A DNA stretch of 64,000 nt from a virus. Taxonomy: Duplodnaviria > Caudoviricetes. The notes below the pieces were generated by a model. That model was not told the origin of the DNA and ran no database searches. It saw only the letters and a list, made by a program, of their open reading frames with translations. The stretch is from IMG/VR virus record IMGVR_UViG_3300020148_000032, one strand, 5' to 3'. Both the position numbers and the translations under genes were made by a program. Shown piece by piece: positions 1 through 64,000 of the stretch (the stretch's first letter is position 1; every line of letters starts with the position of its first letter).

Positions 1-22
1 CTTCATATTAAACTAAAGGGAA

Positions 23-134
23 AAAGAACTCGATATGCCCCCAATGATTATGCAAACCATTACACTTAAGACTGCTTAAACAATCTTCAGGAATCGAACC
101 TGTCCTCATTGTCTAGAGACAAACCTCGTTCTTT
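23..134 (-). ncRNA. Permuted tRNA-mimic RNA 1 (YrlA/Y-RNA-like topology)
   Basis: Minus strand: CAATGA-GGA-[CAGG TTCGATT CCTG]-[AAGATTGT TAAA GCAGTCTT capped acceptor]-AA-[GTGT AATGGTTT GCAT D-arm]-AA-TCATTG; basal stems TGTCTC/GGGGCA and AAAGAAC/GTTCTTT. Confidence 0.75.
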
Positions 135-179
135 AGATTACCGTATACCGAGTTTTAAGCCTTCGGCAACATTTATCCG

Positions 180-254
180 TACCTGGGATGGGATTCGAAC
201 CCACACTGTATAGGACCTAAACCTATTGCCTCCTGCCAATTGGGCTACCCAGGC
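180..254 (-). tRNA. tRNA-Leu(TAG), short variable arm
   Basis: Cloverleaf; ATAGG TTTAGGT CCTAT. Confidence 0.9.
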
Positions 255-278
255 ATTTACTCTCGAAAGAGTAATAAG

Positions 279-418
279 TTACTATCACGATAAACGCCAC
301 GCTATATTCAACACGTAATAACCATCTCGTTCTTATGGAATTACAAATTTAATATAGTTCTCCGCATTCTCTATTACTAGCATAATGACTACTTTAAAAG
401 TCATTATCGTGACAATAA
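279..418 (-). ncRNA. Candidate structured ncRNA
   Basis: 15-bp terminal stem TTATTGTCACGATAA/TTATCGTGATAGTAA (G-U pairs only on minus strand) with internal helices. Confidence 0.45.
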
Positions 419-419
419 G

Positions 420-492
420 TGCCCTATCAGGGATTCGAACCCCGGCCTCGACCGTTAAGAGCGGCCTGCTCTAACCACTGAGCTAATAAGGC
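420..492 (-). tRNA. tRNA-Lys(CTT)
   Basis: Cloverleaf; loop CTCTTAA. Confidence 0.92.
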
Positions 493-575
493 ATGATTAT
501 CTTACATTGTTTCACTATTTAATTTGTCACAAGTATTACTTGTAACCCATAACAAATGACTTGTCAAATAAAACT

Positions 576-707
576 TTAGTTTTCTTCAAGTTTTTCAAGA
601 AACATATCAACAGAAACACTAGAATGCTCTGCAATTGCGTCCATCAATGCTTCAACTTGTTCAAGAGTCGCATCTGTTACAAGTAATTTCAAATTCCACG
701 CAGCCAT
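576..707 (-). CDS. Small acidic hypothetical protein (43 aa, MAAWNLKLL...)
   Basis: GAGGA RBS 7 nt before ATG at 707. Confidence 0.55.
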   Translation of the reverse strand: MAAWNLKLLVTDATLEQVEALMDAIAEHSSVSVDMFLEKLEEN

Positions 708-826
708 TTTGTTATCCTCACATTTCAAGATAGAATTTAAATCCAAGTCGGATATCAGCCTTATTCTTGTCAATAAAATAATTAATGACATGATTAATAC
801 TAAGTATGAGATTCCTCTCTATTATG

Positions 827-913
827 CGGAAGTGACAGGATTTGAACCTGCGGTAGAGTTTCCCCTACACTCGCTTTCCAGGCGAGCACCTTAAGCCACT
901 CAGTCACACTTCC
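827..913 (-). tRNA. tRNA-Ser(GGA)
   Basis: Long variable arm; loop CTGGAAA. Confidence 0.93.
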
Positions 914-917
914 ATAA

Positions 918-1005
918 TACCCGCAGAAGGATTCGACCTTCACTCATTCGCAATGATGAGCATCGCCGATTAAAGCAGGGTGTTTACCCATTCCACCATG
1001 CGGAT
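918..1005 (-). tRNA. Atypical long-arm tRNA-like gene, best-fit anticodon TTA (or pseudo-Leu)
   Basis: ATCCGCA/TGCGGGT acceptor, Leu-like D-arm, CCCTG CTTTAAT CGGCG, 6-nt T-loop. Confidence 0.5.
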
Positions 1006-1038
1006 ACATATTTATACTACCATATCTCATCAGTATAG

Positions 1039-2448
1039 TCAATTAAGATATTTCTTTTTTTTTATGAAATTATCAAGAATTTCAAGGGCTTCTTTCTTAG
1101 TTTTAAAATTACCCCTATATTGCATTTCTCTAAATTGAGAAATAATTTCTCCAACCCAAGGCCCTGGTTTCTTTGAAGAACACTCAAGAATATCTTTACC
1201 CATTACAAAATCAGGTTCATATGAAGTATATATACCTTCAAGGGCAGCCTTTTGAGAAACTTCTATAATTTCTTTATCATCAATAACCTTACCGTAAGAA
1301 TACAAACGTTCGAAAGTGAACCCTCTTGAACGAAGTTCAAATGCTAATTTCTTACGAAGATAAGTAGTTGACGCATCAGAAGACTTGAACTTGGCAAGAT
1401 CTTCAGCAATATCTTGCTTATCTCTCCCGATAAGAGAGATTGAATAAAAATCTTTTCGATCCTTTTGATTCATATTTCTAGCAATAAGAGCAGAACCAAT
1501 AATATCCTTATCCTTTTTTAAATGAGTAATTTCATTAATTCTTTTTTGAACCATTTCTGAAGATAAAGATTCTTTAAGTCCAGGGCTGATATCATCCCAA
1601 CCTGATTCTTGAAGAGCAATAACTCCATTAAGAGGTTTAGTGCTCTTTGTGAAGAATTTTTCCCATTCGCCTTGGACCCTTTCAGTTGAAAGATGTTCAT
1701 ACTCTGAACGTATAGATTGAGCGAGCTCCCTTGTATCAGGAGCCCAACGAAGGTTAAAGCGTGCAGCAAATTGGAAGCCTCTAAGAACTCTTAAAGGATC
1801 TTCAGAAAATTTACCACTTACATGACGGAGGACACGTCTATTAAGGTCACTAAGACCTCTAGACGGATCTATAATCATGTGATTTACATGGTCATACATC
1901 ATTGCATTAAGAGTAAAGTCTCTTCTTTCAGCAGCTTCAAGAAGTGTCATTTCAGTATCCATTACTACTTCGAAAGATCTGTGCCCAGCACCAACACGGT
2001 TTTCTTTACGAGGTACACTTACGTCAAGGTCGGTAACCCCTCTTCCGGAGACTTTAAGTACTCCAAATTCTTTACCCACTTCGTCAACAATGTAACCTTT
2101 ATTTTTTAAAAATTGAGCAAGGGAATCAATAGTTGTTCCGTGGACTTCAATGTCAATGTCTTTATTTGAAGAACCTGTAATGGAATCACGAACAGCACCA
2201 CCGACAATAAGAGGGGTTCCCTCTTCTTGAATTTCAGTAATAATATTATCTATTGTTTCTGGAAGTTTCATGATAAACGGTCTAACATTTTCTTTCCCAT
2301 ATTCGTTCGCTCTTTCTTGATAAAGAGATGGGTTATTAATCATGTCTTTTTGTTCTGGAGTGAATTCAAAATCTTCAAAAGGGCATGCTCTCTTTCGTGC
2401 GTTACAAAGAGAAAATGAGCCTTTAGAGTTAAGGTGATATCGTGTCAT
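1039..2448 (-). CDS. cca: CCA-adding tRNA nucleotidyltransferase with short N-terminal His/Cys extension
   Basis: VGGAVRD, DIDIEV, RRDFTLNAM, EDPLRVLR class II nucleotidyltransferase motifs. Confidence 0.9.
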   Translation of the reverse strand: MTRYHLNSKGSFSLCNARKRACPFEDFEFTPEQKDMINNPSLYQERANEYGKENVRPFIMKLPETIDNIITEIQEEGTPLIVGGAVRDSITGSSNKDIDIEVHGTTIDSLAQFLKNKGYIVDEVGKEFGVLKVSGRGVTDLDVSVPRKENRVGAGHRSFEVVMDTEMTLLEAAERRDFTLNAMMYDHVNHMIIDPSRGLSDLNRRVLRHVSGKFSEDPLRVLRGFQFAARFNLRWAPDTRELAQSIRSEYEHLSTERVQGEWEKFFTKSTKPLNGVIALQESGWDDISPGLKESLSSEMVQKRINEITHLKKDKDIIGSALIARNMNQKDRKDFYSISLIGRDKQDIAEDLAKFKSSDASTTYLRKKLAFELRSRGFTFERLYSYGKVIDDKEIIEVSQKAALEGIYTSYEPDFVMGKDILECSSKKPGPWVGEIISQFREMQYRGNFKTKKEALEILDNFIKKKKYLN

Positions 2449-2508
2449 AAGTAGTGCACTCCTTCAAAAGTTTTTCTAAAGAGAAAACGAGTACACTTTC
2501 TTCTTTAA

Positions 2509-2586
2509 TGGTAGCCCTGACTGGATTCGAACCAGTGATCTCTTCTTTATGAGGGAAGCGCTTTCGACCGACTAAGCTACAGGGCC
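2509..2586 (-). tRNA. tRNA-Met/Ile2(CAT), CCA encoded
   Basis: Loop CTCATAA; non-initiator acceptor. Confidence 0.88.
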
Positions 2587-2602
2587 ATTATTTTGTGATG
2601 TG

Positions 2603-2685
2603 TGCCTAAAGCGGGACTCGAACCCGCACGCCCTTTCGGGCACGGCGTTCTTAGCGCCGCACGTCTACCATTCCATCATTCAGGC
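2603..2685 (-). tRNA. tRNA-Leu(AAG)
   Basis: CGGCG CTAAGAA CGCCG; long variable arm; A73. Confidence 0.9.
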
Positions 2686-2785
2686 ATTGAGGATAAGGTG
2701 AGTTTTAATTCATATTCTCCTCAAAATATGAAAACCACAATGTTAGTGGCTCTCGATGTTGACATTTTATTATCCAGAAATATTG

Positions 2786-2998
2786 TCAACATGTAAAAAT
2801 TATCGGCGGATATTTTCCACCAATGTGAACTTGATAAGCAGTTCTATACAAAGAATCATCCGAACCAGAAGAGTTCAAATAATCTTTCATTCTTTTCACT
2901 ATCTTTTTTAAATTAAAGTGAGACGGTTGTGAAGAACTACCCATATAACCCAATGCTACTATTTTAGCTTGAGAATTCATCATTTCATAAGCATTCAT
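2786..2998 (-). CDS. Hypothetical protein
   Basis: 70-aa ORF, AAAGGAG RBS. Confidence 0.6.
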   Translation of the reverse strand: MNAYEMMNSQAKIVALGYMGSSSQPSHFNLKKIVKRMKDYLNSSGSDDSLYRTAYQVHIGGKYPPIIFTC

Positions 2999-3021
2999 TA
3001 TAATTCTCCTTTTAATAAATG

Positions 3022-3092
3022 CTGCCCGACTAGGATTCGAACCTAGACCTGTTGAGTCAGAGTCAAATATGCTGCCATTACACTATCGGGCA
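3022..3092 (-). tRNA. tRNA-Gln(CTG)
   Basis: Loop CTCTGAC. Confidence 0.9.
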
Positions 3093-3101
3093 ATAGTTGG
3101 T

Positions 3102-3341
3102 TTACTTCTGATGCAAACCAAGAACAGTGATATCTCCAGTGAGAGTATCAAGAGTACAATCAACCGCGATTTCACAAAAAGCAAAACGAGCGGTTTCGGA
3201 CTTGTTAAGAAGTTCCACAATCTCTTCCTCAGAAATTGGCGCTCCGCCTTCAGCTTGATTCATAGAATAATGAATCATTTCGGCGCGCTCCTTATTAGAT
3301 CCAGCGGAGCCGCTAAGATAATAAACAAATGGAAGCTTCAT
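3102..3341 (-). CDS. Hypothetical protein, paralog of 3380-3607
   Basis: Shared C-terminal C-x-(I/L)-D-x-x-TGDI-x-(I/V)-LG motif. Confidence 0.7.
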   Translation of the reverse strand: MKLPFVYYLSGSAGSNKERAEMIHYSMNQAEGGAPISEEEIVELLNKSETARFAFCEIAVDCTLDTLTGDITVLGLHQK

Positions 3342-3379
3342 GGGAAACCCTTTCAACAAGAATAATGAACTATTCTATT

Positions 3380-3607
3380 CTAATTGGAAAACCCTAAAAT
3401 GTCAATGTCTCCAGTATCAAGATCAATAGAGCATTTTAATTCAACTTCTTGAAAAGAGTAATAACTTGACTTTTGTCGAATAAGTTCATAAAGTTCATCC
3501 TCAGTAAGATGATAATTAGGGTCTTTCGCAAGTTGCTCGTGAAGAATTTCAGAAAGTTCCCTGTGCGTATAATCATCATGAATAGTATGAGTAAACTTTA
3601 TTTTCAT
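3380..3607 (-). CDS. Hypothetical protein, paralog of 3102-3341
   Basis: Shared C-terminal motif; GAAGG RBS. Confidence 0.7.
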   Translation of the reverse strand: MKIKFTHTIHDDYTHRELSEILHEQLAKDPNYHLTEDELYELIRQKSSYYSFQEVELKCSIDLDTGDIDILGFSN

Positions 3608-3635
3608 TGGGACCTTCTATTCTGTTAAAATATAG

Positions 3636-3709
3636 TGTGACTAGACGGACTTGAACCCTCAACCACTGGTACCACAAACCAGCGCTCTACCAATTGAGCT
3701 ATAGCCACC
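3636..3709 (-). tRNA. tRNA-His(GTG)
   Basis: Loop TTGTGGT; G-1 encoded, A73. Confidence 0.88.
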
Positions 3710-3807
3710 ATCGTTACTTATTTCTTGCAACAATCTCCACCGCAAGAACAAGTGCAATCTTCTTTATCTTTATACATATTTCACCACCTTCATATGAATA
3801 ATATGAG

Positions 3808-3880
3808 AGCGAGTGACCAGATTCGAACCGGCGTTAACAGTTTGGAAGACTGTAGTACTAGGCCTCTGTACGACACTCGC
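3808..3880 (-). tRNA. tRNA-Gly(TCC) copy 1
   Basis: Loop CTTCCAA; 1 nt different from 9889-9961. Confidence 0.9.
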
Positions 3881-3919
3881 AATATGTCAATATTCTATCA
3901 AGAATATCAACAAGTTTTA

Positions 3920-4093
3920 TTAATCATCAATAACAACAGAAATCATCGCCTTAGCAGAAGGATTATCGGAATGCTTTTCGAGAACCTCGACCTTATGTTC
4001 GGTAGCCTCAGCAAAAGTATCGTCATAAGAATAGACGACCCAATAGTTTCCATCAAAGAAAAGAACCATAAACTTACCAAAATGATTAAACAT
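3920..4093 (-). CDS. Small hypothetical protein (57 aa, MFNHFGKFMV...)
   Basis: AAGGA RBS; TTGACA-17-TATTAT promoter at 4159-4131. Confidence 0.6.
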   Translation of the reverse strand: MFNHFGKFMVLFFDGNYWVVYSYDDTFAEATEHKVEVLEKHSDNPSAKAMISVVIDD

Positions 4094-4335
4094 GTGAATC
4101 CTTATTTTAATAGTAGTGATGAGTTATTTCATAATAACACTATATGATAAGAATGTCAATATACTCAAAGCGCGCAGGAAGTTGAACAATTAGCGCTTCA
4201 TGTTCAACCTTTCCCGCGCCTTTAAACGGAATTTTTGTTATTCTGTAGATTAATTCTAACTACAACCCACTTTATGATGAGGGCTCGCCGTGATATCCAT
4301 ACACGGTCTCGAAGGGATACATACATATCCCGAAG

Positions 4336-4406
4336 CTGGAGTACTAGGATTCGAACCTAGACTAACTGATCCAAAGTCAGGGGTGCTGCCATTACACTAT
4401 ACTCCA
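4336..4406 (-). tRNA. tRNA-Gln(TTG)
   Basis: Loop CTTTGGA. Confidence 0.9.
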
Positions 4407-4445
4407 AAGTTTAATGCATAATTATTAATTATATCAAGAAAAAAG

Positions 4446-4520
4446 TCTAGATAGAAGGATTCGAACCTTCGACTCCTCGGATCCAAACCGAGTACCCTGG
4501 CCAAACTGAGCTATATCTAG
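4446..4520 (-). tRNA. tRNA-Pro(TGG)
   Basis: Loop TTTGGAT. Confidence 0.9.
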
Positions 4521-4547
4521 ATAGCAATCACAAGGATTGCTTTTTTA

Positions 4548-4697
4548 TTAAGAATGAGAAGCACGTCTAAAACGAACTTCATTCATAGTTTTGTACGTTT
4601 CAAAATCCTTAGTTTGTAACAAAGTCTCCGAAAGAATTTCATCAAAACTTCCCATCATTTCAAGTTCAACTTCAACTTTAGAATTTATATGATACAT
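4548..4697 (-). CDS. Small hypothetical protein (49 aa, MYHINSKVEV...)
   Basis: AAGGAG RBS. Confidence 0.5.
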   Translation of the reverse strand: MYHINSKVEVELEMMGSFDEILSETLLQTKDFETYKTMNEVRFRRASHS

Positions 4698-4739
4698 AAG
4701 GTTCTCCTTTTTAAAAAATTTTCTATATAAAGTTTATAG

Positions 4740-4812
4740 TGAATCTAGAGGGACTCGAACCCGCAACCTCTTCCGAGTCAAGGAAGCGCTCTACCAATTG
4801 AGCTATAGATTC
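4740..4812 (-). tRNA. tRNA-Val(GAC)
   Basis: Loop TTGACTC. Confidence 0.9.
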
Positions 4813-5014
4813 ATAAGCTGCTGTCTAAAAAATTATAAGACTATAGCAGAAGAGATAACTAGGCAGGACATACCAGGCTGGGGGAGCAGATGTGAGAGTG
4901 ATAGCATCATGGTAGTGTCCTTTCTAAGTTGAGAAACTGCAGTATAGCAGTAGTTTATGATTGAAGTGTTTCAATATGCAGAAAAAGTTTTAATCTTTTT
5001 AAGCTGCAGTGTAG

Positions 5015-5098
5015 TGTCCAGGATGGGAGTCGAACCCACATGACCTTTCGGTCACAGCGACCTCAACGCTGCGCGTATACCAATTCCGCCACCTGGAC
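5015..5098 (-). tRNA. tRNA-Leu(GAG)
   Basis: Long arm; loop TTGAGGT. Confidence 0.92.
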
Positions 5099-5120
5099 AT
5101 TGAAGTAAAAATACTTATCG

Positions 5121-5202
5121 CGGAGGGCACGGGATTCGAACCCGCGACCGTGTTACCGGCGACCGATTTCAAGTCGGTTTGCTAACCATTCGCCTACCCT
5201 CC
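5121..5202 (-). tRNA. tRNA-Ser(TGA)
   Basis: Long arm; loop CTTGAAA. Confidence 0.9.
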
Positions 5203-5259
5203 AAGGGTTAAAGATTAAAGAAGTTTCCCGAGCTCTAGGTTCTCTTTAATCAATCACTT

Positions 5260-5322
5260 TTAAAATATAACCCAAACTTTACGACACTGCCGTAGAGGGG
5301 AATCGAACCCCTCATATTTTAA
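5260..5322 (-). ncRNA. Permuted tRNA-mimic RNA 2
   Basis: TTAAAATAT-[GAGGGG TTCGATT CCCCTC]-[TACGGC AGT GTCGTA]-AAGTTTGGGTT-ATATTTTAA. Confidence 0.7.
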
Positions 5323-5369
5323 CGCTTAACTCTGCGCATACACATTCACGTTATAGTGTAAGAAGTAAG

Positions 5370-5442
5370 CGCCCGTAGAGAGATTCGAACTCCCGACACC
5401 TTGGTCCGAAGCCAAGTGCTCTATCCACTGAGCTATACAGGC
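5370..5442 (-). tRNA. tRNA-Arg(TCG)
   Basis: Loop CTTCGGA. Confidence 0.9.
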
Positions 5443-5644
5443 AAAAACGAGACTAGTTTAACCAGAACACACTCGCAATATCATAATCCCTGATTCCTTA
5501 AAAAAGAAACCCGAAACTTTTCACACCAGATATTTGGCGGCTTTATTTACTCCAAGTCGAGAGTCCCTATTTTATACTCAGGAAATAAGGATCCAAGGAC
5601 AATGGTTAGTTGTCATGCTCTATGGAAGCTACAATGAAAGAAAA

Positions 5645-6703
5645 TTAGAATTTCAAGGCAAGATTAGAGCAATTATTAGGAATAAACTCCTTTTTATCTT
5701 CTAAATCTTGAATAGAAACACCAACATGAGAAAAACGAACACTCTCACCAACAATAATAAAAAGATTCAAGTCAGAATTCTTATCAAAAGAATCCCTCAT
5801 TTTATGAAGCATATCATCTGTAACCCAACCTTTATATTCTATATAAAGATCATAATCTTCAATGTAAAAATCAGGATAAAATTTCCTATTCTTTCCTTCT
5901 AAAGTCACATAAGGGAAACCCTTAGAATTACGTGTCCAATTAATAGGTAAAGAATCAAGAAAATTAGCAACCCTAATTTCCTCACGATTTAAATACATTA
6001 TCTCACCACTTTTTACAGTGTGATGAAAGTTTTTACTGCGACCTCCGCCAGGACGTAGACCACCATTATTAGAAAGATCGCGTCCAGCAAAAGAACACTT
6101 ATTAGAGCAAAATTTTCGAGTAGTAGTATTAGCGAAAAATTCTTTCTTACACATTGAGCAGAATATATAACGGGGACCCACTTTTTGTCTTTTTATTTTA
6201 CTTAAAGATCTACTCTTTCTCTCAGAATTTTTGCATTCAAGATTACAATATTTTGACTTACTACTATTAGATTTAAAGTCTTTTTTGCAAACAAAACATG
6301 TATGTGAATAAACTCTTAAAGAAACTATTTTAGTGCTACATTCTATAGAGCAAAATTTTAATCCTTTTCTGTTACCAGAGCGGCCCGCATATTTTTCAAA
6401 AACTTTGTTACAAGATTGATTTTGACAAATAAGTATCTTCCAGCCTTTAGCTCTACGTTTAGCGCAAACTTCAGAAGATCCATGAGCAATTAAACTTTTA
6501 TTAGTTTTAAATTCTGTTTTACAAGAAGAACAGAAAGTAGAATTAGGGTCGATTTTACGAGTTTTATAAGAAATATTATGAACCATTTTAAGATGAGTTC
6601 TCATTCCCATAAAAGTGAGAAATTTTCTTTCACAAGTTTTAAAATCACAAGGAATAATAAGCTCAGAAGGATCGGCATCTGTGGATCTCTTTGTTTTAGT
6701 CAT
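5645..6703 (-). CDS. Multi-zinc-finger PD-(D/E)xK endonuclease (free-standing homing-endonuclease-like)
   Basis: C2H2 and repeated CxxC...FCSxxC units; C-terminal YPDF...IEYKG. Confidence 0.75.
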   Translation of the reverse strand: MTKTKRSTDADPSELIIPCDFKTCERKFLTFMGMRTHLKMVHNISYKTRKIDPNSTFCSSCKTEFKTNKSLIAHGSSEVCAKRRAKGWKILICQNQSCNKVFEKYAGRSGNRKGLKFCSIECSTKIVSLRVYSHTCFVCKKDFKSNSSKSKYCNLECKNSERKSRSLSKIKRQKVGPRYIFCSMCKKEFFANTTTRKFCSNKCSFAGRDLSNNGGLRPGGGRSKNFHHTVKSGEIMYLNREEIRVANFLDSLPINWTRNSKGFPYVTLEGKNRKFYPDFYIEDYDLYIEYKGWVTDDMLHKMRDSFDKNSDLNLFIIVGESVRFSHVGVSIQDLEDKKEFIPNNCSNLALKF

Positions 6704-6729
6704 ATGATTATTTTATCAAAAATTAATCG

Positions 6730-6800
6730 CAGGAGTACTAGGAATCGAACCCAGATCATCGAGGTTGGAGCTCGAGATTTTACCATTAAACTACACTCCT
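6730..6800 (-). tRNA. tRNA-Trp(CCA)
   Basis: Loop CTCCAAC. Confidence 0.92.
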
Positions 6801-6825
6801 ATAGTGTAAAAATGAAATAAAGAGA

Positions 6826-6938
6826 ACTCTTCCAACATATTCCAAAATATTGCATCATTTTCCAGAATGATAAAGAGTGCAACCGAAAGGTTAAAGATAA
6901 GGATCACCCTTCGTAATCTAATTCGGACTGGAATCCGA
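6826..6938 (-). ncRNA. Candidate kissing-loop ncRNA
   Basis: Hairpin loops at 6860-6865 and 6928-6933 are exact complements (TTCCAG/CTGGAA). Confidence 0.5.
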
Positions 6939-6946
6939 CCCTATCG

Positions 6947-7017
6947 AGCTAATGACGAGAATCGAACTCGCGTTATCTCGTTGGCAACGAGAAGTTTTAC
7001 CATTAAACTACATTAGC
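6947..7017 (-). tRNA. tRNA-Gly(GCC)
   Basis: Loop TTGCCAA. Confidence 0.92.
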
Positions 7018-7292
7018 ATTTGGCCTTTTCTTCCGTGAGGGTAGTACCATACCCCTTCGCTTCATTCCTGTCGGCGGCCGTTTCCTTTATGCCTCTAGTG
7101 TTTAACGGGTTAATCATCGTGGTCTCCCAACGGACCTACCACAATATTTTATTATATCAGAAAATTTACGAACTTTCATATTTGGTATTCGTAATGAGAG
7201 CCGATAACTCCTCAACCTCATAAGGGTACATCAACCTGGGGCTCGAAGAAATCTTTTTCAATTTCGGCAGGCATCACTTGCATTCCTTATAG

Positions 7293-7378
7293 TAACGGAG
7301 GCGGGATTTGAACCACTTATATAATTGCGACCTCTAGGTTATGAGCCTAGCGAGCACTCCGAGCTGCTCCACTCCGTG
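7293..7378 (-). tRNA. Initiator-type tRNA-fMet(CAT) with ~11-nt insertion in T-stem
   Basis: C1:T72 mismatch, loop CTCATAA; GC-AATTATATAAGT-GG TTCAAAT CCCGC. Confidence 0.75.
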
Positions 7379-7391
7379 TCGTTATCATTCG

Positions 7392-7467
7392 TAGCGGTGA
7401 CAGGATTCGCACCTGCGATCTCTAGGATATGAGCCTAGCGGGGACAACTGAACTCCCCTACACCGCG
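7392..7467 (-). tRNA. Initiator-type tRNA-fMet(CAT)
   Basis: CGCGGTG acceptor with C1:T72; T-loop TGCGAAT. Confidence 0.85.
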
Positions 7468-7519
7468 CTTAAGGGATGAAGTATTCTGCGTAATATTGTT
7501 ACGAGATTTTTCATCCTAG

Positions 7520-7592
7520 AGCCACCTATCGGGTTCGAACCGATGACCTTCTCATTACTAGTGAGATGCTCTACCAACTGAGCTAAGGGGGC
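7520..7592 (-). tRNA. tRNA-Thr(AGT)
   Basis: TCTCA CTAGTAA TGAGA. Confidence 0.9.
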
Positions 7593-7717
7593 AGTGAGGA
7601 ATGATGAATTCCTCTAAGTTAATACATAGTAAGACCACCTGACTTAATCATGTTATCATCATAATCAAGTACTGGAGAATCCTCGCGGAGTTTCCCTTCT
7701 TATTTTTGTTAACTTTG

Positions 7718-7791
7718 AGCCCCTTGTCAGGTTCGAACTGACGACCTTTCGCTTACAAGGCGAACGCTCTGACCAACTGAGCTAAGGGGGC
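7718..7791 (-). tRNA. tRNA-Thr(TGT)
   Basis: Loop CTTGTAA. Confidence 0.92.
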
Positions 7792-7834
7792 ATGGTGATA
7801 GACTGAATTCAATATATTCATCTTCAATCTATCG

Positions 7835-7906
7835 TGGAGAATAGGGGACTCGAACCCCTAACCTTGACCTTGCAAAGGTCCTGCGCTACCATTGCGCCAA
7901 TTCCCC
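7835..7906 (-). tRNA. tRNA-Ala(TGC)
   Basis: G3:U70; loop TTTGCAA. Confidence 0.92.
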
Positions 7907-7961
7907 ATCGTAACTTTTTGAAAGTTACGTTAGTAACACTATTTTAATATCAGTATTTGAT

Positions 7962-8036
7962 TGGTACCCCCGGGCAGAGTTGAACTGCCTTCATCATGTT
8001 ATAAGCATGAGGTCCTAACCCGTAGACGACAGGGGC
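7962..8036 (-). tRNA. tRNA-Ile(TAT), CCA encoded
   Basis: TCATG CTTATAA CATGA. Confidence 0.88.
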
Positions 8037-8098
8037 ATAATTTTTTAATTATGGTATTACTATATCAATTTTTTTGAAAAAGTCAAATTGTTTAATAA

Positions 8099-8174
8099 TG
8101 GTAGGCCCCCTGGGATTCGAACCCAGAACCTGCGGATTAAAAGTCCGTAGCTCTGCCGTTGAGCTAGAGGCCCA
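8099..8174 (-). tRNA. tRNA-Lys(TTT), CCA encoded
   Basis: Loop CTTTTAA. Confidence 0.9.
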
Positions 8175-8197
8175 TCTTTATATCATTTTCTAACGCG

Positions 8198-8271
8198 TGG
8201 ACCCGAGGAGAATCGAACTCCTCGCACTAACCTTGCAAAGGTTGGTCGCCCCCCTTGGAACATGCGAGCCC
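8198..8271 (-). tRNA. tRNA-Ala(TGC), divergent D-arm
   Basis: G3:U70; loop TTTGCAA. Confidence 0.8.
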
Positions 8272-8275
8272 ATTT

Positions 8276-8393
8276 GAAAGTTTCATTTATAGGAATGATA
8301 CTTACAAACACCCAGGCTCCTCCACCTGGATTCGAACCAGGAACCTTAGAGTTAACAGCTCTCTGCTCTGCCGTTGAGCTATGGAGGAATAGG
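8276..8393. repeat. 118-bp direct repeat (tRNA-Asn plus 3' trailer), second copy 13851-13968
   Basis: One mismatch between copies. Confidence 0.9.
8317..8388 (-). tRNA. tRNA-Asn(GTT) copy 1
   Basis: Loop CTGTTAA. Confidence 0.92.
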
Positions 8394-8640
8394 TTGTCAC
8401 TATATTTCCATTAAGGAATTATAGAAATATTTTCCACATAACCACATTTCAGTTTGATCATCATATATTTCTTCAGCGAACAGATCCACAATAAAGGAGA
8501 CATAGTCCCCTTTTATATTATATATGTAATCATATGAAGTGTATTGTGATGGGTTGTTAATTCACCATTCTTTATGTAATTTTTTCTTTTATTTTCATTA
8601 TATTCTCCTTTATATATTTTTATATGGAGATATTCATGAG

Positions 8641-8715
8641 TGCGCGTTGAGGGACTCGAACCCCCGACCGCCTCGGTGTAAACGAGGAACTCTAACCAAC
8701 TGAGTTTAAACGCGC
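8641..8715 (-). tRNA. tRNA-Val(TAC)
   Basis: Loop TTTACAC. Confidence 0.9.
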
Positions 8716-8774
8716 ATGATGTTTTGTCGAGCAAGTACACTATACTATATCAGTATAGTGATTGTCAAATTGAC

Positions 8775-8849
8775 GCTCCAGGTATAGGAATCGAACCTAT
8801 GCCGCCCTGATTCAAAGTCAGGGTTCCCATGCCAGCAGAGAACCTGGAA
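8775..8849 (-). tRNA. tRNA-Gln(TTG), divergent
   Basis: CCTGA CTTTGAA TCAGG. Confidence 0.8.
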
Positions 8850-9042
8850 AACCGACTAGAAGGGACCAACCTTTTCACGGTTACTTATTTTCGTTTAAGT
8901 AGTACCTAACCATCTCTTGGTTAGTCTGTTTTTCGAACGGTGTAGTTTTAGTATACACGAGATACTGTCGTTTCTTCGGCGATCACGACAAGCGCCCCAC
9001 AAGCCCAGTGGGTGGGGAGACGAGCGGTTAATTCATCTCGTG

Positions 9043-9115
9043 CGCGCCCGGAGGGATTCGAACCCCCAACCTTCTGATCCGTAGTCAGATGCTCTATCCG
9101 TTGAGCCACGAGCGC
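9043..9115 (-). tRNA. tRNA-Arg(ACG)
   Basis: Loop CTACGGA. Confidence 0.93.
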
Positions 9116-9264
9116 ATGGTCGCCTTTTAAGATCTTGTTCCCACATACTTGGAGCACCCCTTAAAAGACTTCATGATAAGTCACAAATATCACGCATTCG
9201 GTTAGTTTCCCTTATTCTGGTCAGGAATCTAACACCTTACCAGGGGCGTTCAATGGAGAGTTAA

Positions 9265-9434
9265 TCTTCACTAAACGTTTTAATATGACGCGACTCATAT
9301 TAAGAATTAGGTGGCAATCGCGTTCACCAACTTAGAATCATTGCCTTTTGAATAGACACCCACCGTGGGCGCGAATGCGCTATATTTTAAAAAGATAATC
9401 CCTACATTGTACAGAGTAGGGTAAATAGTGAAGA
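9265..9434 (-). ncRNA. Candidate multibranch pseudoknotted ncRNA
   Basis: 9-bp closing stem TCTTCACTA/TAGTGAAGA, several hairpins, complementary loops at 9289-9294 and 9317-9322. Confidence 0.45.
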
Positions 9435-9517
9435 GATGTTCGGGAGAATAGCCAATCGCCGTGCTTTCGAGAGCATTTTTCCTTCATTATTTAACTAGGG
9501 TATCACTATCTATAGAG

Positions 9518-9601
9518 TGGGCCCGGCCAGATTCGAACTGGCAACGTTTCTCCGTCACTGTTTTACAGACAGCTTGCTTCAGCCAATTTGCATACGGACC
9601 C
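9518..9601 (-). tRNA. tRNA-Tyr(GTA)
   Basis: Long arm; loop CTGTAAA. Confidence 0.9.
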
Positions 9602-9784
9602 AAAGTGTGTTGATTTTTGAAAGATAGGTTCAACACACAAAACCTTCTCAAACATGAAAGTTTGAATTATCACTAGTTTAAAGACACTTTGGCTGGAACC
9701 TTTCACCCTTGTAAGAGTTTCCAGTAACTCATACCACTCCTTAGAGGTGGGAAGACGAAGTGTGCCTCTACTCCGAAAGATCAT

Positions 9785-9881
9785 GATAACCCGACTCCTG
9801 TCGTTCTCTCATACAACCGTGTATTATGAGGAGTTGAACCTCAAGAGTTTACCTACACCTTTTGATAGGTGCGAGGTTACC
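9785..9881 (-). ncRNA. Permuted tRNA-mimic RNA 3
   Basis: GGTAACCT..hairpin GCACCT/AGGTGT..ACTCT-[TGAGG TTCAACT CCTCA]-[TAATACA CGGT TGTATGA]-GAGAACGACA-GGAGT-C-GGGTTATC. Confidence 0.6.
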
Positions 9882-9888
9882 ATTAAAG

Positions 9889-9961
9889 AGCGAGTGACCG
9901 GATTCGAACCGGCGTTAACAGTTTGGAAGACTGTAGTACTAGGCCTCTGTACGACACTCGC
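9889..9961 (-). tRNA. tRNA-Gly(TCC) copy 2
   Basis: Loop CTTCCAA. Confidence 0.92.
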
Positions 9962-10057
9962 AAAGCGATATAGCGGTCTCACGCATTGACGCCAACATGT
10001 AGCGTCTCAACCCTTTGTACTGGGTATATCATCGCGGGCTTGGTTTTCACCTGAGCG

Positions 10058-10139
10058 CTCCCCCACCTGGACTCGAACCAGGAGGAATAAATTCACGGAT
10101 TAACAGTCCGTCCCGCTGCCAATTACGGTTTATGAGGGA
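10058..10139 (-). tRNA. tRNA-Asn(GTT) with enlarged variable region
   Basis: ACGGA CTGTTAA TCCGT then GAATTTATTCCT before T-arm. Confidence 0.8.
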
Positions 10140-10254
10140 ATAGGAAAGAGATTTTTATGTCAGGCTCTCTTTCATTGTACCCTATCTGGGAACCCAGAGT
10201 ATTTGCATGTTGACATTAATGCAATATGTTCAACTTAACATCGAACATGCAAAG

Positions 10255-10328
10255 CGACCGCGACGGGGCTCGAACCCGCGACCTCTACCGTGACAGGGTA
10301 GCGCTCTGACCAACTGAGCTACGCGGCC
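10255..10328 (-). tRNA. tRNA-Asp(GTC)
   Basis: Loop CTGTCAC. Confidence 0.93.
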
Positions 10329-10363
10329 ATAATAGTTTAACGTCAGTTTCGGACGAAAATGAT

Positions 10364-10528
10364 TTAGGTATTAATAACTGCACGACGCTTCGGGAAGAGT
10401 CGAGACTTAATCTTGGTCATTTCACGCTTGGTAGCGCGATAATTACGCTCGTTTTCTCGAATGAAAGCAAGCTCCTCGACAATTCGCTTGCGACGATTCT
10501 CAGCCTTGACCTGTGCATTAGTAGCCAT
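10364..10528 (-). CDS. Small basic protein (54 aa, MATNAQVKAENRRKRIVEEL...)
   Basis: TAAGGA RBS; Arg/Lys-rich; below ORF-track cutoff. Confidence 0.7.
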   Translation of the reverse strand: MATNAQVKAENRRKRIVEELAFIRENERNYRATKREMTKIKSRLFPKRRAVINT

Positions 10529-10592
10529 TGTGTTATCCTTACTTCGTGCTTTTTTATTACTTACATAAGATCCACATTTTCATGCGGAACAG

Positions 10593-10666
10593 CGACCGCA
10601 ACGGGACTCGAACCCGCGACCTCCACCTTGACAGGGTGGCGCTCTAACCGACTGAGCTATGCAGCC
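10593..10666 (-). tRNA. tRNA-Asp(GTC)
   Basis: Loop CTGTCAA. Confidence 0.92.
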
Positions 10667-10874
10667 ATATATTTCGACCTACGGGTTCTTCCGTCAGTGG
10701 TATTATCATTCCGGATTTCAAATACCTAACCTCTAGTAAGTACGTAGATTCTATACACTTCCAATGTTATAAATTTTTGTGTTGGCTAACGAAAACCTAT
10801 GACATTGTTTGATAAAGCAGTTTGCCATGCCAAACTACATCGAAATAATGTTCTTTCATATTTTTATGAAATAG

Positions 10875-10946
10875 TAAGTATTATAGGATTCGAACCTATA
10901 TCTCTCAGCGGGTAAGCCGAGTGCTCTTCCATTAAGCTAAACACTC
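10875..10946 (-). tRNA. tRNA with 8-nt anticodon loop (CTTACCCG), identity undetermined
   Basis: Intact acceptor, D and T arms; CTCGG CTTACCCG CTGAG. Confidence 0.7.
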
Positions 10947-10947
10947 C

Positions 10948-11040
10948 ATCTAATCACGAGCAGATCACACTCTGCCAAACGCGGCAACGTTTGCCCAAGT
11001 GGTGCATCTCGAATTGATAACAAGAATTGCCGTCCTTGTT
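10948..11040 (-). ncRNA. Candidate kissing-loop ncRNA
   Basis: Hairpin loops at 10982-10987 (CGGCAA) and 11027-11032 (TTGCCG) are exact complements. Confidence 0.5.
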
Positions 11041-11048
11041 ACTCCTTG

Positions 11049-11122
11049 TACCCCCTCAGGGATTCGAACCCTGGACCCACTGATTAAGAGTCAGTTGCTC
11101 TAACCTACTGAGCTAAGGAGGC
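11049..11122 (-). tRNA. tRNA-Lys(CTT)
   Basis: Loop CTCTTAA. Confidence 0.93.
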
Positions 11123-11211
11123 ATAAATGTTTATGCTATTGTATCAGTTTTTACATAAACTTTATTCTTTCGAATGTCTGGGGTTATATTTTTATCTCTG
11201 ACCCAGTAAGG

Positions 11212-11322
11212 GGCGGTTACGTTACATTAGCGTTATCTCCAGATAATCATCGTTGAAGTTGCATCATTGACTTAAAGGAATTGAACCTTTACTAACCTTG
11301 TCACTGGACAAGGTAACCTACC
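11212..11322 (-). ncRNA. Permuted tRNA-mimic RNA 4
   Basis: GGTTAC..hairpin CTTGTC/GACAAG..TTAGT-[AAAGG TTCAATT CCTTT]-irregular capped stem-ATCTGGAGATAAC-GCTAA..GTAACC. Confidence 0.5.
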
Positions 11323-11323
11323 G

Positions 11324-11396
11324 TGCCACCGGTCGGAATCGAACCGACGACCTTTCGTTCTTCAGACGAACGCTCTACCAATTGAGCTACAGTGGC
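11324..11396 (-). tRNA. tRNA-Phe(GAA)
   Basis: Loop CTGAAGA. Confidence 0.92.
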
Positions 11397-11440
11397 ATTC
11401 ATATCACTTTTGATTTATCAAGTTTCATTCAATAAGTAAT

Positions 11441-11469
11441 ATTATACATGAAGTGATTCCTCATGTCAA
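11441..11469 (-). promoter_or_regulatory. Consensus primary-sigma promoter
   Basis: TTGACA-17-TATAAT. Confidence 0.85.
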
Positions 11470-11497
11470 ATCAAAACCGAATAAAGTTTTGAAAGAG

Positions 11498-11571
11498 TGC
11501 GGGTACCTGGACTTGAACCAGGGACCTTCGACTTATCAGGTCGATGCTCTAACCAACTGAGCTACACCCGC
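11498..11571 (-). tRNA. tRNA-Ile(GAT)
   Basis: Loop CTGATAA. Confidence 0.93.
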
Positions 11572-11682
11572 ATAAAATGAAGAATACCTCTTAATAAGGA
11601 AGTTCCTGGCATCGGCGAGAAAATCTCATGGACGTGATAATCCATTATTCTTCATTTTTCTTACTGTATTAAACAGTAATCG

Positions 11683-11754
11683 TACCCCGACGGAGAATCG
11701 AACTCCGGCGACGAGGTCGAAAGTCTGGCGTACTAACCTCTATACTACAGGGGC
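11683..11754 (-). tRNA. tRNA-Glu(TTC) with disrupted anticodon stem
   Basis: Near copy of 12165-12236; CCAGA/CCTCG has two mismatches. Confidence 0.65.
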
Positions 11755-11755
11755 A

Positions 11756-11832
11756 TGGGGTGTCTGACGGGATTCGAACCCGCGGATGACCGAGTCACAG
11801 TCGGCTGCGTTAACCTTTTCGCCACAGACACC
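11756..11832 (-). tRNA. tRNA-His(GTG), G-1:C73, CCA encoded
   Basis: Loop CTGTGAC. Confidence 0.93.
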
Positions 11833-12078
11833 ATCGGGGTATAAAGTGGCCACAATATACCCCTATAACATAAAATAATATAATAATTAAAATAATATAA
11901 TAATAAATAAATAATATTGTAAAAATGCGAAGTTTTTGTTCACTTGAAATAAAGTCTTTATTATGATGCTTTATACCACGGGTGTTTATATCCCGGATTA
12001 CATATAAAGATCATTTTATACATTCCAAATTTAGAGAATGCATAAATCTTCACTTGCCGACTTTCACCGACAATTAAA

Positions 12079-12146
12079 ATAATCAACTAAAGAATCGAAC
12101 TTTAGAACCCTATTTTTCAGTAAATGGGCTTCCTAATTTTGATTAT
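12079..12146 (-). ncRNA. D-armless tRNA-like element
   Basis: ATAATCAA/TTGATTAT stem, unpaired AATTAGGA, irregular hairpin, CTAAAG TTCGATT CTTTAG. Confidence 0.5.
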
Positions 12147-12164
12147 CACCTGCTTAACGCATTG

Positions 12165-12236
12165 TACCCCGACGGAGAATCGAACTCCGGCTACCAGATT
12201 GAAAGTCTAGCGTACTAACCTCTATACTACCGGGGC
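12165..12236 (-). tRNA. tRNA-Glu(TTC)
   Basis: Loop CTTTCAA. Confidence 0.92.
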
Positions 12237-12283
12237 AAGGTGTCTAGAATTATGGGGACCGCCCCGACTAGACTCAATGTATA

Positions 12284-12997
12284 TTACATTCCAATGAAAT
12301 CATTGGAAATTTTTATCCATTTCTTGGGTTCACGATAAAATTCTCTCCATAGTATTCTTAATACTACCCATCCTTCATCAGAGGCAAGGGAATCCTTTGT
12401 TTTATCAGAAATAATTTGACGTTGATAACGAATGTGTTGATCGCCATCGATTTCAATTACTTTCTTTTTGTGAAGCCAAGCAAAATCGAAAGAATACTTT
12501 TCAAAAGGGTATTCTCTCACAAAATTTTTATCATCAAACTCGTTTTCAATAACTTGAGTGAAGAATTTTTCAGGATAAGATTCATTGATGCTTGGATTTA
12601 ACCACCGCATGGCTTGATTCTTTTTATGTTTATCCTTCATTATTGAAGAAAGTTTCTCTTTCGTCTTTTTTGAATGTTTTCGTCCAAGATTTGGAGAATT
12701 AATTCTTTCAGGGTTTGAATAACAATAGTTTTTATGTAATCCAAACCCAGATTTGTTTGTATTAAAAATTTTCATGCACCATTCGCACGTAAATTTTCTA
12801 CGTTTAATTGAATTCTTTGAAATGAAATCACTTTTAGTGTGAGCCATTTCTTTGTTATGTTGTTGCATCTTTCTCCTTGTAGAGAAAGTTAAACAACATA
12901 ATGAGCAATTCCATTGTGGAGAACCGTTGCATTTTTTAATGTGTAGAGAAAGGGCATGTTTTGTGAAGTTTTTAACTTTACATTGTGAACATTCCAT
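12284..12997 (-). CDS. Zinc-finger/NUMOD3 + DUF559(Vsr-like) endonuclease, homing-endonuclease-like
   Basis: C2H2 fingers, GRKHSKKTKEKLS, DFAW..IEIDGDQH..D; start moved to 12997 to avoid tRNA-Ser. Confidence 0.8.
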   Translation of the reverse strand: MECSQCKVKNFTKHALSLHIKKCNGSPQWNCSLCCLTFSTRRKMQQHNKEMAHTKSDFISKNSIKRRKFTCEWCMKIFNTNKSGFGLHKNYCYSNPERINSPNLGRKHSKKTKEKLSSIMKDKHKKNQAMRWLNPSINESYPEKFFTQVIENEFDDKNFVREYPFEKYSFDFAWLHKKKVIEIDGDQHIRYQRQIISDKTKDSLASDEGWVVLRILWREFYREPKKWIKISNDFIGM

Positions 12998-13015
12998 TTT
13001 TATCAACACCTTAAG

Positions 13016-13104
13016 CGGAAGTGACAGGATTCGAACCTGCGGGCGCCTTGTTAGACGCCACACGATTAGCAGTCGCGCGCCTTAATCCACTCAGCCACAC
13101 TTCC
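13016..13104 (-). tRNA. tRNA-Ser(GCT)
   Basis: Long arm; loop CTGCTAA. Confidence 0.93.
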
Positions 13105-13128
13105 ATTGATTGTTTTTCTTACAATTCG

Positions 13129-13209
13129 TTGGAAATAGAGGACTCGAACCTCTTAAGCATGAAGCGACCCCTTTACAGGGGGTTTCCTTTTCCTATTGGA
13201 TAATTTCCT
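13129..13209 (-). tRNA. Divergent tRNA-Tyr(GTA), 1:72 mismatch
   Basis: ACCCC CTGTAAA GGGGT; A1:A72. Confidence 0.7.
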
Positions 13210-13211
13210 AA

Positions 13212-13302
13212 AAATACTTGATGAATCCCATGTGAGTGTCATTCACCGCCGGAGTCGAACCGGCGCATCACATTCAGTAGACTAATCTGAATGGTAGTAT
13301 TT
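13212..13302 (-). ncRNA. Permuted tRNA-mimic RNA 5
   Basis: AAATACT-AC-[CATTCAG..CTGAATG]-TGATG-[CGCCGG TTCGACT CCGGCG]-[GTGAAT GAC ACTCAC]-ATGGGATT-CATCA-AGTATTT. Confidence 0.75.
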
Positions 13303-13308
13303 CTATTG

Positions 13309-13381
13309 TACCCCGAACGGGATTCGAACCCGTGTTACCGGCGTGAGAGGCCAGCGTCCTAGGCCACTAAACGACCGGGGC
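13309..13381 (-). tRNA. tRNA-Glu(CTC)
   Basis: Loop CTCTCAC. Confidence 0.93.
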
Positions 13382-13407
13382 ATTGATTTTAAATTTATTA
13401 AAAAGAT

Positions 13408-13531
13408 CGATGTTTGGTAGGACTCGAACCTCCTGCATCCGCGCTCCTGAACGCGGCCGTCTACCTCATGGTTTATATTCCGTAAACTTTGCCTAACTTC
13501 ATGCGGCGGTCATTTCAGCCGGTCAAATATC
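13408..13531 (-). ncRNA. tRNA-like RNA with 8-bp acceptor, ~50-nt D-arm insertion and 8-nt anticodon loop
   Basis: GATATTTG/CAAACATC; CCGCG TTCAGGAG CGCGG; AGG TTCGAGT CCT. Confidence 0.5.
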
Positions 13532-13597
13532 CCGAAAGACATGAGAGGTTAGGTCTTCTGCGAGTGCTATAGCCTTGCGTATCGAATGCTCGCATTG

Positions 13598-13672
13598 TCG
13601 GGGTAACAGGATTCGAACCTGCGACTTCTCGCTCCCAAAGCGAGCGCTCTGACCAAACTGAGCTATACCCCG
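13598..13672 (-). tRNA. tRNA-Pro(TGG)
   Basis: Loop TTTGGGA. Confidence 0.93.
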
Positions 13673-13686
13673 TTAATTATCGTGCG

Positions 13687-13759
13687 TGCCTTCGGTGAGA
13701 TTCGAACTCACACTGTATCGATTTTGAGTCGACTTCCTCTACCGTTGGGATACGAAGGC
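13687..13759 (-). tRNA. tRNA-Leu(CAA), short variable arm
   Basis: Loop CTCAAAA; actinobacterial short-arm Leu type. Confidence 0.9.
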
Positions 13760-13765
13760 AAAGGG

Positions 13766-13846
13766 TGGTAGATGAGGGATTCGAACCCCCGAAGCTTTCG
13801 CAACTGATTTACAGTCAGCTCCCTTTGGCCGCTCAGGAAATCTACC
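13766..13846 (-). tRNA. tRNA-Tyr(GTA)
   Basis: Loop CTGTAAA. Confidence 0.93.
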
Positions 13847-13891
13847 ATTCGAAAGTTTCATTTATAGGAATGATACTTACAAACACCTAGG

Positions 13892-13963
13892 CTCCTCCAC
13901 CTGGATTCGAACCAGGAACCTTAGAGTTAACAGCTCTCTGCTCTGCCGTTGAGCTATGGAGGA
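13892..13963 (-). tRNA. tRNA-Asn(GTT) copy 2
   Basis: Identical to 8317-8388. Confidence 0.92.
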
Positions 13964-14039
13964 ATAGGAGGCCACCGAGAAGGAGTTTTCTACTGGAAGG
14001 CTTCAGTTGCTCTGAAAACATATTTCAAAATAACGAGAG

Positions 14040-14112
14040 CACCCGTAGAGGGATTCGAACCCCCGACACGCAGATTAGAAGCCTGCTGCTCTATCCACTG
14101 AGCTATACGGGC
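14040..14112 (-). tRNA. tRNA-Arg(TCT)
   Basis: Loop CTTCTAA. Confidence 0.93.
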
Positions 14113-14125
14113 AAGATGTGTTACG

Positions 14126-14200
14126 TCGGGGTAACAGGATTTGAACCTGTGACTCCTCGGTCCCAAACCGAGTGCTCTGGCCAAACTGAGCTACACCCCG
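14126..14200 (-). tRNA. tRNA-Pro(TGG)
   Basis: Loop TTTGGGA. Confidence 0.93.
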
Positions 14201-14224
14201 TTAAGATGTTTATATTATTGGGAG

Positions 14225-14297
14225 TGCCTCCGGTGAGACTCGAACTCACACTGAATCGATTTTAAGTCGACTTCCTCTGCCATTGGGATACGAAGGC
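14225..14297 (-). tRNA. tRNA-Leu(TAA), short variable arm
   Basis: Loop CTTAAAA; paralog of Leu(CAA). Confidence 0.9.
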
Positions 14298-14420
14298 AAG
14301 ATGGTGTCATATGTTTAGATCTTTAGGTTGTCACATATGACACATCAGAATTTGGCTTTTTCAATAACTCAACCTTGAAGATCGTTATTGAGCACAAGCT
14401 CTGACTAAAATCATATTTAT

Positions 14421-14553
14421 AGTCCGCATAAGCGGCGCCCCCTAAGATTCTCATCCTCAAGATGAGCATTGCTCTTAACAGACACGGATTTTCCTATCGA
14501 CGGCACCCTCCGATTGGGGCAGGAACTGCTTCCCTGGCATGCCTAGCCAGACT
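14421..14553 (-). ncRNA. GC-rich structured RNA at head of tRNA operon
   Basis: AGTCTG/CGGACT closing stem, multiple internal hairpins, ~25 nt below promoter. Confidence 0.45.
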
Positions 14554-14577
14554 TCTTTTATTTAATTTATATTTAAT

Positions 14578-14606
14578 ACTATATCATGTTTCAAAATGTT
14601 TTGCAA
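14578..14606 (-). promoter_or_regulatory. Primary-sigma promoter of tRNA array
   Basis: TTGCAA-17-TATAGT with TG extension. Confidence 0.7.
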
Positions 14607-14868
14607 CCTTTAATTCATTTTATAGCATTTGTGTCCCCACCGAAGTGGTTCAACAGTTTCCAATTTTAACCAATTTTTTAGAGTTTGCCAACATTTTTTC
14701 ATTTTATTTTTCCTCGTCACCAACTCGGCGAGTCCTAAGAAAAAGATGAAATAATGCGACTAATCTTTATTGATTTATTAAGGTAAGTATTACGGTAACA
14801 CATTAATCACGCTCAGTCAAACTGTAGCGCGGGGATTTTCGGGTAGTGTTTGAACCCTAGTTTTTAGA

Positions 14869-15006
14869 TTATCGACGATGCCCTAAAATCGATCCCTGGC
14901 AGATATCTCCTGTTGGATACATCCCATTCTCGAGTTTAGGCTGTCTAAAGGAGACGGCAGGCTTATTCAAGCCACTTTCAATGATGTGTTGCGATTGAAT
15001 CATCAT
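14869..15006 (-). CDS. Small ORF (45 aa, MMIQSQHIIE...) with sequestrable RBS
   Basis: AAAGGAG RBS; internal complement GTCTCCTTT. Confidence 0.45.
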   Translation of the reverse strand: MMIQSQHIIESGLNKPAVSFRQPKLENGMYPTGDICQGSILGHRR

Positions 15007-15127
15007 TTCCAGTCTCCTTTCGTTTCTCAAATAATATCAGGAAAATATCCTGTATTAATATTTTAACAAACTTTCTAACGAATTATTCTTGATTGTTAAA
15101 AAACTTTAGTAATATCAGGAAAAGTTT

Positions 15128-16912
15128 CTAACTTAATCTATTAGGTGGAGTAGTACGAGCAGCGGCTTCTCTAAAGATGGCCTCTAATTCTGAAGCGTCT
15201 TTTATAGAGCTACCAAGCATTGACTTCATGTTAGCCGTCTTATTAGTATAACTGTCAACAATTCTTTCCTCAACAGTTCTCATAATGTATGGGAAGTAAG
15301 CAATAGAATTAGTACCATCACGGTGAGCTCGACCTAATGACTGTTCAGTGTCAAGATTATTTTGACGAATATCATGAATAATAGTAATCCTTGGAGTACT
15401 CGTTGCTTTAGTTCCATCAGGGAGAATTTCGTCTTGGTGAAGACTGATGGCAGCAACAACAGTACAAAGAACTACATCGTAACGTCCTTTTTGGAAATCA
15501 ATACGAATCTGATCTTTTTCTTTAGAAGTCCTACCAGAAATCTCAGCAACTTTAATTCCTGCTTTTTCAAGAACTTCTCTATATTTATCAACAGTCTCAA
15601 GGAACTCGCATGAAATATAAACTTGATTACCATTTTCTACAAATTCAATAACCTTGTCAGACATCGCTTCTACTTTTAATAGAGAGGACTTTTGGCGATA
15701 CCTAAGTGTTTCCACGAGGGCGCCCTTAGGGTCTGACTTAGCAGGAGTGAGACGCAACCACGCACGGAATCTTGACCATGCTTCCTCATAAATAGGGTAC
15801 TGTTTAGAAGTAAGTTCAATTGGGAACGGGATTGCTTGCTGCTCAGGCCAACCAGCAATATCTTTAGGACTTCTTGCAATAAAAGGAGCGCTAGGTGATA
15901 ACAATGCTTGGCCTATACGTCGAGCATCTTTCCTTTGTATCTCTTTATTTTTCTTAAGAGCTGCTTCATAACGAGCTTGCTTTACAGGGTCATCTGAATT
16001 CTTGTCATACCAAGGAAGAGTAGCCCAAGTGTAATTAGTTTTATTTTTCTTTACGGCAAACCCTTCAGATTCTAAGAAAGCTCCCCACATATCAGGGGTA
16101 ACCTTATCAGCGCCGGGCGCTCTAGAAAGTAGCCTTGCCATCATGTTACTCATGAGAGCAAAATTAAGTGGAGTCGCTCCTGGAGTCGCTGAAGAGTAAA
16201 TCACGAAAGGTGACTGTTCGATTTTGTAAGGTTTATTAAGTTTTGCTACAGATACTGCTGCAAGGCTTGCCCTTGACATTGGATAATTCTTTAAATATTG
16301 TGACTCGTCAAAAACAATGAAATCCCAATCAATAGTAGGTTTACCTGATTTAGCAACCTGTCGATTACGAGTCCTAGTCTTTTTAGCAACTCTAGCATTA
16401 GCGGGAGCAGCTAGTAATTTGTTTAACTGTTCATAATTCACAATCAAGGGTCTCGTTAAAGCTGTTGAAATAGGATAATTATGTATTGTTTGACGCCACT
16501 GTGGCATAGCGTTTTTTGGACAAACAATAAGAAGTTTAGCTTTATTTTGGGGTTCGAAACCTCTTTTTTTAGCAATTGCAGTAACTCCAGAAAGAGTGGA
16601 AAGGGTTTTACCTAAGCCAGTTTTGTCGGCCATTAAGAAAGACGGCCAACCTTCAAAATAGGCTTTATAAATCTTCTTTGCAGCATCTTTTTGATGATCT
16701 CTAGGAGTAAAAGTTACTGAACCTTTCTCTGGAGGTAACACTTGACCGTTAAGCTCATCTTCTCTCCAACGCGCATAAGAAAAATCTAGAGCTCTAAATC
16801 TTCTTAATTCTTTTGGAAGTATGGAGCCCTCAAAGACGTGAATTTTATCTTTACCCCAATATTTTACTTTAGGGTGTTTATAGCCCCAAGGTAGGTCAAG
16901 TGTGTATCTCAA
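15128..16912 (-). CDS. SF2 (SNF2-like) helicase
   Basis: DKTGLGKT, DESQ, SATP, QSLGRAHR. Confidence 0.85.
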   Translation of the reverse strand: MRYTLDLPWGYKHPKVKYWGKDKIHVFEGSILPKELRRFRALDFSYARWREDELNGQVLPPEKGSVTFTPRDHQKDAAKKIYKAYFEGWPSFLMADKTGLGKTLSTLSGVTAIAKKRGFEPQNKAKLLIVCPKNAMPQWRQTIHNYPISTALTRPLIVNYEQLNKLLAAPANARVAKKTRTRNRQVAKSGKPTIDWDFIVFDESQYLKNYPMSRASLAAVSVAKLNKPYKIEQSPFVIYSSATPGATPLNFALMSNMMARLLSRAPGADKVTPDMWGAFLESEGFAVKKNKTNYTWATLPWYDKNSDDPVKQARYEAALKKNKEIQRKDARRIGQALLSPSAPFIARSPKDIAGWPEQQAIPFPIELTSKQYPIYEEAWSRFRAWLRLTPAKSDPKGALVETLRYRQKSSLLKVEAMSDKVIEFVENGNQVYISCEFLETVDKYREVLEKAGIKVAEISGRTSKEKDQIRIDFQKGRYDVVLCTVVAAISLHQDEILPDGTKATSTPRITIIHDIRQNNLDTEQSLGRAHRDGTNSIAYFPYIMRTVEERIVDSYTNKTANMKSMLGSSIKDASELEAIFREAAARTTPPNRLS

Positions 16913-16923
16913 TTCGCTGTCCT

Positions 16924-17046
16924 TTAAAGTCTAGTAGAACTCATAATGACTGATTGCATATCAGGCGTTATGAAGAAAGTAATAAATAATGGTATAGCAA
17001 TAATGGTCAATGAAGCTACAAGTATTATTTTGTGAATTTTACTCAT
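16924..17046 (-). CDS. Small membrane protein (40 aa)
   Basis: GGAGG RBS; one hydrophobic helix. Confidence 0.55.
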   Translation of the reverse strand: MSKIHKIILVASLTIIAIPLFITFFITPDMQSVIMSSTRL

Positions 17047-17048
17047 TT

Positions 17049-17213
17049 TTATTCCTCCCAATCAAAAGTTCCGTAATTACCATTATGAATTTCAACTGCG
17101 GCCTGATCAGAGTTATGATAATACCCATTAGAATAATTCGTATAACCAGGAGGTTTTATCTCTGTAGGAGTAGGAGGTTGAGAAACTTCATTCATTCCAT
17201 TATTAAAAGTCAT
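17049..17213 (-). CDS. Small hypothetical protein (54 aa)
   Basis: ATGA overlap with upstream stop; fills operon gap. Confidence 0.55.
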   Translation of the reverse strand: MTFNNGMNEVSQPPTPTEIKPPGYTNYSNGYYHNSDQAAVEIHNGNYGTFDWEE

Positions 17214-17500
17214 TCCTCTTCCTTTACTATTTTAAGAGAGTAATTCTCAAAATGCCATAATTTATTTAAAAGATACTCATCGTTTACTTTATACAAATAT
17301 GTATCAATAGAGTTAACACTAAGTTCTATTGCTTCGTGAATCCTCTCACCAACAGTGAAGTTATTCCTGACAACATGTGTTGACTTATTACTAATATCGG
17401 ACTTGAAGCGATCAAGTAAAGATTGTCTTACCTCACCCGAAGACAGTCCTGTTTCAACAGTTTCTTCAATTCCATCTTTAATTCTTATTACATTAAACAT
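17210..17500 (-). CDS. Hypothetical protein
   Basis: TAATG-coupled in operon. Confidence 0.75.
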   Translation of the reverse strand: MFNVIRIKDGIEETVETGLSSGEVRQSLLDRFKSDISNKSTHVVRNNFTVGERIHEAIELSVNSIDTYLYKVNDEYLLNKLWHFENYSLKIVKEEE

Positions 17501-18285
17501 TATGATACACCCAGAATATAATTAGTAAAAGCATTCGGATTATTAATATCGACCAATGAATCATCTACCATTACATCATCAACATAAATAAGTGGAAGAT
17601 GAACATTACCATTCAAACGTGGATCATTACCTACAGTAAGCAACCAATTAACGAAACTTCCAGAAGAAATAGAATCAGATGTGACTGTTGAAATCCCAAA
17701 ACTTTGAGCAGAATTCACTAATTGTTCTGAAATAACTCCCGAATCATCAGTCACCACAGTAGCACTAGTTTTTAATAATTGAATAAAATAATCCCAAGCC
17801 ATATTAGGTTGAGCCGAAGCACCCTCAGCAAAGGCCTCAGCAGCATAAATAGAAAGAGCTCCATTACTTGTTGTAATATAAACCTTCAAAGTAATAGTTC
17901 CCGATTCAACAAGAGCCTTAAGACTAATTTGATTTTGTAAAATAAAATCACGAGATTGTTGCTCAGCAAAGTCAACAAAAACTTCAACAGTCTTACCAGA
18001 TGAAGAACTTCCATTTGTAAAAATAAAAGAGGCAGGATATGTCACATCTGAACCTACCCCAAGAGCCTTATTATCGAAAGAAGCATTATCAACAGTTTGA
18101 GAATTAAGAACAAGAACATCACTGTTTTCAAGAGTAATATCTTTACTGAAATTAGTTAAAGAGTCTAAAAAGTCTTGTGCCTTACTCTCAGCCACAAGAG
18201 GACTCACTACAAAATGTACTAGAATAGCAAGAAGTATTGCTCCAATAGTCCCAAAAATTGCAAACAAACTCATTTTCTTATTCAT
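17500..18285 (-). CDS. Membrane-anchored DsbA/thioredoxin-fold-like protein lacking CxxC
   Basis: N-terminal TM; VEVFVDFAEQQSRDF where YxDFxCPxC is expected; no Cys. Confidence 0.55.
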   Translation of the reverse strand: MNKKMSLFAIFGTIGAILLAILVHFVVSPLVAESKAQDFLDSLTNFSKDITLENSDVLVLNSQTVDNASFDNKALGVGSDVTYPASFIFTNGSSSSGKTVEVFVDFAEQQSRDFILQNQISLKALVESGTITLKVYITTSNGALSIYAAEAFAEGASAQPNMAWDYFIQLLKTSATVVTDDSGVISEQLVNSAQSFGISTVTSDSISSGSFVNWLLTVGNDPRLNGNVHLPLIYVDDVMVDDSLVDINNPNAFTNYILGVS

Positions 18286-19535
18286 TAATTTACCTCATTA
18301 GTATCAAGCGTTGATTCTTGCCCAGAGCGAACAAAATCACGCGCGCGAACCTTAACTTTCTCTTGAATCTTTGAATCAATATCTTTATACACTTCAGATG
18401 ATTTCACCCAATTATCATAGAAAGTCACTACGTCTCCCATGTCGGTAAGTGTGGTAGATGCATTCTTAATTTCTTCAATTTCTTTCACATCATTAATGAC
18501 TTTGATAGACCAATTCATTGCATGTTGTGATTGAGTATTAATATTCTTCAAATCAAGTGAAGCGTACTTAGCAGGAGATAAGTTAATAATCCTCTGACGT
18601 AACATTGGAGCATCATCAAGAACAAAATTAACACCATCAGTCTGAGTATTCTTCAAATTAGAAATAACAAGATCAGTCACTTCTTGAGAATTAAGAGTTT
18701 TAGCATCAATAATTGGGAAATCTAATTGTGTGCGCTGAGGAAGAGCAACATGTTCTGGAGTAAACTTACCACTGGAATCAATATTCCAAAGAGTCCAACC
18801 GCGACCTAAAGGAACTTCCTTATCACTGAAACCTCTGCGGATAGTTGATCCGTTATAATAAATCTTCTTATTAAGGGTGTCCCTTTTACCGTCCTTAGAG
18901 CCAACCCAGCCACGTTCATGAATATGCCCGAGTAGCATATAATCCCACTCGAAATCATGCAAAAGGAAATCAGGAATAACAATTTCTCTAGGAGACTGGT
19001 CAGTATGGAGTTTCTCTTTTAACAATGGATCAATACAACTACCATGAGTGGAGAAAATATTAATATTTTCGTCTTTAGGGCGAACTTCTTTCATTGTTTC
19101 AGCTTGTTCTGAATACATATGATGAGAAATCATATGAAGAAGAATGCCGTCTCCAATTTCATGAACTACATAAGGTTCAACATGAGAGTAAATCTTTCTG
19201 AAAGGGTCATCAAGGATCTTACTTCCGGCAATGTCTGCACGAATATCGTTTGTGTCATGATTTCCTGCAAGTATATAGACTAGAATGTTCGCATCAGCAA
19301 GCCGCCTAAATTGTTCTTGAGCAAAAACGACAGCGCGCACCTCAGGAGAAGGCGAATGAAAAATGTCTCCAGCAACAACAACAGCATCAACTTCTCTCTC
19401 AATTACTTGATCAATAATTTGAGAAAAAATACGATACCCGTCAGCCTCCCTCACATTAATACCGTCTGGAGTTAGGCGACGAGTTGACTTATATCCTAAA
19501 TGAAGATCACTCAAATGTCCTAATTTGAAACCCAT
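18285..19535 (-). CDS. SbcD/Mre11-family nuclease
   Basis: DLHLG, GDIFH, GNHD, GHIH metallophosphoesterase motifs. Confidence 0.9.
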   Translation of the reverse strand: MGFKLGHLSDLHLGYKSTRRLTPDGINVREADGYRIFSQIIDQVIEREVDAVVVAGDIFHSPSPEVRAVVFAQEQFRRLADANILVYILAGNHDTNDIRADIAGSKILDDPFRKIYSHVEPYVVHEIGDGILLHMISHHMYSEQAETMKEVRPKDENINIFSTHGSCIDPLLKEKLHTDQSPREIVIPDFLLHDFEWDYMLLGHIHERGWVGSKDGKRDTLNKKIYYNGSTIRRGFSDKEVPLGRGWTLWNIDSSGKFTPEHVALPQRTQLDFPIIDAKTLNSQEVTDLVISNLKNTQTDGVNFVLDDAPMLRQRIINLSPAKYASLDLKNINTQSQHAMNWSIKVINDVKEIEEIKNASTTLTDMGDVVTFYDNWVKSSEVYKDIDSKIQEKVKVRARDFVRSGQESTLDTNEVN

Positions 19536-19572
19536 AAATTCTTACATCCTCTTCTAAAGAAATGTTCATAAT

Positions 19573-20135
19573 CTATTTTAACAAAATCGACTTTAGATAT
19601 TCAGTTTTTTCTTCTTCATTCAAAAGCCTCCACTCATCTTCCCAAATATGATAAAGTGTAATATTAAGACTTTTACAAAGGAGGGTTTTATATGCTTCTT
19701 TAGAGTCAAATGTATGAGATTTGAGATCATTTAACCAAAGAGTTTTATCATGCCAATGATTCCCATTGTACTCTATTGCTTTATTAAGTTGTGGAAGGTA
19801 AAAGTCTAACTCTTTACCAGAAAGTATTTTTCTATCAGAGCATATGTGATTGATTTTAAGCTCATGTAACAATGAAGAAATAACTTTTTCCTCCTTAGAA
19901 TGAGAAATAAACATATTAGGATAAGTCTTTCCATAAACTTCTTCGTTAGTTCTTCTAATCTTGCTCATTTTGTCATTTTTTATTTTATGCGAATCTTTCG
20001 ATAACTGATATAAAGAAAGAGCTCTTCTAATAACTATATGACCAATACCATGAATTTTGTATAGATCTACGAAAGAGTTATCACTATTAATATAATTTTC
20101 AAGTAGCCACTCTCTATCAATAAGGGGTTTTTCAT
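19573..20135 (-). pseudogene. Homing-endonuclease-like gene with 1-nt frameshift after start
   Basis: ELDFYLP..AIEYNG.HWH domain; frame open to 20142 but ATG at 20135 is out of frame at an A5 run. Confidence 0.6.
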
Positions 20136-20142
20136 ACCTTCC

Positions 20143-20757
20143 CTACACTTCACTTTTTATGGTGAATGGGTAGAAGACGAGCGATCTTAAATTTATGGTT
20201 TCTTGCATTGAATCACTGTTTGTTGAATCTTTTTCATAGTAGATTCTTAAACCTACGATGATTGAGGAATCTTTTCCTTTTAGTTCTACTGGCGTATATC
20301 CATTGTTTGTTATTTTCTTATCGTTTTGTGGAAGTGAATGATAAAAGAGTATTGGAATAGAGTCATTAATGTTGATCCATTCTGAGTCATTTATTTTATA
20401 GTCTAATTCGATCACTTCAGGTATTGAGTTTCTATCTGTCATCACTACTCCTACATCTGCTAAAGCGTATTTACCAACGAGCTCTGCATTGAGTGTAAAT
20501 TGACTTATGAGTGTGTCACCTGGAGATATTCTGAAATCATCTATGTCTGTCAGCGGAATATATAACTGATAATCGTTTTGGTTTTTGAGTCCATTGTTTA
20601 AAGATGCATCAAACCATTTTTGTTCTTTGAGTGTAAAGTCTAATCGCCCAGCTTTAGTGCCATTTTGTGGCCCTGAGAGGATTAATTGTGTTGGAATTAA
20701 GAGAGATAGGAAAAGAAAAAGAGCCATTATAAAGTATATATGATAGCTCTTTTTCAT
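20143..20757 (-). CDS. Exported protein, paralog of N-terminal domain of 54839-57283
   Basis: Shared GxLD, DIxDFRIxPGDT, DYxINxxxWININD motifs. Confidence 0.75.
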   Translation of the reverse strand: MKKSYHIYFIMALFLFLSLLIPTQLILSGPQNGTKAGRLDFTLKEQKWFDASLNNGLKNQNDYQLYIPLTDIDDFRISPGDTLISQFTLNAELVGKYALADVGVVMTDRNSIPEVIELDYKINDSEWININDSIPILFYHSLPQNDKKITNNGYTPVELKGKDSSIIVGLRIYYEKDSTNSDSMQETINLRSLVFYPFTIKSEV

Positions 20758-20858
20758 GTTTCGCTTCCTTATAAAATAATGTGATGAAATATCAGATTAT
20801 TGAGTAAGTATACTGAGAGTAGAATCAATGGGCATAGTTTTATTATCAGCTCTTGCTC

Positions 20859-20897
20859 TTTACTCGAGTCTCATCGCTTACATGAGACTCGAGTAAA
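20859..20897. terminator. Perfect 16-bp hairpin after trmH-like gene
   Basis: TTTACTCGAGTCTCAT-7-ATGAGACTCGAGTAAA. Confidence 0.6.
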
Positions 20898-20903
20898 TGA
20901 GGG

Positions 20904-21476
20904 TTAAGAAAGATCGAATCGGTGCTGGCGAGTGTACTCGCTCATGATAACAGCCGCCGCCTGAGCGATGTTAATTGATCGTACCGCACCACGCTGGGGA
21001 ATATAGACCATTCCATCACAAAGATCAATAGCCTCCTTTGAAAGACCTGCCTGCTCCTCACCATAAAGGAAGGCCGACTTCTCGGGGAACTCAACATCAT
21101 AGAGAACCTTGGGGTCATACTCAAGAATATTGTCAACTGCATAAACCGTGTATCCCTCGGAATGAAGGGACTCGATCACCGGCTCGAGAGTCTCCGAATG
21201 CTGAATCCACTCGTAGTGATGCATTCCAACAGTTCCACGACGATCATAACGCCTACCGCCGACAAGGATCACGCGCTCTCCAAGGAATGCGTTATTAGCG
21301 CGAATAACTGAGGACTTGTTGAAGTCTGAAGAGAGGTTCATACAGATGTTCACGAGAGGCATTCGGCCAGAGTCGAGCGCCTCGCGAATTTGGTCTGTTT
21401 CCATGTTCATGAACTGGCTCATTACATTCTTGGTGTTGCTTCCAGAATCATCGTAAGTGATGGTATCGAGAGTCAT
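20904..21476 (-). CDS. TrmH/SpoU-family RNA 2'-O-methyltransferase
   Basis: N..SVIRANNAF, YGEEQAGLS, IPQRGAVRSINIAQA. Confidence 0.9.
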   Translation of the reverse strand: MTLDTITYDDSGSNTKNVMSQFMNMETDQIREALDSGRMPLVNICMNLSSDFNKSSVIRANNAFLGERVILVGGRRYDRRGTVGMHHYEWIQHSETLEPVIESLHSEGYTVYAVDNILEYDPKVLYDVEFPEKSAFLYGEEQAGLSKEAIDLCDGMVYIPQRGAVRSINIAQAAAVIMSEYTRQHRFDLS

Positions 21477-21515
21477 GAGGTGGAACCTTTCATTGAAGAA
21501 GTATTGAATAGGTTT

Positions 21516-21544
21516 ACTATAATATAAATCTCATGAAAAGTCAA
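21516..21544 (-). promoter_or_regulatory. Primary-sigma promoter of trmH-like gene
   Basis: TTGACT-17-TATAGT. Confidence 0.7.
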
Positions 21545-21550
21545 AAGTTT

Positions 21551-22552
21551 TTAGTATCTACTAACGCTATATCCTTTTTGATACCAAGAAACTGGATCGA
21601 CAACAACGCCTCGAGCTGGATTAGCAGCATGAACCACTAGTCCGTCACCTATATAAATAGCAATGTGACCATAATTCCATACTAGGTCACCAGGTTGAAT
21701 ATTATCCCAAGATACTGGAGTTCCATTTTTACCTTGTGTTGTGGCGGTACGAGAAACGCTTACTCCCGTTTGTGCGAATGCCCATTGAACAAGCCCAGAG
21801 CAATCAAAACTGTTAGGCCCAGCGCCTCCACTTACGTAAGAACTCCCTACCTTTGATAGGGCAACATTAGCAAAAGAGCTTGAACTTGAGTAATTATAAC
21901 CTGTAGCTGTAGCTGGAATGTTTTTAGGAGCTGAAGAAACGGCAGGTAAATCTTTAGTACCAACATTAATCACTGTTACAGTTGGTTGGGTCATAATAAT
22001 GAGGTTCTCAGTAATATTTTCTTCAAGTTCAGAATTAGTCGAATTTTTAGTGTAAAGTGTTGTTTTAATAGCGACTCCATCTACACCTTGAGTGACAATT
22101 TTTTCTTCACCTTTAAAAAGTGTAGAATCATCATGCTTTTCTATTGGTGAAGGAATAATAATTTGTTCTGAGGTTCCCTTCACTTCTTGTTTAAAAAGAG
22201 CAATAAATTGTCCACTTTCAAGAATTAATGATTCTTCTAAAGTGAGATTATTAGAAGTTCTATAAAGATCTGGATTAAGATCGTAGCTCTTGAGGAAAGA
22301 ATAAACGTTTACTTCTTCATTAGTGGTAAGTAAACGAGTTCCTTCGGAATCAGTAATCGAAATGGTAGCGTCTTTGAGGGTGGTGGTTGCTTCTATATCT
22401 GACAATTTTTCGCCGATTCCTAAGAATGGATCAGAATTATTCTGATTCGTTGGAGTGTCTGAATACCCAGCTCCTTGAGCTGAAGCGGTTGGGAAATAGA
22501 GCGGGCTTGAAATAATCAAAATAGCCAACGCTGTTAATAATACTTTTTTCAT
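21551..22552 (-). CDS. Secreted G5 + NlpC/P60 peptidoglycan endopeptidase
   Basis: Signal peptide, G5 domain, FDCSGL..GHIAIY..H. Confidence 0.9.
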   Translation of the reverse strand: MKKVLLTALAILIISSPLYFPTASAQGAGYSDTPTNQNNSDPFLGIGEKLSDIEATTTLKDATISITDSEGTRLLTTNEEVNVYSFLKSYDLNPDLYRTSNNLTLEESLILESGQFIALFKQEVKGTSEQIIIPSPIEKHDDSTLFKGEEKIVTQGVDGVAIKTTLYTKNSTNSELEENITENLIIMTQPTVTVINVGTKDLPAVSSAPKNIPATATGYNYSSSSSFANVALSKVGSSYVSGGAGPNSFDCSGLVQWAFAQTGVSVSRTATTQGKNGTPVSWDNIQPGDLVWNYGHIAIYIGDGLVVHAANPARGVVVDPVSWYQKGYSVSRY

Positions 22553-22686
22553 AGTCTCACTAGAAATACTTTACTACTCTCATAGTAAAGTATTATTCCT
22601 CTCGGTTCGGAGTTACCCTTAGCATTAAGTAACTAGTTTAGTTTACGTGTTTACAAATAAAACTTACTTTTCCAATATCGGTATTT

Positions 22687-23658
22687 TTAACCTTCAGGTA
22701 TTGAAACAATAATGACTATATTGGAATCACTGTTTGTTAACGCTCCAACTGCAGGAACAATTTGTGTTACTTGTTCAGAATCAACAGAACTAGTATTTAC
22801 TTTTACAGTCGTAATATTCTTAAATCCTAATAAGGCTAGAGTTGTTTGAGCGTCAGTAGAGTTTTTACCAATAACGTCTGGAATTTCTATAGCAACAGAA
22901 TCAACATATTTAGATACTGTTACGATAATCTCATTTGTATCGTGCTCTCCATCAGTTGGAGTTTGTCTTAGGACAACACCTGATGGAATATCACTTTCCT
23001 CCTCGATGAAAGTGACTGAAAGGTTTAGTTCTTGAGCTTCAGCTTCAACAAATTCTTGAGATTTCCCTACCCAATCAGGAATGTTAATCACACCGTTGCT
23101 GAGATAAAGAGTTACATCATCACCACTCGAGATTTTCTCCCCAACTTCGACGGAAGCTTTGACTACTCTATCTTTTGAAAGTCCTCCCTCGGAAATATAT
23201 TCAATATGTGAAATACCAACTCCAAGGTCATACAACTTCTTTTTTGCATCATCTGAACTTAACCCAGTAAGATCAGGCATTCGTGATTCTTCAGGACCTG
23301 AGCTATAAGTTAAAGTAATAGTCGTTCCTTTTGTTGTGTATTCGCCTACTTCGACGGACTGATTAATAAGTGATCCATTATAAAGGTTATCACTACTTAC
23401 TTTTTGAATTTCACATTTTAAACCGATTTCAGTAAAATTAGCGCACGGATCCTTTGTTTCGGAATATGAAATATAAGACATTGCGGATGGAACTTTTACA
23501 TAGAGTTGTGCAATTGTAAAGAAGGTAGCAATGAGTACAAGAAGCCCAATGATAATAAACTTATAACGAAGAGCTATTCTGAGAAACTTATTCTTTTCTT
23601 TTAGCTGAGGTATCTCACCAGAAAATGGGTTAGAAAGATTATCTTTTGCATGAGACAT
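22687..23658 (-). CDS. Membrane-anchored PASTA-repeat protein without kinase domain
   Basis: TM then four PASTA-like repeats (MPDLTG, IPDWVG, IPDVIG). Confidence 0.85.
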   Translation of the reverse strand: MSHAKDNLSNPFSGEIPQLKEKNKFLRIALRYKFIIIGLLVLIATFFTIAQLYVKVPSAMSYISYSETKDPCANFTEIGLKCEIQKVSSDNLYNGSLINQSVEVGEYTTKGTTITLTYSSGPEESRMPDLTGLSSDDAKKKLYDLGVGISHIEYISEGGLSKDRVVKASVEVGEKISSGDDVTLYLSNGVINIPDWVGKSQEFVEAEAQELNLSVTFIEEESDIPSGVVLRQTPTDGEHDTNEIIVTVSKYVDSVAIEIPDVIGKNSTDAQTTLALLGFKNITTVKVNTSSVDSEQVTQIVPAVGALTNSDSNIVIIVSIPEG

Positions 23659-23716
23659 ATGTTAAGTATCCTTTTGTTGTTTTGATGAACATTAAGTTTA
23701 TTTTACCAAAAAGACA

Positions 23717-25279
23717 TTAAAAAGGGTCCTTATTCATCTTTGAACGTCCAGAATTTGTCACATCCCACAAAATCTTTCGAGCAGTCCCCATAGTCAAAAG
23801 TCCCTCATAGTATGATCTATTCTCAAGAAAATTTTGTCTTTCTTCAAGGGCTCTTTTCTTTACATATTGAGAAATCTTGCGCGATCTTTCATCAATACTG
23901 TATGCTTTATCATTAAAATTCGTAATAACAAGATCATCAATAGTTCTTACTCTCGAAAGAGCAACATAACCAAGCCCTGGAGTAAAACACTTTGAAAGGT
24001 CTACAATAACACCATCAAAAGTCTGACCTTGAGATTTATGAACAGTAATAGCATACCCCAACTTAAGAGGCACTTGACTTACATAAGCGACAATTTCATC
24101 ATATGTTATTTCTTTATTACTATCAGGGTTAATAAAAGTTCTCTTTTCTGAAAGAGGATACATTTTCTTTTCAATACTGAGAACTAGTCCATTATTAAAA
24201 CGTACTCTAGGAACTCCAGACAAGAAAGTTTCTATCACTCCGATAGACCCATTAGCAAATAACTCTCCAGATACTTCGTCTCTAATATTAGAAGTAAGCA
24301 TCACTGTAGCGCCCACTTTTAACTCAATTTCTTTTGCTACACCGTTATTTTTATAAATCTTTTCGATGTTTTCCTTACGACCTGATTCTTCAGCTCGAAC
24401 AAAAATTGAGCGATTAGGGTTTTTGCTCAATTCTTTCCTATTAAAATCATCAACATTATTATTAGTGGTGAAAAGAGTTGTATAAGTCTTATGTGGATCG
24501 GGTTGTACTTTACTGGCTAACCGAGAAGAAATAAGACCTCTTGCTACATCATCAACTTTATTATTAGCGATCTTGCTAAGAAGATATTTTAATTTAACAT
24601 CAGCAGCACGATGAGTTTTATCCATATAGCAATGATGAATATTTGCATCTTTCCATGCTTGAGTTGTAATCGCATAGTCAGTGTTAAGTTTCTCGTCAGA
24701 ATCACGCCCCCTTACTGGCGGCAACTGAAGAAAATCACCAGTAATAACTAGTTGAATTCCACCAAAAGGTTCTTTATTTCTACGGAAATGTTTTAATACT
24801 TTATCTAGCTTTTCAAAAAGGTAGGCCGGAAGCATTGAGATTTCGTCAATGATAAGAACATCAGAATACTTTAGGAGCTTTGCTCTATTCCACATCATTG
24901 GTTCAATCTTTTTGGGGTTAAAAGGCTCAGTACTAATTCCCATTCCAGCCCAAGAATGAATCGTTTGCCCATTAATCAGGATAGCGGCAATCCCCGTACT
25001 TGCCGTGACAGCAATTTCAAAGTCTCCAGAAAACTCTGCGTCAATAAGATCAATGAAACGATTAATAATGGTTGTTTTACCTGAACCAGCAGGTCCACTA
25101 ATAAAGACATTTTCTCTATTAAGAAGTCTAGCTAATACTTCAGCTTGTGAAGTAAAACGATAATCTGCAAGAGCTTCATCTAAAGTTTCGTACCCGATAA
25201 AAGGATCTTTAGCAAGTTCTTGCATTTTTGCGAAACGTCTGTCTTCTTCCTTCTTCATTCTTTCAATAATTTTACTCAC
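23717..25279 (-). CDS. Pif1-family helicase
   Basis: GPAGSGKT, DEISM, FGGIQ..GDFLQLPPV, HKSQGQT, YVALSR. Confidence 0.92.
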   Translation of the reverse strand: MSKIIERMKKEEDRRFAKMQELAKDPFIGYETLDEALADYRFTSQAEVLARLLNRENVFISGPAGSGKTTIINRFIDLIDAEFSGDFEIAVTASTGIAAILINGQTIHSWAGMGISTEPFNPKKIEPMMWNRAKLLKYSDVLIIDEISMLPAYLFEKLDKVLKHFRRNKEPFGGIQLVITGDFLQLPPVRGRDSDEKLNTDYAITTQAWKDANIHHCYMDKTHRAADVKLKYLLSKIANNKVDDVARGLISSRLASKVQPDPHKTYTTLFTTNNNVDDFNRKELSKNPNRSIFVRAEESGRKENIEKIYKNNGVAKEIELKVGATVMLTSNIRDEVSGELFANGSIGVIETFLSGVPRVRFNNGLVLSIEKKMYPLSEKRTFINPDSNKEITYDEIVAYVSQVPLKLGYAITVHKSQGQTFDGVIVDLSKCFTPGLGYVALSRVRTIDDLVITNFNDKAYSIDERSRKISQYVKKRALEERQNFLENRSYYEGLLTMGTARKILWDVTNSGRSKMNKDPF

Positions 25280-25283
25280 GTAC

Positions 25284-26234
25284 TTATCTCCTCAGAATCT
25301 CAATAAAGTTCATCAGCATGACCTCCATAAGAGGTTTACCCGGGGCGGCTGAATAACCTTTAACGTTCGCTTCAACTTCTATCATCATTTCTGAAATTTC
25401 TTTCAATTTCGCACTCTTAATACTTTTAGCATTACCCATTGCTAATTTTAATGGATAATTATCAGGGACACCTAAAGCTTTAGCTATAGAAGAACTAGAA
25501 ATATTAGGGTTAGATTCTATCAACATTGCCGCGCGATATGCAAGTAACACTTTATTTTTAAGAATACTCAAAATCACAAGATAATGGCTATTGTTCTCCA
25601 CACGCCTAAAAATTTCGATAGTTTTCGATGAGTCACCCTTCCACAAGAATTTTTCGATTTCCCAAGGGGGGACACTACCGGGAGCCTGGGGCAACCTAAT
25701 GTAAAGATCCTCAATAGTAATTTTCTGATGCACTTCTTTAGAAAATTCTGAAAGACTTCGAACTATAGAAATAGCTCCCTCATAATCATCACCAAGGTAA
25801 TCAATGAGAAATTGTCGAACTTCTCTATTCAAGTGAAGTTCGCTTACTAACTTTTCAGTCATAGTAAGGGCACCTTTCCCTGAATCTGCAGCGATAACTT
25901 TACCGCCTAATTCACTCACAAGAGCTTCTAACTTTTTAGTTGAATTTCTATTAGCCGAAGACGTAATAATAAGTCCGAATTGCAAAAGAGAATTGATTGA
26001 CTTATTTTTTATCGCCTCTTCAATTTCTTTTACAAAGGCTTTGATTTGATCGGGGTCTTCCAAAGTAATCATTGATAATGGTAAATCACCAAAAAGGGTG
26101 ACCCCGCTTGCTTCAGAAAGTTTGTTAACTAAACGAATATTCGCCTTATCAATGTTCCAAGATTTTCTGATAGATTCTTTCTGATAATCTAGATATGCTT
26201 GAGACTTATCAAGCACAAGAGCAATTTTAGTCAT
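25284..26234 (-). CDS. DNA polymerase III delta (HolA)-like clamp loader subunit
   Basis: Size and C-terminal LGVPDNYPLK..EANVKG pattern; dnaN in same window. Confidence 0.55.
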   Translation of the reverse strand: MTKIALVLDKSQAYLDYQKESIRKSWNIDKANIRLVNKLSEASGVTLFGDLPLSMITLEDPDQIKAFVKEIEEAIKNKSINSLLQFGLIITSSANRNSTKKLEALVSELGGKVIAADSGKGALTMTEKLVSELHLNREVRQFLIDYLGDDYEGAISIVRSLSEFSKEVHQKITIEDLYIRLPQAPGSVPPWEIEKFLWKGDSSKTIEIFRRVENNSHYLVILSILKNKVLLAYRAAMLIESNPNISSSSIAKALGVPDNYPLKLAMGNAKSIKSAKLKEISEMMIEVEANVKGYSAAPGKPLMEVMLMNFIEILRR

Positions 26235-26238
26235 ATAT

Positions 26239-26802
26239 CTATCCTAACCTCGGAAGTGTTCCCCACCTCATCTTACCATAAGCTTTAACATCTGAACTGT
26301 GGACATAAAAATCCTTAACTCCCAAACAGAACACCGCCCGCGAGTCAAAAGTATGAGGATAATTATCTCCAAGTACAAAAATCTCATCATCAACTAGAGT
26401 ATGCGAATAATTAGACAAGGGATTATCACAAACAGTATTAGTCCCATTGAAAGTAAAAACTTCTTCATCGTTAACATAAAAAGTATTATTCTCAAAGGTT
26501 AACGTGTCGCCAGGGACCGCAATAATTCTTTTAATAATTGATTCATCATCAAGCCCAACGGACTCCCACGATTTTGGAGTATCAAAAAGAATAAGGTCAT
26601 TTTTTAAAAAAGATTCCTCTTTCTTAAGAAGAAACGTATCTCCACTATAATACGTGGGTTCCATGCTTCCGCCACTGACTGTGACTATGACAAGATCATT
26701 GTATTCCATAAACTTTACGAAAGAAAAAGCAATAATCAATGATGCGATAACGACAGAGACAAACGTTTTAAAGATGGTCCACAAATGAAAAGGCTGTTTC
26801 AT
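26239..26802 (-). CDS. Signal peptidase I (S26)
   Basis: SGGSMEPT, IIKRI, GDN..DSR. Confidence 0.9.
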   Translation of the reverse strand: MKQPFHLWTIFKTFVSVVIASLIIAFSFVKFMEYNDLVIVTVSGGSMEPTYYSGDTFLLKKEESFLKNDLILFDTPKSWESVGLDDESIIKRIIAVPGDTLTFENNTFYVNDEEVFTFNGTNTVCDNPLSNYSHTLVDDEIFVLGDNYPHTFDSRAVFCLGVKDFYVHSSDVKAYGKMRWGTLPRLG

Positions 26803-27251
26803 TATTGCTCCATCTTCATTTGCTGACGCATATTATTACTGACTGACTGTAAAGTCTGTAATTCTAAACGTACAGCATGACTCATTCGCACAAGTTCGTT
26901 TTTCACCTGCTCATTAACAATGACTTCATTCTCTAAACCTTCATTCATAAGGTCAGCCCTAGCTCTCTTCATAAGCTCGGTCTTTTCAACAGACATAAGA
27001 AGCGTACGTCGATAAGCCCTCTCATACGCAACACGAGCTTTCCGCTCAAGACGCTCGTACTTGTTAATATTCTCAGTAATTTTGAACAAAGAAATTCTGG
27101 CTTGAGTAATAGCCTCACTCAATTCTTCAAGTGAAGAATAATCAGAAATATTATTAGAGAAATCATACAGACTTGCAGCATTCACTGACTTTAATTCAGG
27201 TACAGTAATATCTGCAAAGCTTGCATTCTCAGGTAAAGTAGTATCAGTCAT
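26802..27251 (-). CDS. Coiled-coil hypothetical protein
   Basis: ORF coupled to signal peptidase. Confidence 0.75.
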   Translation of the reverse strand: MTDTTLPENASFADITVPELKSVNAASLYDFSNNISDYSSLEELSEAITQARISLFKITENINKYERLERKARVAYERAYRRTLLMSVEKTELMKRARADLMNEGLENEVIVNEQVKNELVRMSHAVRLELQTLQSVSNNMRQQMKMEQ

Positions 27252-27297
27252 ATAACTATTATACCCAATAATTCCTCATAGTTGACATTCTATATCA

Positions 27298-28839
27298 TTA
27301 GAAATCTTTCGTAAATAAGATTTCTTTAATTATCTCTTGAACGCTTTCCTTGTCTGTTTCCCACTTGGTTTCCCAAATGAAAAATATTTGAACACCTTTT
27401 TCTTTAGCTAGATCTACTTTTAACGAATGGTACTCTTGAGAGTTCATATTAGACTTAGATTTTATTACTCTATCGCTATGCCAATAATCTCCGTTATATT
27501 CGAACCCTATTTTTAATTCTGGAATGTAAATGTCAATCTCTTTAGGTGAAATGACTGACCGATCATTTCTTATAATAGAATACCCTAAAGATTCAATAAA
27601 GTTAGCAACCTCAGCTTGCCCTTTACTCTCATGGCATAAAGAGCAATACGGATTTTCTTCTCTTTCTTTAAAAGATTTGAATGTCTCATGATCATTTATA
27701 CAAGTCCAAAAATATCTTTCAGAATGAATAAAAGATTTCTTAATAAGATCCTTAAAACTAATTGAATTCTTTTCAAGGAAGTATGATTCAAGGGAATTAG
27801 AATCAAATACTGATTCTATATCATTAACTCCCTTGATTAAATATGTACCCTTACACACTGGGCACTCGAATTTCTTCATTTTATAAACAGGAGAATTAAA
27901 AGAATGAGAGTCATGACAGATAAAGAATGCTCTTTGAGAGCTACCTATATTCACTTTTTTAGGGTCTAAAGTATTACGATCTTTATCCCAAAATTTCATA
28001 AGTTCTGAATAAGCAACAGAATTGTGTCTTTCAGATATTTCTCTATTCAAGCAAATCCCACAACCAGGTCTATCAATTTTTCTAAGAATTGTTTTCGTCT
28101 GGGAGTGGTTATTAGTACAAATCCAATTAAATGATTTCTTTATAAGATCTTCATAGTGCGAATTTTTAATAAAAGAATAATCATCATTAGTGAGATTCTC
28201 AAAAAGAGAATTCTTTTCAAGCTCTTCTAGAATGCTTTCTTTATCTTTATACTTTTTATTTCTCTTACATAAACCTTTTACTCTAAGAAAACTTTTTATT
28301 GAGCTGTAATGATCATTATGACCTTCATTGCAAACAAAAAAGTACTTTTCTCCAGAGCTCTTATTGACTCTAGAGAAATCGATTAATTCTTTATTCAAAT
28401 CGCTGAAGCTTTCTTTCAAAAAGCCTCTAAATTCTTCTTTAACTATAGATTGCGAACACGTTTTACATCCACTTTGATGAAAAGTTCTATTATGTATAGA
28501 GGTACTCCAAGACTTTTGACAGGAAGCACAAATCCAAAAAACACATTCTTGAGATGTAACTCTTGTTTTCTTCGGATCTAAACTATTTAACTCAAAATCC
28601 CACTCACTCATTAAATCAGGATATTGAGAAAACACATCGTTAAAACCCTCAAGTAATTCTCTATTCCAACAATATGGACAGGTTATCTCTTTAGAATAAT
28701 GAGCCATCCACTTGTGTCCAAAAGAATCCTCAAAAATATATTTCTTTTTCGATGAGATAGATTCAAAAGTAACATTGTTCTCTTTACTAAAGGCTTCTTT
28801 AGCATTTAACTTTATTCTGTACTTCTTAAAATCAAACAT
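27298..28839 (-). CDS. Zinc-ribbon (DUF4379-like) repeat endonuclease, homing-endonuclease-like
   Basis: Repeated W.C..GH..CP.C; EIDIYIP..GFEYNGDYWH. Confidence 0.8.
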   Translation of the reverse strand: MFDFKKYRIKLNAKEAFSKENNVTFESISSKKKYIFEDSFGHKWMAHYSKEITCPYCWNRELLEGFNDVFSQYPDLMSEWDFELNSLDPKKTRVTSQECVFWICASCQKSWSTSIHNRTFHQSGCKTCSQSIVKEEFRGFLKESFSDLNKELIDFSRVNKSSGEKYFFVCNEGHNDHYSSIKSFLRVKGLCKRNKKYKDKESILEELEKNSLFENLTNDDYSFIKNSHYEDLIKKSFNWICTNNHSQTKTILRKIDRPGCGICLNREISERHNSVAYSELMKFWDKDRNTLDPKKVNIGSSQRAFFICHDSHSFNSPVYKMKKFECPVCKGTYLIKGVNDIESVFDSNSLESYFLEKNSISFKDLIKKSFIHSERYFWTCINDHETFKSFKEREENPYCSLCHESKGQAEVANFIESLGYSIIRNDRSVISPKEIDIYIPELKIGFEYNGDYWHSDRVIKSKSNMNSQEYHSLKVDLAKEKGVQIFFIWETKWETDKESVQEIIKEILFTKDF

Positions 28840-28924
28840 TCTTACTTCTCCTAAGAGATAATTTCCTGTTAGCTAGCTCTTTCCCACAAACTCCGACAGT
28901 CATCTTACTGCTCCACATATGCTA

Positions 28925-28968
28925 AAAGTGGGTGTGCGAAACATCCCACAAGCTCGCACACCCACTTT
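28925..28968 (-). terminator. Terminator after nrdE
   Basis: 15-bp inverted repeat. Confidence 0.7.
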
Positions 28969-28985
28969 AGTATTTTACCAATTAA

Positions 28986-31160
28986 TTACAATTGGCATGA
29001 CTCACAATACGCTGCAGCAGTACCTTCAATTGAAGTTCCATCAAGAGCTGAACTTCTGATTCGTGCATAGTAAATAGTCTTGATTCCGGACTTGAATGCT
29101 TCAATGTAAGCTTTGTTCAAATCACGAGTAGTAGCAGTATCGTTGTAGAACAACGTGAGTGAAAGTCCTTGATCAATATGTTGTGTTGCGGCAGCGTACA
29201 ATCTAATGATTGCTTCAGGCCCTACCTTGTAAGCATCACGATAGTAAGCAATGTTATCGTTATTCATGTAAGGGGATGGATAATACACCCTTCCTAACTT
29301 ACCTTCTTTTCGAATCTCAATAGGAGCAGCCACTGGGTGGATACTTGCTGTACTGTTGTTGATGTATGAGATGCTTCCTGTTGGGGGGATTGCTTGCAAG
29401 TTTTGGTTATACATACCGTGTTTCTTGACTGATTTCATCAAGCTTTCCCAATCACTGATGGTTGGGATAACGATAGAGCTCTTTTTGAAGAGTTCTTTTA
29501 CTCGTTTTGTTGCGGGGACTGACCAGTCTTTTTCAATGTACTTTTGGAAGAACTCACCAGTGGCATACTTTGAACGTTCGAAACCGTCAAAGCTTTGTCC
29601 GCGCTCTTTTGCAATCTTGTTTGAAGCTTTGATTGCGTAGTAGAGTACAGTGTAGAAGTAGATGTTTGTGAAATCTACTGCTTCTTCTGAATCATAATGG
29701 ATCATTTCTCTTGCGAGGAACCCATGCATGTTCATTTGACCAAGACCAATTGCGTGACTCATTTGGTTACCTCTTTGTACGGATGGGGCAGAGGTAATGT
29801 TTGAGAGATCACTAACTGCTGTTAGAGCTCTAATTGACGCTTCGATTGTTTTTTCGAAGTCTGGCGAGTCGAAAGCTTTAGCAATGTTGAGAGAACCAAG
29901 GTTACATGAAATGTCTTTACCTATTGTTTTGTAGGTACCATCTTCATTGTATTCTGAAGCCTCAGAAACTTGGAGGATTTCTGAACAGAGGTTACTCATG
30001 GTGATTCGACCGTCAATAGGATTAGCATTGTTGACAGTATCCTCGAAGACTATGTATGGGTAACCTGATTCGAATTGAATTTCAGCGAGGGTTTGGAAAA
30101 AACCTCTTGCTTTAATTTTCTTTTTGCGAATCTTTGGGTTGTCTACCATTTCGTGGTATTTTTCTGTTACGCTTATTTCTGTAAATGGGACACCGTAGAC
30201 TTTTTGTACGTCATATGGAGAGAAGAGGTACATATCTTCATTGTTTCTGGCGAGTTCGAAGGTGATATCTGGAATCACTACACCGAGTGAGAGAGTTTTA
30301 ATTCGAACTTTTTCATCAGCATTTTCTCGTTTAGTGTCAAGGAATTGCATAATGTCTGGGTGGTGTGCATGGAGGTATGCTGCGCCTGCTCCTTGGCGTT
30401 GTCCTAGTTGGTCAGCATATGAGAATGCATCTTCGAGCATTTTCATGACTGGAACTACACCTTTGGTTCTGTTTTCAATTTTCTTGATTGGTGCTCCGAA
30501 TTCTCTCAAGTTAGTGAGGTTGACGGCGACACCACCACCGCGTTTTGATAATTGAAGTGAACTACCGATGGAGCGGATGATTGATTCCATGTTATCCTCA
30601 GTTCTTAAGAGGAAGCATGATACTAGTTCACCACGTTGTGCTTTACCTGCGTTGAGGAATGTTGGTGTGGCTGGTTGGAATCTACCTGAAATAATTTCGT
30701 CAAGTATTGTTTCGGCAATTTTGGTATCACCTTGTGCGAGGTAGAGGGACACCATGGTAACTCGATCTTCGTATCGTTCGAGGTATCGTTGATTGTCGAA
30801 TGTTTTGAGGGTGTATGAGTTGTAGTATTTGTATGCGCCCATGAAGCTTTCAAAGCGGAACCTGTGCCCGTAAGCTCTTTGGAATAGACTCTTAATGAAG
30901 TTGAAAGAGTATTGGTCGAGTACTTCTTTTTCATAGTAATCGTTTTTGACTAGGTAGTCAAGTTTTTCTTCCAAATTGTGGAAGAAGACTGTGTTTTGGT
31001 TGACGTGTTGTAGGAAATATTGTCGTGCTGCTTCCTTGTCGGCGTCGAATTGAATTTTCCCGTCTTTTCCTACAATGTTAAGCTTTGCATTGAGAGAGTG
31101 ATAGTCAAGTTCCGGGTTTTCTTGGGGTCCTGAAGGGGTTAGTTCTTCATTCTCTGACAT
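28986..31160 (-). CDS. nrdE: Class Ib ribonucleotide reductase alpha subunit
   Basis: [30 protein letters not shown]-terminal CxxC. Confidence 0.97.
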
Positions 31161-31379
31161 GGATTTACTCCTTATTTTTCTTTCTTTAGTAACTGGTGAA
31201 CTATCTTTCTAACTGTTATTTCAAGCAGTTTGAGAAATAGAACGGGACTTTTCGTGTCTTTTTTGTTTCTTTTTGGACATAAATACTATTGTATCAATTG
31301 TCAATTTTATTCTTTGAGGATTAAAGAATATCATTAAAAATATAACGCTTTAGGGGTGTCGAGAGATTCCTCTTACTTA

Positions 31380-31961
31380 TTATCTTTTTGAAGTTTTTGA
31401 ACGATTTTTCTTTCGTTCTTTTTCTTCTTTTTCAGCAATTTCTCGAGCAAGTTCAATTTCTTTCTTCCGTGCTTCGTATCGCAAGTCGCGCGAGTCTGGG
31501 ATGTTGTATTCTTCTCTTCTTTGTTCAGAATTTGTTGTTCTCATGAATGCAAAGAGCGCAATAATGAGAGCAACAATGAATGCGGAGAAAGTAGTATATG
31601 CTGGAGTGAACCCAGTAGCATAAATGCTTACAATAAGTATTGCTCCTATGATAAGAGATATTCTTTGTCTCCACGCTGGAGAAAATCTCGCGCGATAAGG
31701 GGTCCATGGAGTTTCAGCATCCATTTTCCTATAATGATAGTAGAGGCTGATTAAATAACCTTGTGCAAAGAATAATGCAGCGGTAGGAACAACAAGAACT
31801 GTTCTGACGATGTTATACACTGTGTTAAACTCTAGATACGTATCTACTGTTATGTTAAGAAGTATCAATAATAAGGTTGCGGGAATAGAATACATATAAA
31901 ATTTTTTAAGATTCGTGTTGTATTGTTTTCTTAGCCATATGAGACTTTTTCGTAATGACAT
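31380..31961 (-). CDS. Multi-pass membrane protein
   Basis: Four hydrophobic segments. Confidence 0.75.
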   Translation of the reverse strand: MSLRKSLIWLRKQYNTNLKKFYMYSIPATLLLILLNITVDTYLEFNTVYNIVRTVLVVPTAALFFAQGYLISLYYHYRKMDAETPWTPYRARFSPAWRQRISLIIGAILIVSIYATGFTPAYTTFSAFIVALIIALFAFMRTTNSEQRREEYNIPDSRDLRYEARKKEIELAREIAEKEEKERKKNRSKTSKR

Positions 31962-34624
31962 TAGATTAACCTCTCTTTTGAGTTAAATTTAGCGACAGCA
32001 TCTTTTATTGCAAGCGGTTTAAATGGAGAAGAAAGTATTCTCTTTGCTTCATTTTTAGCCTCTTCAATACGTTCGGCGTGTTTAGCAAGTGATGCAAAAA
32101 TCATTTCACTTCTTCCAGATTGTTCCGTGTTGAATATTTTACCTTCTCCACGGAGTTCAAGGTCGATTTTAGCAATATCAAACCCATTATCACTGTCAAC
32201 AAGAGATTGAAGTCTCTTTTCACTTTGTTCATTGTTACCTAGTGATACTAAATAACATTTAGATTGTTTGCTATTACGCCCAACGCGACCTCGTATTTGG
32301 TGGAGAGAACTTGCACCTAAACGTTCAGCTGAAAGTATAATCACTCGAGTAGCATCAGGTATGTCCACTCCAACTTCAACAACTGTAGAAGCGATCATTA
32401 CATCAAATTTCTTGTCTCTGAATTGTTGCATTCGTTCTTTTTGTTCATCTTGCTTCATTTGCCCGTGAACATAACTAACTCTTAAACCTTGAAGAGAATG
32501 TTCTGTTACGTGTTTGAAAGTTTGCTCAACGCTTGCAGCATCAATTTTGTCCGATTCATTAACAAGTGGGGTAATAATAAAAGTTTGGTTACCTTTATCA
32601 GCCTCTTTAATAATGTCTGACCAAAGTGGAAGTATTTGTTCTTTAGTAATTAATACTGGATCTTCTTTAATCCACTCTGTAATGATTGGTAAACGTCCAG
32701 GTGGCTTTTCTTTAAGTTGTAACATGTCCATGTCACCATAAATTACTTGAGCAACACTTCTTGGAATTGGTGTGGCACTCATCATGAGTAAGTCTGGAAT
32801 TCGTCCATCAGGTCTAGAATTTAAAAGTTTAGTTCTCTGTTCAGCTCCGAATTTTTGTTGCTCGTCAATACATACTAGACCTAAATTAGAATACTCGACT
32901 GAGTCGCTCATGACTGAGTGTGTTCCTACAATAATGTCAACTTCTCCAGAAGCAATATCTTTAAGTAAATCTTTTCTTTCTTTAACTTTCATTCCGCCGC
33001 CGAAATAACGGATTTTTACTTCTTCATCAAGAGTACTCACTAATTTTTCAAGTGTAGCAAATAATTGTCTTGAAAGTATGTCTGTTGGGCCTAATAGTAC
33101 GGCTTGGTGTCCACTTTCAACTGAGCGTAAACAAGCGAGTTGAGCGATAATTGTTTTACCTGAACCTACCTCAGCACTAAGTAAACTACTGGAGGGGTTT
33201 ATTGATTCTAATTTAGAGTTTAATTCTCTCATTGCATTCTTTTGAGAGTTAGTTAACTCAAACTGCAGTCTACGGACAGCGCTAAATTGCAGGTCACGAG
33301 ATGTACGCTTCTGTGATATACCCTGTCTACCGACGGATTTCTCGCGAGTCTCCTGCATAATGATCTGCATATACACAAGCTCATAATACGCTAGACTTTC
33401 TATTGCCTCTAAATGCTGTGCAAAAGTTTCGGGGAAATGAAGAGCATTCAAAGCATCATAATAACTCATTCTTCCATGTTGTCTGAAGTATGGCGGCAGC
33501 TCTAAAGAACCGATTCGAGAGATTAATTCTCTGTTAGCAGCAAGTAAAAGATATGTAGTAATTCCACGACTTTCAGATTGCTTGTAAATTGGAACTATTG
33601 GAAGAATTGCAGCTTCAGCAGCGTGTTCTATGCTTGAACCTGATAATTGAGGTTTTCCCTTCCACGTATCGTATTTACCAGTTACTAATACTACATCATC
33701 TTTTTTAAATTTAACTTTAAGCCAATTTTGCCTGAAGAATGTTACTCGTATTGTCTCGTTAATGTCTGTTTCAACATAGAAACTAATACCTAAATTATTA
33801 CTCATTTCGCTGATTTGAGTAATTTTCCCTACTATTGTTGCTGTTTCACCTTCAAGTAGGTCTCTAATTCTTTGAGGTTGTGATTTGTCAATATAACGGC
33901 GAGGTAACCAAAAGAGAAGATCATGAAGAGTTTCGATTCCAAAGTCTTTTATTTTCTCTTCAAGAGTCTTCCTTGAATTTTTCAAAGCCTTCATTGTTTG
34001 AGAATTTGTTTGAATAACGTTGAGAGAACTAATTGGAATATTTTTAAGAGAATCAAGAGTTCCATCAAATCCTACGATTGGCTCTCTTGTTAATTGAAGT
34101 ACTTCTTTATCAAAGATAATTTTCGGAAACTTTAATGTTTCAGTCTGAGCAAGTATTTCTAAGTCTATGACTCTTTTTAAATCTACTTTATAACCTATTT
34201 GTGTAGGGTAAGCGTTAAGTTTAGCGAGAAGATCTTTATACACTTTAAGATTTGGTGTCTTTACAAGAACGTGGCGTCTATCGTCACTAAGTGTTGCTTT
34301 CGGTAACTCAATAGTATCAGCAGCTTTAGTAAGCTCTTTTATGTCTTTTTCATCAATATGAATGTTTTTGATTCCAGTAAGGACCACTCTTAATACGAAT
34401 GCATTAATTGGTCCAAATCTCGTTTCATAGTAAAATGAATCCGATCTTTCTTCTTCTTTAATTCCTAGGAAGTTTGAGAATTCTGGTCTTTGTGATAGAT
34501 CTATTTTAGAGACAAAACAAATCATTGAATCTTTTATTAAAACATTGACAGTATATCCTTCAAGTTCTAGAGACTCTTTTTCCTCGTTTACATCTTCCTT
34601 TTCATTCCAAAGATCAAAAGTCAT
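31961..34624 (-). CDS. recG: RecG helicase with N-terminal extension
   Basis: LPRRYID, VGSGKT, DEQQKFG, MSATPIPR, LHQIRGRVGR, DLELRGEG. Confidence 0.93.
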   Translation of the reverse strand: MTFDLWNEKEDVNEEKESLELEGYTVNVLIKDSMICFVSKIDLSQRPEFSNFLGIKEEERSDSFYYETRFGPINAFVLRVVLTGIKNIHIDEKDIKELTKAADTIELPKATLSDDRRHVLVKTPNLKVYKDLLAKLNAYPTQIGYKVDLKRVIDLEILAQTETLKFPKIIFDKEVLQLTREPIVGFDGTLDSLKNIPISSLNVIQTNSQTMKALKNSRKTLEEKIKDFGIETLHDLLFWLPRRYIDKSQPQRIRDLLEGETATIVGKITQISEMSNNLGISFYVETDINETIRVTFFRQNWLKVKFKKDDVVLVTGKYDTWKGKPQLSGSSIEHAAEAAILPIVPIYKQSESRGITTYLLLAANRELISRIGSLELPPYFRQHGRMSYYDALNALHFPETFAQHLEAIESLAYYELVYMQIIMQETREKSVGRQGISQKRTSRDLQFSAVRRLQFELTNSQKNAMRELNSKLESINPSSSLLSAEVGSGKTIIAQLACLRSVESGHQAVLLGPTDILSRQLFATLEKLVSTLDEEVKIRYFGGGMKVKERKDLLKDIASGEVDIIVGTHSVMSDSVEYSNLGLVCIDEQQKFGAEQRTKLLNSRPDGRIPDLLMMSATPIPRSVAQVIYGDMDMLQLKEKPPGRLPIITEWIKEDPVLITKEQILPLWSDIIKEADKGNQTFIITPLVNESDKIDAASVEQTFKHVTEHSLQGLRVSYVHGQMKQDEQKERMQQFRDKKFDVMIASTVVEVGVDIPDATRVIILSAERLGASSLHQIRGRVGRNSKQSKCYLVSLGNNEQSEKRLQSLVDSDNGFDIAKIDLELRGEGKIFNTEQSGRSEMIFASLAKHAERIEEAKNEAKRILSSPFKPLAIKDAVAKFNSKERLI

Positions 34625-35656
34625 TTACTCCTCTTCCTTAAACGCAGCGGACAATACTGATTCTGTTGCGGCAATATATTCAACTGCATTTGGGTCAAGA
34701 ATTTCTATTGCTTCTACTAGAGCTCTAGCATATTCAATTCGAGGTAATTGTTGATTAATTTGAGGTTCTACGAAGAGGTCGACTAGACTTCCTAATGCAA
34801 AGAGTATTTCTTCAGAGAGACCCATAATGTAGAACGCTCTTTCTACAGGGTCTTGTTTCTTTGCTTTGTTGAGAGCTGTTAATGATTTGCTTAGAACTGG
34901 AGATACATGAAGAGCTTTAAAGATAAATGTGGCTGAATCTTGAACGTTAAATTCTACGTTAGATATAAATTGACCAACGACTGATTTTTGATCATCGTTT
35001 AAAGCGTTATATGCTTTTGAAATGTTTACTATTCGAGCAATATATGACATTTCTTCTTCTGGAGAGAGAGTCCCTACCCGAGAGAAAGAGACCTCAGGGT
35101 CTGGTTTTGCAGGAGTTACTTTTTTGAAGTTTACTTGCGGGATCACTTGATCAATATGTGAATTTTGAGAATGGTGAACAAGATCATACATTCCACCTGG
35201 AACTGGTTGAGTTTCTACTGGGTTTTGAACGGAGGTCTGTTCGTAAACTGGCTCTTGGTATTGAGGTTGTGGGATTAATTCTGGAGCGGGCTCGTTTTTT
35301 CTTTCAGGAGCAACAAAGTCCGGTGAAAGTGGGTTTTGTGAATGTGTTGGCAAAACTGGGTCTTGAGCTTTTGGGGGCTCTGGAGCTTGGTAACTAAATT
35401 GATTTTCTTCTATTGGAGCGAAAGCATCAGAAAATGCTGATTCTTCTTCTTTTGGTTCAGGAGCACTAGTAACTGTTGGTTGTGGAGTGTGGGGTTCTTC
35501 ATCTTCGTTTGCGAAGGCTTTAAGGATCATTTGAGCTTCGTTATCTTCCTCTAAGGTAACGGAAGCATTAGCTTTTCTAGTCATTTCCTCAAAATCATCT
35601 TCGTCTGCGAAAAGGAAACCTCCACCTTCATTATTGTCAACATAATCTTTAGCCAC
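34625..35656 (-). CDS. Hypothetical protein, acidic/Pro-rich N-terminus
   Basis: ORF in operon. Confidence 0.8.
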   Translation of the reverse strand: MAKDYVDNNEGGGFLFADEDDFEEMTRKANASVTLEEDNEAQMILKAFANEDEEPHTPQPTVTSAPEPKEEESAFSDAFAPIEENQFSYQAPEPPKAQDPVLPTHSQNPLSPDFVAPERKNEPAPELIPQPQYQEPVYEQTSVQNPVETQPVPGGMYDLVHHSQNSHIDQVIPQVNFKKVTPAKPDPEVSFSRVGTLSPEEEMSYIARIVNISKAYNALNDDQKSVVGQFISNVEFNVQDSATFIFKALHVSPVLSKSLTALNKAKKQDPVERAFYIMGLSEEILFALGSLVDLFVEPQINQQLPRIEYARALVEAIEILDPNAVEYIAATESVLSAAFKEEE

Positions 35657-35661
35657 TTGAA

Positions 35662-37701
35662 TTAGCCTCTTTCTTTCTCCATTTGCATAGACACTTCTAT
35701 TTTACCTTCTGAATTTAAAGAAAGTTCAATATGTTTACCAGAGTTTGAAATCATCTTTTGAGCGAGAGGATTAGAAACATTTCTGAGAATTATTCTTTGT
35801 ATTTCTCGGGCGCCGAATTTAGAAATGTCAGACAGTTCTAACAACCTATTAAGAATATCATCATTTACATTCTCAATAACAAACCCTTTCTTTTTAGCAC
35901 GCTCAAAAACAGTATTAAGTTCTTTCTGAAGAATTAACAAAGCAGTATCTTTTGATAATTCGTTAAAAATAATCATTTCGTCAATTCTGTTAATAAACTC
36001 TGGTTTGAAGAACTCGCTTACAGCTTTAGAAATAGTGCTTTGAGCGTCTTTTTGGCGTTGATTATATAATTCTTCAGTAGATTGAGTGATGAAGCCTGAG
36101 GGAGCTCTGTTAAGGTCTTTAATACCAAGGTTACTTGTCATAACAATAATAGAGTTACAAAAGTCTACTACTTCTCCATCCCCACCAGTCATTCGTCCGG
36201 CGTCAAAAATTTGTAAGAATGAATCCCATACTTGAGAATGCGCTTTCTCAACCTCATCAAGAAGTATTAATGAGTATGGATGCTTCTTTATAGCATTAGT
36301 GAGGACTCCACCTTCGCTATAACCAACATAACCTGGAGCGGCGCCAAAAAGTTTTGAAGCGTCAGCAGGATGAACATATTCGCTCATATCAAGTCTTACT
36401 ACGTTCATTTCTTCAGTAAATGTTTCTTTAGCAATATTAAGAGCTAATTCGGTTTTACCTACGCCAGTTGGACCTAAGAAGAGGAATGAACGCACTGGTT
36501 TCTTTTCATCATGAAGTCCGGCGGCGGAGACAAGAAGACTGTCAACAATTTTATCAATTGCAGAATCTTGTCCAAGAATTTTAGTTTTAAGGCGGTCACC
36601 AAGTGTTTCCATATTTGAATATTGAAGAGCGTTTATTTCTTGATAGTCATCTTGATGGGCTCCAAACCCTGGAAGTCCACTGGGAGAAACAATAATTCTC
36701 TTTGGGGAATTATTCCCATCATCTGGGAATAGACCGCTAAATATTTGGTCCATTACTGAATTCATTGGATCATCCATATTAGATGATTCGTCTACTTGGT
36801 AATTTTGAATAGACTCTAAAAATGAACCCTTATATTCCTCAAATACTTTTTTCACAACTTTTGTGATAGATTTTTGTTTTTTATCCATGATTGATTCGTC
36901 TGATGAAAAAATCATCAATCCCATGATTCTTTTAACAGCGTTAATCCAGAAACCTGGTGGAACGATTACTTTATCATCTACAAAGAGCTCTTTCATATTT
37001 CTTAAAGAATAAGAGACAAAGAGAGTAATAGTTTTCTTGTCAAGAACATAAGAAGAATCTTCGTATTTTGGAGCAAGTTCGTGATAAAGAGTGTTAATGA
37101 GATTTTTCTTTGACAAGTATAAATCATTAACATCAATGACTCTCCAAGAGCCCCATAATTTTGATTGGCCAGTATTCTCTGATTTAATGATTTGTACGAA
37201 AGAATAGACACTTGTTTCAAGTATGACATTAATACCTTTAGATATAGAGAATATATTTCTTGCTATTTCTGAACTTTCAGTAATAAAGCAGATTTCCTTT
37301 TCAGAACATTTGAGTTCTTCAGTAAGGATACGAATATATGTACGCCAAGTCCCGGGGATTCGTTCAATAACCTCTTGTTCGATTTCTGAAAGAAGAATCA
37401 TGTGTAGTTCTTGTTTGTCAGAAAGTTCAATAAAGCGGTCAATATTGTAAGCGAATTGCTCAATAATGTATGTTTTACCGGCGGTAGGGTCACCAAGAAC
37501 TATAGCATGTCCGCCGTCAGGGTCAAAAACTGACCCACCTAAATCATCAATGAAGTGCTGAACTTCAACTGGGGTTTCATCATAAAAAGATGGAGAGGAA
37601 ATAGGGTTGTCTAATATAAATCGTACCTTTAATGATTCAGTATTTTCTTCATCAACGCTTAATGCATTTTTGGGGAACGCTAGAGAAATAGAATCATTCA
37701 T
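35662..37701 (-). CDS. ClpA/B-like AAA+ ATPase with degenerate first domain
   Basis: GPTGVGKT, RLDMSEY, PGYVGY, LLDEVEKAH, FKPEFINRID, GAR. Confidence 0.88.
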   Translation of the reverse strand: MNDSISLAFPKNALSVDEENTESLKVRFILDNPISSPSFYDETPVEVQHFIDDLGGSVFDPDGGHAIVLGDPTAGKTYIIEQFAYNIDRFIELSDKQELHMILLSEIEQEVIERIPGTWRTYIRILTEELKCSEKEICFITESSEIARNIFSISKGINVILETSVYSFVQIIKSENTGQSKLWGSWRVIDVNDLYLSKKNLINTLYHELAPKYEDSSYVLDKKTITLFVSYSLRNMKELFVDDKVIVPPGFWINAVKRIMGLMIFSSDESIMDKKQKSITKVVKKVFEEYKGSFLESIQNYQVDESSNMDDPMNSVMDQIFSGLFPDDGNNSPKRIIVSPSGLPGFGAHQDDYQEINALQYSNMETLGDRLKTKILGQDSAIDKIVDSLLVSAAGLHDEKKPVRSFLFLGPTGVGKTELALNIAKETFTEEMNVVRLDMSEYVHPADASKLFGAAPGYVGYSEGGVLTNAIKKHPYSLILLDEVEKAHSQVWDSFLQIFDAGRMTGGDGEVVDFCNSIIVMTSNLGIKDLNRAPSGFITQSTEELYNQRQKDAQSTISKAVSEFFKPEFINRIDEMIIFNELSKDTALLILQKELNTVFERAKKKGFVIENVNDDILNRLLELSDISKFGAREIQRIILRNVSNPLAQKMISNSGKHIELSLNSEGKIEVSMQMEKERG

Positions 37702-37724
37702 TTATTGACCTCACTTGTTAGACA

Positions 37725-37780
37725 AACTTACGCTTAATGTTAGGTTGTTTTACTATTATACCGAACATTAAGCGTAAGTT
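37725..37780. promoter_or_regulatory. 17-bp inverted repeat enclosing a TATAAT box
   Basis: AACTTACGCTTAATGTT-22-AACATTAAGCGTAAGTT. Confidence 0.55.
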
Positions 37781-37800
37781 CTTTATCTAAAAAGTTTTTA

Positions 37801-38667
37801 TCAATTACGGATTTCCCAAAGGGTTTGGAATCTATTAAACCAACCAACTACTTCGATTAATTGATTATCAATTTCATCTTCGCGACTTTGCGGAATCAAT
37901 TTGATCATTTCGTCAGGTTCTGGAAGTGAAGTGATAGAATTTAATGCGTTAAAAAGGTTATAAAGATGCATTGAATCCTGAGGGGATAAGCTACCGTCCC
38001 CATCGCCTTCTACTTCAACTTCAATAAATTCACCATCTGCGCCAGAAGTCATATAGTCTGGTTGATCAGCCTCTAATAAATAGTCAGCCTGAGCTTCAAG
38101 CTCTGCACGACGTTTTTCTTCCTCAGCTTCATCAATCAATGCTTGTTTTGCTTTCAAAGCCTCTTCATCAAGCCTTCGCTGTTCTCTTGAATCTTCAACA
38201 ATTCTATCGATGATTTCTGAAGCATCTTTAGCATTTGAATCACTAGTTGCAGATGCAATCTGTTCAGTGATTCTTGGCAACTCTCTTTTGATATCACGAG
38301 CTTGCGCTTCAGTCAGACGAACTCGCGTCCCTTCTGGAGTAACTGCTTGAATTTCTTCAACTACTTTTGACAAGTCCATGAGTTGATAACTTCTTTGTGA
38401 AGACATTTCAAATTCAGTTTTTACATAGTCAGCCCAAGAATGATACCCAAGAGCTTTGTGTGCTTTTTGAGTGTGAGCTTGCGAAAGAAGAATGTAAGTA
38501 GCAGTAGAAGCAGAACGGATAGCTTCAGTGATTTCTTTAGCCTCTGCTTCATTCATTTCATATAATTGAAGGTCTCTAGAGGCTTCTTCAATCTCATCGT
38601 CAACTTCTTCAGATGGAGCTTCATAATCATCATCAAGCTCATCAAGAATATCTAGTATATCAGACAT
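37801..38667 (-). CDS. Hypothetical DNA-binding-like acidic protein
   Basis: ALGYHSWADY..EFEMSSQRSYQL HTH-like segment. Confidence 0.7.
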   Translation of the reverse strand: MSDILDILDELDDDYEAPSEEVDDEIEEASRDLQLYEMNEAEAKEITEAIRSASTATYILLSQAHTQKAHKALGYHSWADYVKTEFEMSSQRSYQLMDLSKVVEEIQAVTPEGTRVRLTEAQARDIKRELPRITEQIASATSDSNAKDASEIIDRIVEDSREQRRLDEEALKAKQALIDEAEEEKRRAELEAQADYLLEADQPDYMTSGADGEFIEVEVEGDGDGSLSPQDSMHLYNLFNALNSITSLPEPDEMIKLIPQSREDEIDNQLIEVVGWFNRFQTLWEIRN

Positions 38668-38700
38668 ATTAGTCTACCTTTCAATTTTAAATAAATACAA

Positions 38701-39381
38701 CTAATAAAAATATCGTTTTAAGAAAAAAATCATTGGATAAATAAGAGTTATTATTAAACTTGGGAAAAGAATAATAGGTACGGCAGGTATAGTGAATTTC
38801 ATACTCTTTTTATAAATTGCTATAAAAACTGCAATGATAAGGAAAAGAGAAATAATACTTAACGCTGTATACAGTATCCCATTTAGTCCAATGAGAGGAA
38901 AACTTCCAATAAGAATTAACATGAATGCTCTCCCGTCTGAAGCACCCATCAGTGGGAGAAGAACAAGCATAATTCCAGTGATTGCAAGTAGAGTAAAAGT
39001 AATAAGATTAGGTATTCCTAATACTATTGATGTGTAAACGCCCGCAATAAAGAAAAGAGAAATAATAGATATTTCTTGCGGCTTTCTTGCTACTAACCGC
39101 AATTTTAAATCGGTTAATAATGATTGAACTAAGAGATAAGAGACTGAACCAATAAAAAGAGTTGCTAATATTGAGGATAAAATACCCATTTTATTGTAAT
39201 ATAAGACAGATGAAAGTATGATGAAAAATGTTGAGATATAACATGCTCTTTTGTTGTAAGTAACCCAGGAAGTCTCCATAGAATTTTCAGAAATCCATTC
39301 TGGTACTCTTTTTAAAGAGTTGTGGTAAAGCAAAGTAACGAGCGCTTCACCGACCAGAATTGAAAGAAAAATCCATATCAT
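38701..39381 (-). CDS. Membrane protein, prepilin peptidase (A24)-like
   Basis: Multi-TM; TDLK and MGASD aspartate motifs; IPAVP. Confidence 0.55.
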   Translation of the reverse strand: MIWIFLSILVGEALVTLLYHNSLKRVPEWISENSMETSWVTYNKRACYISTFFIILSSVLYYNKMGILSSILATLFIGSVSYLLVQSLLTDLKLRLVARKPQEISIISLFFIAGVYTSIVLGIPNLITFTLLAITGIMLVLLPLMGASDGRAFMLILIGSFPLIGLNGILYTALSIISLFLIIAVFIAIYKKSMKFTIPAVPIILFPSLIITLIYPMIFFLKRYFY

Positions 39382-39414
39382 TATTGAGACTTCCTGGGTT
39401 ATTTAATTCATGTA

Positions 39415-40596
39415 TTAGTTTTGCGAGGGAACGGCAAGAGCGAATACATTATCGTTCACTTTTCCATTATCAAGAAGAGAACGAAGAACGATAGCTCCCT
39501 TCTGATCTGAGAAGTGGAATCTCATTTCAGGGGTAGCGATAGGGTTAAGAGAGCTGTTGATAATCTCTCGAACGATTTTAATTCGATAATCACCATCAGT
39601 CTCAAGTTCAGTTACGTCAACCTTCATTGTGTTATTTCCAGTCGAGTCACTTACAACAAGACCTTCTTTGCTAATCTCGAGGTAAATGTCTGTTTCTTCC
39701 CAAGCAAGTGATGAAACTACACCCATTGCTTTTTTGAAGTCCGAAACAACAAGATCGAAACTATTAGTTACCTTTTCGATAGAACTAGTCTTTAAATGTC
39801 CATAAAGAAGAGGCTCGAGTGACTTAAGTGAGAATAGAGCAAGTTTTCCATCAGTGAAAGAATAACCAAATTTTCCTGATTTTTCTTCAGTGACAAGAGT
39901 AAGTTGCTCGTTCAAGTTCTTACTTGGCGAAACAAGAATGGCTGATTGGTGTGTGAGGAACAAATGCGGGTTGTTTTCAATGAACTCTGCAGCCGAAGAA
40001 CGTGGAGTAAATTCCATAATTATTTCACCGAGTGAGTAACGGTCAGTTGCCATAAGGGTGATAGTCTTTTCCTCATTGTCAAGCTGAAGGTCAATAGTTT
40101 CAAGAACTGGCATGAAGCCAGCATTCTTTACATCACAGAGCTTCGCGAGTCTTTGAAGAGCATCGAAATATTCAACGTTATTTACATCACCGATTTCTTT
40201 AACAGTTGGCTCAGAGGATATACGTGAATCAAAAGTTGGCACAGTAAATCTTGAACCGGCACCTTTTACATCAAGAGTTGACTTCTCATTTGCGGAATCT
40301 TTCGAAAGAGTAATTTCCCCTTTGATATTTCCGAGAGCTCCAGCGAGACGTTGAATATAACGACCATCAAGAGCTAGTTTGAATGAATCTTTACCGTCAA
40401 GATCAACTGCACCTACAGAAAACGGAGCCTTCATAAACGAAGTAACATTTTCGTGAGTAAGGTAACCATTACCATCTTTATCAACATGTAACGCAATGAA
40501 AGCTTTATCATCTTTCATGTCAAAATTTTTAGTAACCCAATTGATCGCTTCAACAAATCCTTGAGCATTAAGCGATAGTTTCATACGTTTTCCCAA
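39415..40596 (-). CDS. dnaN: DNA polymerase III beta sliding clamp
   Basis: 393 aa; ATDRYSL motif. Confidence 0.75.
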   Translation of the reverse strand: MGKRMKLSLNAQGFVEAINWVTKNFDMKDDKAFIALHVDKDGNGYLTHENVTSFMKAPFSVGAVDLDGKDSFKLALDGRYIQRLAGALGNIKGEITLSKDSANEKSTLDVKGAGSRFTVPTFDSRISSEPTVKEIGDVNNVEYFDALQRLAKLCDVKNAGFMPVLETIDLQLDNEEKTITLMATDRYSLGEIIMEFTPRSSAAEFIENNPHLFLTHQSAILVSPSKNLNEQLTLVTEEKSGKFGYSFTDGKLALFSLKSLEPLLYGHLKTSSIEKVTNSFDLVVSDFKKAMGVVSSLAWEETDIYLEISKEGLVVSDSTGNNTMKVDVTELETDGDYRIKIVREIINSSLNPIATPEMRFHFSDQKGAIVLRSLLDNGKVNDNVFALAVPSQN

Positions 40597-40617
40597 CTTT
40601 CATTTTTAAAAATACTT

Positions 40618-40965
40618 TTACTGGTCAAATGGAGAATCATTGTCTCTCCATAAATCAAAATCTTCAGATTCATCCTCATGTATGAGGTCAATATCTTCTA
40701 ATTCTTCATTGTGTTCAATATCTATTTTAACTTCTTTAACAGTCGTTTCTTCAGATTTTTGAATATTTTTTAATGGTTCTTCTTCAATTTCAGAGGTTCT
40801 ATTATATTCACCTCGCGAAAGCTCTTTTATTAACTCTAATTTTAAACTTTGTGCGTTATTGATAATAGTATCTAATTCTGAAACTTTTGCTTTAGCTTTT
40901 TCAATAATGTCTTGAGTTTTATGTAAAGATTGAATTAATTCTCTTGCCTCTTCAAATTCATCCAT
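40618..40965 (-). CDS. Acidic hypothetical protein
   Basis: ORF in operon. Confidence 0.7.
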   Translation of the reverse strand: MDEFEEARELIQSLHKTQDIIEKAKAKVSELDTIINNAQSLKLELIKELSRGEYNRTSEIEEEPLKNIQKSEETTVKEVKIDIEHNEELEDIDLIHEDESEDFDLWRDNDSPFDQ

Positions 40966-43315
40966 TATATTCTCCCTTGTTTACATAAAGAATTACCTCT
41001 TTTGTTGTCCCTACATTTAAATTAGTACCTGGATCAATACTTTGTTCTATTATTACTCCACTTGGGAAGGTTGAATCATCTCTTTCATCAACACTTACAT
41101 GAGCAGTAATGCCAGAATTCTTAAGAACTGAAATCGCTACAGACGGTGGCATTCCTATCACTGAAGGAACTTCAAACTTATCAACACTTGTTGATTTAAT
41201 TGGAGTAAGAGTATCATCGCTTGATTCATAATTAAGAGGGATGTTTTCTTCACCTTCAAGAATCTTTTTCATGATAGTCCACCCACTATCGGCTGCAGCA
41301 TTATTAAACCATCTCGTTATTTGTCCCTTGTAAGAAATATAATCAATCTCATTAACAAGTTTATCCATGTCATACACATTAATATAAAGAGAATATTGGC
41401 CAGAAATCTGCGACCAAGCAAGATTGTAAAGCTGGTTTGTTCCAGATTTAGCAACAGTGTCATACCCAGGAACATCCTTCCCAATACCAAAAGCATTCGG
41501 GATCTCTCCAGATATATTAGCACGCATTGCTTGAAGAACAATACCAGCATCATGAGCGCTCATTACTTTACGACAACTATCGGAAGAACCATCATAGCTT
41601 TCTGGAACTTCTGGTTCTGTACCATCAGAATATGAATAACTCATGACTGGAGTGGGCGGACAATAGATTCCATCGTTAGCGAAAGTAGCAAAGGCTGCTG
41701 CCATATTCACTGGACTATTAGAGGTAGTTCCAAGAGTGTACGAAAGACTTCGTCCTCCAATTTCATCTGGCGCACTTAGTCCCACGCTCCTACTAAATTC
41801 TTTAATGTTTTCAACACCTACTTTAATAGTAAGTTCCGAGAACCAAGTGTTAGATGATAAAGCAGTCGCTTTTTTATAATCCATATAACCACCCTGAAGG
41901 GCACAACTAGAAGAGTTTTTAATTGAACCACTAGCAGGCATGTCGTAATCAGGGTCATATAAAGGACACCTTGAAGAGAAAGCTAGATCTTCTTCAGTAA
42001 AACCTTGATTCAAAGCTGTAGCAAGTGTGAACATTTTATATGTCGAACCTGTTCCAGTTGGATTAAGAGGAACATTAATCTCTGTTTCGCCATCGCCTTT
42101 ACCATACTCCCTATTAACAGAAATGGCAAGAACTCCGCCGGTTCCAGGCTGAACTACAGAAACAGGAGCTACTACTCGATGAGTGTTTGTAAAATTGGCT
42201 TCTAGAGTTTGATCAGCTATATCCATCACTTTTGGATCAAGGTAAGTGTAAACGTTTAAGCCGCCACGAGCAAGGATAGCATCCCTTTCACTTTGAGTAG
42301 AACCTAACTTCTCAGAGTTTTTCAAATAGTCAAGAACGTAATCACAATAGAATGGGTATTTGCTTGAGTAACAATTTCCATTCTGTTCAGCTTTATTAAA
42401 GATAAGAACTTGAGTATATGCAACGTCAGCTTGATGTTGAGTAATATCCCCTTGAGCTACCATACGTTGGAGAACTTGATATTGTCTGTCTTTCCATTGA
42501 GAGTCATCTTCATTATCAAGATTATAAAGAGATGGATTTTGAGCAGTTCCTATAAGAGCTGAAGCTTCTGATAGAGTAAGATCTTTAGCGCTTTTACTAA
42601 AAAAGTATTGACTTGCCGCTTCAATGCTGTAAACGTTAGGGTTTCCAAAAGAAACCGTATTAAAGTACTCTAAAAGAATCTCATTTTTAGTGTGATTTTC
42701 TTCGAATTGTAAAGAGTATTTTAATTCCTGTATTTTTCTTGCTATAGAATATTCTGTTGCTGATTCTGGGTCTTCAGAATCATAATTATAGAATTGCAAA
42801 TTTTTTACTAATTGCTGAGTAATCCCGGAACCCCCACCAGTTCCATATACTAATGAGCGCGCAGTTCCAATAGTGTCAATTCCGCTGTGATCATAAAACC
42901 TTTGGTCTTCAGTATCAATGAGCGCTCTAATTGCATAAGGGCTCACATCATCAAGAGAATCAAGAAGAATTCTATTTTGTGTCCAGATTTCAGCAAAAGG
43001 TTGCCCATTAATGTCATAAAAAGTATTTCTTTCAGCAATAGAAATAGTTTCTAGTTCGGACGGTAAGGATTGCCATGTATTGACAGTATCTTCAGAGACT
43101 ACAGCAGTAATCGAAAGGGCAATGATTCCCGGTATGGCAAAAATAACACCGCTTAAAACAGAGAGTAGAATGAAAGCAAAGAAGGCCAAAACTTTTTTAG
43201 CAGGCTCCGCTTTGGCCTTCTTTGCTTCTGAGTCTTTTATATGAAATCTGCTGAAGAAACTATGGATATTACTTTCTTCAAACTTAGATAACTTATATGG
43301 GATCTCAATTTTCAC
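40958..43315 (-). CDS. Class A penicillin-binding protein (transglycosylase + transpeptidase + PASTA)
   Basis: EDQRFYDHSG, GSGITQQ, RKIQE; STYK, SSN, KSG; C-terminal PASTA. Confidence 0.93.
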   Translation of the reverse strand: MKIEIPYKLSKFEESNIHSFFSRFHIKDSEAKKAKAEPAKKVLAFFAFILLSVLSGVIFAIPGIIALSITAVVSEDTVNTWQSLPSELETISIAERNTFYDINGQPFAEIWTQNRILLDSLDDVSPYAIRALIDTEDQRFYDHSGIDTIGTARSLVYGTGGGSGITQQLVKNLQFYNYDSEDPESATEYSIARKIQELKYSLQFEENHTKNEILLEYFNTVSFGNPNVYSIEAASQYFFSKSAKDLTLSEASALIGTAQNPSLYNLDNEDDSQWKDRQYQVLQRMVAQGDITQHQADVAYTQVLIFNKAEQNGNCYSSKYPFYCDYVLDYLKNSEKLGSTQSERDAILARGGLNVYTYLDPKVMDIADQTLEANFTNTHRVVAPVSVVQPGTGGVLAISVNREYGKGDGETEINVPLNPTGTGSTYKMFTLATALNQGFTEEDLAFSSRCPLYDPDYDMPASGSIKNSSSCALQGGYMDYKKATALSSNTWFSELTIKVGVENIKEFSRSVGLSAPDEIGGRSLSYTLGTTSNSPVNMAAAFATFANDGIYCPPTPVMSYSYSDGTEPEVPESYDGSSDSCRKVMSAHDAGIVLQAMRANISGEIPNAFGIGKDVPGYDTVAKSGTNQLYNLAWSQISGQYSLYINVYDMDKLVNEIDYISYKGQITRWFNNAAADSGWTIMKKILEGEENIPLNYESSDDTLTPIKSTSVDKFEVPSVIGMPPSVAISVLKNSGITAHVSVDERDDSTFPSGVIIEQSIDPGTNLNVGTTKEVILYVNKGEYNG

Positions 43316-43323
43316 TTTACACC

Positions 43324-44100
43324 TTAAAATAGTTCGGGATTAGTAAGATAAAGAGCGTTAAGATCGTCAACATCTTTCTTAGTATCCATAGCATGCCAGA
43401 AGCCTTCATGATAATAATAACCAAGCTCTCCAGCCTTACTCATTTCAGTAAGAGCTTCAAAACTAAAATCTCCACTTTGCGAATTTACTTTTGAAAGAAC
43501 CTTGTGATCACAAATAATAAACCCACCATTAATAAGTTCGTTCTTAGTATGTGACTTTTCAGAGAAAGAAAGAACTTTTCCTTTTTCGTCAGTTTCTAGA
43601 ACTCCGAAACGTTCGCTCTTATTAACAGCAGTAATGGTAGCAACAGAATTAGAGTTAAAGTGCTGTTCTTCCACTTTACTCAAGTCAACATCACTTAAAC
43701 TGTCTCCATAAGTGAGGAAGAACGACTCTCCATCGTTAATATATTGTCTTACAGCATTAAGACGTTGACCAGTAGTGGATTTCTCACCAGTTTCTACAAC
43801 GCGAACAATCCAATCTTCTACTTCATCATTATCTTCAATGTTCATTCCATATTTAGTGAAAACAACGCTCCTCTTTGAGAATCCGTAATCTCTAAAGTAC
43901 TTTTTGAACTCATCGCTCTTGTACCCAACTGCAAGAATGAATTCCCTATAACCCTGTTTATAAAAATGTCTCATAATGTGAACGATCACTGGATCTGGAC
44001 CAATAGGAACAAGAGGTTTAGGTATCATTTCTGTCTTCTCTGACAGTCTAGTTCCTGCACCTCCAGCAAAAATAACAACTTTTTTAATCTTTTGACACAT
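43324..44100 (-). CDS. rfbF: Glucose-1-phosphate cytidylyltransferase
   Basis: AGGAGTRLSEKT..PKPLV, LTYGD, INGGF, GFWHAMDT. Confidence 0.9.
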   Translation of the reverse strand: MCQKIKKVVIFAGGAGTRLSEKTEMIPKPLVPIGPDPVIVHIMRHFYKQGYREFILAVGYKSDEFKKYFRDYGFSKRSVVFTKYGMNIEDNDEVEDWIVRVVETGEKSTTGQRLNAVRQYINDGESFFLTYGDSLSDVDLSKVEEQHFNSNSVATITAVNKSERFGVLETDEKGKVLSFSEKSHTKNELINGGFIICDHKVLSKVNSQSGDFSFEALTEMSKAGELGYYYHEGFWHAMDTKKDVDDLNALYLTNPELF

Positions 44101-45172
44101 GGAGGAACTCCTTTATCTGTGTAGTAGTAATCTTATTAACATTGTACCCATTAATCCATTGTAAATACCATATAAATGTCTTATTAAGTATTTTTTCTTT
44201 TGTTTCCCACTCTGGCGCCCAATCAAAAGTTTCTCTGAATTTTGAACTATCGAGAGTGAGTATATTTGTTTCATGGAATTTCTCACCGTTAGAAGCATCA
44301 ATGATTTCTACTTTTAATTTTTCATGAGCGAAATCTGAGATTTCTTTAGTCTTCATGATACTTTCAGGATTAGGGCCAATATTGTAAGCTCCAGCGACAA
44401 CTGGGTTCTCATATTGTTCCTTAGCGAGGATTACATATGCAAAAACTGCATCAAGAACATGTTGATATGGTCTTACACTATCAAAGTTTCTAATAGAGAC
44501 GGAACTTTTGTTCTTCAATGCCCTTACAATGTCTGGAACAATACGATTAGCGGCAAAGTCTCCACCACCGATTACATTACCAGCGCGAACAGTTGAAAGG
44601 ATCTTCTCATTAGGGTCATTTTTAAAATACGATTCATTATAAGAATAACTGAGAATTTCTGAACAAGATTTACTTGAAGAATAAGGGTCACTACCCATTA
44701 ATTCTTCATCTTCTTTATACCCCTCTGATTTCTCATAATTCCGATAAACCTTATCAGTAGTAATATTAACGATAGACATTTTCTTTGGAGTTTTTCGTAC
44801 TCCTTCAAAAATATTTAGAGTACCCATGACATTAGTGAGATAAGTAGTATAAGGGTCCTCATAACCTACACTTACAATTGGTTGAGCCGCAAGATGGAAA
44901 AGAATGTCTGGTTCTTCAAAAGCGATAATATCTGACACTACTTTACTGTTAATGTCAAAATCATAAGAGTTAATACCCATTTCTTCGAAGTTCATTAATG
45001 GATATAAGACAGCTTCTTCTTGCTGGACTCCGATACCGACAACTTCCGCTCCAAGTTCATGAAGCAATGCCGCTAGCCAAGACCCCTTAAAGCCTTGGAT
45101 ACCAGTAATAACAACATTTTTACCTGCATAAAATGCTTTGAGCTCTTCCACTCTTTTATGATTCGAAAGCAT
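44084..45172 (-). CDS. rfbG: CDP-glucose 4,6-dehydratase
   Basis: GFKGSWL, HLAAQPIV, TDKVY, DPYSSSK, RAGNVIGGGD, RPYQHVLD. Confidence 0.93.
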   Translation of the reverse strand: MLSNHKRVEELKAFYAGKNVVITGIQGFKGSWLAALLHELGAEVVGIGVQQEEAVLYPLMNFEEMGINSYDFDINSKVVSDIIAFEEPDILFHLAAQPIVSVGYEDPYTTYLTNVMGTLNIFEGVRKTPKKMSIVNITTDKVYRNYEKSEGYKEDEELMGSDPYSSSKSCSEILSYSYNESYFKNDPNEKILSTVRAGNVIGGGDFAANRIVPDIVRALKNKSSVSIRNFDSVRPYQHVLDAVFAYVILAKEQYENPVVAGAYNIGPNPESIMKTKEISDFAHEKLKVEIIDASNGEKFHETNILTLDSSKFRETFDWAPEWETKEKILNKTFIWYLQWINGYNVNKITTTQIKEFLHVSKD

Positions 45173-45947
45173 TTAGCATCCTCTCATCCTCGGATTCTTC
45201 AACTTGACCATTTTTTTCATCATCGGTTAAGTCAAATAATTCGGGAGTTCTTGTTCCGTTAATTTTTACAGACACATCTGCAATTAAATGTTTGAATTTC
45301 GATGCGCCTGATACTGTAAGTTTCTCAGCAAAATGCGCTGAGGAATGATTACTTGTAAAAATTACAAGTAACGAATTAGAGTAGATGTGTTCAATGAGTT
45401 GTTCAATCATTGGAATATCTCTACGCTGGTCATATACATCTTTAGACCCTAAATTGTCAATAATATAAACTGAATATTGTTTATCTAGTGCTTTCTCAAA
45501 CTTAGCTCTACCCTCAAACCCTGTTGATGCATAATGAAGAAGTAAATTCTCATTAAGAAGTTTCACTCTAGAAGGGGTCGTTAGCCCAGCTCCTATGAAT
45601 TTTCTCACTGTAGCATAGGCTAAATAAGTTTTTCCAGATCCAGGGTCACCAAAGATAAAGAAGTTACTCTTTCCCTTATCTTTTATCATGTCAAGGATAG
45701 TTTTTGCAGCTGGGTTATCTATCTTTGAAAGTGAAGCTCCCCGCCAACGCTCAGGTACTTCAGAATCCCAAATTTTAAGGTTAGTAGCGCGTTCTCTAAG
45801 AGTCTTCTCTCTCTCAACTCTTTCATAAGTTTCGTTCATTGAATTCTGGAATTCATGGAAAGATTCATAATTAGTTTCGTTATGAATGATTTCTATTGGC
45901 TCTTCAGAATCATCAGCACTGAATAGTGAGCTTTCTTCAAAAGTCAT
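45156..45947 (-). CDS. DnaC/IstB-like helicase loader ATPase
   Basis: GDPGSGKT, IIDNLG, FTSN; near dnaB. Confidence 0.8.
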   Translation of the reverse strand: MTFEESSLFSADDSEEPIEIIHNETNYESFHEFQNSMNETYERVEREKTLRERATNLKIWDSEVPERWRGASLSKIDNPAAKTILDMIKDKGKSNFFIFGDPGSGKTYLAYATVRKFIGAGLTTPSRVKLLNENLLLHYASTGFEGRAKFEKALDKQYSVYIIDNLGSKDVYDQRRDIPMIEQLIEHIYSNSLLVIFTSNHSSAHFAEKLTVSGASKFKHLIADVSVKINGTRTPELFDLTDDEKNGQVEESEDERMLNAFES

Positions 45948-46351
45948 ATCCTTCCGCTCCTTCCTTCAATACGTTTCTGTGACGCTAGTTGGCCTTTGTC
46001 AAATTTAATTCCAGCAAGATCTAAAGTTGTTACACCTAAAACAAGTTTGTTTTCAAAGATATCGTTAATACACGCAACGTATTTCTTTTCGCTCCACTTT
46101 TCAGATAAAACTAATTTTATATAAAAAGTTTTGATTTCTTTAAGGAGATGAGAATTCGTTTTTGCAGAACTATTAAAATATTCTTTAAATCTTGTAAAAG
46201 GATGAACTACTTCTAAATATTTTGACAAGAATTTTTCTGATTTTTGTGAATCAGTCAAAAGTATTAACTCTTCTGATTCTATATTATCAAAGGAAAGACC
46301 CTCTGATCCAGACATAAGGGGATTACGCTTAATAGGTATATTTTGATCCAT
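45944..46351 (-). CDS. Hypothetical protein between dnaB and loader
   Basis: ORF, ATGA overlap. Confidence 0.7.
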   Translation of the reverse strand: MDQNIPIKRNPLMSGSEGLSFDNIESEELILLTDSQKSEKFLSKYLEVVHPFTRFKEYFNSSAKTNSHLLKEIKTFYIKLVLSEKWSEKKYVACINDIFENKLVLGVTTLDLAGIKFDKGQLASQKRIEGRSGRI

Positions 46352-46360
46352 GTTTACCCC

Positions 46361-47800
46361 TTACCCTAGATCCAAGTCAACATCATCGTCAAAGTTAAGA
46401 TCATCTTCATTAAGTTCATTAAGATAATCATCGTCAGTTAATCTTTGAACATCTTTACTCTTCAAAACCTCACGGAATAGAGACGTTTCAAGGTTAGAAT
46501 GACACCTAATAATCTTATTAGCTTCACCGCCACGATTCTTAGCAATAATTACTAAAGTGTGTGGAGTTGAATCATCTAAGCTTCTATCTCTGTGTAATAA
46601 TATTACAATATCAGAGTCTTGTGCGATAGCGCCTGACTCACGAATTTGGTCAAGCGTAGGAATAGCATTCTCATCATCTTTAGATTCACGATTAAGCTGA
46701 ACAAGAATCATAATAGGGACTTGTAATTGCTTTGCAAGTAACTTCATATTACGAGACATGTCAGCAACAGCTTCCTGTCGGCTAGAGAAACGACCAACTG
46801 GAGTAATCAACTGTAAATAGTCAACAATGACAAGATCTAAACCTTCTGGTGTTTGAGCCTGTCTTAGAGCTTTTGCTCTAATGCTGTCAATCGTCACTTT
46901 AGGTTCAGTATCCATAAGAATTTTCATCTTTGAAAAATCTTCAGTCTTTATTTTGAGAATTTCTTTATCCTCATCACTAAGATCACCTTTTTTGATTTTG
47001 CTAAGAGAGATACCAGTCATACTAGAAATAATACGGTCAGTAATTTCAACCTCACTCATTTCGAGAGAGAAAAACATCACTGATTTTCCAGCACTAGCTG
47101 CAGCCGTGGCGCTATTAACAGCAAAAATAGATTTACCAATACCAGTTCTCGCTCCAATAGTAATTAGCTGTCCAGGTAACCAACCAGTAGTATATCCATT
47201 CAAAGACGGAAGCAAACTAGGAATACCTTGAAGACCATTAGAGACTTGAGCATTTAGTTCACTAAGGCGTTTTCGTTCTTCAATTAAAGAGAAATATTCA
47301 CCAAGGTAATTATTGAATTGAACTGTAGTAGCGTCATCTGATAGAGAATAAAGGATACTATTAAGTTCTGAAAGAATGTCTGAGACCGCCTCATTAACTG
47401 ACACTCCACTGTCATCCTTAACAACGGTTCCTGCTTCTGAAAGGATATTTTGGACTTTTTTCCTTGTACTAAAAGTCTTTACAAGTTTTGCATAAATATT
47501 AGGTGGAGCTTCTAAAATGTATTTGCGACCTTCCTCTCGGAGAGCATATAACTCTTTAGTTCCTCCAGATTTTGCGAGGTTGCCCAATTCTTCCAGATTC
47601 ATTGCTATTGTTTCTGGAGTAACTTGCTCATCCTTACGAGCAATGTTAACTATTGATTGAAAAATAAGTTCTAGAGTTGGCTCTTGAATATCATCAGGAG
47701 TAACAATTTCAAGTACTCTGTTTACTTTTGAACCGTCATACAAAAGGGTAGCGATTAAACGTCGCTGCACCTGTTGGTAACGATCATTTTTTTCAGACAT
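46361..47800 (-). CDS. dnaB: Replicative DNA helicase
   Basis: GARTGIGKS, FSLEMS, VDYLQL, QLNR, RESGAIAQDSD, AKNRGG. Confidence 0.95.
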   Translation of the reverse strand: MSEKNDRYQQVQRRLIATLLYDGSKVNRVLEIVTPDDIQEPTLELIFQSIVNIARKDEQVTPETIAMNLEELGNLAKSGGTKELYALREEGRKYILEAPPNIYAKLVKTFSTRKKVQNILSEAGTVVKDDSGVSVNEAVSDILSELNSILYSLSDDATTVQFNNYLGEYFSLIEERKRLSELNAQVSNGLQGIPSLLPSLNGYTTGWLPGQLITIGARTGIGKSIFAVNSATAAASAGKSVMFFSLEMSEVEITDRIISSMTGISLSKIKKGDLSDEDKEILKIKTEDFSKMKILMDTEPKVTIDSIRAKALRQAQTPEGLDLVIVDYLQLITPVGRFSSRQEAVADMSRNMKLLAKQLQVPIMILVQLNRESKDDENAIPTLDQIRESGAIAQDSDIVILLHRDRSLDDSTPHTLVIIAKNRGGEANKIIRCHSNLETSLFREVLKSKDVQRLTDDDYLNELNEDDLNFDDDVDLDLG

Positions 47801-47864
47801 GAAAACCTCTTCTTTTTAAACCACATTTATTCTAACAAAAGAACTTGTTAAAACTGCTGTAAAA

Positions 47865-47898
47865 TAAAAATAGAGTGCCCGAAGGCACCCTATTTTTA
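47865..47898 (-). terminator. Intrinsic terminator
   Basis: GC stem, TTCG loop, T-tract. Confidence 0.8.
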
Positions 47899-47918
47899 GT
47901 GTGTTGTACTACTTTTAT

Positions 47919-49067
47919 TTACTTGTCAACTCGAAGATACTCGTTAATCTTGGGAAGGATTTCCTTAATGATGTACTGCTTGTTGTCATTACCAGTAACC
48001 TTCAAGTTGCTTAATTTCTTTGTCATATCCTGGAAGTAAGGAGCAACGTAGTTACCCTTACCCTGTTCAATGATGTGTGTCACAAGAGCGAGCACCTTAG
48101 GTGCGTTATCATCGTCAATAAGTTCAACAACAGAACGAAGAATAAGGCTCACATCGTTAAGAGAAATACTCTTCCAATTCACAGAAGCAGGGTTCTCAAT
48201 AACATCTTCAGGGTGGATAATGTCATTCTTACGAAGCCAATCCCTGAAAGCCGTACCTGCTGATGCACCGATAAGACCAAAAGCTACAAGATCCTGAGCT
48301 TCAGTTCGGTCACCAGCAAAGGGGAGAACCTTTGCAAGGTTATCCCAAGAACGACGAGAAGCCCATGCGTTTCGGTAAACAGTCATATCTGAAGGGTCAG
48401 ACTCGTTAATACCATAAGTATTAGGGTTAGAACTAGTAGAATTCTCGCGGTGAAGATATGAAGGGTTATCCATAATAAACCGAGTGATGAGTCGACGCCA
48501 GCGCATTTCCTCGTCCGAAACCTTCTCGTTCCACGCCCTATTCATACCGTCAATCCAAGCATCCATAGTAGGAGACCAAGAAATCCAAAGAATACGATTA
48601 GTAGTGGGGCTGTCAAGATCATAACCGTCGGCAGCCTGATCAGTAGGATTCATGGCTCCAATAACAATGGTTTCTTTCGGCATTGTCTCACCGTTAGGGA
48701 ACTCACGATTCTGTAGAAGTGTTAGCATCGAAGCGCGAGTAGCGGGTGAGGTATTAGAGAACTCATCAAGGAAGAGAATAACCTTCTTCTTTTGAAGAAC
48801 CTTAACCTGCCACCAAGGAGCAAGATTAACAGTACCAAAAATTGGAGTTCCGTCTTCTGCCTCCATCACTGGAGCTCCCTTAGGGAGACCAACGATATCA
48901 GTAGGGTCCATCTGAGAACCGATAAGGGTAATGAGTTCGTAGTTCATTTCCTTAGCGATTGATCGAATTGTGGCAGTTTTAGTGGTACCGGGTGCTCCAA
49001 CAAGAACTGCAGGAATGCGCGCCCGCATGGCAGACTTTAAAGCAACCTCTTGAAGACTAATGCTCAT
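47919..49067 (-). CDS. MoxR-like AAA+ ATPase
   Basis: GAPGTTKT, DIVGLP, FLDEF, AMNP, RSWD. Confidence 0.85.
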   Translation of the reverse strand: MSISLQEVALKSAMRARIPAVLVGAPGTTKTATIRSIAKEMNYELITLIGSQMDPTDIVGLPKGAPVMEAEDGTPIFGTVNLAPWWQVKVLQKKKVILFLDEFSNTSPATRASMLTLLQNREFPNGETMPKETIVIGAMNPTDQAADGYDLDSPTTNRILWISWSPTMDAWIDGMNRAWNEKVSDEEMRWRRLITRFIMDNPSYLHRENSTSSNPNTYGINESDPSDMTVYRNAWASRRSWDNLAKVLPFAGDRTEAQDLVAFGLIGASAGTAFRDWLRKNDIIHPEDVIENPASVNWKSISLNDVSLILRSVVELIDDDNAPKVLALVTHIIEQGKGNYVAPYFQDMTKKLSNLKVTGNDNKQYIIKEILPKINEYLRVDK

Positions 49068-49150
49068 GAGAATCCTTTCAATAAAGTATTACAACAACAC
49101 ATGTCTCATGTTATCATGTTTTTAGAAATGTGTCAAATATACTCTTATAA

Positions 49151-49180
49151 TAAAAAAGCGACCCGAAAGTCGCTTTTTTA
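49151..49180 (-). terminator. Intrinsic terminator after recA
   Basis: GCGAC stem flanked by A/T tracts. Confidence 0.8.
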
Positions 49181-49196
49181 TATTGTTTTCTACAAT

Positions 49197-50297
49197 TTAG
49201 TCCTCTGAACTTTCATCAAGTTCAACATCGGACTCCTCAGAACCTTCACCGCCAGGTGAAAGTAAAGAGGCTTCAATAGCCTTTGCAAGAGCGACCGAGA
49301 GCCTGCTTTGAAGCTCTGAATCACCTTCAATCTTAGCAATAGCGTCAGCCTTGCTACTAGCGATAGGTTCACCAGTTTCAGTCTCAATGTAACTTCTTGC
49401 ATTAGGCTTAGTAATAACACCGTAATTTGGACCAACTTCTACCATTTCAGCGGCTTTGTTAATTCCTTGATTGAATGTAAGTACAGTAGGAGCTTCTTGG
49501 AAGGGTGGAGCAATCTTGTTTTTTACAATCTTTATCTTTACTTCGGTTCCGATAACCTTAGTTCCTTCTTTCACTTGACCCTTTCGGCGAATGTCAATTC
49601 TTTGGCTAGCGAAGAACTTCAAAGCCTTACCACCAGTAGTAGTTTCAGGGTTACCAAGAACGAAACCTACTTTTTCACGAAGCTGATTAATGAAAATAAC
49701 AGTACACTTGTTCTTGTTTGCAGTGTTAGCGAGTTTCTTCAATGAACGTGAGAGAATACGAGCAAGAAGAGCCATATTCTGATCTTCAAGAGTTCCTTCG
49801 AATTCAGCCTTAGGGACAAGTGCGGCGACCGAGTCAACAACAATAATATCCACTGAACCGCTAGCAGCAAGCTGTTCAACAAGCTCTAGAGCCTGTTCTG
49901 CATAATCAGGCTGAGCAATACCAAGACGACTCATGTCAACACCAAGTTTAGTTGCATAAGCCGGGTCAAGGGCATTTTCAAGGTCGATAAAAACAGCATT
50001 TCCGCCATTTTTCTGGACGTTACCTACAGCTGTAAGAGCAATAGAAGTTTTACCTGAAGCTTCTGGTCCATAAATTTCAATGATACGGCCGACTGGAAGG
50101 CCACCACCAGCGAGCGAATCAAGAACAAGACTTCCAGATGAAATAGTCTCGACACGGCGAGATTTATCACCAAATAATGTGACAAGTTTGTCACCCTGCT
50201 CAGTCTTGAATTGATTATTGATTGTTTTGAGTGCTGCTTCAAAAGCCTCAATTTTTGAAAGTGCGCCGTCAGTACCGGCCTCTCGTTTAGTTGCCAT
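49197..50297 (-). CDS. recA: Recombinase A
   Basis: GRIIEIYGPEASGKT, VDSVAAL, INQLREKVG, GGKALKF. Confidence 0.97.
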   Translation of the reverse strand: MATKREAGTDGALSKIEAFEAALKTINNQFKTEQGDKLVTLFGDKSRRVETISSGSLVLDSLAGGGLPVGRIIEIYGPEASGKTSIALTAVGNVQKNGGNAVFIDLENALDPAYATKLGVDMSRLGIAQPDYAEQALELVEQLAASGSVDIIVVDSVAALVPKAEFEGTLEDQNMALLARILSRSLKKLANTANKNKCTVIFINQLREKVGFVLGNPETTTGGKALKFFASQRIDIRRKGQVKEGTKVIGTEVKIKIVKNKIAPPFQEAPTVLTFNQGINKAAEMVEVGPNYGVITKPNARSYIETETGEPIASSKADAIAKIEGDSELQSRLSVALAKAIEASLLSPGGEGSEESDVELDESSED

Positions 50298-50571
50298 TTT
50301 ATTTCCTACTTACCTTAGTGTTGATTACTTTCTATTGAGAGAAATGTAATACTATTCTACCAAAAATAGGTTTCTAAACTGAATCTCTCGCAAACTTTTT
50401 AAAACTCCAAGTTGGCTTCTATGCGAAAATGAGAACAAAAAACATTAAAGTTGCTGAACTATACAGAAAACAGATTTTCTTTAAAAAATCGAAAATATTC
50501 TAAAGAATGTCAGCTATACACACGTAATAGTGTTATTATAGCTGACATTCTTAGTTTAAAAAGTGAGATTA

Positions 50572-52041
50572 TCACTTTTTCTTAATAGATGCGGAAATAT
50601 CAATGACTGTTGCTAATTTTTTAACAGAATTAGGAATTGCATGAAAAGAATCCTCAGAAGTAATCAGGATAATGGACTTATAACTACCATGTGACTCGGA
50701 AAGTTCGCGCTCGACTCTACTCCAATCAGTAAAACCGTCAGTCGCGAGCACGAAAACATCGGGGCTCTTCCTCTTTGGTAAAGAATTAATGAACTTGAAA
50801 GCAACACTCATGTCAGTGCCGCCACCACCAGCGAGGTTTACCTGATCATAAGATCTAACAAGCTCAATCTTTTCAACCTGAGTAGTGACACAAAAAACTC
50901 CCACTCCATTCTTATTCTTCGAAAGAGTCTTAAGAATAGAATTAATTTCTGCAAAAGCATTTGCATAATCTTTAGAACTCATAGAGCCGCTAGTATCAAG
51001 ACCAATAATAGCGGTCGGCGTATACTGCACGACTCCAGGGAACACGTATTCACTATTAGCAAAACGGCGATTAGATCTCTTGTAAGAGTAATCAACACGA
51101 CCGCGCACAACATTCTCAAATGAACGAGAGAGAGCGCTTCGGAAAAGTGTTACCCATGAAACCTTAGGTGGTTCAAGTCGATCAAGAGCAACCTGTAAGA
51201 AATCATGCATGTAATCACTACCAAAATTCTTTGACTTCTTCAATTCCTCAACAATGCGTGCCCTTGCATTTTGCTTCATCACGGTTTGTTCAGCTTTAGA
51301 AGCCTGTTCAATACCTGCATTGTCAGCGGCTTCTGACCTCTGTGAAGTGGGGACAGCACATGTATAAGGAGTCTCACCATCTTTATTTCCATTGTTTTTA
51401 GAGTTTGAAGATGAGCCATTAGATTCAGATCCATCACCTTCAGATTCGCCTGAAGATGAACCTTCTCCATCCATTGGAATTCCGGCGCCTGATTGAGGTT
51501 CTCCAACTGAATCAGACATTTCGCCAAGAAGTTTCTCCAACTCAGCCTTCTTTTCCTCATCGTTCATATCTTCATTAAGAAGATAAATATACTGCTCCAT
51601 CGTAAGATCAAGAGGATAATTAAAAGGTTTCTTGTCAGGCATAATTGCAGAACCAAGGTCGATCTTTCGGACTCTAGAAAGCGAAGAGTTAATTTCGAAA
51701 TCTCCACCAATATTCATGAGTTCCATCTTGTACCCATTAGTACGAGCGCGAGCAAAATGATTATTAAGAACGTGCATCACTTCATGAAGAACAATAGCGC
51801 CACGCATTCTCACATTCTGCTCGAAAAACCAAGGCCCTAAACCGACTCGAGCGTGTTCGTCCGTATAAGCAGTAGAGCAACTCCCATCAAAGAACGGTCG
51901 CAAAAGTGCAACACCATCACGAAATGCTGGAACACAATCCAAAGCCATAGAAACAGACTGAGAGTAAAGTTCTGTTTCTCTTTCATTAAGCTTGCGAACA
52001 AGTGAATCTAGATTCACAAACATAGCTTTCGAAGAGTCCAT
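50572..52041 (-). CDS. DUF2201-type HExxH metallopeptidase-like + vWA protein
   Basis: HEVMH, DFEIN, DTSGS, GGGGTD, TDG. Confidence 0.85.
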   Translation of the reverse strand: MDSSKAMFVNLDSLVRKLNERETELYSQSVSMALDCVPAFRDGVALLRPFFDGSCSTAYTDEHARVGLGPWFFEQNVRMRGAIVLHEVMHVLNNHFARARTNGYKMELMNIGGDFEINSSLSRVRKIDLGSAIMPDKKPFNYPLDLTMEQYIYLLNEDMNDEEKKAELEKLLGEMSDSVGEPQSGAGIPMDGEGSSSGESEGDGSESNGSSSNSKNNGNKDGETPYTCAVPTSQRSEAADNAGIEQASKAEQTVMKQNARARIVEELKKSKNFGSDYMHDFLQVALDRLEPPKVSWVTLFRSALSRSFENVVRGRVDYSYKRSNRRFANSEYVFPGVVQYTPTAIIGLDTSGSMSSKDYANAFAEINSILKTLSKNKNGVGVFCVTTQVEKIELVRSYDQVNLAGGGGTDMSVAFKFINSLPKRKSPDVFVLATDGFTDWSRVERELSESHGSYKSIILITSEDSFHAIPNSVKKLATVIDISASIKKK

Positions 52042-52131
52042 TGTTTACTCCTTTTAATAAGACCAATAAAACTACTATATCATAATAGTCGCGGTTAAGC
52101 AATATTAAATAACTTAACCGCGACTATTAAT

Positions 52132-53145
52132 TTAGATACCGTGCTTTAGAAGGTATCCATTAGAGATGATCTTGAAATTAGCGTTCCGATCCATCCATTC
52201 TGGAGGGTTACCCACAATGTGGAAAACGATACCTTCATCTCGAACATCCTTAGTAACAGAACCCTTAAGTTCAGCCACCTTAGAAATCATTTCATCAAGA
52301 CTTCCATTAGGCTTCCACTCTTCATTGAGAAGAGGAGCTGACACTTCGAGAACCTCCTGTGGCCAATCAGTTCGATTAAGCTTCTGACCATTCATCCAAA
52401 TTGCAAAAACGAATGGACGTTGTTCATTAAGCTTAAGGCGATTCTTTTGAATCCCAGGACCAGCAAGTTCGAACTGAATAGACATTCCAAGGTTCTTCTC
52501 AAGAACATCAATAAGACCGAATCGTTCAGCAATCTTGAAACCAGCAGATTCGTTAGTTAACTCCCAATTACGAGAGAAAATACGCAGATTTCCATTATCA
52601 TTCACAAGAGTCTGACTAGTTCCATCGACCTTAACTGTTGCCTCCCAATCAAGATTTACAATTTCATTCCAATGGTCAGCAAGAGTCTGCACTCGAATAG
52701 CGTCAGACTTGGGCGCCCAACGAGTATCAAAAGGTCCAATAATTTCTCCAGAAACAGGAATTGGTTCTTCATACTTGAGAACATTCACCATTTCAGTGAT
52801 ATCAGTATCAACATCGTAGGTGTTTGGAATGCCTAGAGTATTGAGTCCCATAATAAGACCTTGAGAAACCACTCCTCGAAGCTTAATAGTCTTTACTACA
52901 TGACCCTTAACTTCCTGACCGTCACGATTGAGTTCCTTCTGGCCGCGCACTTGGAAATTTTCGTATGCGGGTACATCTTCAGGAAGGAAGGAGTCGACTT
53001 CAAAGTAAGCAATCTTTTCACCTACAGCGAACTCACCCTTCTGAACAACAATATTCCAACCCTTCACTCGAGCAGTCTCAATTCGATCTGCATCTGGAAT
53101 TGGAGTAATAGATTCAATCACTTGAATAGTAACAAGCTTTCGCAT
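52132..53145 (-). CDS. RNA ligase, DRB0094/Rnl5 family
   Basis: MRKLVTIQ..IPDADRIE N-domain; KVDG, EGIVF, FKIIS..YLLK. Confidence 0.9.
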   Translation of the reverse strand: MRKLVTIQVIESITPIPDADRIETARVKGWNIVVQKGEFAVGEKIAYFEVDSFLPEDVPAYENFQVRGQKELNRDGQEVKGHVVKTIKLRGVVSQGLIMGLNTLGIPNTYDVDTDITEMVNVLKYEEPIPVSGEIIGPFDTRWAPKSDAIRVQTLADHWNEIVNLDWEATVKVDGTSQTLVNDNGNLRIFSRNWELTNESAGFKIAERFGLIDVLEKNLGMSIQFELAGPGIQKNRLKLNEQRPFVFAIWMNGQKLNRTDWPQEVLEVSAPLLNEEWKPNGSLDEMISKVAELKGSVTKDVRDEGIVFHIVGNPPEWMDRNANFKIISNGYLLKHGI

Positions 53146-53296
53146 TTTAATACCTTTCACTAGTTCTTTTTAGTTGGGGGAGCCAGTAAATAAATAAATA
53201 TTCACGTTTCTATTATACTACTTTTTAAAAGAAAGTCAAACTTCTTCTCTTACTCTTTAAGCGACCTCAAATGAGGCCGCTTAAAGAGCGTTTTAA

Positions 53297-53503
53297 TTAA
53301 AGCTTATTACCGCCACCGCGAATAATAAGAACGGCCGCTCGAATAGCATCATCTTCATGATTCTTGAAGTCGTCCTCAAGGTTCTTGAAAGCCTTCGGCT
53401 CGCTGTTCTTAAAAAGGATTACCTTGGCGCGCGGCTTGTCCCACATGAGCTCAACATTCGCCGGAACGTCAATAGGAAGAATACTCGTAATATTTTCCAT
53501 CAT
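53297..53503 (-). CDS. Hypothetical protein
   Basis: GAAAGGA RBS; downstream hairpin. Confidence 0.65.
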   Translation of the reverse strand: MMENITSILPIDVPANVELMWDKPRAKVILFKNSEPKAFKNLEDDFKNHEDDAIRAAVLIIRGGGNKL

Positions 53504-53568
53504 TAAATCCTTTCAATCACCATCATTATAGTTTTATTATACACATTCTTTATCAAAAGTAAAACTTA

Positions 53569-53883
53569 TTAAGAGTCAATATTAACAAGTACATAAGAGG
53601 CGCTAGTAGCAAAAGTATTTTCAATGATTCCATTTGCATAATCGAGTATGTCCGATTGGTCGTATTCCCCTAAAGTGCTAGGGTCCACATGAATAACAAG
53701 ACCATTATCACCAAGATTAGCGTATTCAGAATCATCTGTAGTTACTCTTACATCAACACCAGAAAACTTTGATTCTATAGAGGACTCAAGGAAAGAAGTT
53801 TCCTTTGATGTAAACCCACCATTAGAGCAAGCTGCTAAAAGGATAGCCCCTAATGCGATAGTGCTTAACATTTTGATTTTCAT
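53569..53883 (-). CDS. Lipoprotein
   Basis: Lipobox LAAC after signal peptide. Confidence 0.8.
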   Translation of the reverse strand: MKIKMLSTIALGAILLAACSNGGFTSKETSFLESSIESKFSGVDVRVTTDDSEYANLGDNGLVIHVDPSTLGEYDQSDILDYANGIIENTFATSASYVLVNIDS

Positions 53884-53893
53884 TTATTTTCCT

Positions 53894-54577
53894 TTACATA
53901 GTAAAAAGATTAATAGGTTCGTCTATTTCTATTTTATCATCGTTCCAGCTAGGTGGAGCAAGAAAGCAAGAAATATTACTTTTTCGTGCGAGTTCTATAG
54001 TTTTAGACTTAAATTCTACAGCAATGAGAACTCCCTTGAAAGCTCTTTCTGGAAACCTTTCATTCAACGCCTCAAGATATCTCTTTACCTGACCAACACT
54101 GTTAAGAGACGCCCAACGTTTAACTTCTATTACTAATTCTTCATCAGAATCTTCAAGGTCGGCAATAATATCTACTGGGCCTGCTCCTGTTTCAAACTCT
54201 CTTGACCTAAAAACAGCACCGGGAATAATAGAGTCAAGATTTTCTGAAAGCCATAATTGTAATTGTGACTCAGTTTTATCACGGATAAGACCTGGATCAT
54301 CTGTACCTATATCGAAATTAGTGTCTTGATAAGTTTCATGGAGAGTCACTAATAGAGATTCATCCTTAGAGTAGAATTCAAGGAGTCTCTCTCCATTTAC
54401 ATCTTTTTCTTCGAAAGAGCGTGTCATCATCATGTAGTTAAGAGGTTTATATCCTTTTTCATTATGAACACTTACTGAACCGTCATTTTTAATAAGAAGC
54501 ATTCGTTTATAAGGAGGTAAATATGACTCTCCTCTTCCAGAATAAACAACTGAAAGCTCAGCAATAATAACTCTCAC
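53894..54577 (-). CDS. nucS: Mismatch endonuclease NucS/EndoMS
   Basis: Y.GR..L..K.DGSVSVH..YKPLN, REFETGAGPVDI, IEVKR, QVKRY. Confidence 0.92.
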   Translation of the reverse strand: MRVIIAELSVVYSGRGESYLPPYKRMLLIKNDGSVSVHNEKGYKPLNYMMMTRSFEEKDVNGERLLEFYSKDESLLVTLHETYQDTNFDIGTDDPGLIRDKTESQLQLWLSENLDSIIPGAVFRSREFETGAGPVDIIADLEDSDEELVIEVKRWASLNSVGQVKRYLEALNERFPERAFKGVLIAVEFKSKTIELARKSNISCFLAPPSWNDDKIEIDEPINLFTM

Positions 54578-54838
54578 GAGAGTAACTCCTTAAATAACGA
54601 TGAGTTTATTTTATCGAAAATGTAAGAATAAACTTCTCTCACTAGAAAAGGCACTCGATTAGGAATGCCTTTTCTAGATTATAGAGACCTTATGATTCAG
54701 ATCCAATGTAGAATGGATTTTCGACATCCTACTATTGTTGAACCTTTATGAAAGCTCTTTTTCATTTAACTATTCCTAGTGAGTTATTTTTTACGTTCCT
54801 TAAAGGATATCAGGTTTTTGAATAAATTATACCAGATT

Positions 54839-57283
54839 CTACTCAAAATTTACTTGAACAGGCATACTAGAATTAGTCGTAGAATTATTACCGAGTTGAC
54901 CATTACCGTTAAGACCCCAAGTATATACTTTACCGTCGGAATCAAGGGCAAGGGAATGATGATTTCCCGCTGCTATTGTGGTTATTGTCTTGCCAGCGAG
55001 TACACCGCTAGTGTTAACTTGAACAGGTACGCTAGCACTAGTCGTAGAATTATTACCGAGTCGACCGGCACTGTTATTACCCCAAGCATAGACTTTACCT
55101 TCGGAATCAAGAGTGAGAGAATGATAACCGCCAGCTGCTATTGTGGTTATTGTTTTGCCAGCGAGTACACCGCTAGCGTTAACTTGAACAGGTACGCTAG
55201 AATTAGTCGTAGAATTATTACCGAGTTGACCGGAATCGTTACGACCCCAAGTATATACTTTACCGGCAGAATCAAGAGCCATAGAGTAATAGTCCCCCAC
55301 TGAGATTGCTGTTATTGTTTTGCCAGCGAGTACTCCGCTAGTGTTGACTTGAACAGGTATGTTAGAATTAGTAGTAGAATTATTACCGAGTTGACCGGAA
55401 TTGTTATAACCCCAAGCATAGACTTTACCTTCGGAATCAATCGCAAGAGAATAAGTACTGCCCGCTGCTATTGCGGTTATTGTTTTACCAGCGAGTACCC
55501 CGCTAGTGTAAACTTGAACAGGTACGCTAGAATTAGTCGGAGAATTATTACCGAGTTGACCATAACTGTTAAGACCCCAAGCGTAGACTTTACCGTCAGA
55601 ATCAATGGCAAGAGAATGAGCACCGCCACCGGAGATTGCGGTTATTGTCTTGCCAGCGAGTACACCGCTAGTGTCAACTTGAACAGGTACGCTAGAATTA
55701 CTCGTAGAATTATTACCGAGTCGACCAGAAGCGTTATTACCCCAAGCATAGACTTTACCTTCGGAATCAAGAGCCATAGAGTGATAGACTCCCGCTGCTA
55801 TTGCGGTTATTGTCTTGCCAGCGAGTACACCGCTAGTGTCAACTTGAACAGGTACACTAGAATCAGTCGTAGAATTATTACCGAGTTGACCATAACTGTT
55901 AAGACCCCAAGCATAAATTTTACCTTCGGAATCAAGAGCGAGGGAATGACTACCTCCTGCTGCTACCGAAACAATATTTGTAATATCTGGAAGATCATTC
56001 ACAGTCTTTTCAATTACTGGTGAGTAACCGGAAGAGTTATAGGCCGATACGCTTGCTTTAACTGTTGTTGCTGTTACTCCAGTCGGTCTGGAAATGTTCG
56101 TTGACGTTACTGATGAACTAACAGTGGTTTCTTCTGTAAAGACAATATTATTGCTAGAGTCGTATCCAGTGAGGGTTATTTTGTAGCCTTGGTGGTTAGA
56201 GTTGGTTGTGTCTGTCCATGTTATGTCGTAAGAGTGATTATTGTTAAGTACGTTTGGTGTTAGTTCTACATTGTCAACAGAATCAGGTGCGAGGATGATT
56301 TGTTCAATTTGACTAGTTTTTTTATCGCTACTTCCAAATCTATTAAGTGCTTCGACTCGAGCAATAGCGTATTTAACATCAGAACCATTAGTGCTAGTTA
56401 CAGTAGTTGAAAGGGTGTCGCCAACAGTTTTGCTAACAGAGCCAATATAATTTGGGTCAGTGTTATTCATCTGAATCACAATAGTTCCAAGGCTCGTACC
56501 TCCACTTGAAGGGTTGGCAGAGTACTCATCAACGGTTACTTGGTACCCAGTAATAGATGGGTCATTAGGGTCTTCCCATGTTACATCATAAACTAGGTTA
56601 GAGTCATTAAGTGAATATGAAAGATTCGCTTCAGGTGTTACTTGTGGGAGTAGAGCTCTTACTTGTGTGAGCGTGAAGTTTACACTGTTAAGGGGTATGT
56701 TTGTTTGCATGTTTTCGGTTGCAGTATCTTTGAACCATAATCGTAACTCAACAATTACATCAGTAATACTGCCGGGGGTAATCTCGAGATTTGATGCGAT
56801 GAGACTGTCTTGTATTGGAGCGTCAGCATAATTTGGACTTGAAAAAAGTATAGAGTAATTATCGTTAATGTTTATCCAAGAACCATTATTGATACGATAA
56901 TCAACTTCTATCTCGTTTGGAACAGTAGAATTTTGGAAATCAACAAGCAAATCGGCTAGAGCATGTTCTCCTTCGAGGGCTACTTGGACATCATATGTAC
57001 CGATAACAGTATCGCCCGGAACGATTCTGAAATCACTAATGTCTGTAATTGGCCCAGAAGCAGTCACTTTATCTAAGGACTCCTGAGAACCTTTACTTCC
57101 GTCTTTGAGAGATACGTCTTCCCAACTTGCATTAGTAACATTAAGATCAAGATTACCAGAATATATTTCTCCACCAGAAACTGTTGACTGGTCATTCCAA
57201 AGGGCGAATGTTCCACCGGCAGCAATTGCTGTAATAAGACCCAATCCTATTATTGTTGAGCCTTTAAGAATACTCTTATTCAT
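54839..57283 (-). CDS. Exported RER_14450/TasA-like protein with two FN3-like domains and 7-bladed RCC1 propeller
   Basis: AAGGTFALWND SipW-class signal; RCC1 repeats. Confidence 0.85.
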   Translation of the reverse strand: MNKSILKGSTIIGLGLITAIAAGGTFALWNDQSTVSGGEIYSGNLDLNVTNASWEDVSLKDGSKGSQESLDKVTASGPITDISDFRIVPGDTVIGTYDVQVALEGEHALADLLVDFQNSTVPNEIEVDYRINNGSWININDNYSILFSSPNYADAPIQDSLIASNLEITPGSITDVIVELRLWFKDTATENMQTNIPLNSVNFTLTQVRALLPQVTPEANLSYSLNDSNLVYDVTWEDPNDPSITGYQVTVDEYSANPSSGGTSLGTIVIQMNNTDPNYIGSVSKTVGDTLSTTVTSTNGSDVKYAIARVEALNRFGSSDKKTSQIEQIILAPDSVDNVELTPNVLNNNHSYDITWTDTTNSNHQGYKITLTGYDSSNNIVFTEETTVSSSVTSTNISRPTGVTATTVKASVSAYNSSGYSPVIEKTVNDLPDITNIVSVAAGGSHSLALDSEGKIYAWGLNSYGQLGNNSTTDSSVPVQVDTSGVLAGKTITAIAAGVYHSMALDSEGKVYAWGNNASGRLGNNSTSNSSVPVQVDTSGVLAGKTITAISGGGAHSLAIDSDGKVYAWGLNSYGQLGNNSPTNSSVPVQVYTSGVLAGKTITAIAAGSTYSLAIDSEGKVYAWGYNNSGQLGNNSTTNSNIPVQVNTSGVLAGKTITAISVGDYYSMALDSAGKVYTWGRNDSGQLGNNSTTNSSVPVQVNASGVLAGKTITTIAAGGYHSLTLDSEGKVYAWGNNSAGRLGNNSTTSASVPVQVNTSGVLAGKTITTIAAGNHHSLALDSDGKVYTWGLNGNGQLGNNSTTNSSMPVQVNFE
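54842..55970 (-). repeat. Seven 165-bp (55-aa) RCC1 tandem repeats
   Basis: TTGAACAGG recurs at 54854, 55019, 55184, 55349, 55514, 55679, 55844. Confidence 0.92.
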
Positions 57284-57532
57284 AGAATGAAACTCCAAAT
57301 TTATATAGCGCGCTTATATGTTGTCAATATCAAAAAAAGATAAAACTCTTAAAAGTCCTTAGAAAAGGAATATTTTCCAAGTCAGTCAGTGTTTATCAAT
57401 AGTTTTTAACAAAACATCAACATTTTAACGAGAAAACGCAGCTAAAACAGATCTCTCGCAAAGAAAAACCGCCCTAATGTGACAAATTTAACTCAATCGT
57501 GTCACACTAAAGCGGTTTTTGAAAGAAAAATA

Positions 57533-57823
57533 TTAATCATTCATCTTTTTCACAAAACCAAGAGCAGAAAGGATAGTCTCATTATTATAAACAGAGTTAC
57601 CCTTCTCCTTCAACTCTTTCACACTGCCAAGTTTACCACCAAAGAAAAGATTACCAACACCATGACCAAAAGGCCCAGCAACCTTATAAGGGTTCAACGG
57701 GTTAAGGGCTCTCACGCGATCAAGGTCAGCCGTGCGCTCAACTCCATCCTTATCAACAACAGTTACAGGACGAGGCTCTCCATCAAGAACCCACATAAAA
57801 TCATAAGAAGTTGCCATTATCAC
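57533..57823 (-). CDS. Hypothetical protein
   Basis: GGAG RBS. Confidence 0.7.
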   Translation of the reverse strand: MIMATSYDFMWVLDGEPRPVTVVDKDGVERTADLDRVRALNPLNPYKVAGPFGHGVGNLFFGGKLGSVKELKEKGNSVYNNETILSALGFVKKMND

Positions 57824-57964
57824 TCCAAAAATATTTTATACTCAATATATTATAACAAGAAGAAGAAATATCAAACAATCTCACGCAAAGAATACAAATC
57901 TTCATTCTTCTCAAAATCCCAAAATCTTTCCACAACATTTGAGTGAGTAGTTAAAAGGTTAGAT

Positions 57965-58876
57965 TCAGACATTATTTGCTACCTCTAATTCTTTATAAAA
58001 AGAATCAGCCGACTTCTTAGAAATCTTAAAATAATCAGCAATCTTACGCGCACTTAACTTATCAACATACGTAGAGAATACTCTTACCTCTTCCAAATCA
58101 AGCGGAATCACGTTAAAATCACGCACGCAAAAAATACATACTCTGCTATAACGATTCTCTCTATGAACCCGACAGTGAGCCGCCCATTCTTTCACATGAG
58201 AGTCATAAGTTTTAACTCCATTGACCTCTTGAACATGTTTTTGGCAAAACGAACGAGAATATTTCCTCTGAACCAGTTTAGAACAAAGAGGGTATTCACA
58301 CCGTTTATCGCTACTTATTACACCGTTTAATCGAGAATGACGCATACAATAACCATTACTTTTACTGCGCGATTGCTTACCGCATTCTTGATTCTTACAC
58401 AAAGCAGAACGCGAATCCTCATTCAACTCTTTAGCATGAACCTGGCAATATTGAAAATAATCTCCAGACCTTGCGACTCTCGCACATTCCTTCACAAGAC
58501 AAAGACCATCTTTAACTGTTAAGGAAAACCACGTTGATTCTAATGGATCCGAAAAGAATCTCTCTAAATAACGAATTGCTTTTGCTTGCTTTTCTGTAGT
58601 CCAAAGTTTATTATTTTTACTTTGATTGCAATAACGATGAGCATACTGAAGATTATCATTTGTATCTCCACCACCCAAAGACTTTGGAAGGATATGATCT
58701 ACAGTAAGGGATGCTGGATGAAACTTCTTGTTTATCTTTCCAGTATACACATTAGTAGGTATCGGTAAAAAACAAAGTCCACACAACAGACTAGAGTCTA
58801 AAACATATGAAGAGTCTATTTTATAAAGACTGTTAAAAGTCAGTATACTAGTCGTTACTTTCTTCAATTGGAGCAC
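57965..58876 (-). CDS. HNH endonuclease with Cys/His repeats (start uncertain)
   Basis: CGLC..VDHILP..GG..NLQYAHRYCN; repeated C..C..C..H. Confidence 0.8.
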   Translation of the reverse strand: MLQLKKVTTSILTFNSLYKIDSSYVLDSSLLCGLCFLPIPTNVYTGKINKKFHPASLTVDHILPKSLGGGDTNDNLQYAHRYCNQSKNNKLWTTEKQAKAIRYLERFFSDPLESTWFSLTVKDGLCLVKECARVARSGDYFQYCQVHAKELNEDSRSALCKNQECGKQSRSKSNGYCMRHSRLNGVISSDKRCEYPLCSKLVQRKYSRSFCQKHVQEVNGVKTYDSHVKEWAAHCRVHRENRYSRVCIFCVRDFNVIPLDLEEVRVFSTYVDKLSARKIADYFKISKKSADSFYKELEVANNV

Positions 58877-60026
58877 CTACTGCTCGTTGTCCGTTGTAAC
58901 TTGTATAATCAACCTTGTGATGCACACGATTGTACGTCACAGTGATCTTAGCGTAGTTCGGTTGTGCTCGGGCGAGTACTTTACCTTTGTCGAGAGTACC
59001 GAACTTCTTATAAACTTCAGTCAATCCACCGCCTGTTTGGGTCGCTTCACTGTTGTAAGAGATCCCCTCGAAGAGCATGTTAATGAGTCCGTGTTTTGAT
59101 AACTCTAGCGAGGTAATCACATCGTTATTATGTTGTCCAAGGTGATTTATTTGAGTCTTTGTAGAGCTTAAGTAATAAGAGTAAACCCTTGTCCCTAATT
59201 TCCACATGACTGGAAGACTGAAAACAATACCGAATTTTTCCAGCCCTATGAATCCTGGGTTGCGTATTTTTACGGCAAGGTTTTCAATAGAGTTCATGAA
59301 ATCTTTATAGTCAAAGCCGTATTCTTCTTTAATATCTGAACATCTGTAGTAATCAAACTTGTTGTAGATTTCACCTGGAGCCATTGTTTCGCTACCTTTT
59401 TTGGCTTTCATGGCTAAACCTATAAAATCATCGTCAAGTGTCCAGTAGTGACTTTCTCCGATACTTCGCGAGAATGCGAGTAAAAAGTTGTAAATACCTG
59501 CTGTACCATGCATGTAATCGGGTGATTTTATTGAAGATACTAAATCAATCATTGTTTCATCTCTGAATGATGGATCTCTTACGATAATATGTTTTGGGTC
59601 GTGGTATTGCTTGTATTTTGCGTATTGTGTTGGGTCTACTGCTATGTAGTAATTTTTGACACCGAATCTCTCAAGTACTTTTACTGTTTTAGTGTCTTGA
59701 TACCTCTCATAGGAGGGGATATAAATGTTGAACTTCATTCCGTATTTTTCTTCGAAACCTGTCATGCAAGAGGGTTCGAATGTTGGGGGAATGTAAGCAG
59801 TCTTTTCGACAAGCTCACCATTAAGGTTCCTGAAGAATACTGGAAAGGGAATATGTCCGTCGGCGATGATTTCTTTTAGAGCCTCAGCCTCTTTAAAGTA
59901 TTCTTTCTTGTTCGTTTCAATGACTTCTTCATCGCTGTAGTGTTTGACATTTTCTTTAAGGGTAACTGAACCGTATTCGTTTATTGTGTAGAATTCGGTT
60001 TCTTTTGGTTCTTTTTTCTGAATCAT
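58848..60026 (-). CDS. GT-A fold glycosyltransferase, GREB1/TAGT-like
   Basis: IYIPSYER, HYWTLDDD, NNDVITSL, TGGGLT. Confidence 0.7.
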   Translation of the reverse strand: MIQKKEPKETEFYTINEYGSVTLKENVKHYSDEEVIETNKKEYFKEAEALKEIIADGHIPFPVFFRNLNGELVEKTAYIPPTFEPSCMTGFEEKYGMKFNIYIPSYERYQDTKTVKVLERFGVKNYYIAVDPTQYAKYKQYHDPKHIIVRDPSFRDETMIDLVSSIKSPDYMHGTAGIYNFLLAFSRSIGESHYWTLDDDFIGLAMKAKKGSETMAPGEIYNKFDYYRCSDIKEEYGFDYKDFMNSIENLAVKIRNPGFIGLEKFGIVFSLPVMWKLGTRVYSYYLSSTKTQINHLGQHNNDVITSLELSKHGLINMLFEGISYNSEATQTGGGLTEVYKKFGTLDKGKVLARAQPNYAKITVTYNRVHHKVDYTSYNGQRAVGAPIEESND

Positions 60027-60027
60027 A

Positions 60028-61281
60028 TTATCCCTCTAGATAGTCATTGTAGAGCTTGTGTGTGTCAATGTATTCGAGAGCCCATTCTTGTGGATCCTCA
60101 CCGGCAGGAATTTCTACACTTTCGTTAGTGAGAATGTTGATGAATTCTGCTGTACCGTTTTCGATATCAACTTTTAACATTTCTTCAAGAGCAGTTTCAA
60201 TTGCTCGTTGTTTTTTAATGTCTGCAACTTTTGCTTGTGTTGTACGGCGAGATTTCTGAGTACCATAATATTCATCTGGGTCTACGCCAAGAGTTTTGAT
60301 TCTGTGCTCATCATAATTATTTGTGATGATTTCGGCTCGTTCTTTCATTTCTTCAACATTTTTTGCAATTTCTTCCTTTGCGTCATATGTTTTGACAAAA
60401 TCTTCAGGGTTTGGTTGCATGTCAAAGAGAGAGAACATGTCTGCAGTCTTTCGTGGGCTCTTTTGAGCGGCGATTGCTTTTTTGCGTTCTTCCTCCTCTT
60501 TAATCTCTCGTGTTCTGTCAGCAGCCCATTCGGCAAGAGGTTTACTTTGAACGTATTCGCTCATTTGTGCGTTGTCAGAGTCAAGTCGGTAGTCAAGTAT
60601 TGTGTTACCGAAGTATGATACTGGGAGTATGTTATTACCGTAGAAACCGAGTGGTTCAAGTACTGGTCCAAGAGCTGGAATGTTGTCTACGTATTCATCA
60701 ACGTCAGAGTAAATCCATCGTTGGAATTCCTCCGAGCGGTTAATAACTAATCTTAGGAAGTCAGCTTTTTTGTTGCTGTCGTCTATCATAACTACCATGA
60801 TTGTATCTGAACCGTATCGTTTAGCAACTTCGTATCGTAAGTTACCGTCAATGATTTCATAACGACTGTTGATAAGGATCGGGTGAATGTATCCAGCGAC
60901 TTCGACTGCAGCTCTCACTTTTTCTACAGTATCAAAATTCATCCTCTTGTATTTGTTATTTGGAGTGATCTTTCGAAGTTCCATCGGTCCAAAATAGAGT
61001 ACATTGACATGGTCTGAGTCTTCATCAATGGTTGTTGACTCTACCTCATTATTGTGGTCAATGATGGAAAGTTTTGGCATGGTAAGTGAAATGTTAACGG
61101 TGACCGTTATACCTTTGAATGCGAACCAGCTTTCGATATATTCACTTACGTTTCTAATCTCTGTGTGGAGTTTTCCAGTGACGATATACCCAGCTTTATC
61201 TTTAATGATGTTGAGTACACCGTCAATGTTTTTATCTTCTTTTTGAAGATCTTGCAATAATTCTTTTTTTAAATTTTCCAT
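60028..61281 (-). CDS. ParB/Srx-like domain protein
   Basis: GYIHPILIN..IIDGNLRYEVAK..LRLVINR. Confidence 0.75.
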   Translation of the reverse strand: MENLKKELLQDLQKEDKNIDGVLNIIKDKAGYIVTGKLHTEIRNVSEYIESWFAFKGITVTVNISLTMPKLSIIDHNNEVESTTIDEDSDHVNVLYFGPMELRKITPNNKYKRMNFDTVEKVRAAVEVAGYIHPILINSRYEIIDGNLRYEVAKRYGSDTIMVVMIDDSNKKADFLRLVINRSEEFQRWIYSDVDEYVDNIPALGPVLEPLGFYGNNILPVSYFGNTILDYRLDSDNAQMSEYVQSKPLAEWAADRTREIKEEEERKKAIAAQKSPRKTADMFSLFDMQPNPEDFVKTYDAKEEIAKNVEEMKERAEIITNNYDEHRIKTLGVDPDEYYGTQKSRRTTQAKVADIKKQRAIETALEEMLKVDIENGTAEFINILTNESVEIPAGEDPQEWALEYIDTHKLYNDYLEG

Positions 61282-61289
61282 TGTTGTCC

Positions 61290-62153
61290 TTATGAGAGAG
61301 TTTCTGGTAAGTCACAAATCGGGTGAGCGGTAAGTGTAAAACCCGGTAGGAAGTTTTTCCCTTCAGGTATTTCTACTATTTTACCAAAGAGTGGGAATTC
61401 TAGAGCACCTTTTTTGTAATGAGAGACTAGAGCTTCGGCAAGTTCGCTCAGGGTAATAGTATTCACTGGGTGAAACAACTCATATGTTCTTGTGCTTCCT
61501 AGTTCGAGAGTAGCAGCGAGTTCTGAGGCTTTAAGCAGCCCTCTTATTACGTCTCGTACATGTAATAGGTTAATCTTCTGATCCGCTGGTGAATTAAAAC
61601 TAAAGGTGTCTCCATTTTTAAGAGTGTTAGAAGCAAGATTGTGTACTTTTACTCGCCAGTCATTCGGGCCGTAAGTGTCTGGAAGAGTGAGGAAGACAGA
61701 TCGCACTTTAAAAGATGCAGCAAGAACTTCAACAGCTTTTTTAGTGGCCGCGTAAACTGTTGCTGGATGATATTCTCCGTTTTTGTCATATGCGGAGAAT
61801 GTTGAGGTAGAAACGAAAGTCGCTTGGGGGTTTCGCTCTGAAAGTTTTTGAAGTAAGTGAGTGCTGTAAATAATGTTACTTTCAACGAGTTTGTTAACAG
61901 TATCAGAATCGTCCCTAGTGTTATAGAGGGCAGCGAGGTGGAAAACTGCATCAATGTTCTCTACCACTGAGTCTAAACTCTCCGCAGTGCCGTCATAATA
62001 ATATGAGGTCACTTGATCAAGTATTTCATTTTTAACATGATGTGGGTAACTTCCAGCCCTGTAGAGAACGCTTACTTCGTGACCTTTTTTAAGTAGTTCT
62101 TCAACAAGTTGTGAACCAATGTAACCATTACCGCCGGTGACAAGATATTTCAT
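61290..62153 (-). CDS. NAD-dependent sugar epimerase/4-reductase (extended SDR)
   Basis: GGNGYIG, HLAA, YAATK, DTYGP. Confidence 0.88.
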   Translation of the reverse strand: MKYLVTGGNGYIGSQLVEELLKKGHEVSVLYRAGSYPHHVKNEILDQVTSYYYDGTAESLDSVVENIDAVFHLAALYNTRDDSDTVNKLVESNIIYSTHLLQKLSERNPQATFVSTSTFSAYDKNGEYHPATVYAATKKAVEVLAASFKVRSVFLTLPDTYGPNDWRVKVHNLASNTLKNGDTFSFNSPADQKINLLHVRDVIRGLLKASELAATLELGSTRTYELFHPVNTITLSELAEALVSHYKKGALEFPLFGKIVEIPEGKNFLPGFTLTAHPICDLPETLS

Positions 62154-62702
62154 TTAGCGACCTACTTTTCTAGCAAATTCTGAGAAACTTTCTAACTCAA
62201 GATCGCGCGGACTTAAGAGCGCTTCCTCTTTAGTGATCCCCCAATTTAAGGGTAATTCAGTGTCGAATGGGTCAATTCCAGTATCTCCACCCGGAGAGAA
62301 GTCGGCTCCAGCGAGGTACAAAACTTTAGTGTAATCCTCAAGTGCGCGATAACCTAAAGCCCATTTTCCTGGAACGTAAAGTCTTTCTTCAGTTTCGACA
62401 GTAAGATTATATTCTCTCACCTCTCCGAATTCTGGAAGAGTTTCATCACAACATAAAACCCTTACTAATAATCCCTCTTTTGGACCAGTAATAAGTTTAA
62501 TAATCTTTGGTTGTGGAACATCAGATTGAAAGTGCATTCCACGGATAGTGTTCTTGTTGTTAGTAGTCATGAAAACTTCTTTGATTTCAAAACCTGGTAC
62601 TTCTATTTTTTCTGGAGTTTTACCGAAGAATTTCCGGTGAGAACCCCTTACATCATAATGAACAGAGTTTTCTACTAGAGCGGGATAAAGTGGGAGTGTC
62701 AT
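62154..62702 (-). CDS. RmlC-family NDP-4-keto-6-deoxysugar 3,5-epimerase
   Basis: DVRG, RGMHFQ, LSPRD. Confidence 0.85.
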   Translation of the reverse strand: MTLPLYPALVENSVHYDVRGSHRKFFGKTPEKIEVPGFEIKEVFMTTNNKNTIRGMHFQSDVPQPKIIKLITGPKEGLLVRVLCCDETLPEFGEVREYNLTVETEERLYVPGKWALGYRALEDYTKVLYLAGADFSPGGDTGIDPFDTELPLNWGITKEEALLSPRDLELESFSEFARKVGR

Positions 62703-62758
62703 GTGAGGCCTTTCCTAGTATCGCTTTATTCTATTTTAACAAAGTTTTCCGCAAAAAC

Positions 62759-62787
62759 TTTTATAGCACCCCGAAGGGTGCTATAAA
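62759..62787 (-). terminator. Terminator hairpin
   Basis: TTTATAGCACCC-TTCG-type stem. Confidence 0.7.
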
Positions 62788-62798
62788 TTTTGAGAGAT

Positions 62799-63350
62799 TT
62801 AGACGTAAGCCTCTGAGAGGACCTTAATTAAAGCCTCTTGAAGCCTTTCTCTACGTGGTTGAGAGTCAATATAGAAGTTTGCAATTTTTGGTTGCTTCAT
62901 TCCTGCCTCTTCTGGAGTCTTGTCCTTCTTCCTACCATTACAGTCTGAACAAGCAGTGACAAGGTTGCCCCAAGTGTTCTTACCTCCACGTGACTTTGGG
63001 AATACGTGATCTATTGTGTCACCGTATTCTCCACAGTATTGACAAGTGTAGTTATCCCTCTTGTGAATGATGTTCTTCGCAACATCAGTCTCATTAGTGA
63101 CATACTTCTTTTGAGGTCCAGAAACTCGACCGACATACCTGTTAAGGCAAACCACGAGTGGGCGAGGAATGTTCACTTTTTGGCTTCTGATGAGAGAACC
63201 GTCTGAACGAGGAATAAGAGTGTAGGCCTTATTAGTCATTAAGAGCGTAACAGCATCTGTCCATTCAACTGTCCCGTTGACTTGCATTGCAGAGTCAACG
63301 ATAAGAACAGTGTTTTCGTGTATTTCCTTTTCAAGTATTTCGGTAGTCAT
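62799..63350 (-). CDS. HNH endonuclease (McrA-like)
   Basis: RDNYTCQYCG..TIDHVFPKSRGG..WGNLVTAC..CN. Confidence 0.9.
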   Translation of the reverse strand: MTTEILEKEIHENTVLIVDSAMQVNGTVEWTDAVTLLMTNKAYTLIPRSDGSLIRSQKVNIPRPLVVCLNRYVGRVSGPQKKYVTNETDVAKNIIHKRDNYTCQYCGEYGDTIDHVFPKSRGGKNTWGNLVTACSDCNGRKKDKTPEEAGMKQPKIANFYIDSQPRRERLQEALIKVLSEAYV

Positions 63351-63430
63351 TTCTTTTTTCTCTTTTCGATTGTGTCCCCTTTCGAGGGTCTTTTCCCTAT
63401 ATGTATATGATAAATCCAGAAGTTATTATC

Positions 63431-64000
63431 TTATATGTTTTCTTCATTTTTGTCAAATCCTCTCGACGCTATAGTATTCATAATGTTTGAAGCATCGTAA
63501 TTCTCGATATCTTCATTATTTAACCTTGCACGCATTGTTTTAAATATAATGTCTCTTTCCAATGCGCCCAAGTCTTTAGGTAAACCAAGAACGAAGTCTT
63601 TCATGACTTGTTTTTTATCACCTGAAAGTTTTTCCTGAGGTATTGCTTTCACATAATTAATACCTTTTTCAAGATCTTTAGCTACAGGAAGTACAAGATC
63701 ATTGAATCTTTTCTCTCGCAATTCTTGAAGATCTTTGAATTCTTTTAACTCTTCCACAAAGATAGTATCTTTAATAGAAGGTATGTTGTAAAGATTTCCA
63801 GTTCTTGAGCTTTCAATAAGATCTTTATATGTCACTTTAGTTTCCCTTACAGTATCCCTTACATTCTTCATGCTGAAGTTAGTCATGAGTTTGTGTAACT
63901 TAAGATAATCATCTTGCTTGATCTTAATTTGGAATTGCTTTTCTGGAGTGTCACTAAGAATTCTTACAACGACACCTTCTCTACCCTTGCGATGAGGGAG
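63431..64000 (-). CDS. C-terminal part of T4 Rnl1-like RNA ligase (runs off window)
   Basis: Frame open to window end: REGVVVR..IKIKQDDYLKLHKLMT (motifs IV and V). Confidence 0.75.
   Translation of the reverse strand, partial: LPHRKGREGVVVRILSDTPEKQFQIKIKQDDYLKLHKLMTNFSMKNVRDTVRETKVTYKDLIESSRTGNLYNIPSIKDTIFVEELKEFKDLQELREKRFNDLVLPVAKDLEKGINYVKAIPQEKLSGDKKQVMKDFVLGLPKDLGALERDIIFKTMRARLNNEDIENYDASNIMNTIASRGFDKNEENI

Follow-up and report, generated by a model that had tools for sequence, protein, structure and literature searches.

The minus strand of the window (the whole 64,000-nt stretch of DNA analyzed in this study) carries an element at 23..134 in which the parts of a tRNA cloverleaf appear in permuted order. 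The question raised by this locus is whether the element is a tRNA gene that would be rearranged into a decoding molecule, or the gene of a non-coding RNA that mimics a tRNA. A previous sequence-only reading had put forward both a Y-RNA-like molecule and a true permuted tRNA gene. Y RNAs that mimic tRNAs are known, and the copy described here is located in the middle of one of the largest tRNA arrays of any mobile element, near a CCA-adding enzyme and with neither a recognizable Ro-binding motif nor a Ro gene within reach.

By appearance, the window is part of a giant phage-like element, and its genes are all on the minus strand. The tRNA genes number 49 by ARAGORN and 47 by Rfam matches, spanning 179-14297, and all 49-51 of them are on the minus strand. 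Upstream of the element, and on its strand, lie a tRNA-Leu(UAG) gene (179..254, minus strand) at a distance of 44 nt and, inside the array, a gene for a CCA-adding enzyme (1039..2448, minus strand; PF01743 E = 1.7e-20, phrog_2244 E = 1.4e-54) at a distance of 905 nt. The array includes homing-endonuclease-like genes, and the tRNA-Gln genes of the window are one with the CUG anticodon and two with UUG. A 6.4-kb metagenome contig with the same DNA (L012) extends 1.7 kb past the window start, where the array continues with Ser(CGA), Arg(CCU), Thr(CGU), and Cys(GCA). A SpoU/TrmH methylase is also encoded in the window, and of the two RNA ligases that the sequence-only reading had counted, one was located there (52132-53160, PF09414 match). 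No ORF of at least 50 aa overlaps 23-134. A megablast search against a cultured-phage collection returned short tRNA matches only, and an exact 36-mer had no match in IMG/VR.

Besides the regular tRNA genes, the window contains a tRNA at 10874-10946 (minus strand; 57.4 bits in Rfam) with a four-base anticodon (tacc), to which ARAGORN assigns no amino acid and which may be of the frameshift-suppressor type or otherwise unusual. Two tRNA-like genes at 918-1005 and 7293-7378 (both minus strand) were identified by Rfam only, at 30-32 bits, and missed by ARAGORN; each has a long insertion in the anticodon/variable region. Beyond the window start, the array ends at a gene for a 205-aa protein (L012 5500-6117, plus strand) with a DUF5915 match (E = 6e-7), and near-identical DNA repeats of about 120 bases occur in the second half of this gene.

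The element measures 112 nt as folded, with its ends defined by the fold only, and RNA position n corresponds to window base 135-n. The minimum free energy of 134..23 was -35.7 kcal/mol, compared with -22.3 +/- 3.0 kcal/mol in 200 dinucleotide shuffles (z = -4.46), and none of the 200 shuffles folded as well. The fold is a four-way junction of a stalk with an anticodon-like stem, a T arm, a capped hairpin, and a D arm, and every helix had a pairing probability of 0.6-1.0 with 40-nt flanks included. All parts are given here on the minus strand. The 5' strand of the basal stalk (116..134) pairs with the 3' strand (23..41) in 7+3+6 bp interrupted by 2x2 and 1x1 internal loops (probability 0.75-1.0), and the 3' strand is followed by a U-rich run. 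A 4-nt bulge, UAGA (112..115), confined to the 5' side, separates the stalk from the anticodon-stem-like helix, in which the 5' strand (106..111, equivalent to tRNA positions 39-44) pairs with the 3' strand (42..47, equivalent to positions 27-32) at a probability of 0.6-0.9. The equivalent of the variable region, GGA (103..105), is unpaired in the fold. It is followed by the T arm (88..102), with a 4-bp stem and the loop UUCGAUU (probability 0.96-0.97), the capped acceptor-like hairpin (68..87), with 8 bp and the loop UUAA (probability 0.88-1.0), and the D arm (50..65), GUGU / AAUGGUUU / GCAU, with a 4-bp stem and an 8-nt loop containing GG (probability 0.9-0.98). The D arm is flanked by AA linkers at 66-67 and 48-49.

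Most structural claims of the sequence-only reading held on folding. The permuted cloverleaf with an intact D arm on a long stem was recovered, and the proposed resemblance of this arm to tRNA-Gln is borne out by 15 of 18 positions identical to tRNA-Gln(CUG) at 3021-3092. The CAATGA/TCATTG stem is present with 6 bp and does continue as a helix, although the continuation comprises 16 bp across 22 positions rather than about 20 bp. In total, approximately 28 bp of the stalk are helical, and both RNA ends are held in it. The cap had been read as TAAA; the actual loop is UUAA, and the acceptor-like stem below it consists of 7 bp plus a closing U-G pair. The alternative TAATCT/AGATTG fold with an open acceptor, which had been named as the competing structure, is available in the sequence at a cost of 11.3 kcal/mol and has a probability of about zero.

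A strict descriptor of the arrangement (the T loop, a T stem of at least 4 bp, a capped stem of at least 8 bp, a 4-bp D stem with GG, and a closing stem of at least 6 bp) matched once in the window and in none of 100 dinucleotide shuffles, with both strands searched. Strain SNPs from compost and bovine metagenome contigs were observed at 122 (A>T, in two runs) and 126 (T>G, in one), both of which are unpaired stalk positions, a placement that fits weakly with the fold being under selection. No RNA data set was among the public runs listed for the region. A G-U pair at the equivalent of 3:70 was also considered and dropped as a probable coincidence, as it appears in one numbering register only and is absent from the relative in L018 described below.

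Other modules with a T arm that are not tRNAs were observed on the minus strand of the window. In the module at 5260-5322, a 9-bp closing stem encloses a T arm and a hairpin, each of 6 bp, together with an unpaired strand containing GGG, and the one at 13212-13302 has a 10-bp closing stem that encloses a 7-bp hairpin, a T arm, and a third hairpin. The modules at 9785-9881 and 11212-11322 match the permuted layout poorly in their minimum free energy folds.

The order of parts in the element is that of the YrlA RNAs, in which a closing helix is followed by the V region, the T arm, a stem-loop that replaces the acceptor, the D arm, and the closing helix again (Chen et al. 2014, PMC4201824). YrlA RNAs have been reported from 254 bacteria and 22 bacteriophages, in the vicinity of Ro60 genes (PMC4201824). 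The kind of molecule is therefore already known, as tRNA mimics of this layout have been published for phages, and the remark of the sequence-only reading that it knew of no permuted tRNA genes in phages does not apply to them. The agreement with YrlA (Chen et al. 2014; Wang et al. 2018, 10.1101/312249; RF02553) extends to the 2-nt linker, and the structure line of RF02553 has the same topology as the element. Because of this shared order and topology, "Y-RNA-like" is the better of the two descriptions. The residues of the T and D loops able to form a tRNA elbow are also present, in that the T loop UUCGAUU and the GG of the D loop were found both in the element and in its relative in L018. Additionally, the element sits among the tRNA genes of a phage-like genome, comparable to the situation in Streptomyces phage Gilson. 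Among the differences from YrlA, an A occupies the equivalent of tRNA position 8, where U is expected, and the stalk is nearly continuous, with about 28 bp and a 4-nt bulge, whereas the handle of phage RNAs of the YrlA type is largely unpaired.

Database models and sequence motifs did not identify the element. A search of window 1-175 and 1-1100 with RF02553 gave no match even at E <= 10 (gathering threshold 69 bits). As a control, the element next to gp220, the TROVE gene of mycobacteriophage Bxz1, was scored and reached only 32.5 bits, below half of the gathering score, so the threshold is strict for phage members. For annotation, this is a caution that tRNA finders and Rfam thresholds miss such modules. 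No other Rfam family matched the element or the adjoining RNA at gathering and E-value thresholds. The GNCGAAN0-1G motif, a putative Ro60 contact, is absent near the 5' end of the element, where the closest stretch is GAACGAGG, and nothing similar was found in the L018 relative. The handles UACUUC and ACAGCAA of other phage groups are missing. No TROVE domain (PF05731) was found in the window among the ORFs of at least 380 aa and the other ORFs scanned, which covered all but five short minus-strand ORFs of 104-227 aa, nor within the 1.7 kb beyond the window start in L012 or the 21-kb L018 locus. A same-strand Ro60/TROVE gene within about 4 kb, which is a criterion for YrlA RNAs, is hence missing from the window and the adjoining 1.7 kb. 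The element is accordingly filed here as working like YrlA and not as a proven member. What is new about it is a stalk of about 28 bp that is nearly continuous and bears no known handle, together with the absence of any Ro gene within reach and the location in giant elements.

A covariance model, R1, was built from the single sequence of the element, which it scored at 138.5 bits, as expected by construction. Over approximately 1 Mb of loci around relatives of the CCA-adding enzyme, one full-length match was found (31.2 bits, E about 2e-4), at 14005-14115 of the locus L018. This locus belongs to a 697-kb metagenome contig (Ga0308157_10000025), the CCA-adding enzyme of which is 41% identical to that of the window. 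The match lies inside an array of 29 tRNAs, 12 nt upstream of a tRNA-Gln, with the CCA-adding enzyme gene 2.5 kb upstream. The T loop UUCGAUU is identical in the two elements, and a GUGU..UGG D motif is common to both. The stems of the relative differ in sequence: its capped stem has 5-6 bp and its anticodon-like stem 8 bp, a 6-nt bulge is found on the 5' side only and in the same place as in the window element, and its stalk runs for 21 bp without interruption. By these sizes, the junction lies about 28-29 positions away from the RNA ends in both elements. The long-stalk members therefore number two, and covariation in the stalk amounts to one comparison between them. No R1 match was obtained in five related or comparison records or in Microbacterium phage Cece. 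Streptomyces phage Gilson likewise gave none, and no cultured phage carrying the element was identified.

When IMG/VR was searched with a pattern made of the T loop and then the D motif, more than 115 loci were obtained, which included many tRNA dimers and dozens of permuted modules. The permuted modules in phage tRNA arrays group by their handles, UACUUC, ACAGCAA, and GUUCCGCAAAA, and their cores scored 15-33 bits with R1. A TROVE gene was found on the same strand 0.3-1.5 kb from the elements of L111, L139, L183, and L199, and 10.6 kb from that of L200, and these TROVE-linked elements are read as phage YrlA RNAs. The scores of the element's core against phage elements beside TROVE (Ro60) genes, together with the published YrlA order of parts, uphold the Y-RNA-like alternative of the sequence-only reading. 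Elements of the ACAGCAA type (L129, L146, L150, L195, L197, and L198) likewise combine a permuted T arm, capped stem, and D arm within phage arrays, whereas the window element and the L018 relative lack this handle and carry a long paired stalk instead.

In a joint alignment, 91.4% of the cells pair, whereas shuffles reach 62.5%. Covariation scores 0.409 in this alignment and at most 0.076 when the partners are slid. These figures are biased towards the structure, because the alignment was fitted to a model derived from the window element and includes one spurious plus-strand row. All 8 pairs of the capped hairpin covary across the phage relatives. A MAFFT alignment (A7) placed the variable capped and closing stems out of register, and another alignment (A6) contained spurious rows. 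An anchored pattern returned tRNA dimers or already known elements only in IMG/VR, and one tRNA dimer in species genomes.

Further modules were observed in L018. Near-duplicate orphan T-arm modules with an 11-bp closing stem occur at 4540-4670 and 12850-12980, many others were found in the same locus, and two tandem T-arm hairpins within one closing stem are located at 14205-14275, just after the tRNA-Gln.

The element probably encodes a stable non-coding RNA of the YrlA type, that is, a tRNA-mimicking Y RNA, a reading that takes in the following mechanism. The RNA would be co-transcribed with the tRNA array and released by the nucleases that process tRNAs. The T arm, the D arm, and the capped acceptor-like stem would together make up an elbow like that of a tRNA. 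In place of the anticodon arm there would be the helical stalk, about 28 bp long, with both ends locked in it and probably protected. The tRNA-like head may be handled by tRNA enzymes, which would include modification and, by analogy with YrlA, possibly cleavage by RNase P and CCA addition. For the YrlA of M. smegmatis, a 7-bp stem is the stated reason for its cutting by RNase P and receipt of CCA (PMC4201824), and the 7-bp stem with its closing U-G pair in the window element resembles this substrate feature. However, the capped stem of the L018 relative is shorter, so a role as a substrate for RNase P as well as for the CCA-adding enzyme would not be a conserved function. The stalk with its one-sided bulge may serve as the handle for a partner protein, which could be a Ro60/TROVE ortholog encoded elsewhere in the genome or another protein.

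The alternative that survives best is a tRNA mimic acting independently of Ro, and it is considered unlikely. RNase P, from the host or the element itself, would open the capped stem and the neighboring CCA-adding enzyme would tail it. The product would be a tRNA-like molecule in two pieces, or else it would act as a decoy or sponge that occupies host factors able to bind tRNA, such as defence nucleases that target tRNA. Consistent with this possibility, neither a Ro gene nor a Ro motif was found within the window plus 1.7 kb, the acceptor-like stem is comparable to that of M. smegmatis YrlA (PMC4201824), a CCA-adding enzyme gene lies upstream in both giant elements (by 905 nt in the window and 2.5 kb in L018), and an RNA ligase and a SpoU/TrmH methylase are encoded in the window. 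In contrast, the 5-6 bp of the capped stem in L018 indicate that an acceptor of the RNase P type is not conserved, the absence of Ro applies to the window plus 1.7 kb, which is a small part of the genome, and cleavage, tailing, and binding are all putative. A broader form of the idea appears quite doubtful, namely that giant phage-like elements carry a Ro-independent "long-stalk" class of tRNA mimic. In the window element, its own reduced set for tRNA processing, with the CCA-adding enzyme, would recognize the elbow and open and tail the cap, and the resulting two-piece tRNA-like RNA on a dsRNA stalk would protect or regulate the more than 50 tRNAs of the element, for example by acting as a decoy for host defences that target tRNA. 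Should the complete genome prove to encode no Ro ortholog, the element would be a clear example in which a scaffold of the YrlA type works with another partner, and that partner would best be sought at the long paired stalk.

A non-functional relic, in which a rearranged or duplicated fragment of tRNA-Gln folds by chance, is quite improbable. The D arm shares 15 of its 18 positions with the tRNA-Gln(CUG) counterpart and the L018 relative lies 12 nt upstream of a tRNA-Gln, both of which speak for such a fragment, and the homing-endonuclease-like genes in the array could drive rearrangements. Nevertheless, a chance rearrangement would not produce a capped stem of 8 bp combined with a closing helix of 6+16 bp (0 of 100 shuffles; z = -4.46), the architecture recurs in the distant L018 with different stem sequences, and the strain SNPs avoid paired positions.

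The element may also be no free RNA but a signal in the array transcript, acting as tRNA-like punctuation, an RNase III site, or a terminator that shapes the tRNA transcript, and this possibility is very unlikely. Such a role would be compatible with the long helices (21 bp uninterrupted in L018 and 16 bp over 22 positions in the window element), with the U-rich run after the window element, and with the further stem-closed T-arm modules scattered through both arrays. However, a terminator scan listed no site at the element on its strand, L018 has not retained the U run and has a tRNA beginning 12 nt on, and a plain processing hairpin would have no need of a conserved D arm or of a T loop.

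The second proposal of the sequence-only reading, a true circularly permuted tRNA gene that would be completed by end-joining and opening at the cap, is extremely improbable: with no anticodon loop, no bulge-helix-bulge, its ends in an arm of about 28 bp, and Gln isoacceptors already present (CUG and UUG), the element is not a permuted tRNA gene, and decoding is impossible. In Cyanidioschyzon merolae and some archaea, permuted tRNA genes have the T arm and the 3' strand of the acceptor ahead of the 5' strand of the acceptor and the D arm. The element likewise encodes its 3' half upstream of its 5' half, with a short intervening loop at the acceptor ends, and an RNA ligase gene is present in the window. 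Unlike those genes, it contains none of the residues of a 7-nt anticodon loop, as the 3' strand of the anticodon-like stem enters the helix without an unpaired base. In place of a bulge-helix-bulge, one strand has a single 4-nt bulge, with the next irregularity, a 1x1 loop, 6 bp away, and the mapped ends are locked in the long helix, such that joining them would yield an arm of about 28 bp. The linker AA also stands in place of the expected U8. Known permuted tRNAs are matured by a splicing endonuclease that is not known to be bacterial, which counts further against this proposal. When the halves were rearranged in silico and the anticodon loop of tRNA-Gln was lent to them, ARAGORN recognized a cloverleaf at the default setting for L018 and at a relaxed threshold only for the window element, a result that indicates tRNA ancestry or mimicry and not a gene. 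Two-piece tmRNA also has a permuted tRNA-like domain with a T arm, but the element has neither a tag reading frame nor an open acceptor end, and ARAGORN found no tmRNA in the window.

For the YrlA-type reading, cultured actinophages provide context for the partner protein. Microbacterium phage Cece, which has an 87.7% tRNA-Lys match to the window, and Streptomyces phage Gilson, which matches the RNA adjoining the element just past the window start, both encode TROVE proteins. As these phages are linked to the window by short matches, a Ro ortholog elsewhere in the genome of the element is quite possible. The TROVE gene of Gilson is annotated as "RNA-binding protein". Two unannotated YrlA-like modules were identified inside the tRNA array of this phage (L214 385-438 and 1582-1635; about 66884-66937 and 68081-68134 in NC_048742), the nearer approximately 0.7 kb and the farther approximately 1.9 kb upstream of the TROVE gene, and they offer a cultured system for testing the YrlA-type class of RNA.

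The RNA-like element of about 103 nt that adjoins the window (L012 4777-4879, plus strand) lies 55-157 nt beyond the window start, which is downstream of the tRNA mimic on the minus strand. It has a perfect 11-bp closing stem followed immediately by GGUCGAA, a sequence similar to the Ro-contact motifs GGUCCGA and GNCGAA. Matches to it at 76-81% identity over 85-95 nt lie in unannotated gaps of about 24 Streptomyces phages, such as Gilson 117338-117430, and the closing stem shows a compensatory change. In Gilson, the TROVE gene is 48 kb from this RNA.

Follow-up and report, generated by a model that had tools for sequence, protein, structure and literature searches.

Three T-arm-bearing spacer elements in the tRNA gene array of a huge phage and their possible nature as processed, tRNA-derived RNAs

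The window, as we call the whole 64-kb stretch of DNA that was analysed, contains a tRNA gene array of a huge phage. Three spacers of this array harbour the elements E1, E2 and E3, which lie on the minus strand, as do approximately 50 tRNA genes of the array. Also encoded in the window are an RNA ligase, a SpoU/TrmH-type methylase and, within the array itself, a CCA-adding enzyme (cca). E1 (9785-9881, 97 nt) adjoins the upstream tRNA-Gly(UCC) gene (9888-9961), its outer stem beginning 6 nt after the tRNA, while E2 (11215-11318, 104 nt) begins 4 nt after tRNA-Phe(GAA) (11323-11396) and E3 (13212-13302, 91 nt) begins 5 nt after tRNA-Glu(CUC) (13308-13381). E3 occupies the whole spacer (13210-13307) between tRNA-Glu(CUC) and tRNA-Tyr(GUA) (13128-13209); its ends are paired, and the 5' end of tRNA-Tyr abuts its closing stem. 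All four of these tRNA genes are on the minus strand. A perfect sigma-70-type promoter match was located at 11441-11469, upstream of tRNA-Phe and E2, and no promoters or terminators were found within the three elements, apart from a weak 9/12 promoter match in E1 (9783-9812). Examined as candidate tRNAs, E1-E3 received no ARAGORN or Rfam RF00005 call at their coordinates.

The three side hairpins quoted in the preliminary description were all located on the minus strand, together with the remaining parts of each element. In E1, the outer stem (GGTAACC, 9875-9881, with GGTTATC, 9785-9791) is followed by the side hairpin GCACCT/AGGTGT (9855-9872), a possible 5-bp stem (ACTCT, 9844-9848, with GGAGT, 9794-9798), the T-arm TGAGG-TTCAACT-CCTCA (9827-9843) and a possible capped stem (9811-9824) of 5 bp, or 7 bp with a mismatch. 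E2 comprises the outer stem GGTTAC (11313-11318) with GTAACC (11215-11220), the side hairpin CTTGTC/GACAAG (11297-11312), a possible 5-bp stem (TTAGT, 11291-11295, with GCTAA, 11227-11231), the T-arm AAAGG-TTCAATT-CCTTT (11274-11290), a weak capped stem made up of AAGT/ACTT only (4 bp, 11256-11273) and a D-like hairpin, TTATC-TGGA-GATAA (11233-11246). In the case of E3, the outer stem (AAATACT, 13296-13302, with AGTATTT, 13212-13218) can be extended to 9-10 bp and encloses the side hairpin CATTCAG/CTGAATG (13271-13293) and the T-arm GCCGG-TTCGACT-CCGGC (13248-13264). The T-arms are of the tRNA type, with a stem of 5-6 bp, a TTCRAYT loop and a G-C closing pair, and their 5-bp stems are perfect in all three elements. 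Across the elements, a side hairpin of 6-8 bp lies 5' of the T-arm and the closing stem of the whole element measures 6-10 bp, while the T-arm alone is common to the three sequences. No other part of a tRNA can be recognised in E2 or E3, and in E1 there remains a single 11-nt match, TTTAATGGTAA (9877-9887, at the upstream end), which is identical to the D-loop region of tRNA-Gly(GCC) and tRNA-Trp.

The predicted folding differed among the elements. E3 was more stable than its shuffles (z-score -2.9), with a T-arm pairing probability of 0.999, and its inner part had three competing folds. In the lowest-energy one, a 7-bp stem (GGTGAAT/ATTCATC) immediately follows the T-arm, and the version given in the preliminary description combines the 5-bp stem with GTGA/TCAC (4 bp). 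The z-score of E1 was -3.5, and its lowest-energy fold was a rod lacking the T-arm (-31.1 kcal/mol, versus -22.9 kcal/mol for the model proposed earlier). The pairing probability of the E1 T-arm was 0.004, yet 8% of the real tRNAs of this array also fell below 0.05. E2 was no stabler than its shuffles (z-score -0.46) and is therefore the weakest of the three elements, with a T-arm pairing probability of 0.65. The inner helices (5-bp stem, capped stem and D-strand) measured 4-5 bp and had alternative folds. The candidate D regions were short (GAC-AGGA-GTC in E1, TTATC-TGGA-GATAA in E2 and ATG-GGATT-CAT in E3) and incompatible with the 5-bp stem as first drawn. Of the helix layout claimed for all three copies, the outer stem, side hairpin and T-arm are present in the sequences, and the inner helices are short and face competing folds.

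The start of each element within about 10 nt of a tRNA 3' end was confirmed by the distances given above, but it does not set E1-E3 apart, as the same held for the whole set of 17 spacers 35-130 nt long, with the first paired base at most 7 nt from the tRNA 3' end. The spacers of the array were structured in general (median z-score approximately -2.2). Such a regular placement of hairpins would be expected of cis-acting processing modules, that is, folded spacers acting within the precursor only and degraded afterwards, which could prevent misfolding of neighbouring tRNAs, act as a barrier to 3' exonucleases or use the T-arm to attract RNase P or the CCA enzyme. In line with this, an encoded CCA was missing at the three tRNA ends inspected, and the cca gene lies inside the array. 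However, no other spacer uses the layout of E1-E3, and the canonical T-loop sequence is left unexplained, since a generic hairpin suffices for insulation; we consider this explanation improbable.

The specificity of the layout was evaluated with a strict descriptor specifying the order and abutment of the outer stem, side hairpin, 5-bp stem, T-arm and capped stem, with linkers of at most 6 nt. It was composed and tuned post hoc, with E1-E3 already known. Among 54 minus-strand T-arms, the descriptor selected E1-E3 only, a shared order and abutment of helices whose match figures are optimistic because the descriptor was composed after the elements had been seen. With the same qualification, the match rate in flank shuffles was 0.03-0.2%, and three of 88 generic spacer hairpins fitted, all of them E1-E3, with none among the other 85. 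One of 170 T-arms inside tRNAs (window and relatives) fitted, as did one of 29 orphan T-arms in relatives, the latter belonging to a tRNA-Ile missed by ARAGORN. The coarse layout of a hairpin with an enclosing stem was commonplace (18/88 spacer hairpins), a capped stem plus a 5-bp stem could be drawn around 22/88, and a capped stem of at least 4 bp after the T-arm turned up in 28-46% of shuffles.

Clean circularly permuted tRNA mimics are present in the same array at 23-134 and 5260-5322. In related huge phages, the permuted cloverleafs L016:20055-20129 and L022:14438-14511 differed by compensatory changes in 5 of 23 pairs, with pairing preserved at 100%. Further copies were found in L016 (20362-20473) and L021 (12694-12760), along with a minimal form in L018 (16652-16711). 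The phage clade thus employs non-tRNA RNAs carrying a T-arm. These permuted cloverleafs share with E1-E3 the arrays and strand, a T-arm flush with the closing stem and a hairpin, in E1-E3 a candidate one, immediately after the T-arm; in most cases, the strand after this hairpin contains a GG. They differ in that their capped stem measures 6-8 bp, that a genuine D-arm is usual and that the copies of different relatives show compensatory changes, and they lack the side hairpin present in E1-E3. A covariance model of the permuted cloverleafs (R2) scored the clean mimics at 31.5 bits (5260-5322) and 18.4 bits (41-112), and the permuted cloverleafs overall at 18-100 bits versus 7-9 bits for our elements (E1, 7.4; E2, 8.5; E3, 9.3), these last scores deriving essentially from the T-arm, with no D-arm aligned. 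The joint covariance check suggested for a single alignable subtype went against it: with a model built from E3 (R1), a search of 15 kb at E<=10 listed neither E1 nor E2, and on single sequences R1 gave 5.1 bits for E2 and 3.6 bits for E1, the latter from the T-arm alone.

The hairpin directly after the T-arm and the paired ends would also fit circularly permuted tRNA genes yielding working tRNAs after processing. In two-piece (permuted) tmRNA genes and in the permuted tRNA genes of Cyanidioschyzon, the order is T-arm, acceptor 3' strand, loop and acceptor 5' strand, and processing yields functional acceptor ends. E1-E3 share that gene order but, unlike these systems, have no tag reading frame, no anticodon and no ARAGORN call. 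As the anticodon arm is absent, E1 and E3 have no proper D-arm, and the joined ends of E3 would give a 3-nt loop, a working tRNA product is nearly excluded.

Evolutionary debris is the main rival, and we regard it as a realistic possibility. According to this explanation, the T-arms were left behind by rearranged or partly duplicated tRNA genes, in spacers selected just for generic hairpins (for processing or folding insulation), and the layout reflects coincidence together with the general tendency of the spacers to be structured, as seen in the frequency of the coarse layout. Array turnover is fast: tRNA order is shuffled among relatives whose SNF2 helicase is 63-67% identical, the 29 orphan T-arms of the relatives are spread over nine loci, and tRNA-Asn with its 42-nt spacer is duplicated in the window. 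Traces of tRNA genes persist in the elements as the D-loop fragment of E1 and the T-arm of E3, which agrees with its tRNA-Gly(UCC) counterpart at 16 of 17 positions. In addition, a search of the tRNA arrays of four relatives, approximately 25 kb in total, revealed no orthologue or element of the same layout, blastn against cultured phages gave no match to E1-E3, and the covariance models failed; covariation evidence for E1-E3 is lacking because neither source gave counterparts. What debris accounts for less readily is that three T-arms remained flawless though the rest of the tRNA was lost, that the tight junction geometry was so rare elsewhere (0/85 other spacer hairpins, 1/170 in-tRNA T-arms) and that E1 and E3 are closed by stems of up to 10 bp.

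The preliminary description had also pointed to YrlA RNAs for comparison, presenting the side hairpin as a branch not familiar from described members. An Rfam search of 15 kb at E<=10 gave no YrlA (RF02553, gathering score 69 bits) or tRNA match overlapping E1-E3, and its sole YrlA row, at 20.9 bits, fell on tRNA-Arg/Pro at 14088-14153. The GNCGAAN0-1G motif was absent in or next to the elements; elsewhere, it occurred nine times in 15 kb of strand, one occurrence (160-167) lying upstream of the element at 23-134. No TROVE or DUF2828 (Ro60-like) gene was found among the 40 ORFs of the window or in the one relative record searched. The sequence ACAGCAA did not occur in 1-15000, E1-E3 included, and ACAGC was not enriched. 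The proposed novelty of the side hairpin did not survive comparison with the literature: many YrlA RNAs carry, ahead of the T stem-loop, a further stem-loop ('V') of lower conservation, which has been equated with the tRNA variable arm (Chen et al. 2014, PMC4201824).

Both YrlA RNAs and E1-E3 have a T stem-loop of the tRNA type in a fold closed by end pairing, with a capped stem after it that in E1-E3 is weak or ambiguous, a possible hairpin upstream of T (the V arm in YrlA) and no anticodon, and both are found in phages. YrlA RNAs differ in that an almost invariant D stem-loop comes after the capped stem, in place of which E1-E3 have the short, non-conserved candidates given above; in the GNCGAAN0-1G motif near the 5' end, a proposed Ro60 contact lacking in E1-E3; and in having a Ro60/TROVE gene at a distance of approximately 4 kb or less, encoded on the same strand, E1-E3 having no Ro60 gene nearby. 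Moreover, in E1-E3 an extra 5-bp helix may part the hairpin from the T-arm. Judged by sequence, E1-E3 are not members of the YrlA family. The side hairpin would take the place of the V arm provided that the outer stem is taken to correspond to an anticodon stem; in that model, the remaining oddity relative to YrlA would be just the proposed extra 5-bp helix between hairpin and T-arm, which is its least secure part. It could still be argued that E1-E3 are true Y RNAs of a diverged YrlA type, with the side hairpin as V arm and with a Ro60-like partner protein whose gene lies in another part of the approximately 437-kb genome. A basal stem, V, T, a capped stem and a GG-containing D region can be drawn in order for all three, and YrlA RNAs occur in phages encoding a Ro60 orthologue, including several mycobacteriophages (PMC4201824). 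Against this stand the missing Rfam match, motif and ACAGCAA sequence, and the failure to find a TROVE/DUF2828 gene in the window, although YrlA sits at most 4 kb from Ro60, or in the relative record; we consider true Y RNAs very improbable. The view of E1-E3 as tRNA-derived mimics was upheld as regards the missing anticodon, the common layout and an array that also contains clean permuted mimics, but not as regards kinship with YrlA.

We tentatively favour the reading that E1-E3 are tRNA-derived, self-folding modules in the spacers of a minus-strand tRNA operon, giving rise to processed RNAs that display a tRNA elbow. The elements would be transcribed along with the tRNAs and freed by maturation of the flanking tRNAs, with RNase Z or exonucleases completing the upstream one and RNase P cleaving the downstream one, which in the case of E3 would give a spacer RNA of approximately 98 nt with paired ends. 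Such paired ends might shield the elements from exonucleases. The released RNAs would show the elbow or top half of a tRNA, with the anticodon and free acceptor end missing, and could act as ligands or decoys for T-arm-recognising factors, e.g., TruB, TrmA, RNase P, the CCA enzyme or tRNA-targeting host nucleases. E1-E3 may work as the clade's permuted cloverleaf RNAs do, in a looser form that is poor in D-arm structure. We counted in favour of this reading the concentration of T-arms outside tRNAs on the strand that carries the tRNA genes of the array, the flawless T-arms with the rest of the tRNA gone, the exclusive compact layout, the z-scores of E1 and E3, the exact fit of E3 to its spacer, the scarcity of internal promoters and terminators, the permuted cloverleafs of the clade and the CCA-adding enzyme, methylase and RNA ligase encoded in the window. 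Counted against it were the lack of orthologues, the failed covariance models, the rod fold of E1, the shuffle-like stability of E2, the ambiguous inner helices, the generally structured spacers and the tuned descriptor.

A parallel exists in phage T4, whose tRNA gene cluster encodes the stable RNAs C and D (species 1 and 2). These are small, structured and of unknown function, and they are co-transcribed with tRNAs and freed by tRNA-processing enzymes, as proposed here for E1-E3; to our knowledge, they have no sequence relation to E1-E3 and have not been described as closed T-arm modules. A bolder version, which we regard as unlikely, would make E1-E3 a class of phage small RNAs that is new and confined to one lineage: closed three-way-junction scaffolds presenting a bare T-loop elbow and excised by tRNA-processing enzymes. 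Independently of Ro60, they would act as decoys or sponges, drawing off host factors whose binding or cleavage of tRNA proceeds via its elbow or top half.

For the classification of such elements, a T-arm with short stems that can be drawn around it is insufficient for assignment to the YrlA family. If E1-E3 are only debris, they still illustrate the rapid reshuffling of these arrays and may show permuted tRNA mimics arising at the junctions of tandem tRNA genes. Huge phages have dozens of tRNA genes, the purpose of which is debated between the matching of codon use and the countering of tRNA-targeting host defences. If stable, elbow-only RNAs are indeed released from the spacers, the arrays would, in addition to tRNAs, specify a further level of tRNA mimicry.

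The window comes from a phage-like genome of ~437 kb; the GC content is 35-43%. ARAGORN detected 49 tRNA genes, supplemented by two weak Rfam tRNA matches, within positions 179-14297. As all the tRNA genes of this array are located on the minus strand, the three T-arm-bearing spacer elements studied here (E1-E3) were read on that strand as well. The genes encoding a CCA-adding enzyme (1039-2448) and a DUF559 endonuclease were located inside the array, and those encoding a SpoU/TrmH-type methylase (20904-21476) and an RNA ligase (52132-53160) beyond it. E1 (9881 down to 9785) starts 6 nt past tRNA-Gly(UCC), E2 (11318 down to 11215) 4 nt past tRNA-Phe, and E3 (13302 down to 13212) 5 nt past tRNA-Glu(CUC); E3 ends at the first base of tRNA-Tyr. 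Each contains a perfect T-arm (TGAGG-TTCAACT-CCTCA, AAAGG-TTCAATT-CCTTT and GCCGG-TTCGACT-CCGGC, respectively), which is the only sequence common to all three. The side hairpins quoted in the preliminary description were found in every element, and each element is closed by an outer stem of 6-7 bp, which can be lengthened to 10 bp in E1 and in E3. The 11 nt located before and into E1 (TTTAATGGTAA) are identical to D-loop-region sequence in tRNA-Gly(GCC) and tRNA-Trp, and 16 of the 17 positions of the E3 T-arm agree with the T-arm of tRNA-Gly(UCC); both observations indicate descent from tRNA genes. The T-arm hairpins found outside tRNAs cluster in the array on the strand that carries the tRNAs and are therefore considered tRNA-related rather than products of chance. 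One such orphan T-arm (TAAAG-TTCGATT-CTTTA; ~12075-12150, minus strand) belongs to a tRNA-like element that has its parts in normal order but no D-arm, with the acceptor stem TAATCAA/TTGATTA, and another lies in a 215-nt spacer (13382-13596, minus strand), the 3' end of which resembles the variable arm and T-arm of a class II tRNA.

Beyond the T-arm, side hairpin and outer stem, the proposed subtype comprised a 5-bp stem, a capped stem and a D-strand. At its lowest energy (-31.1 kcal/mol, z -3.5), E1 folds into a rod in which the T-arm is destroyed; the proposed model gives -22.9 kcal/mol, and a variant that treats the side hairpin as variable arm and includes a small D hairpin gives -24.1 kcal/mol. 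The predicted pairing probability of the E1 T-arm was 0.004, and 8% of the real tRNAs of the array also fell below 0.05. E3 (z -2.9) has three mutually exclusive inner folds: the proposed one, with TGATG/CATCA and GTGA/TCAC (-24.6); the lowest-energy one (-26.5), with a 7-bp stem, GGTGAAT/ATTCATC, right after the T-arm; and a third with ATGTGA/TCACAT. The stability of E2 was at the level of its shuffles (z -0.46), with a capped stem of AAGT/ACTT only and a D-like hairpin (TTATC-TGGA-GATAA). The T-arm, side hairpin and outer stem are the only secure parts of E1-E3. A kissing contact of the side loop with the T-loop was discarded, as direct reading of the sequence revealed a 4-nt match (AGTC with GACT) in E3 only, which is inconsistent across the elements. 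A role of the side-hairpin loops as anticodon loops was ruled out by their sizes of 6, 4 and 9 nt.

The layout was compared with chance using a topological descriptor, composed post hoc with E1-E3 already seen: a T-arm followed at <=2 nt by a capped stem (>=4 bp) and directly abutted by a further stem (>=5 bp), a side hairpin (>=6 bp) lying <=6 nt upstream, and an outer stem (>=5 bp) with linkers of <=6 nt. It matched three of the 54 minus-strand T-arms, exactly E1-E3, and 0.03-0.2% of flank shuffles. The same three elements were the only matches among 88 generic spacer hairpins (5-bp stem, 7-nt loop). A single match was obtained among 170 T-arms within tRNAs (the window and nine related loci) and another among 29 orphan T-arms of relatives, the latter being a tRNA-Ile(GAU) uncalled by ARAGORN. 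The single parts were weak criteria on their own: a capped stem plus 5-bp stem occurred around 22 of the 88 spacer hairpins, and a hairpin plus enclosing stem around 18. The inter-tRNA spacers (255-14038) are also structured in general, with a median folding z-score of ~ -2.2 and several values below -4 (e.g., 255-418, 2686-3020, 7468-7518 and 11572-11681). These data support a common compact layout of E1-E3, subject to the post hoc descriptor, the weak single parts and the generally structured spacers. The last of these also favours the reading of the elements as debris in generically structured spacers, which we consider plausible, if somewhat doubtful. A start within 10 nt of a tRNA 3' end, presented as a common trait, was true of all three elements (4-6 nt); it is not specific to them, since in every spacer of 35-130 nt the first paired base of a hairpin lies <=7 nt from the tRNA 3' end. 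Two near-identical spacer hairpins of 42-43 nt (8272-8314 and 13848-13889), each following a copy of tRNA-Asn(GUU) and preceding different tRNAs, look like a recent segmental duplication in the array.

The covariance models did not unite the three elements. MAFFT placed the T-arms of E1-E3 out of register, leaving an alignment unfit for a joint model. A model of E3 with the proposed structure (R1), searched over 15 kb at E<=10, listed neither E1 nor E2; on their own regions alone, it aligned with E2 over its full length at 5.1 bits and with E1 at the T-arm only at 3.6 bits. A second model (R2) was based on permuted cloverleafs of related phage loci; as MAFFT misaligned two of four permuted cloverleafs, it was built from two orthologues only (L016/L022). 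In the window, R2 scored 31.5 bits at 5260-5322 and 18.4 bits at 41-112. On E1, E2 and E3 it gave 7.4, 8.5 and 9.3 bits, covering the T-arm portion only. Both models thus failed as means of recovering the remaining elements, and the outcome named in the preliminary description as refuting the subtype, a structural alignment no better than chance, was obtained with the covariance models and not with the topological descriptor. The reading of E1-E3, which have no anticodon arm, as permuted tRNA genes was rejected as having negligible likelihood. R2 also gave 34.7 bits at 4404-4480 (minus strand), on the T-arm of tRNA-Pro and the next spacer. This match, which indicates that the spacer is able to pair with the acceptor 3' strand, is probably a 'dimeric tRNA' false positive, a type of artefact that Chen et al. 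(2014; PMC4201824) cautioned against.

The YrlA RNAs, i.e., bacterial and phage Y RNAs with a tRNA-like domain, are characterised by a GNCGAAN0-1G motif at the 5' side, nearly invariant T and D stem-loops that flank a capped 'AS' stem-loop, and a Ro60 gene <=4 kb away on the same strand; in many cases a 'V' stem-loop of lower conservation, taken to correspond to the variable arm, also lies upstream of T (PMC4201824). The T stem-loop was the sole YrlA criterion clearly shared by E1-E3. The kinship with YrlA that had been raised was not upheld: Rfam gave no match on E1-E3 at the gathering cut-off or at E<=10, no GNCGAA motif was present in or near them, and no TROVE/DUF2828 gene was found among the 40 ORFs of the 64-kb window. 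Neither domain was detected in one distant relative record searched. ACAGCAA, the handle motif of other phage tRNA mimics, did not occur at 1-15000. True Ro60-partner Y RNAs are accordingly a very improbable identity for E1-E3. The side branch was presented as not known in described YrlA RNAs, but a hairpin 5' of the T-arm, the 'V' hairpin, is already on record there, and a hairpin can be drawn at this position in E1-E3 too; the only novel point relative to YrlA is the proposed extra 5-bp helix, which is weakly supported. Elsewhere in the array, GCCGAAGG (160-167, minus strand) fits the YrlA 5' motif and is one of nine such motifs in 15 kb of strand; it lies 12 nt past tRNA-Leu, and a permuted cloverleaf (23-134) follows, with its basal stem ~26 nt downstream of the motif.

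Relatives of the array were sought through neighbouring genes. The SNF2 helicase adjoining the array has many relatives that share 55-70% identity with it and lie on contigs as long as 0.8 Mb; its query against IMG/VR returned none. The cca gene query against IMG/VR returned relatives at <=49% identity only, in which no orphan T-arm of the E type was present. None of the near-identical contigs (L012-L014, L023) extends to E1-E3, and blastn against cultured phages gave no match. In six loci with SNF2 63-67% identical (L016, L018, L021, L022, L024 and L025), the arrays were reshuffled, and no positional orthologue or E-type layout was seen; in the array-bearing L016, L018, L021 and L022, the upstream gene order was kept and the tRNA order wholly reshuffled. 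Orphan T-arms were numerous in these relatives, some being odd tRNAs uncalled by ARAGORN. Among these are genes resembling tRNA-Ile(GAU), in which the 7-nt anticodon loop reads CTGATAA, at L022:17531-17603, where the variable region is unusually long, and L018 ~17985-18057. At L018:17475-17595, a stem of 11-14 bp surrounds two T-arms together with a D-like hairpin and another hairpin whose loop has 6 nt, forming a five-way tRNA-like construct. Several of the orphan T-arms belong to clean circularly permuted cloverleafs, consisting of a closing stem, a T-arm, a capped stem of 6-8 bp and a D-arm with GG, at L016 20055-20129 and 20362-20473, L022 14438-14511 and L021 12694-12760, with a minimal version at L018 16652-16711. 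Together with 23-134 and 5260-5322 in the window, they form one family of circularly permuted tRNA-like RNAs, spread across the clade in the tRNA arrays of huge phages. In the orthologues L016 20055-20129 and L022 14438-14511, pairing was 100%, five of 23 pairs were compensatory, and both were followed by the identical 3' flank GACAGGACCGTGAAACTCGGCAAACTTAGTGA.

No promoters or terminators were found within E1-E3, save one weak promoter match (9 of 12) in E1, and the elements are therefore regarded as parts of tRNA precursors. A purely cis-acting role in processing is an unlikely account of such parts. A perfect sigma-70-type match (TTGACA-17-TATAAT; 11441-11469, minus strand) within the array, shortly before tRNA-Phe and then E2, suggests that transcription may also start internally in the tRNA operon. 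E1-E3 would be released by the maturation of the flanking tRNAs, the E3 product being the exact spacer with paired ends, and the closed fold would display the T-loop without an anticodon or acceptor end. A function dependent on the T-arm, as an elbow mimic or decoy, may then be proposed tentatively, at slightly less than even confidence. The preliminary observation was thus partly confirmed and its interpretation partly supported. The compensatory pairs of the L016/L022 orthologues and the R2 matches to the window mimics indicate that the clade does maintain functional tRNA-mimic RNAs; this comparative support does not extend to E1-E3. The three elements would at best represent a variation on the already known tRNA-like mimic RNAs of phage tRNA arrays.
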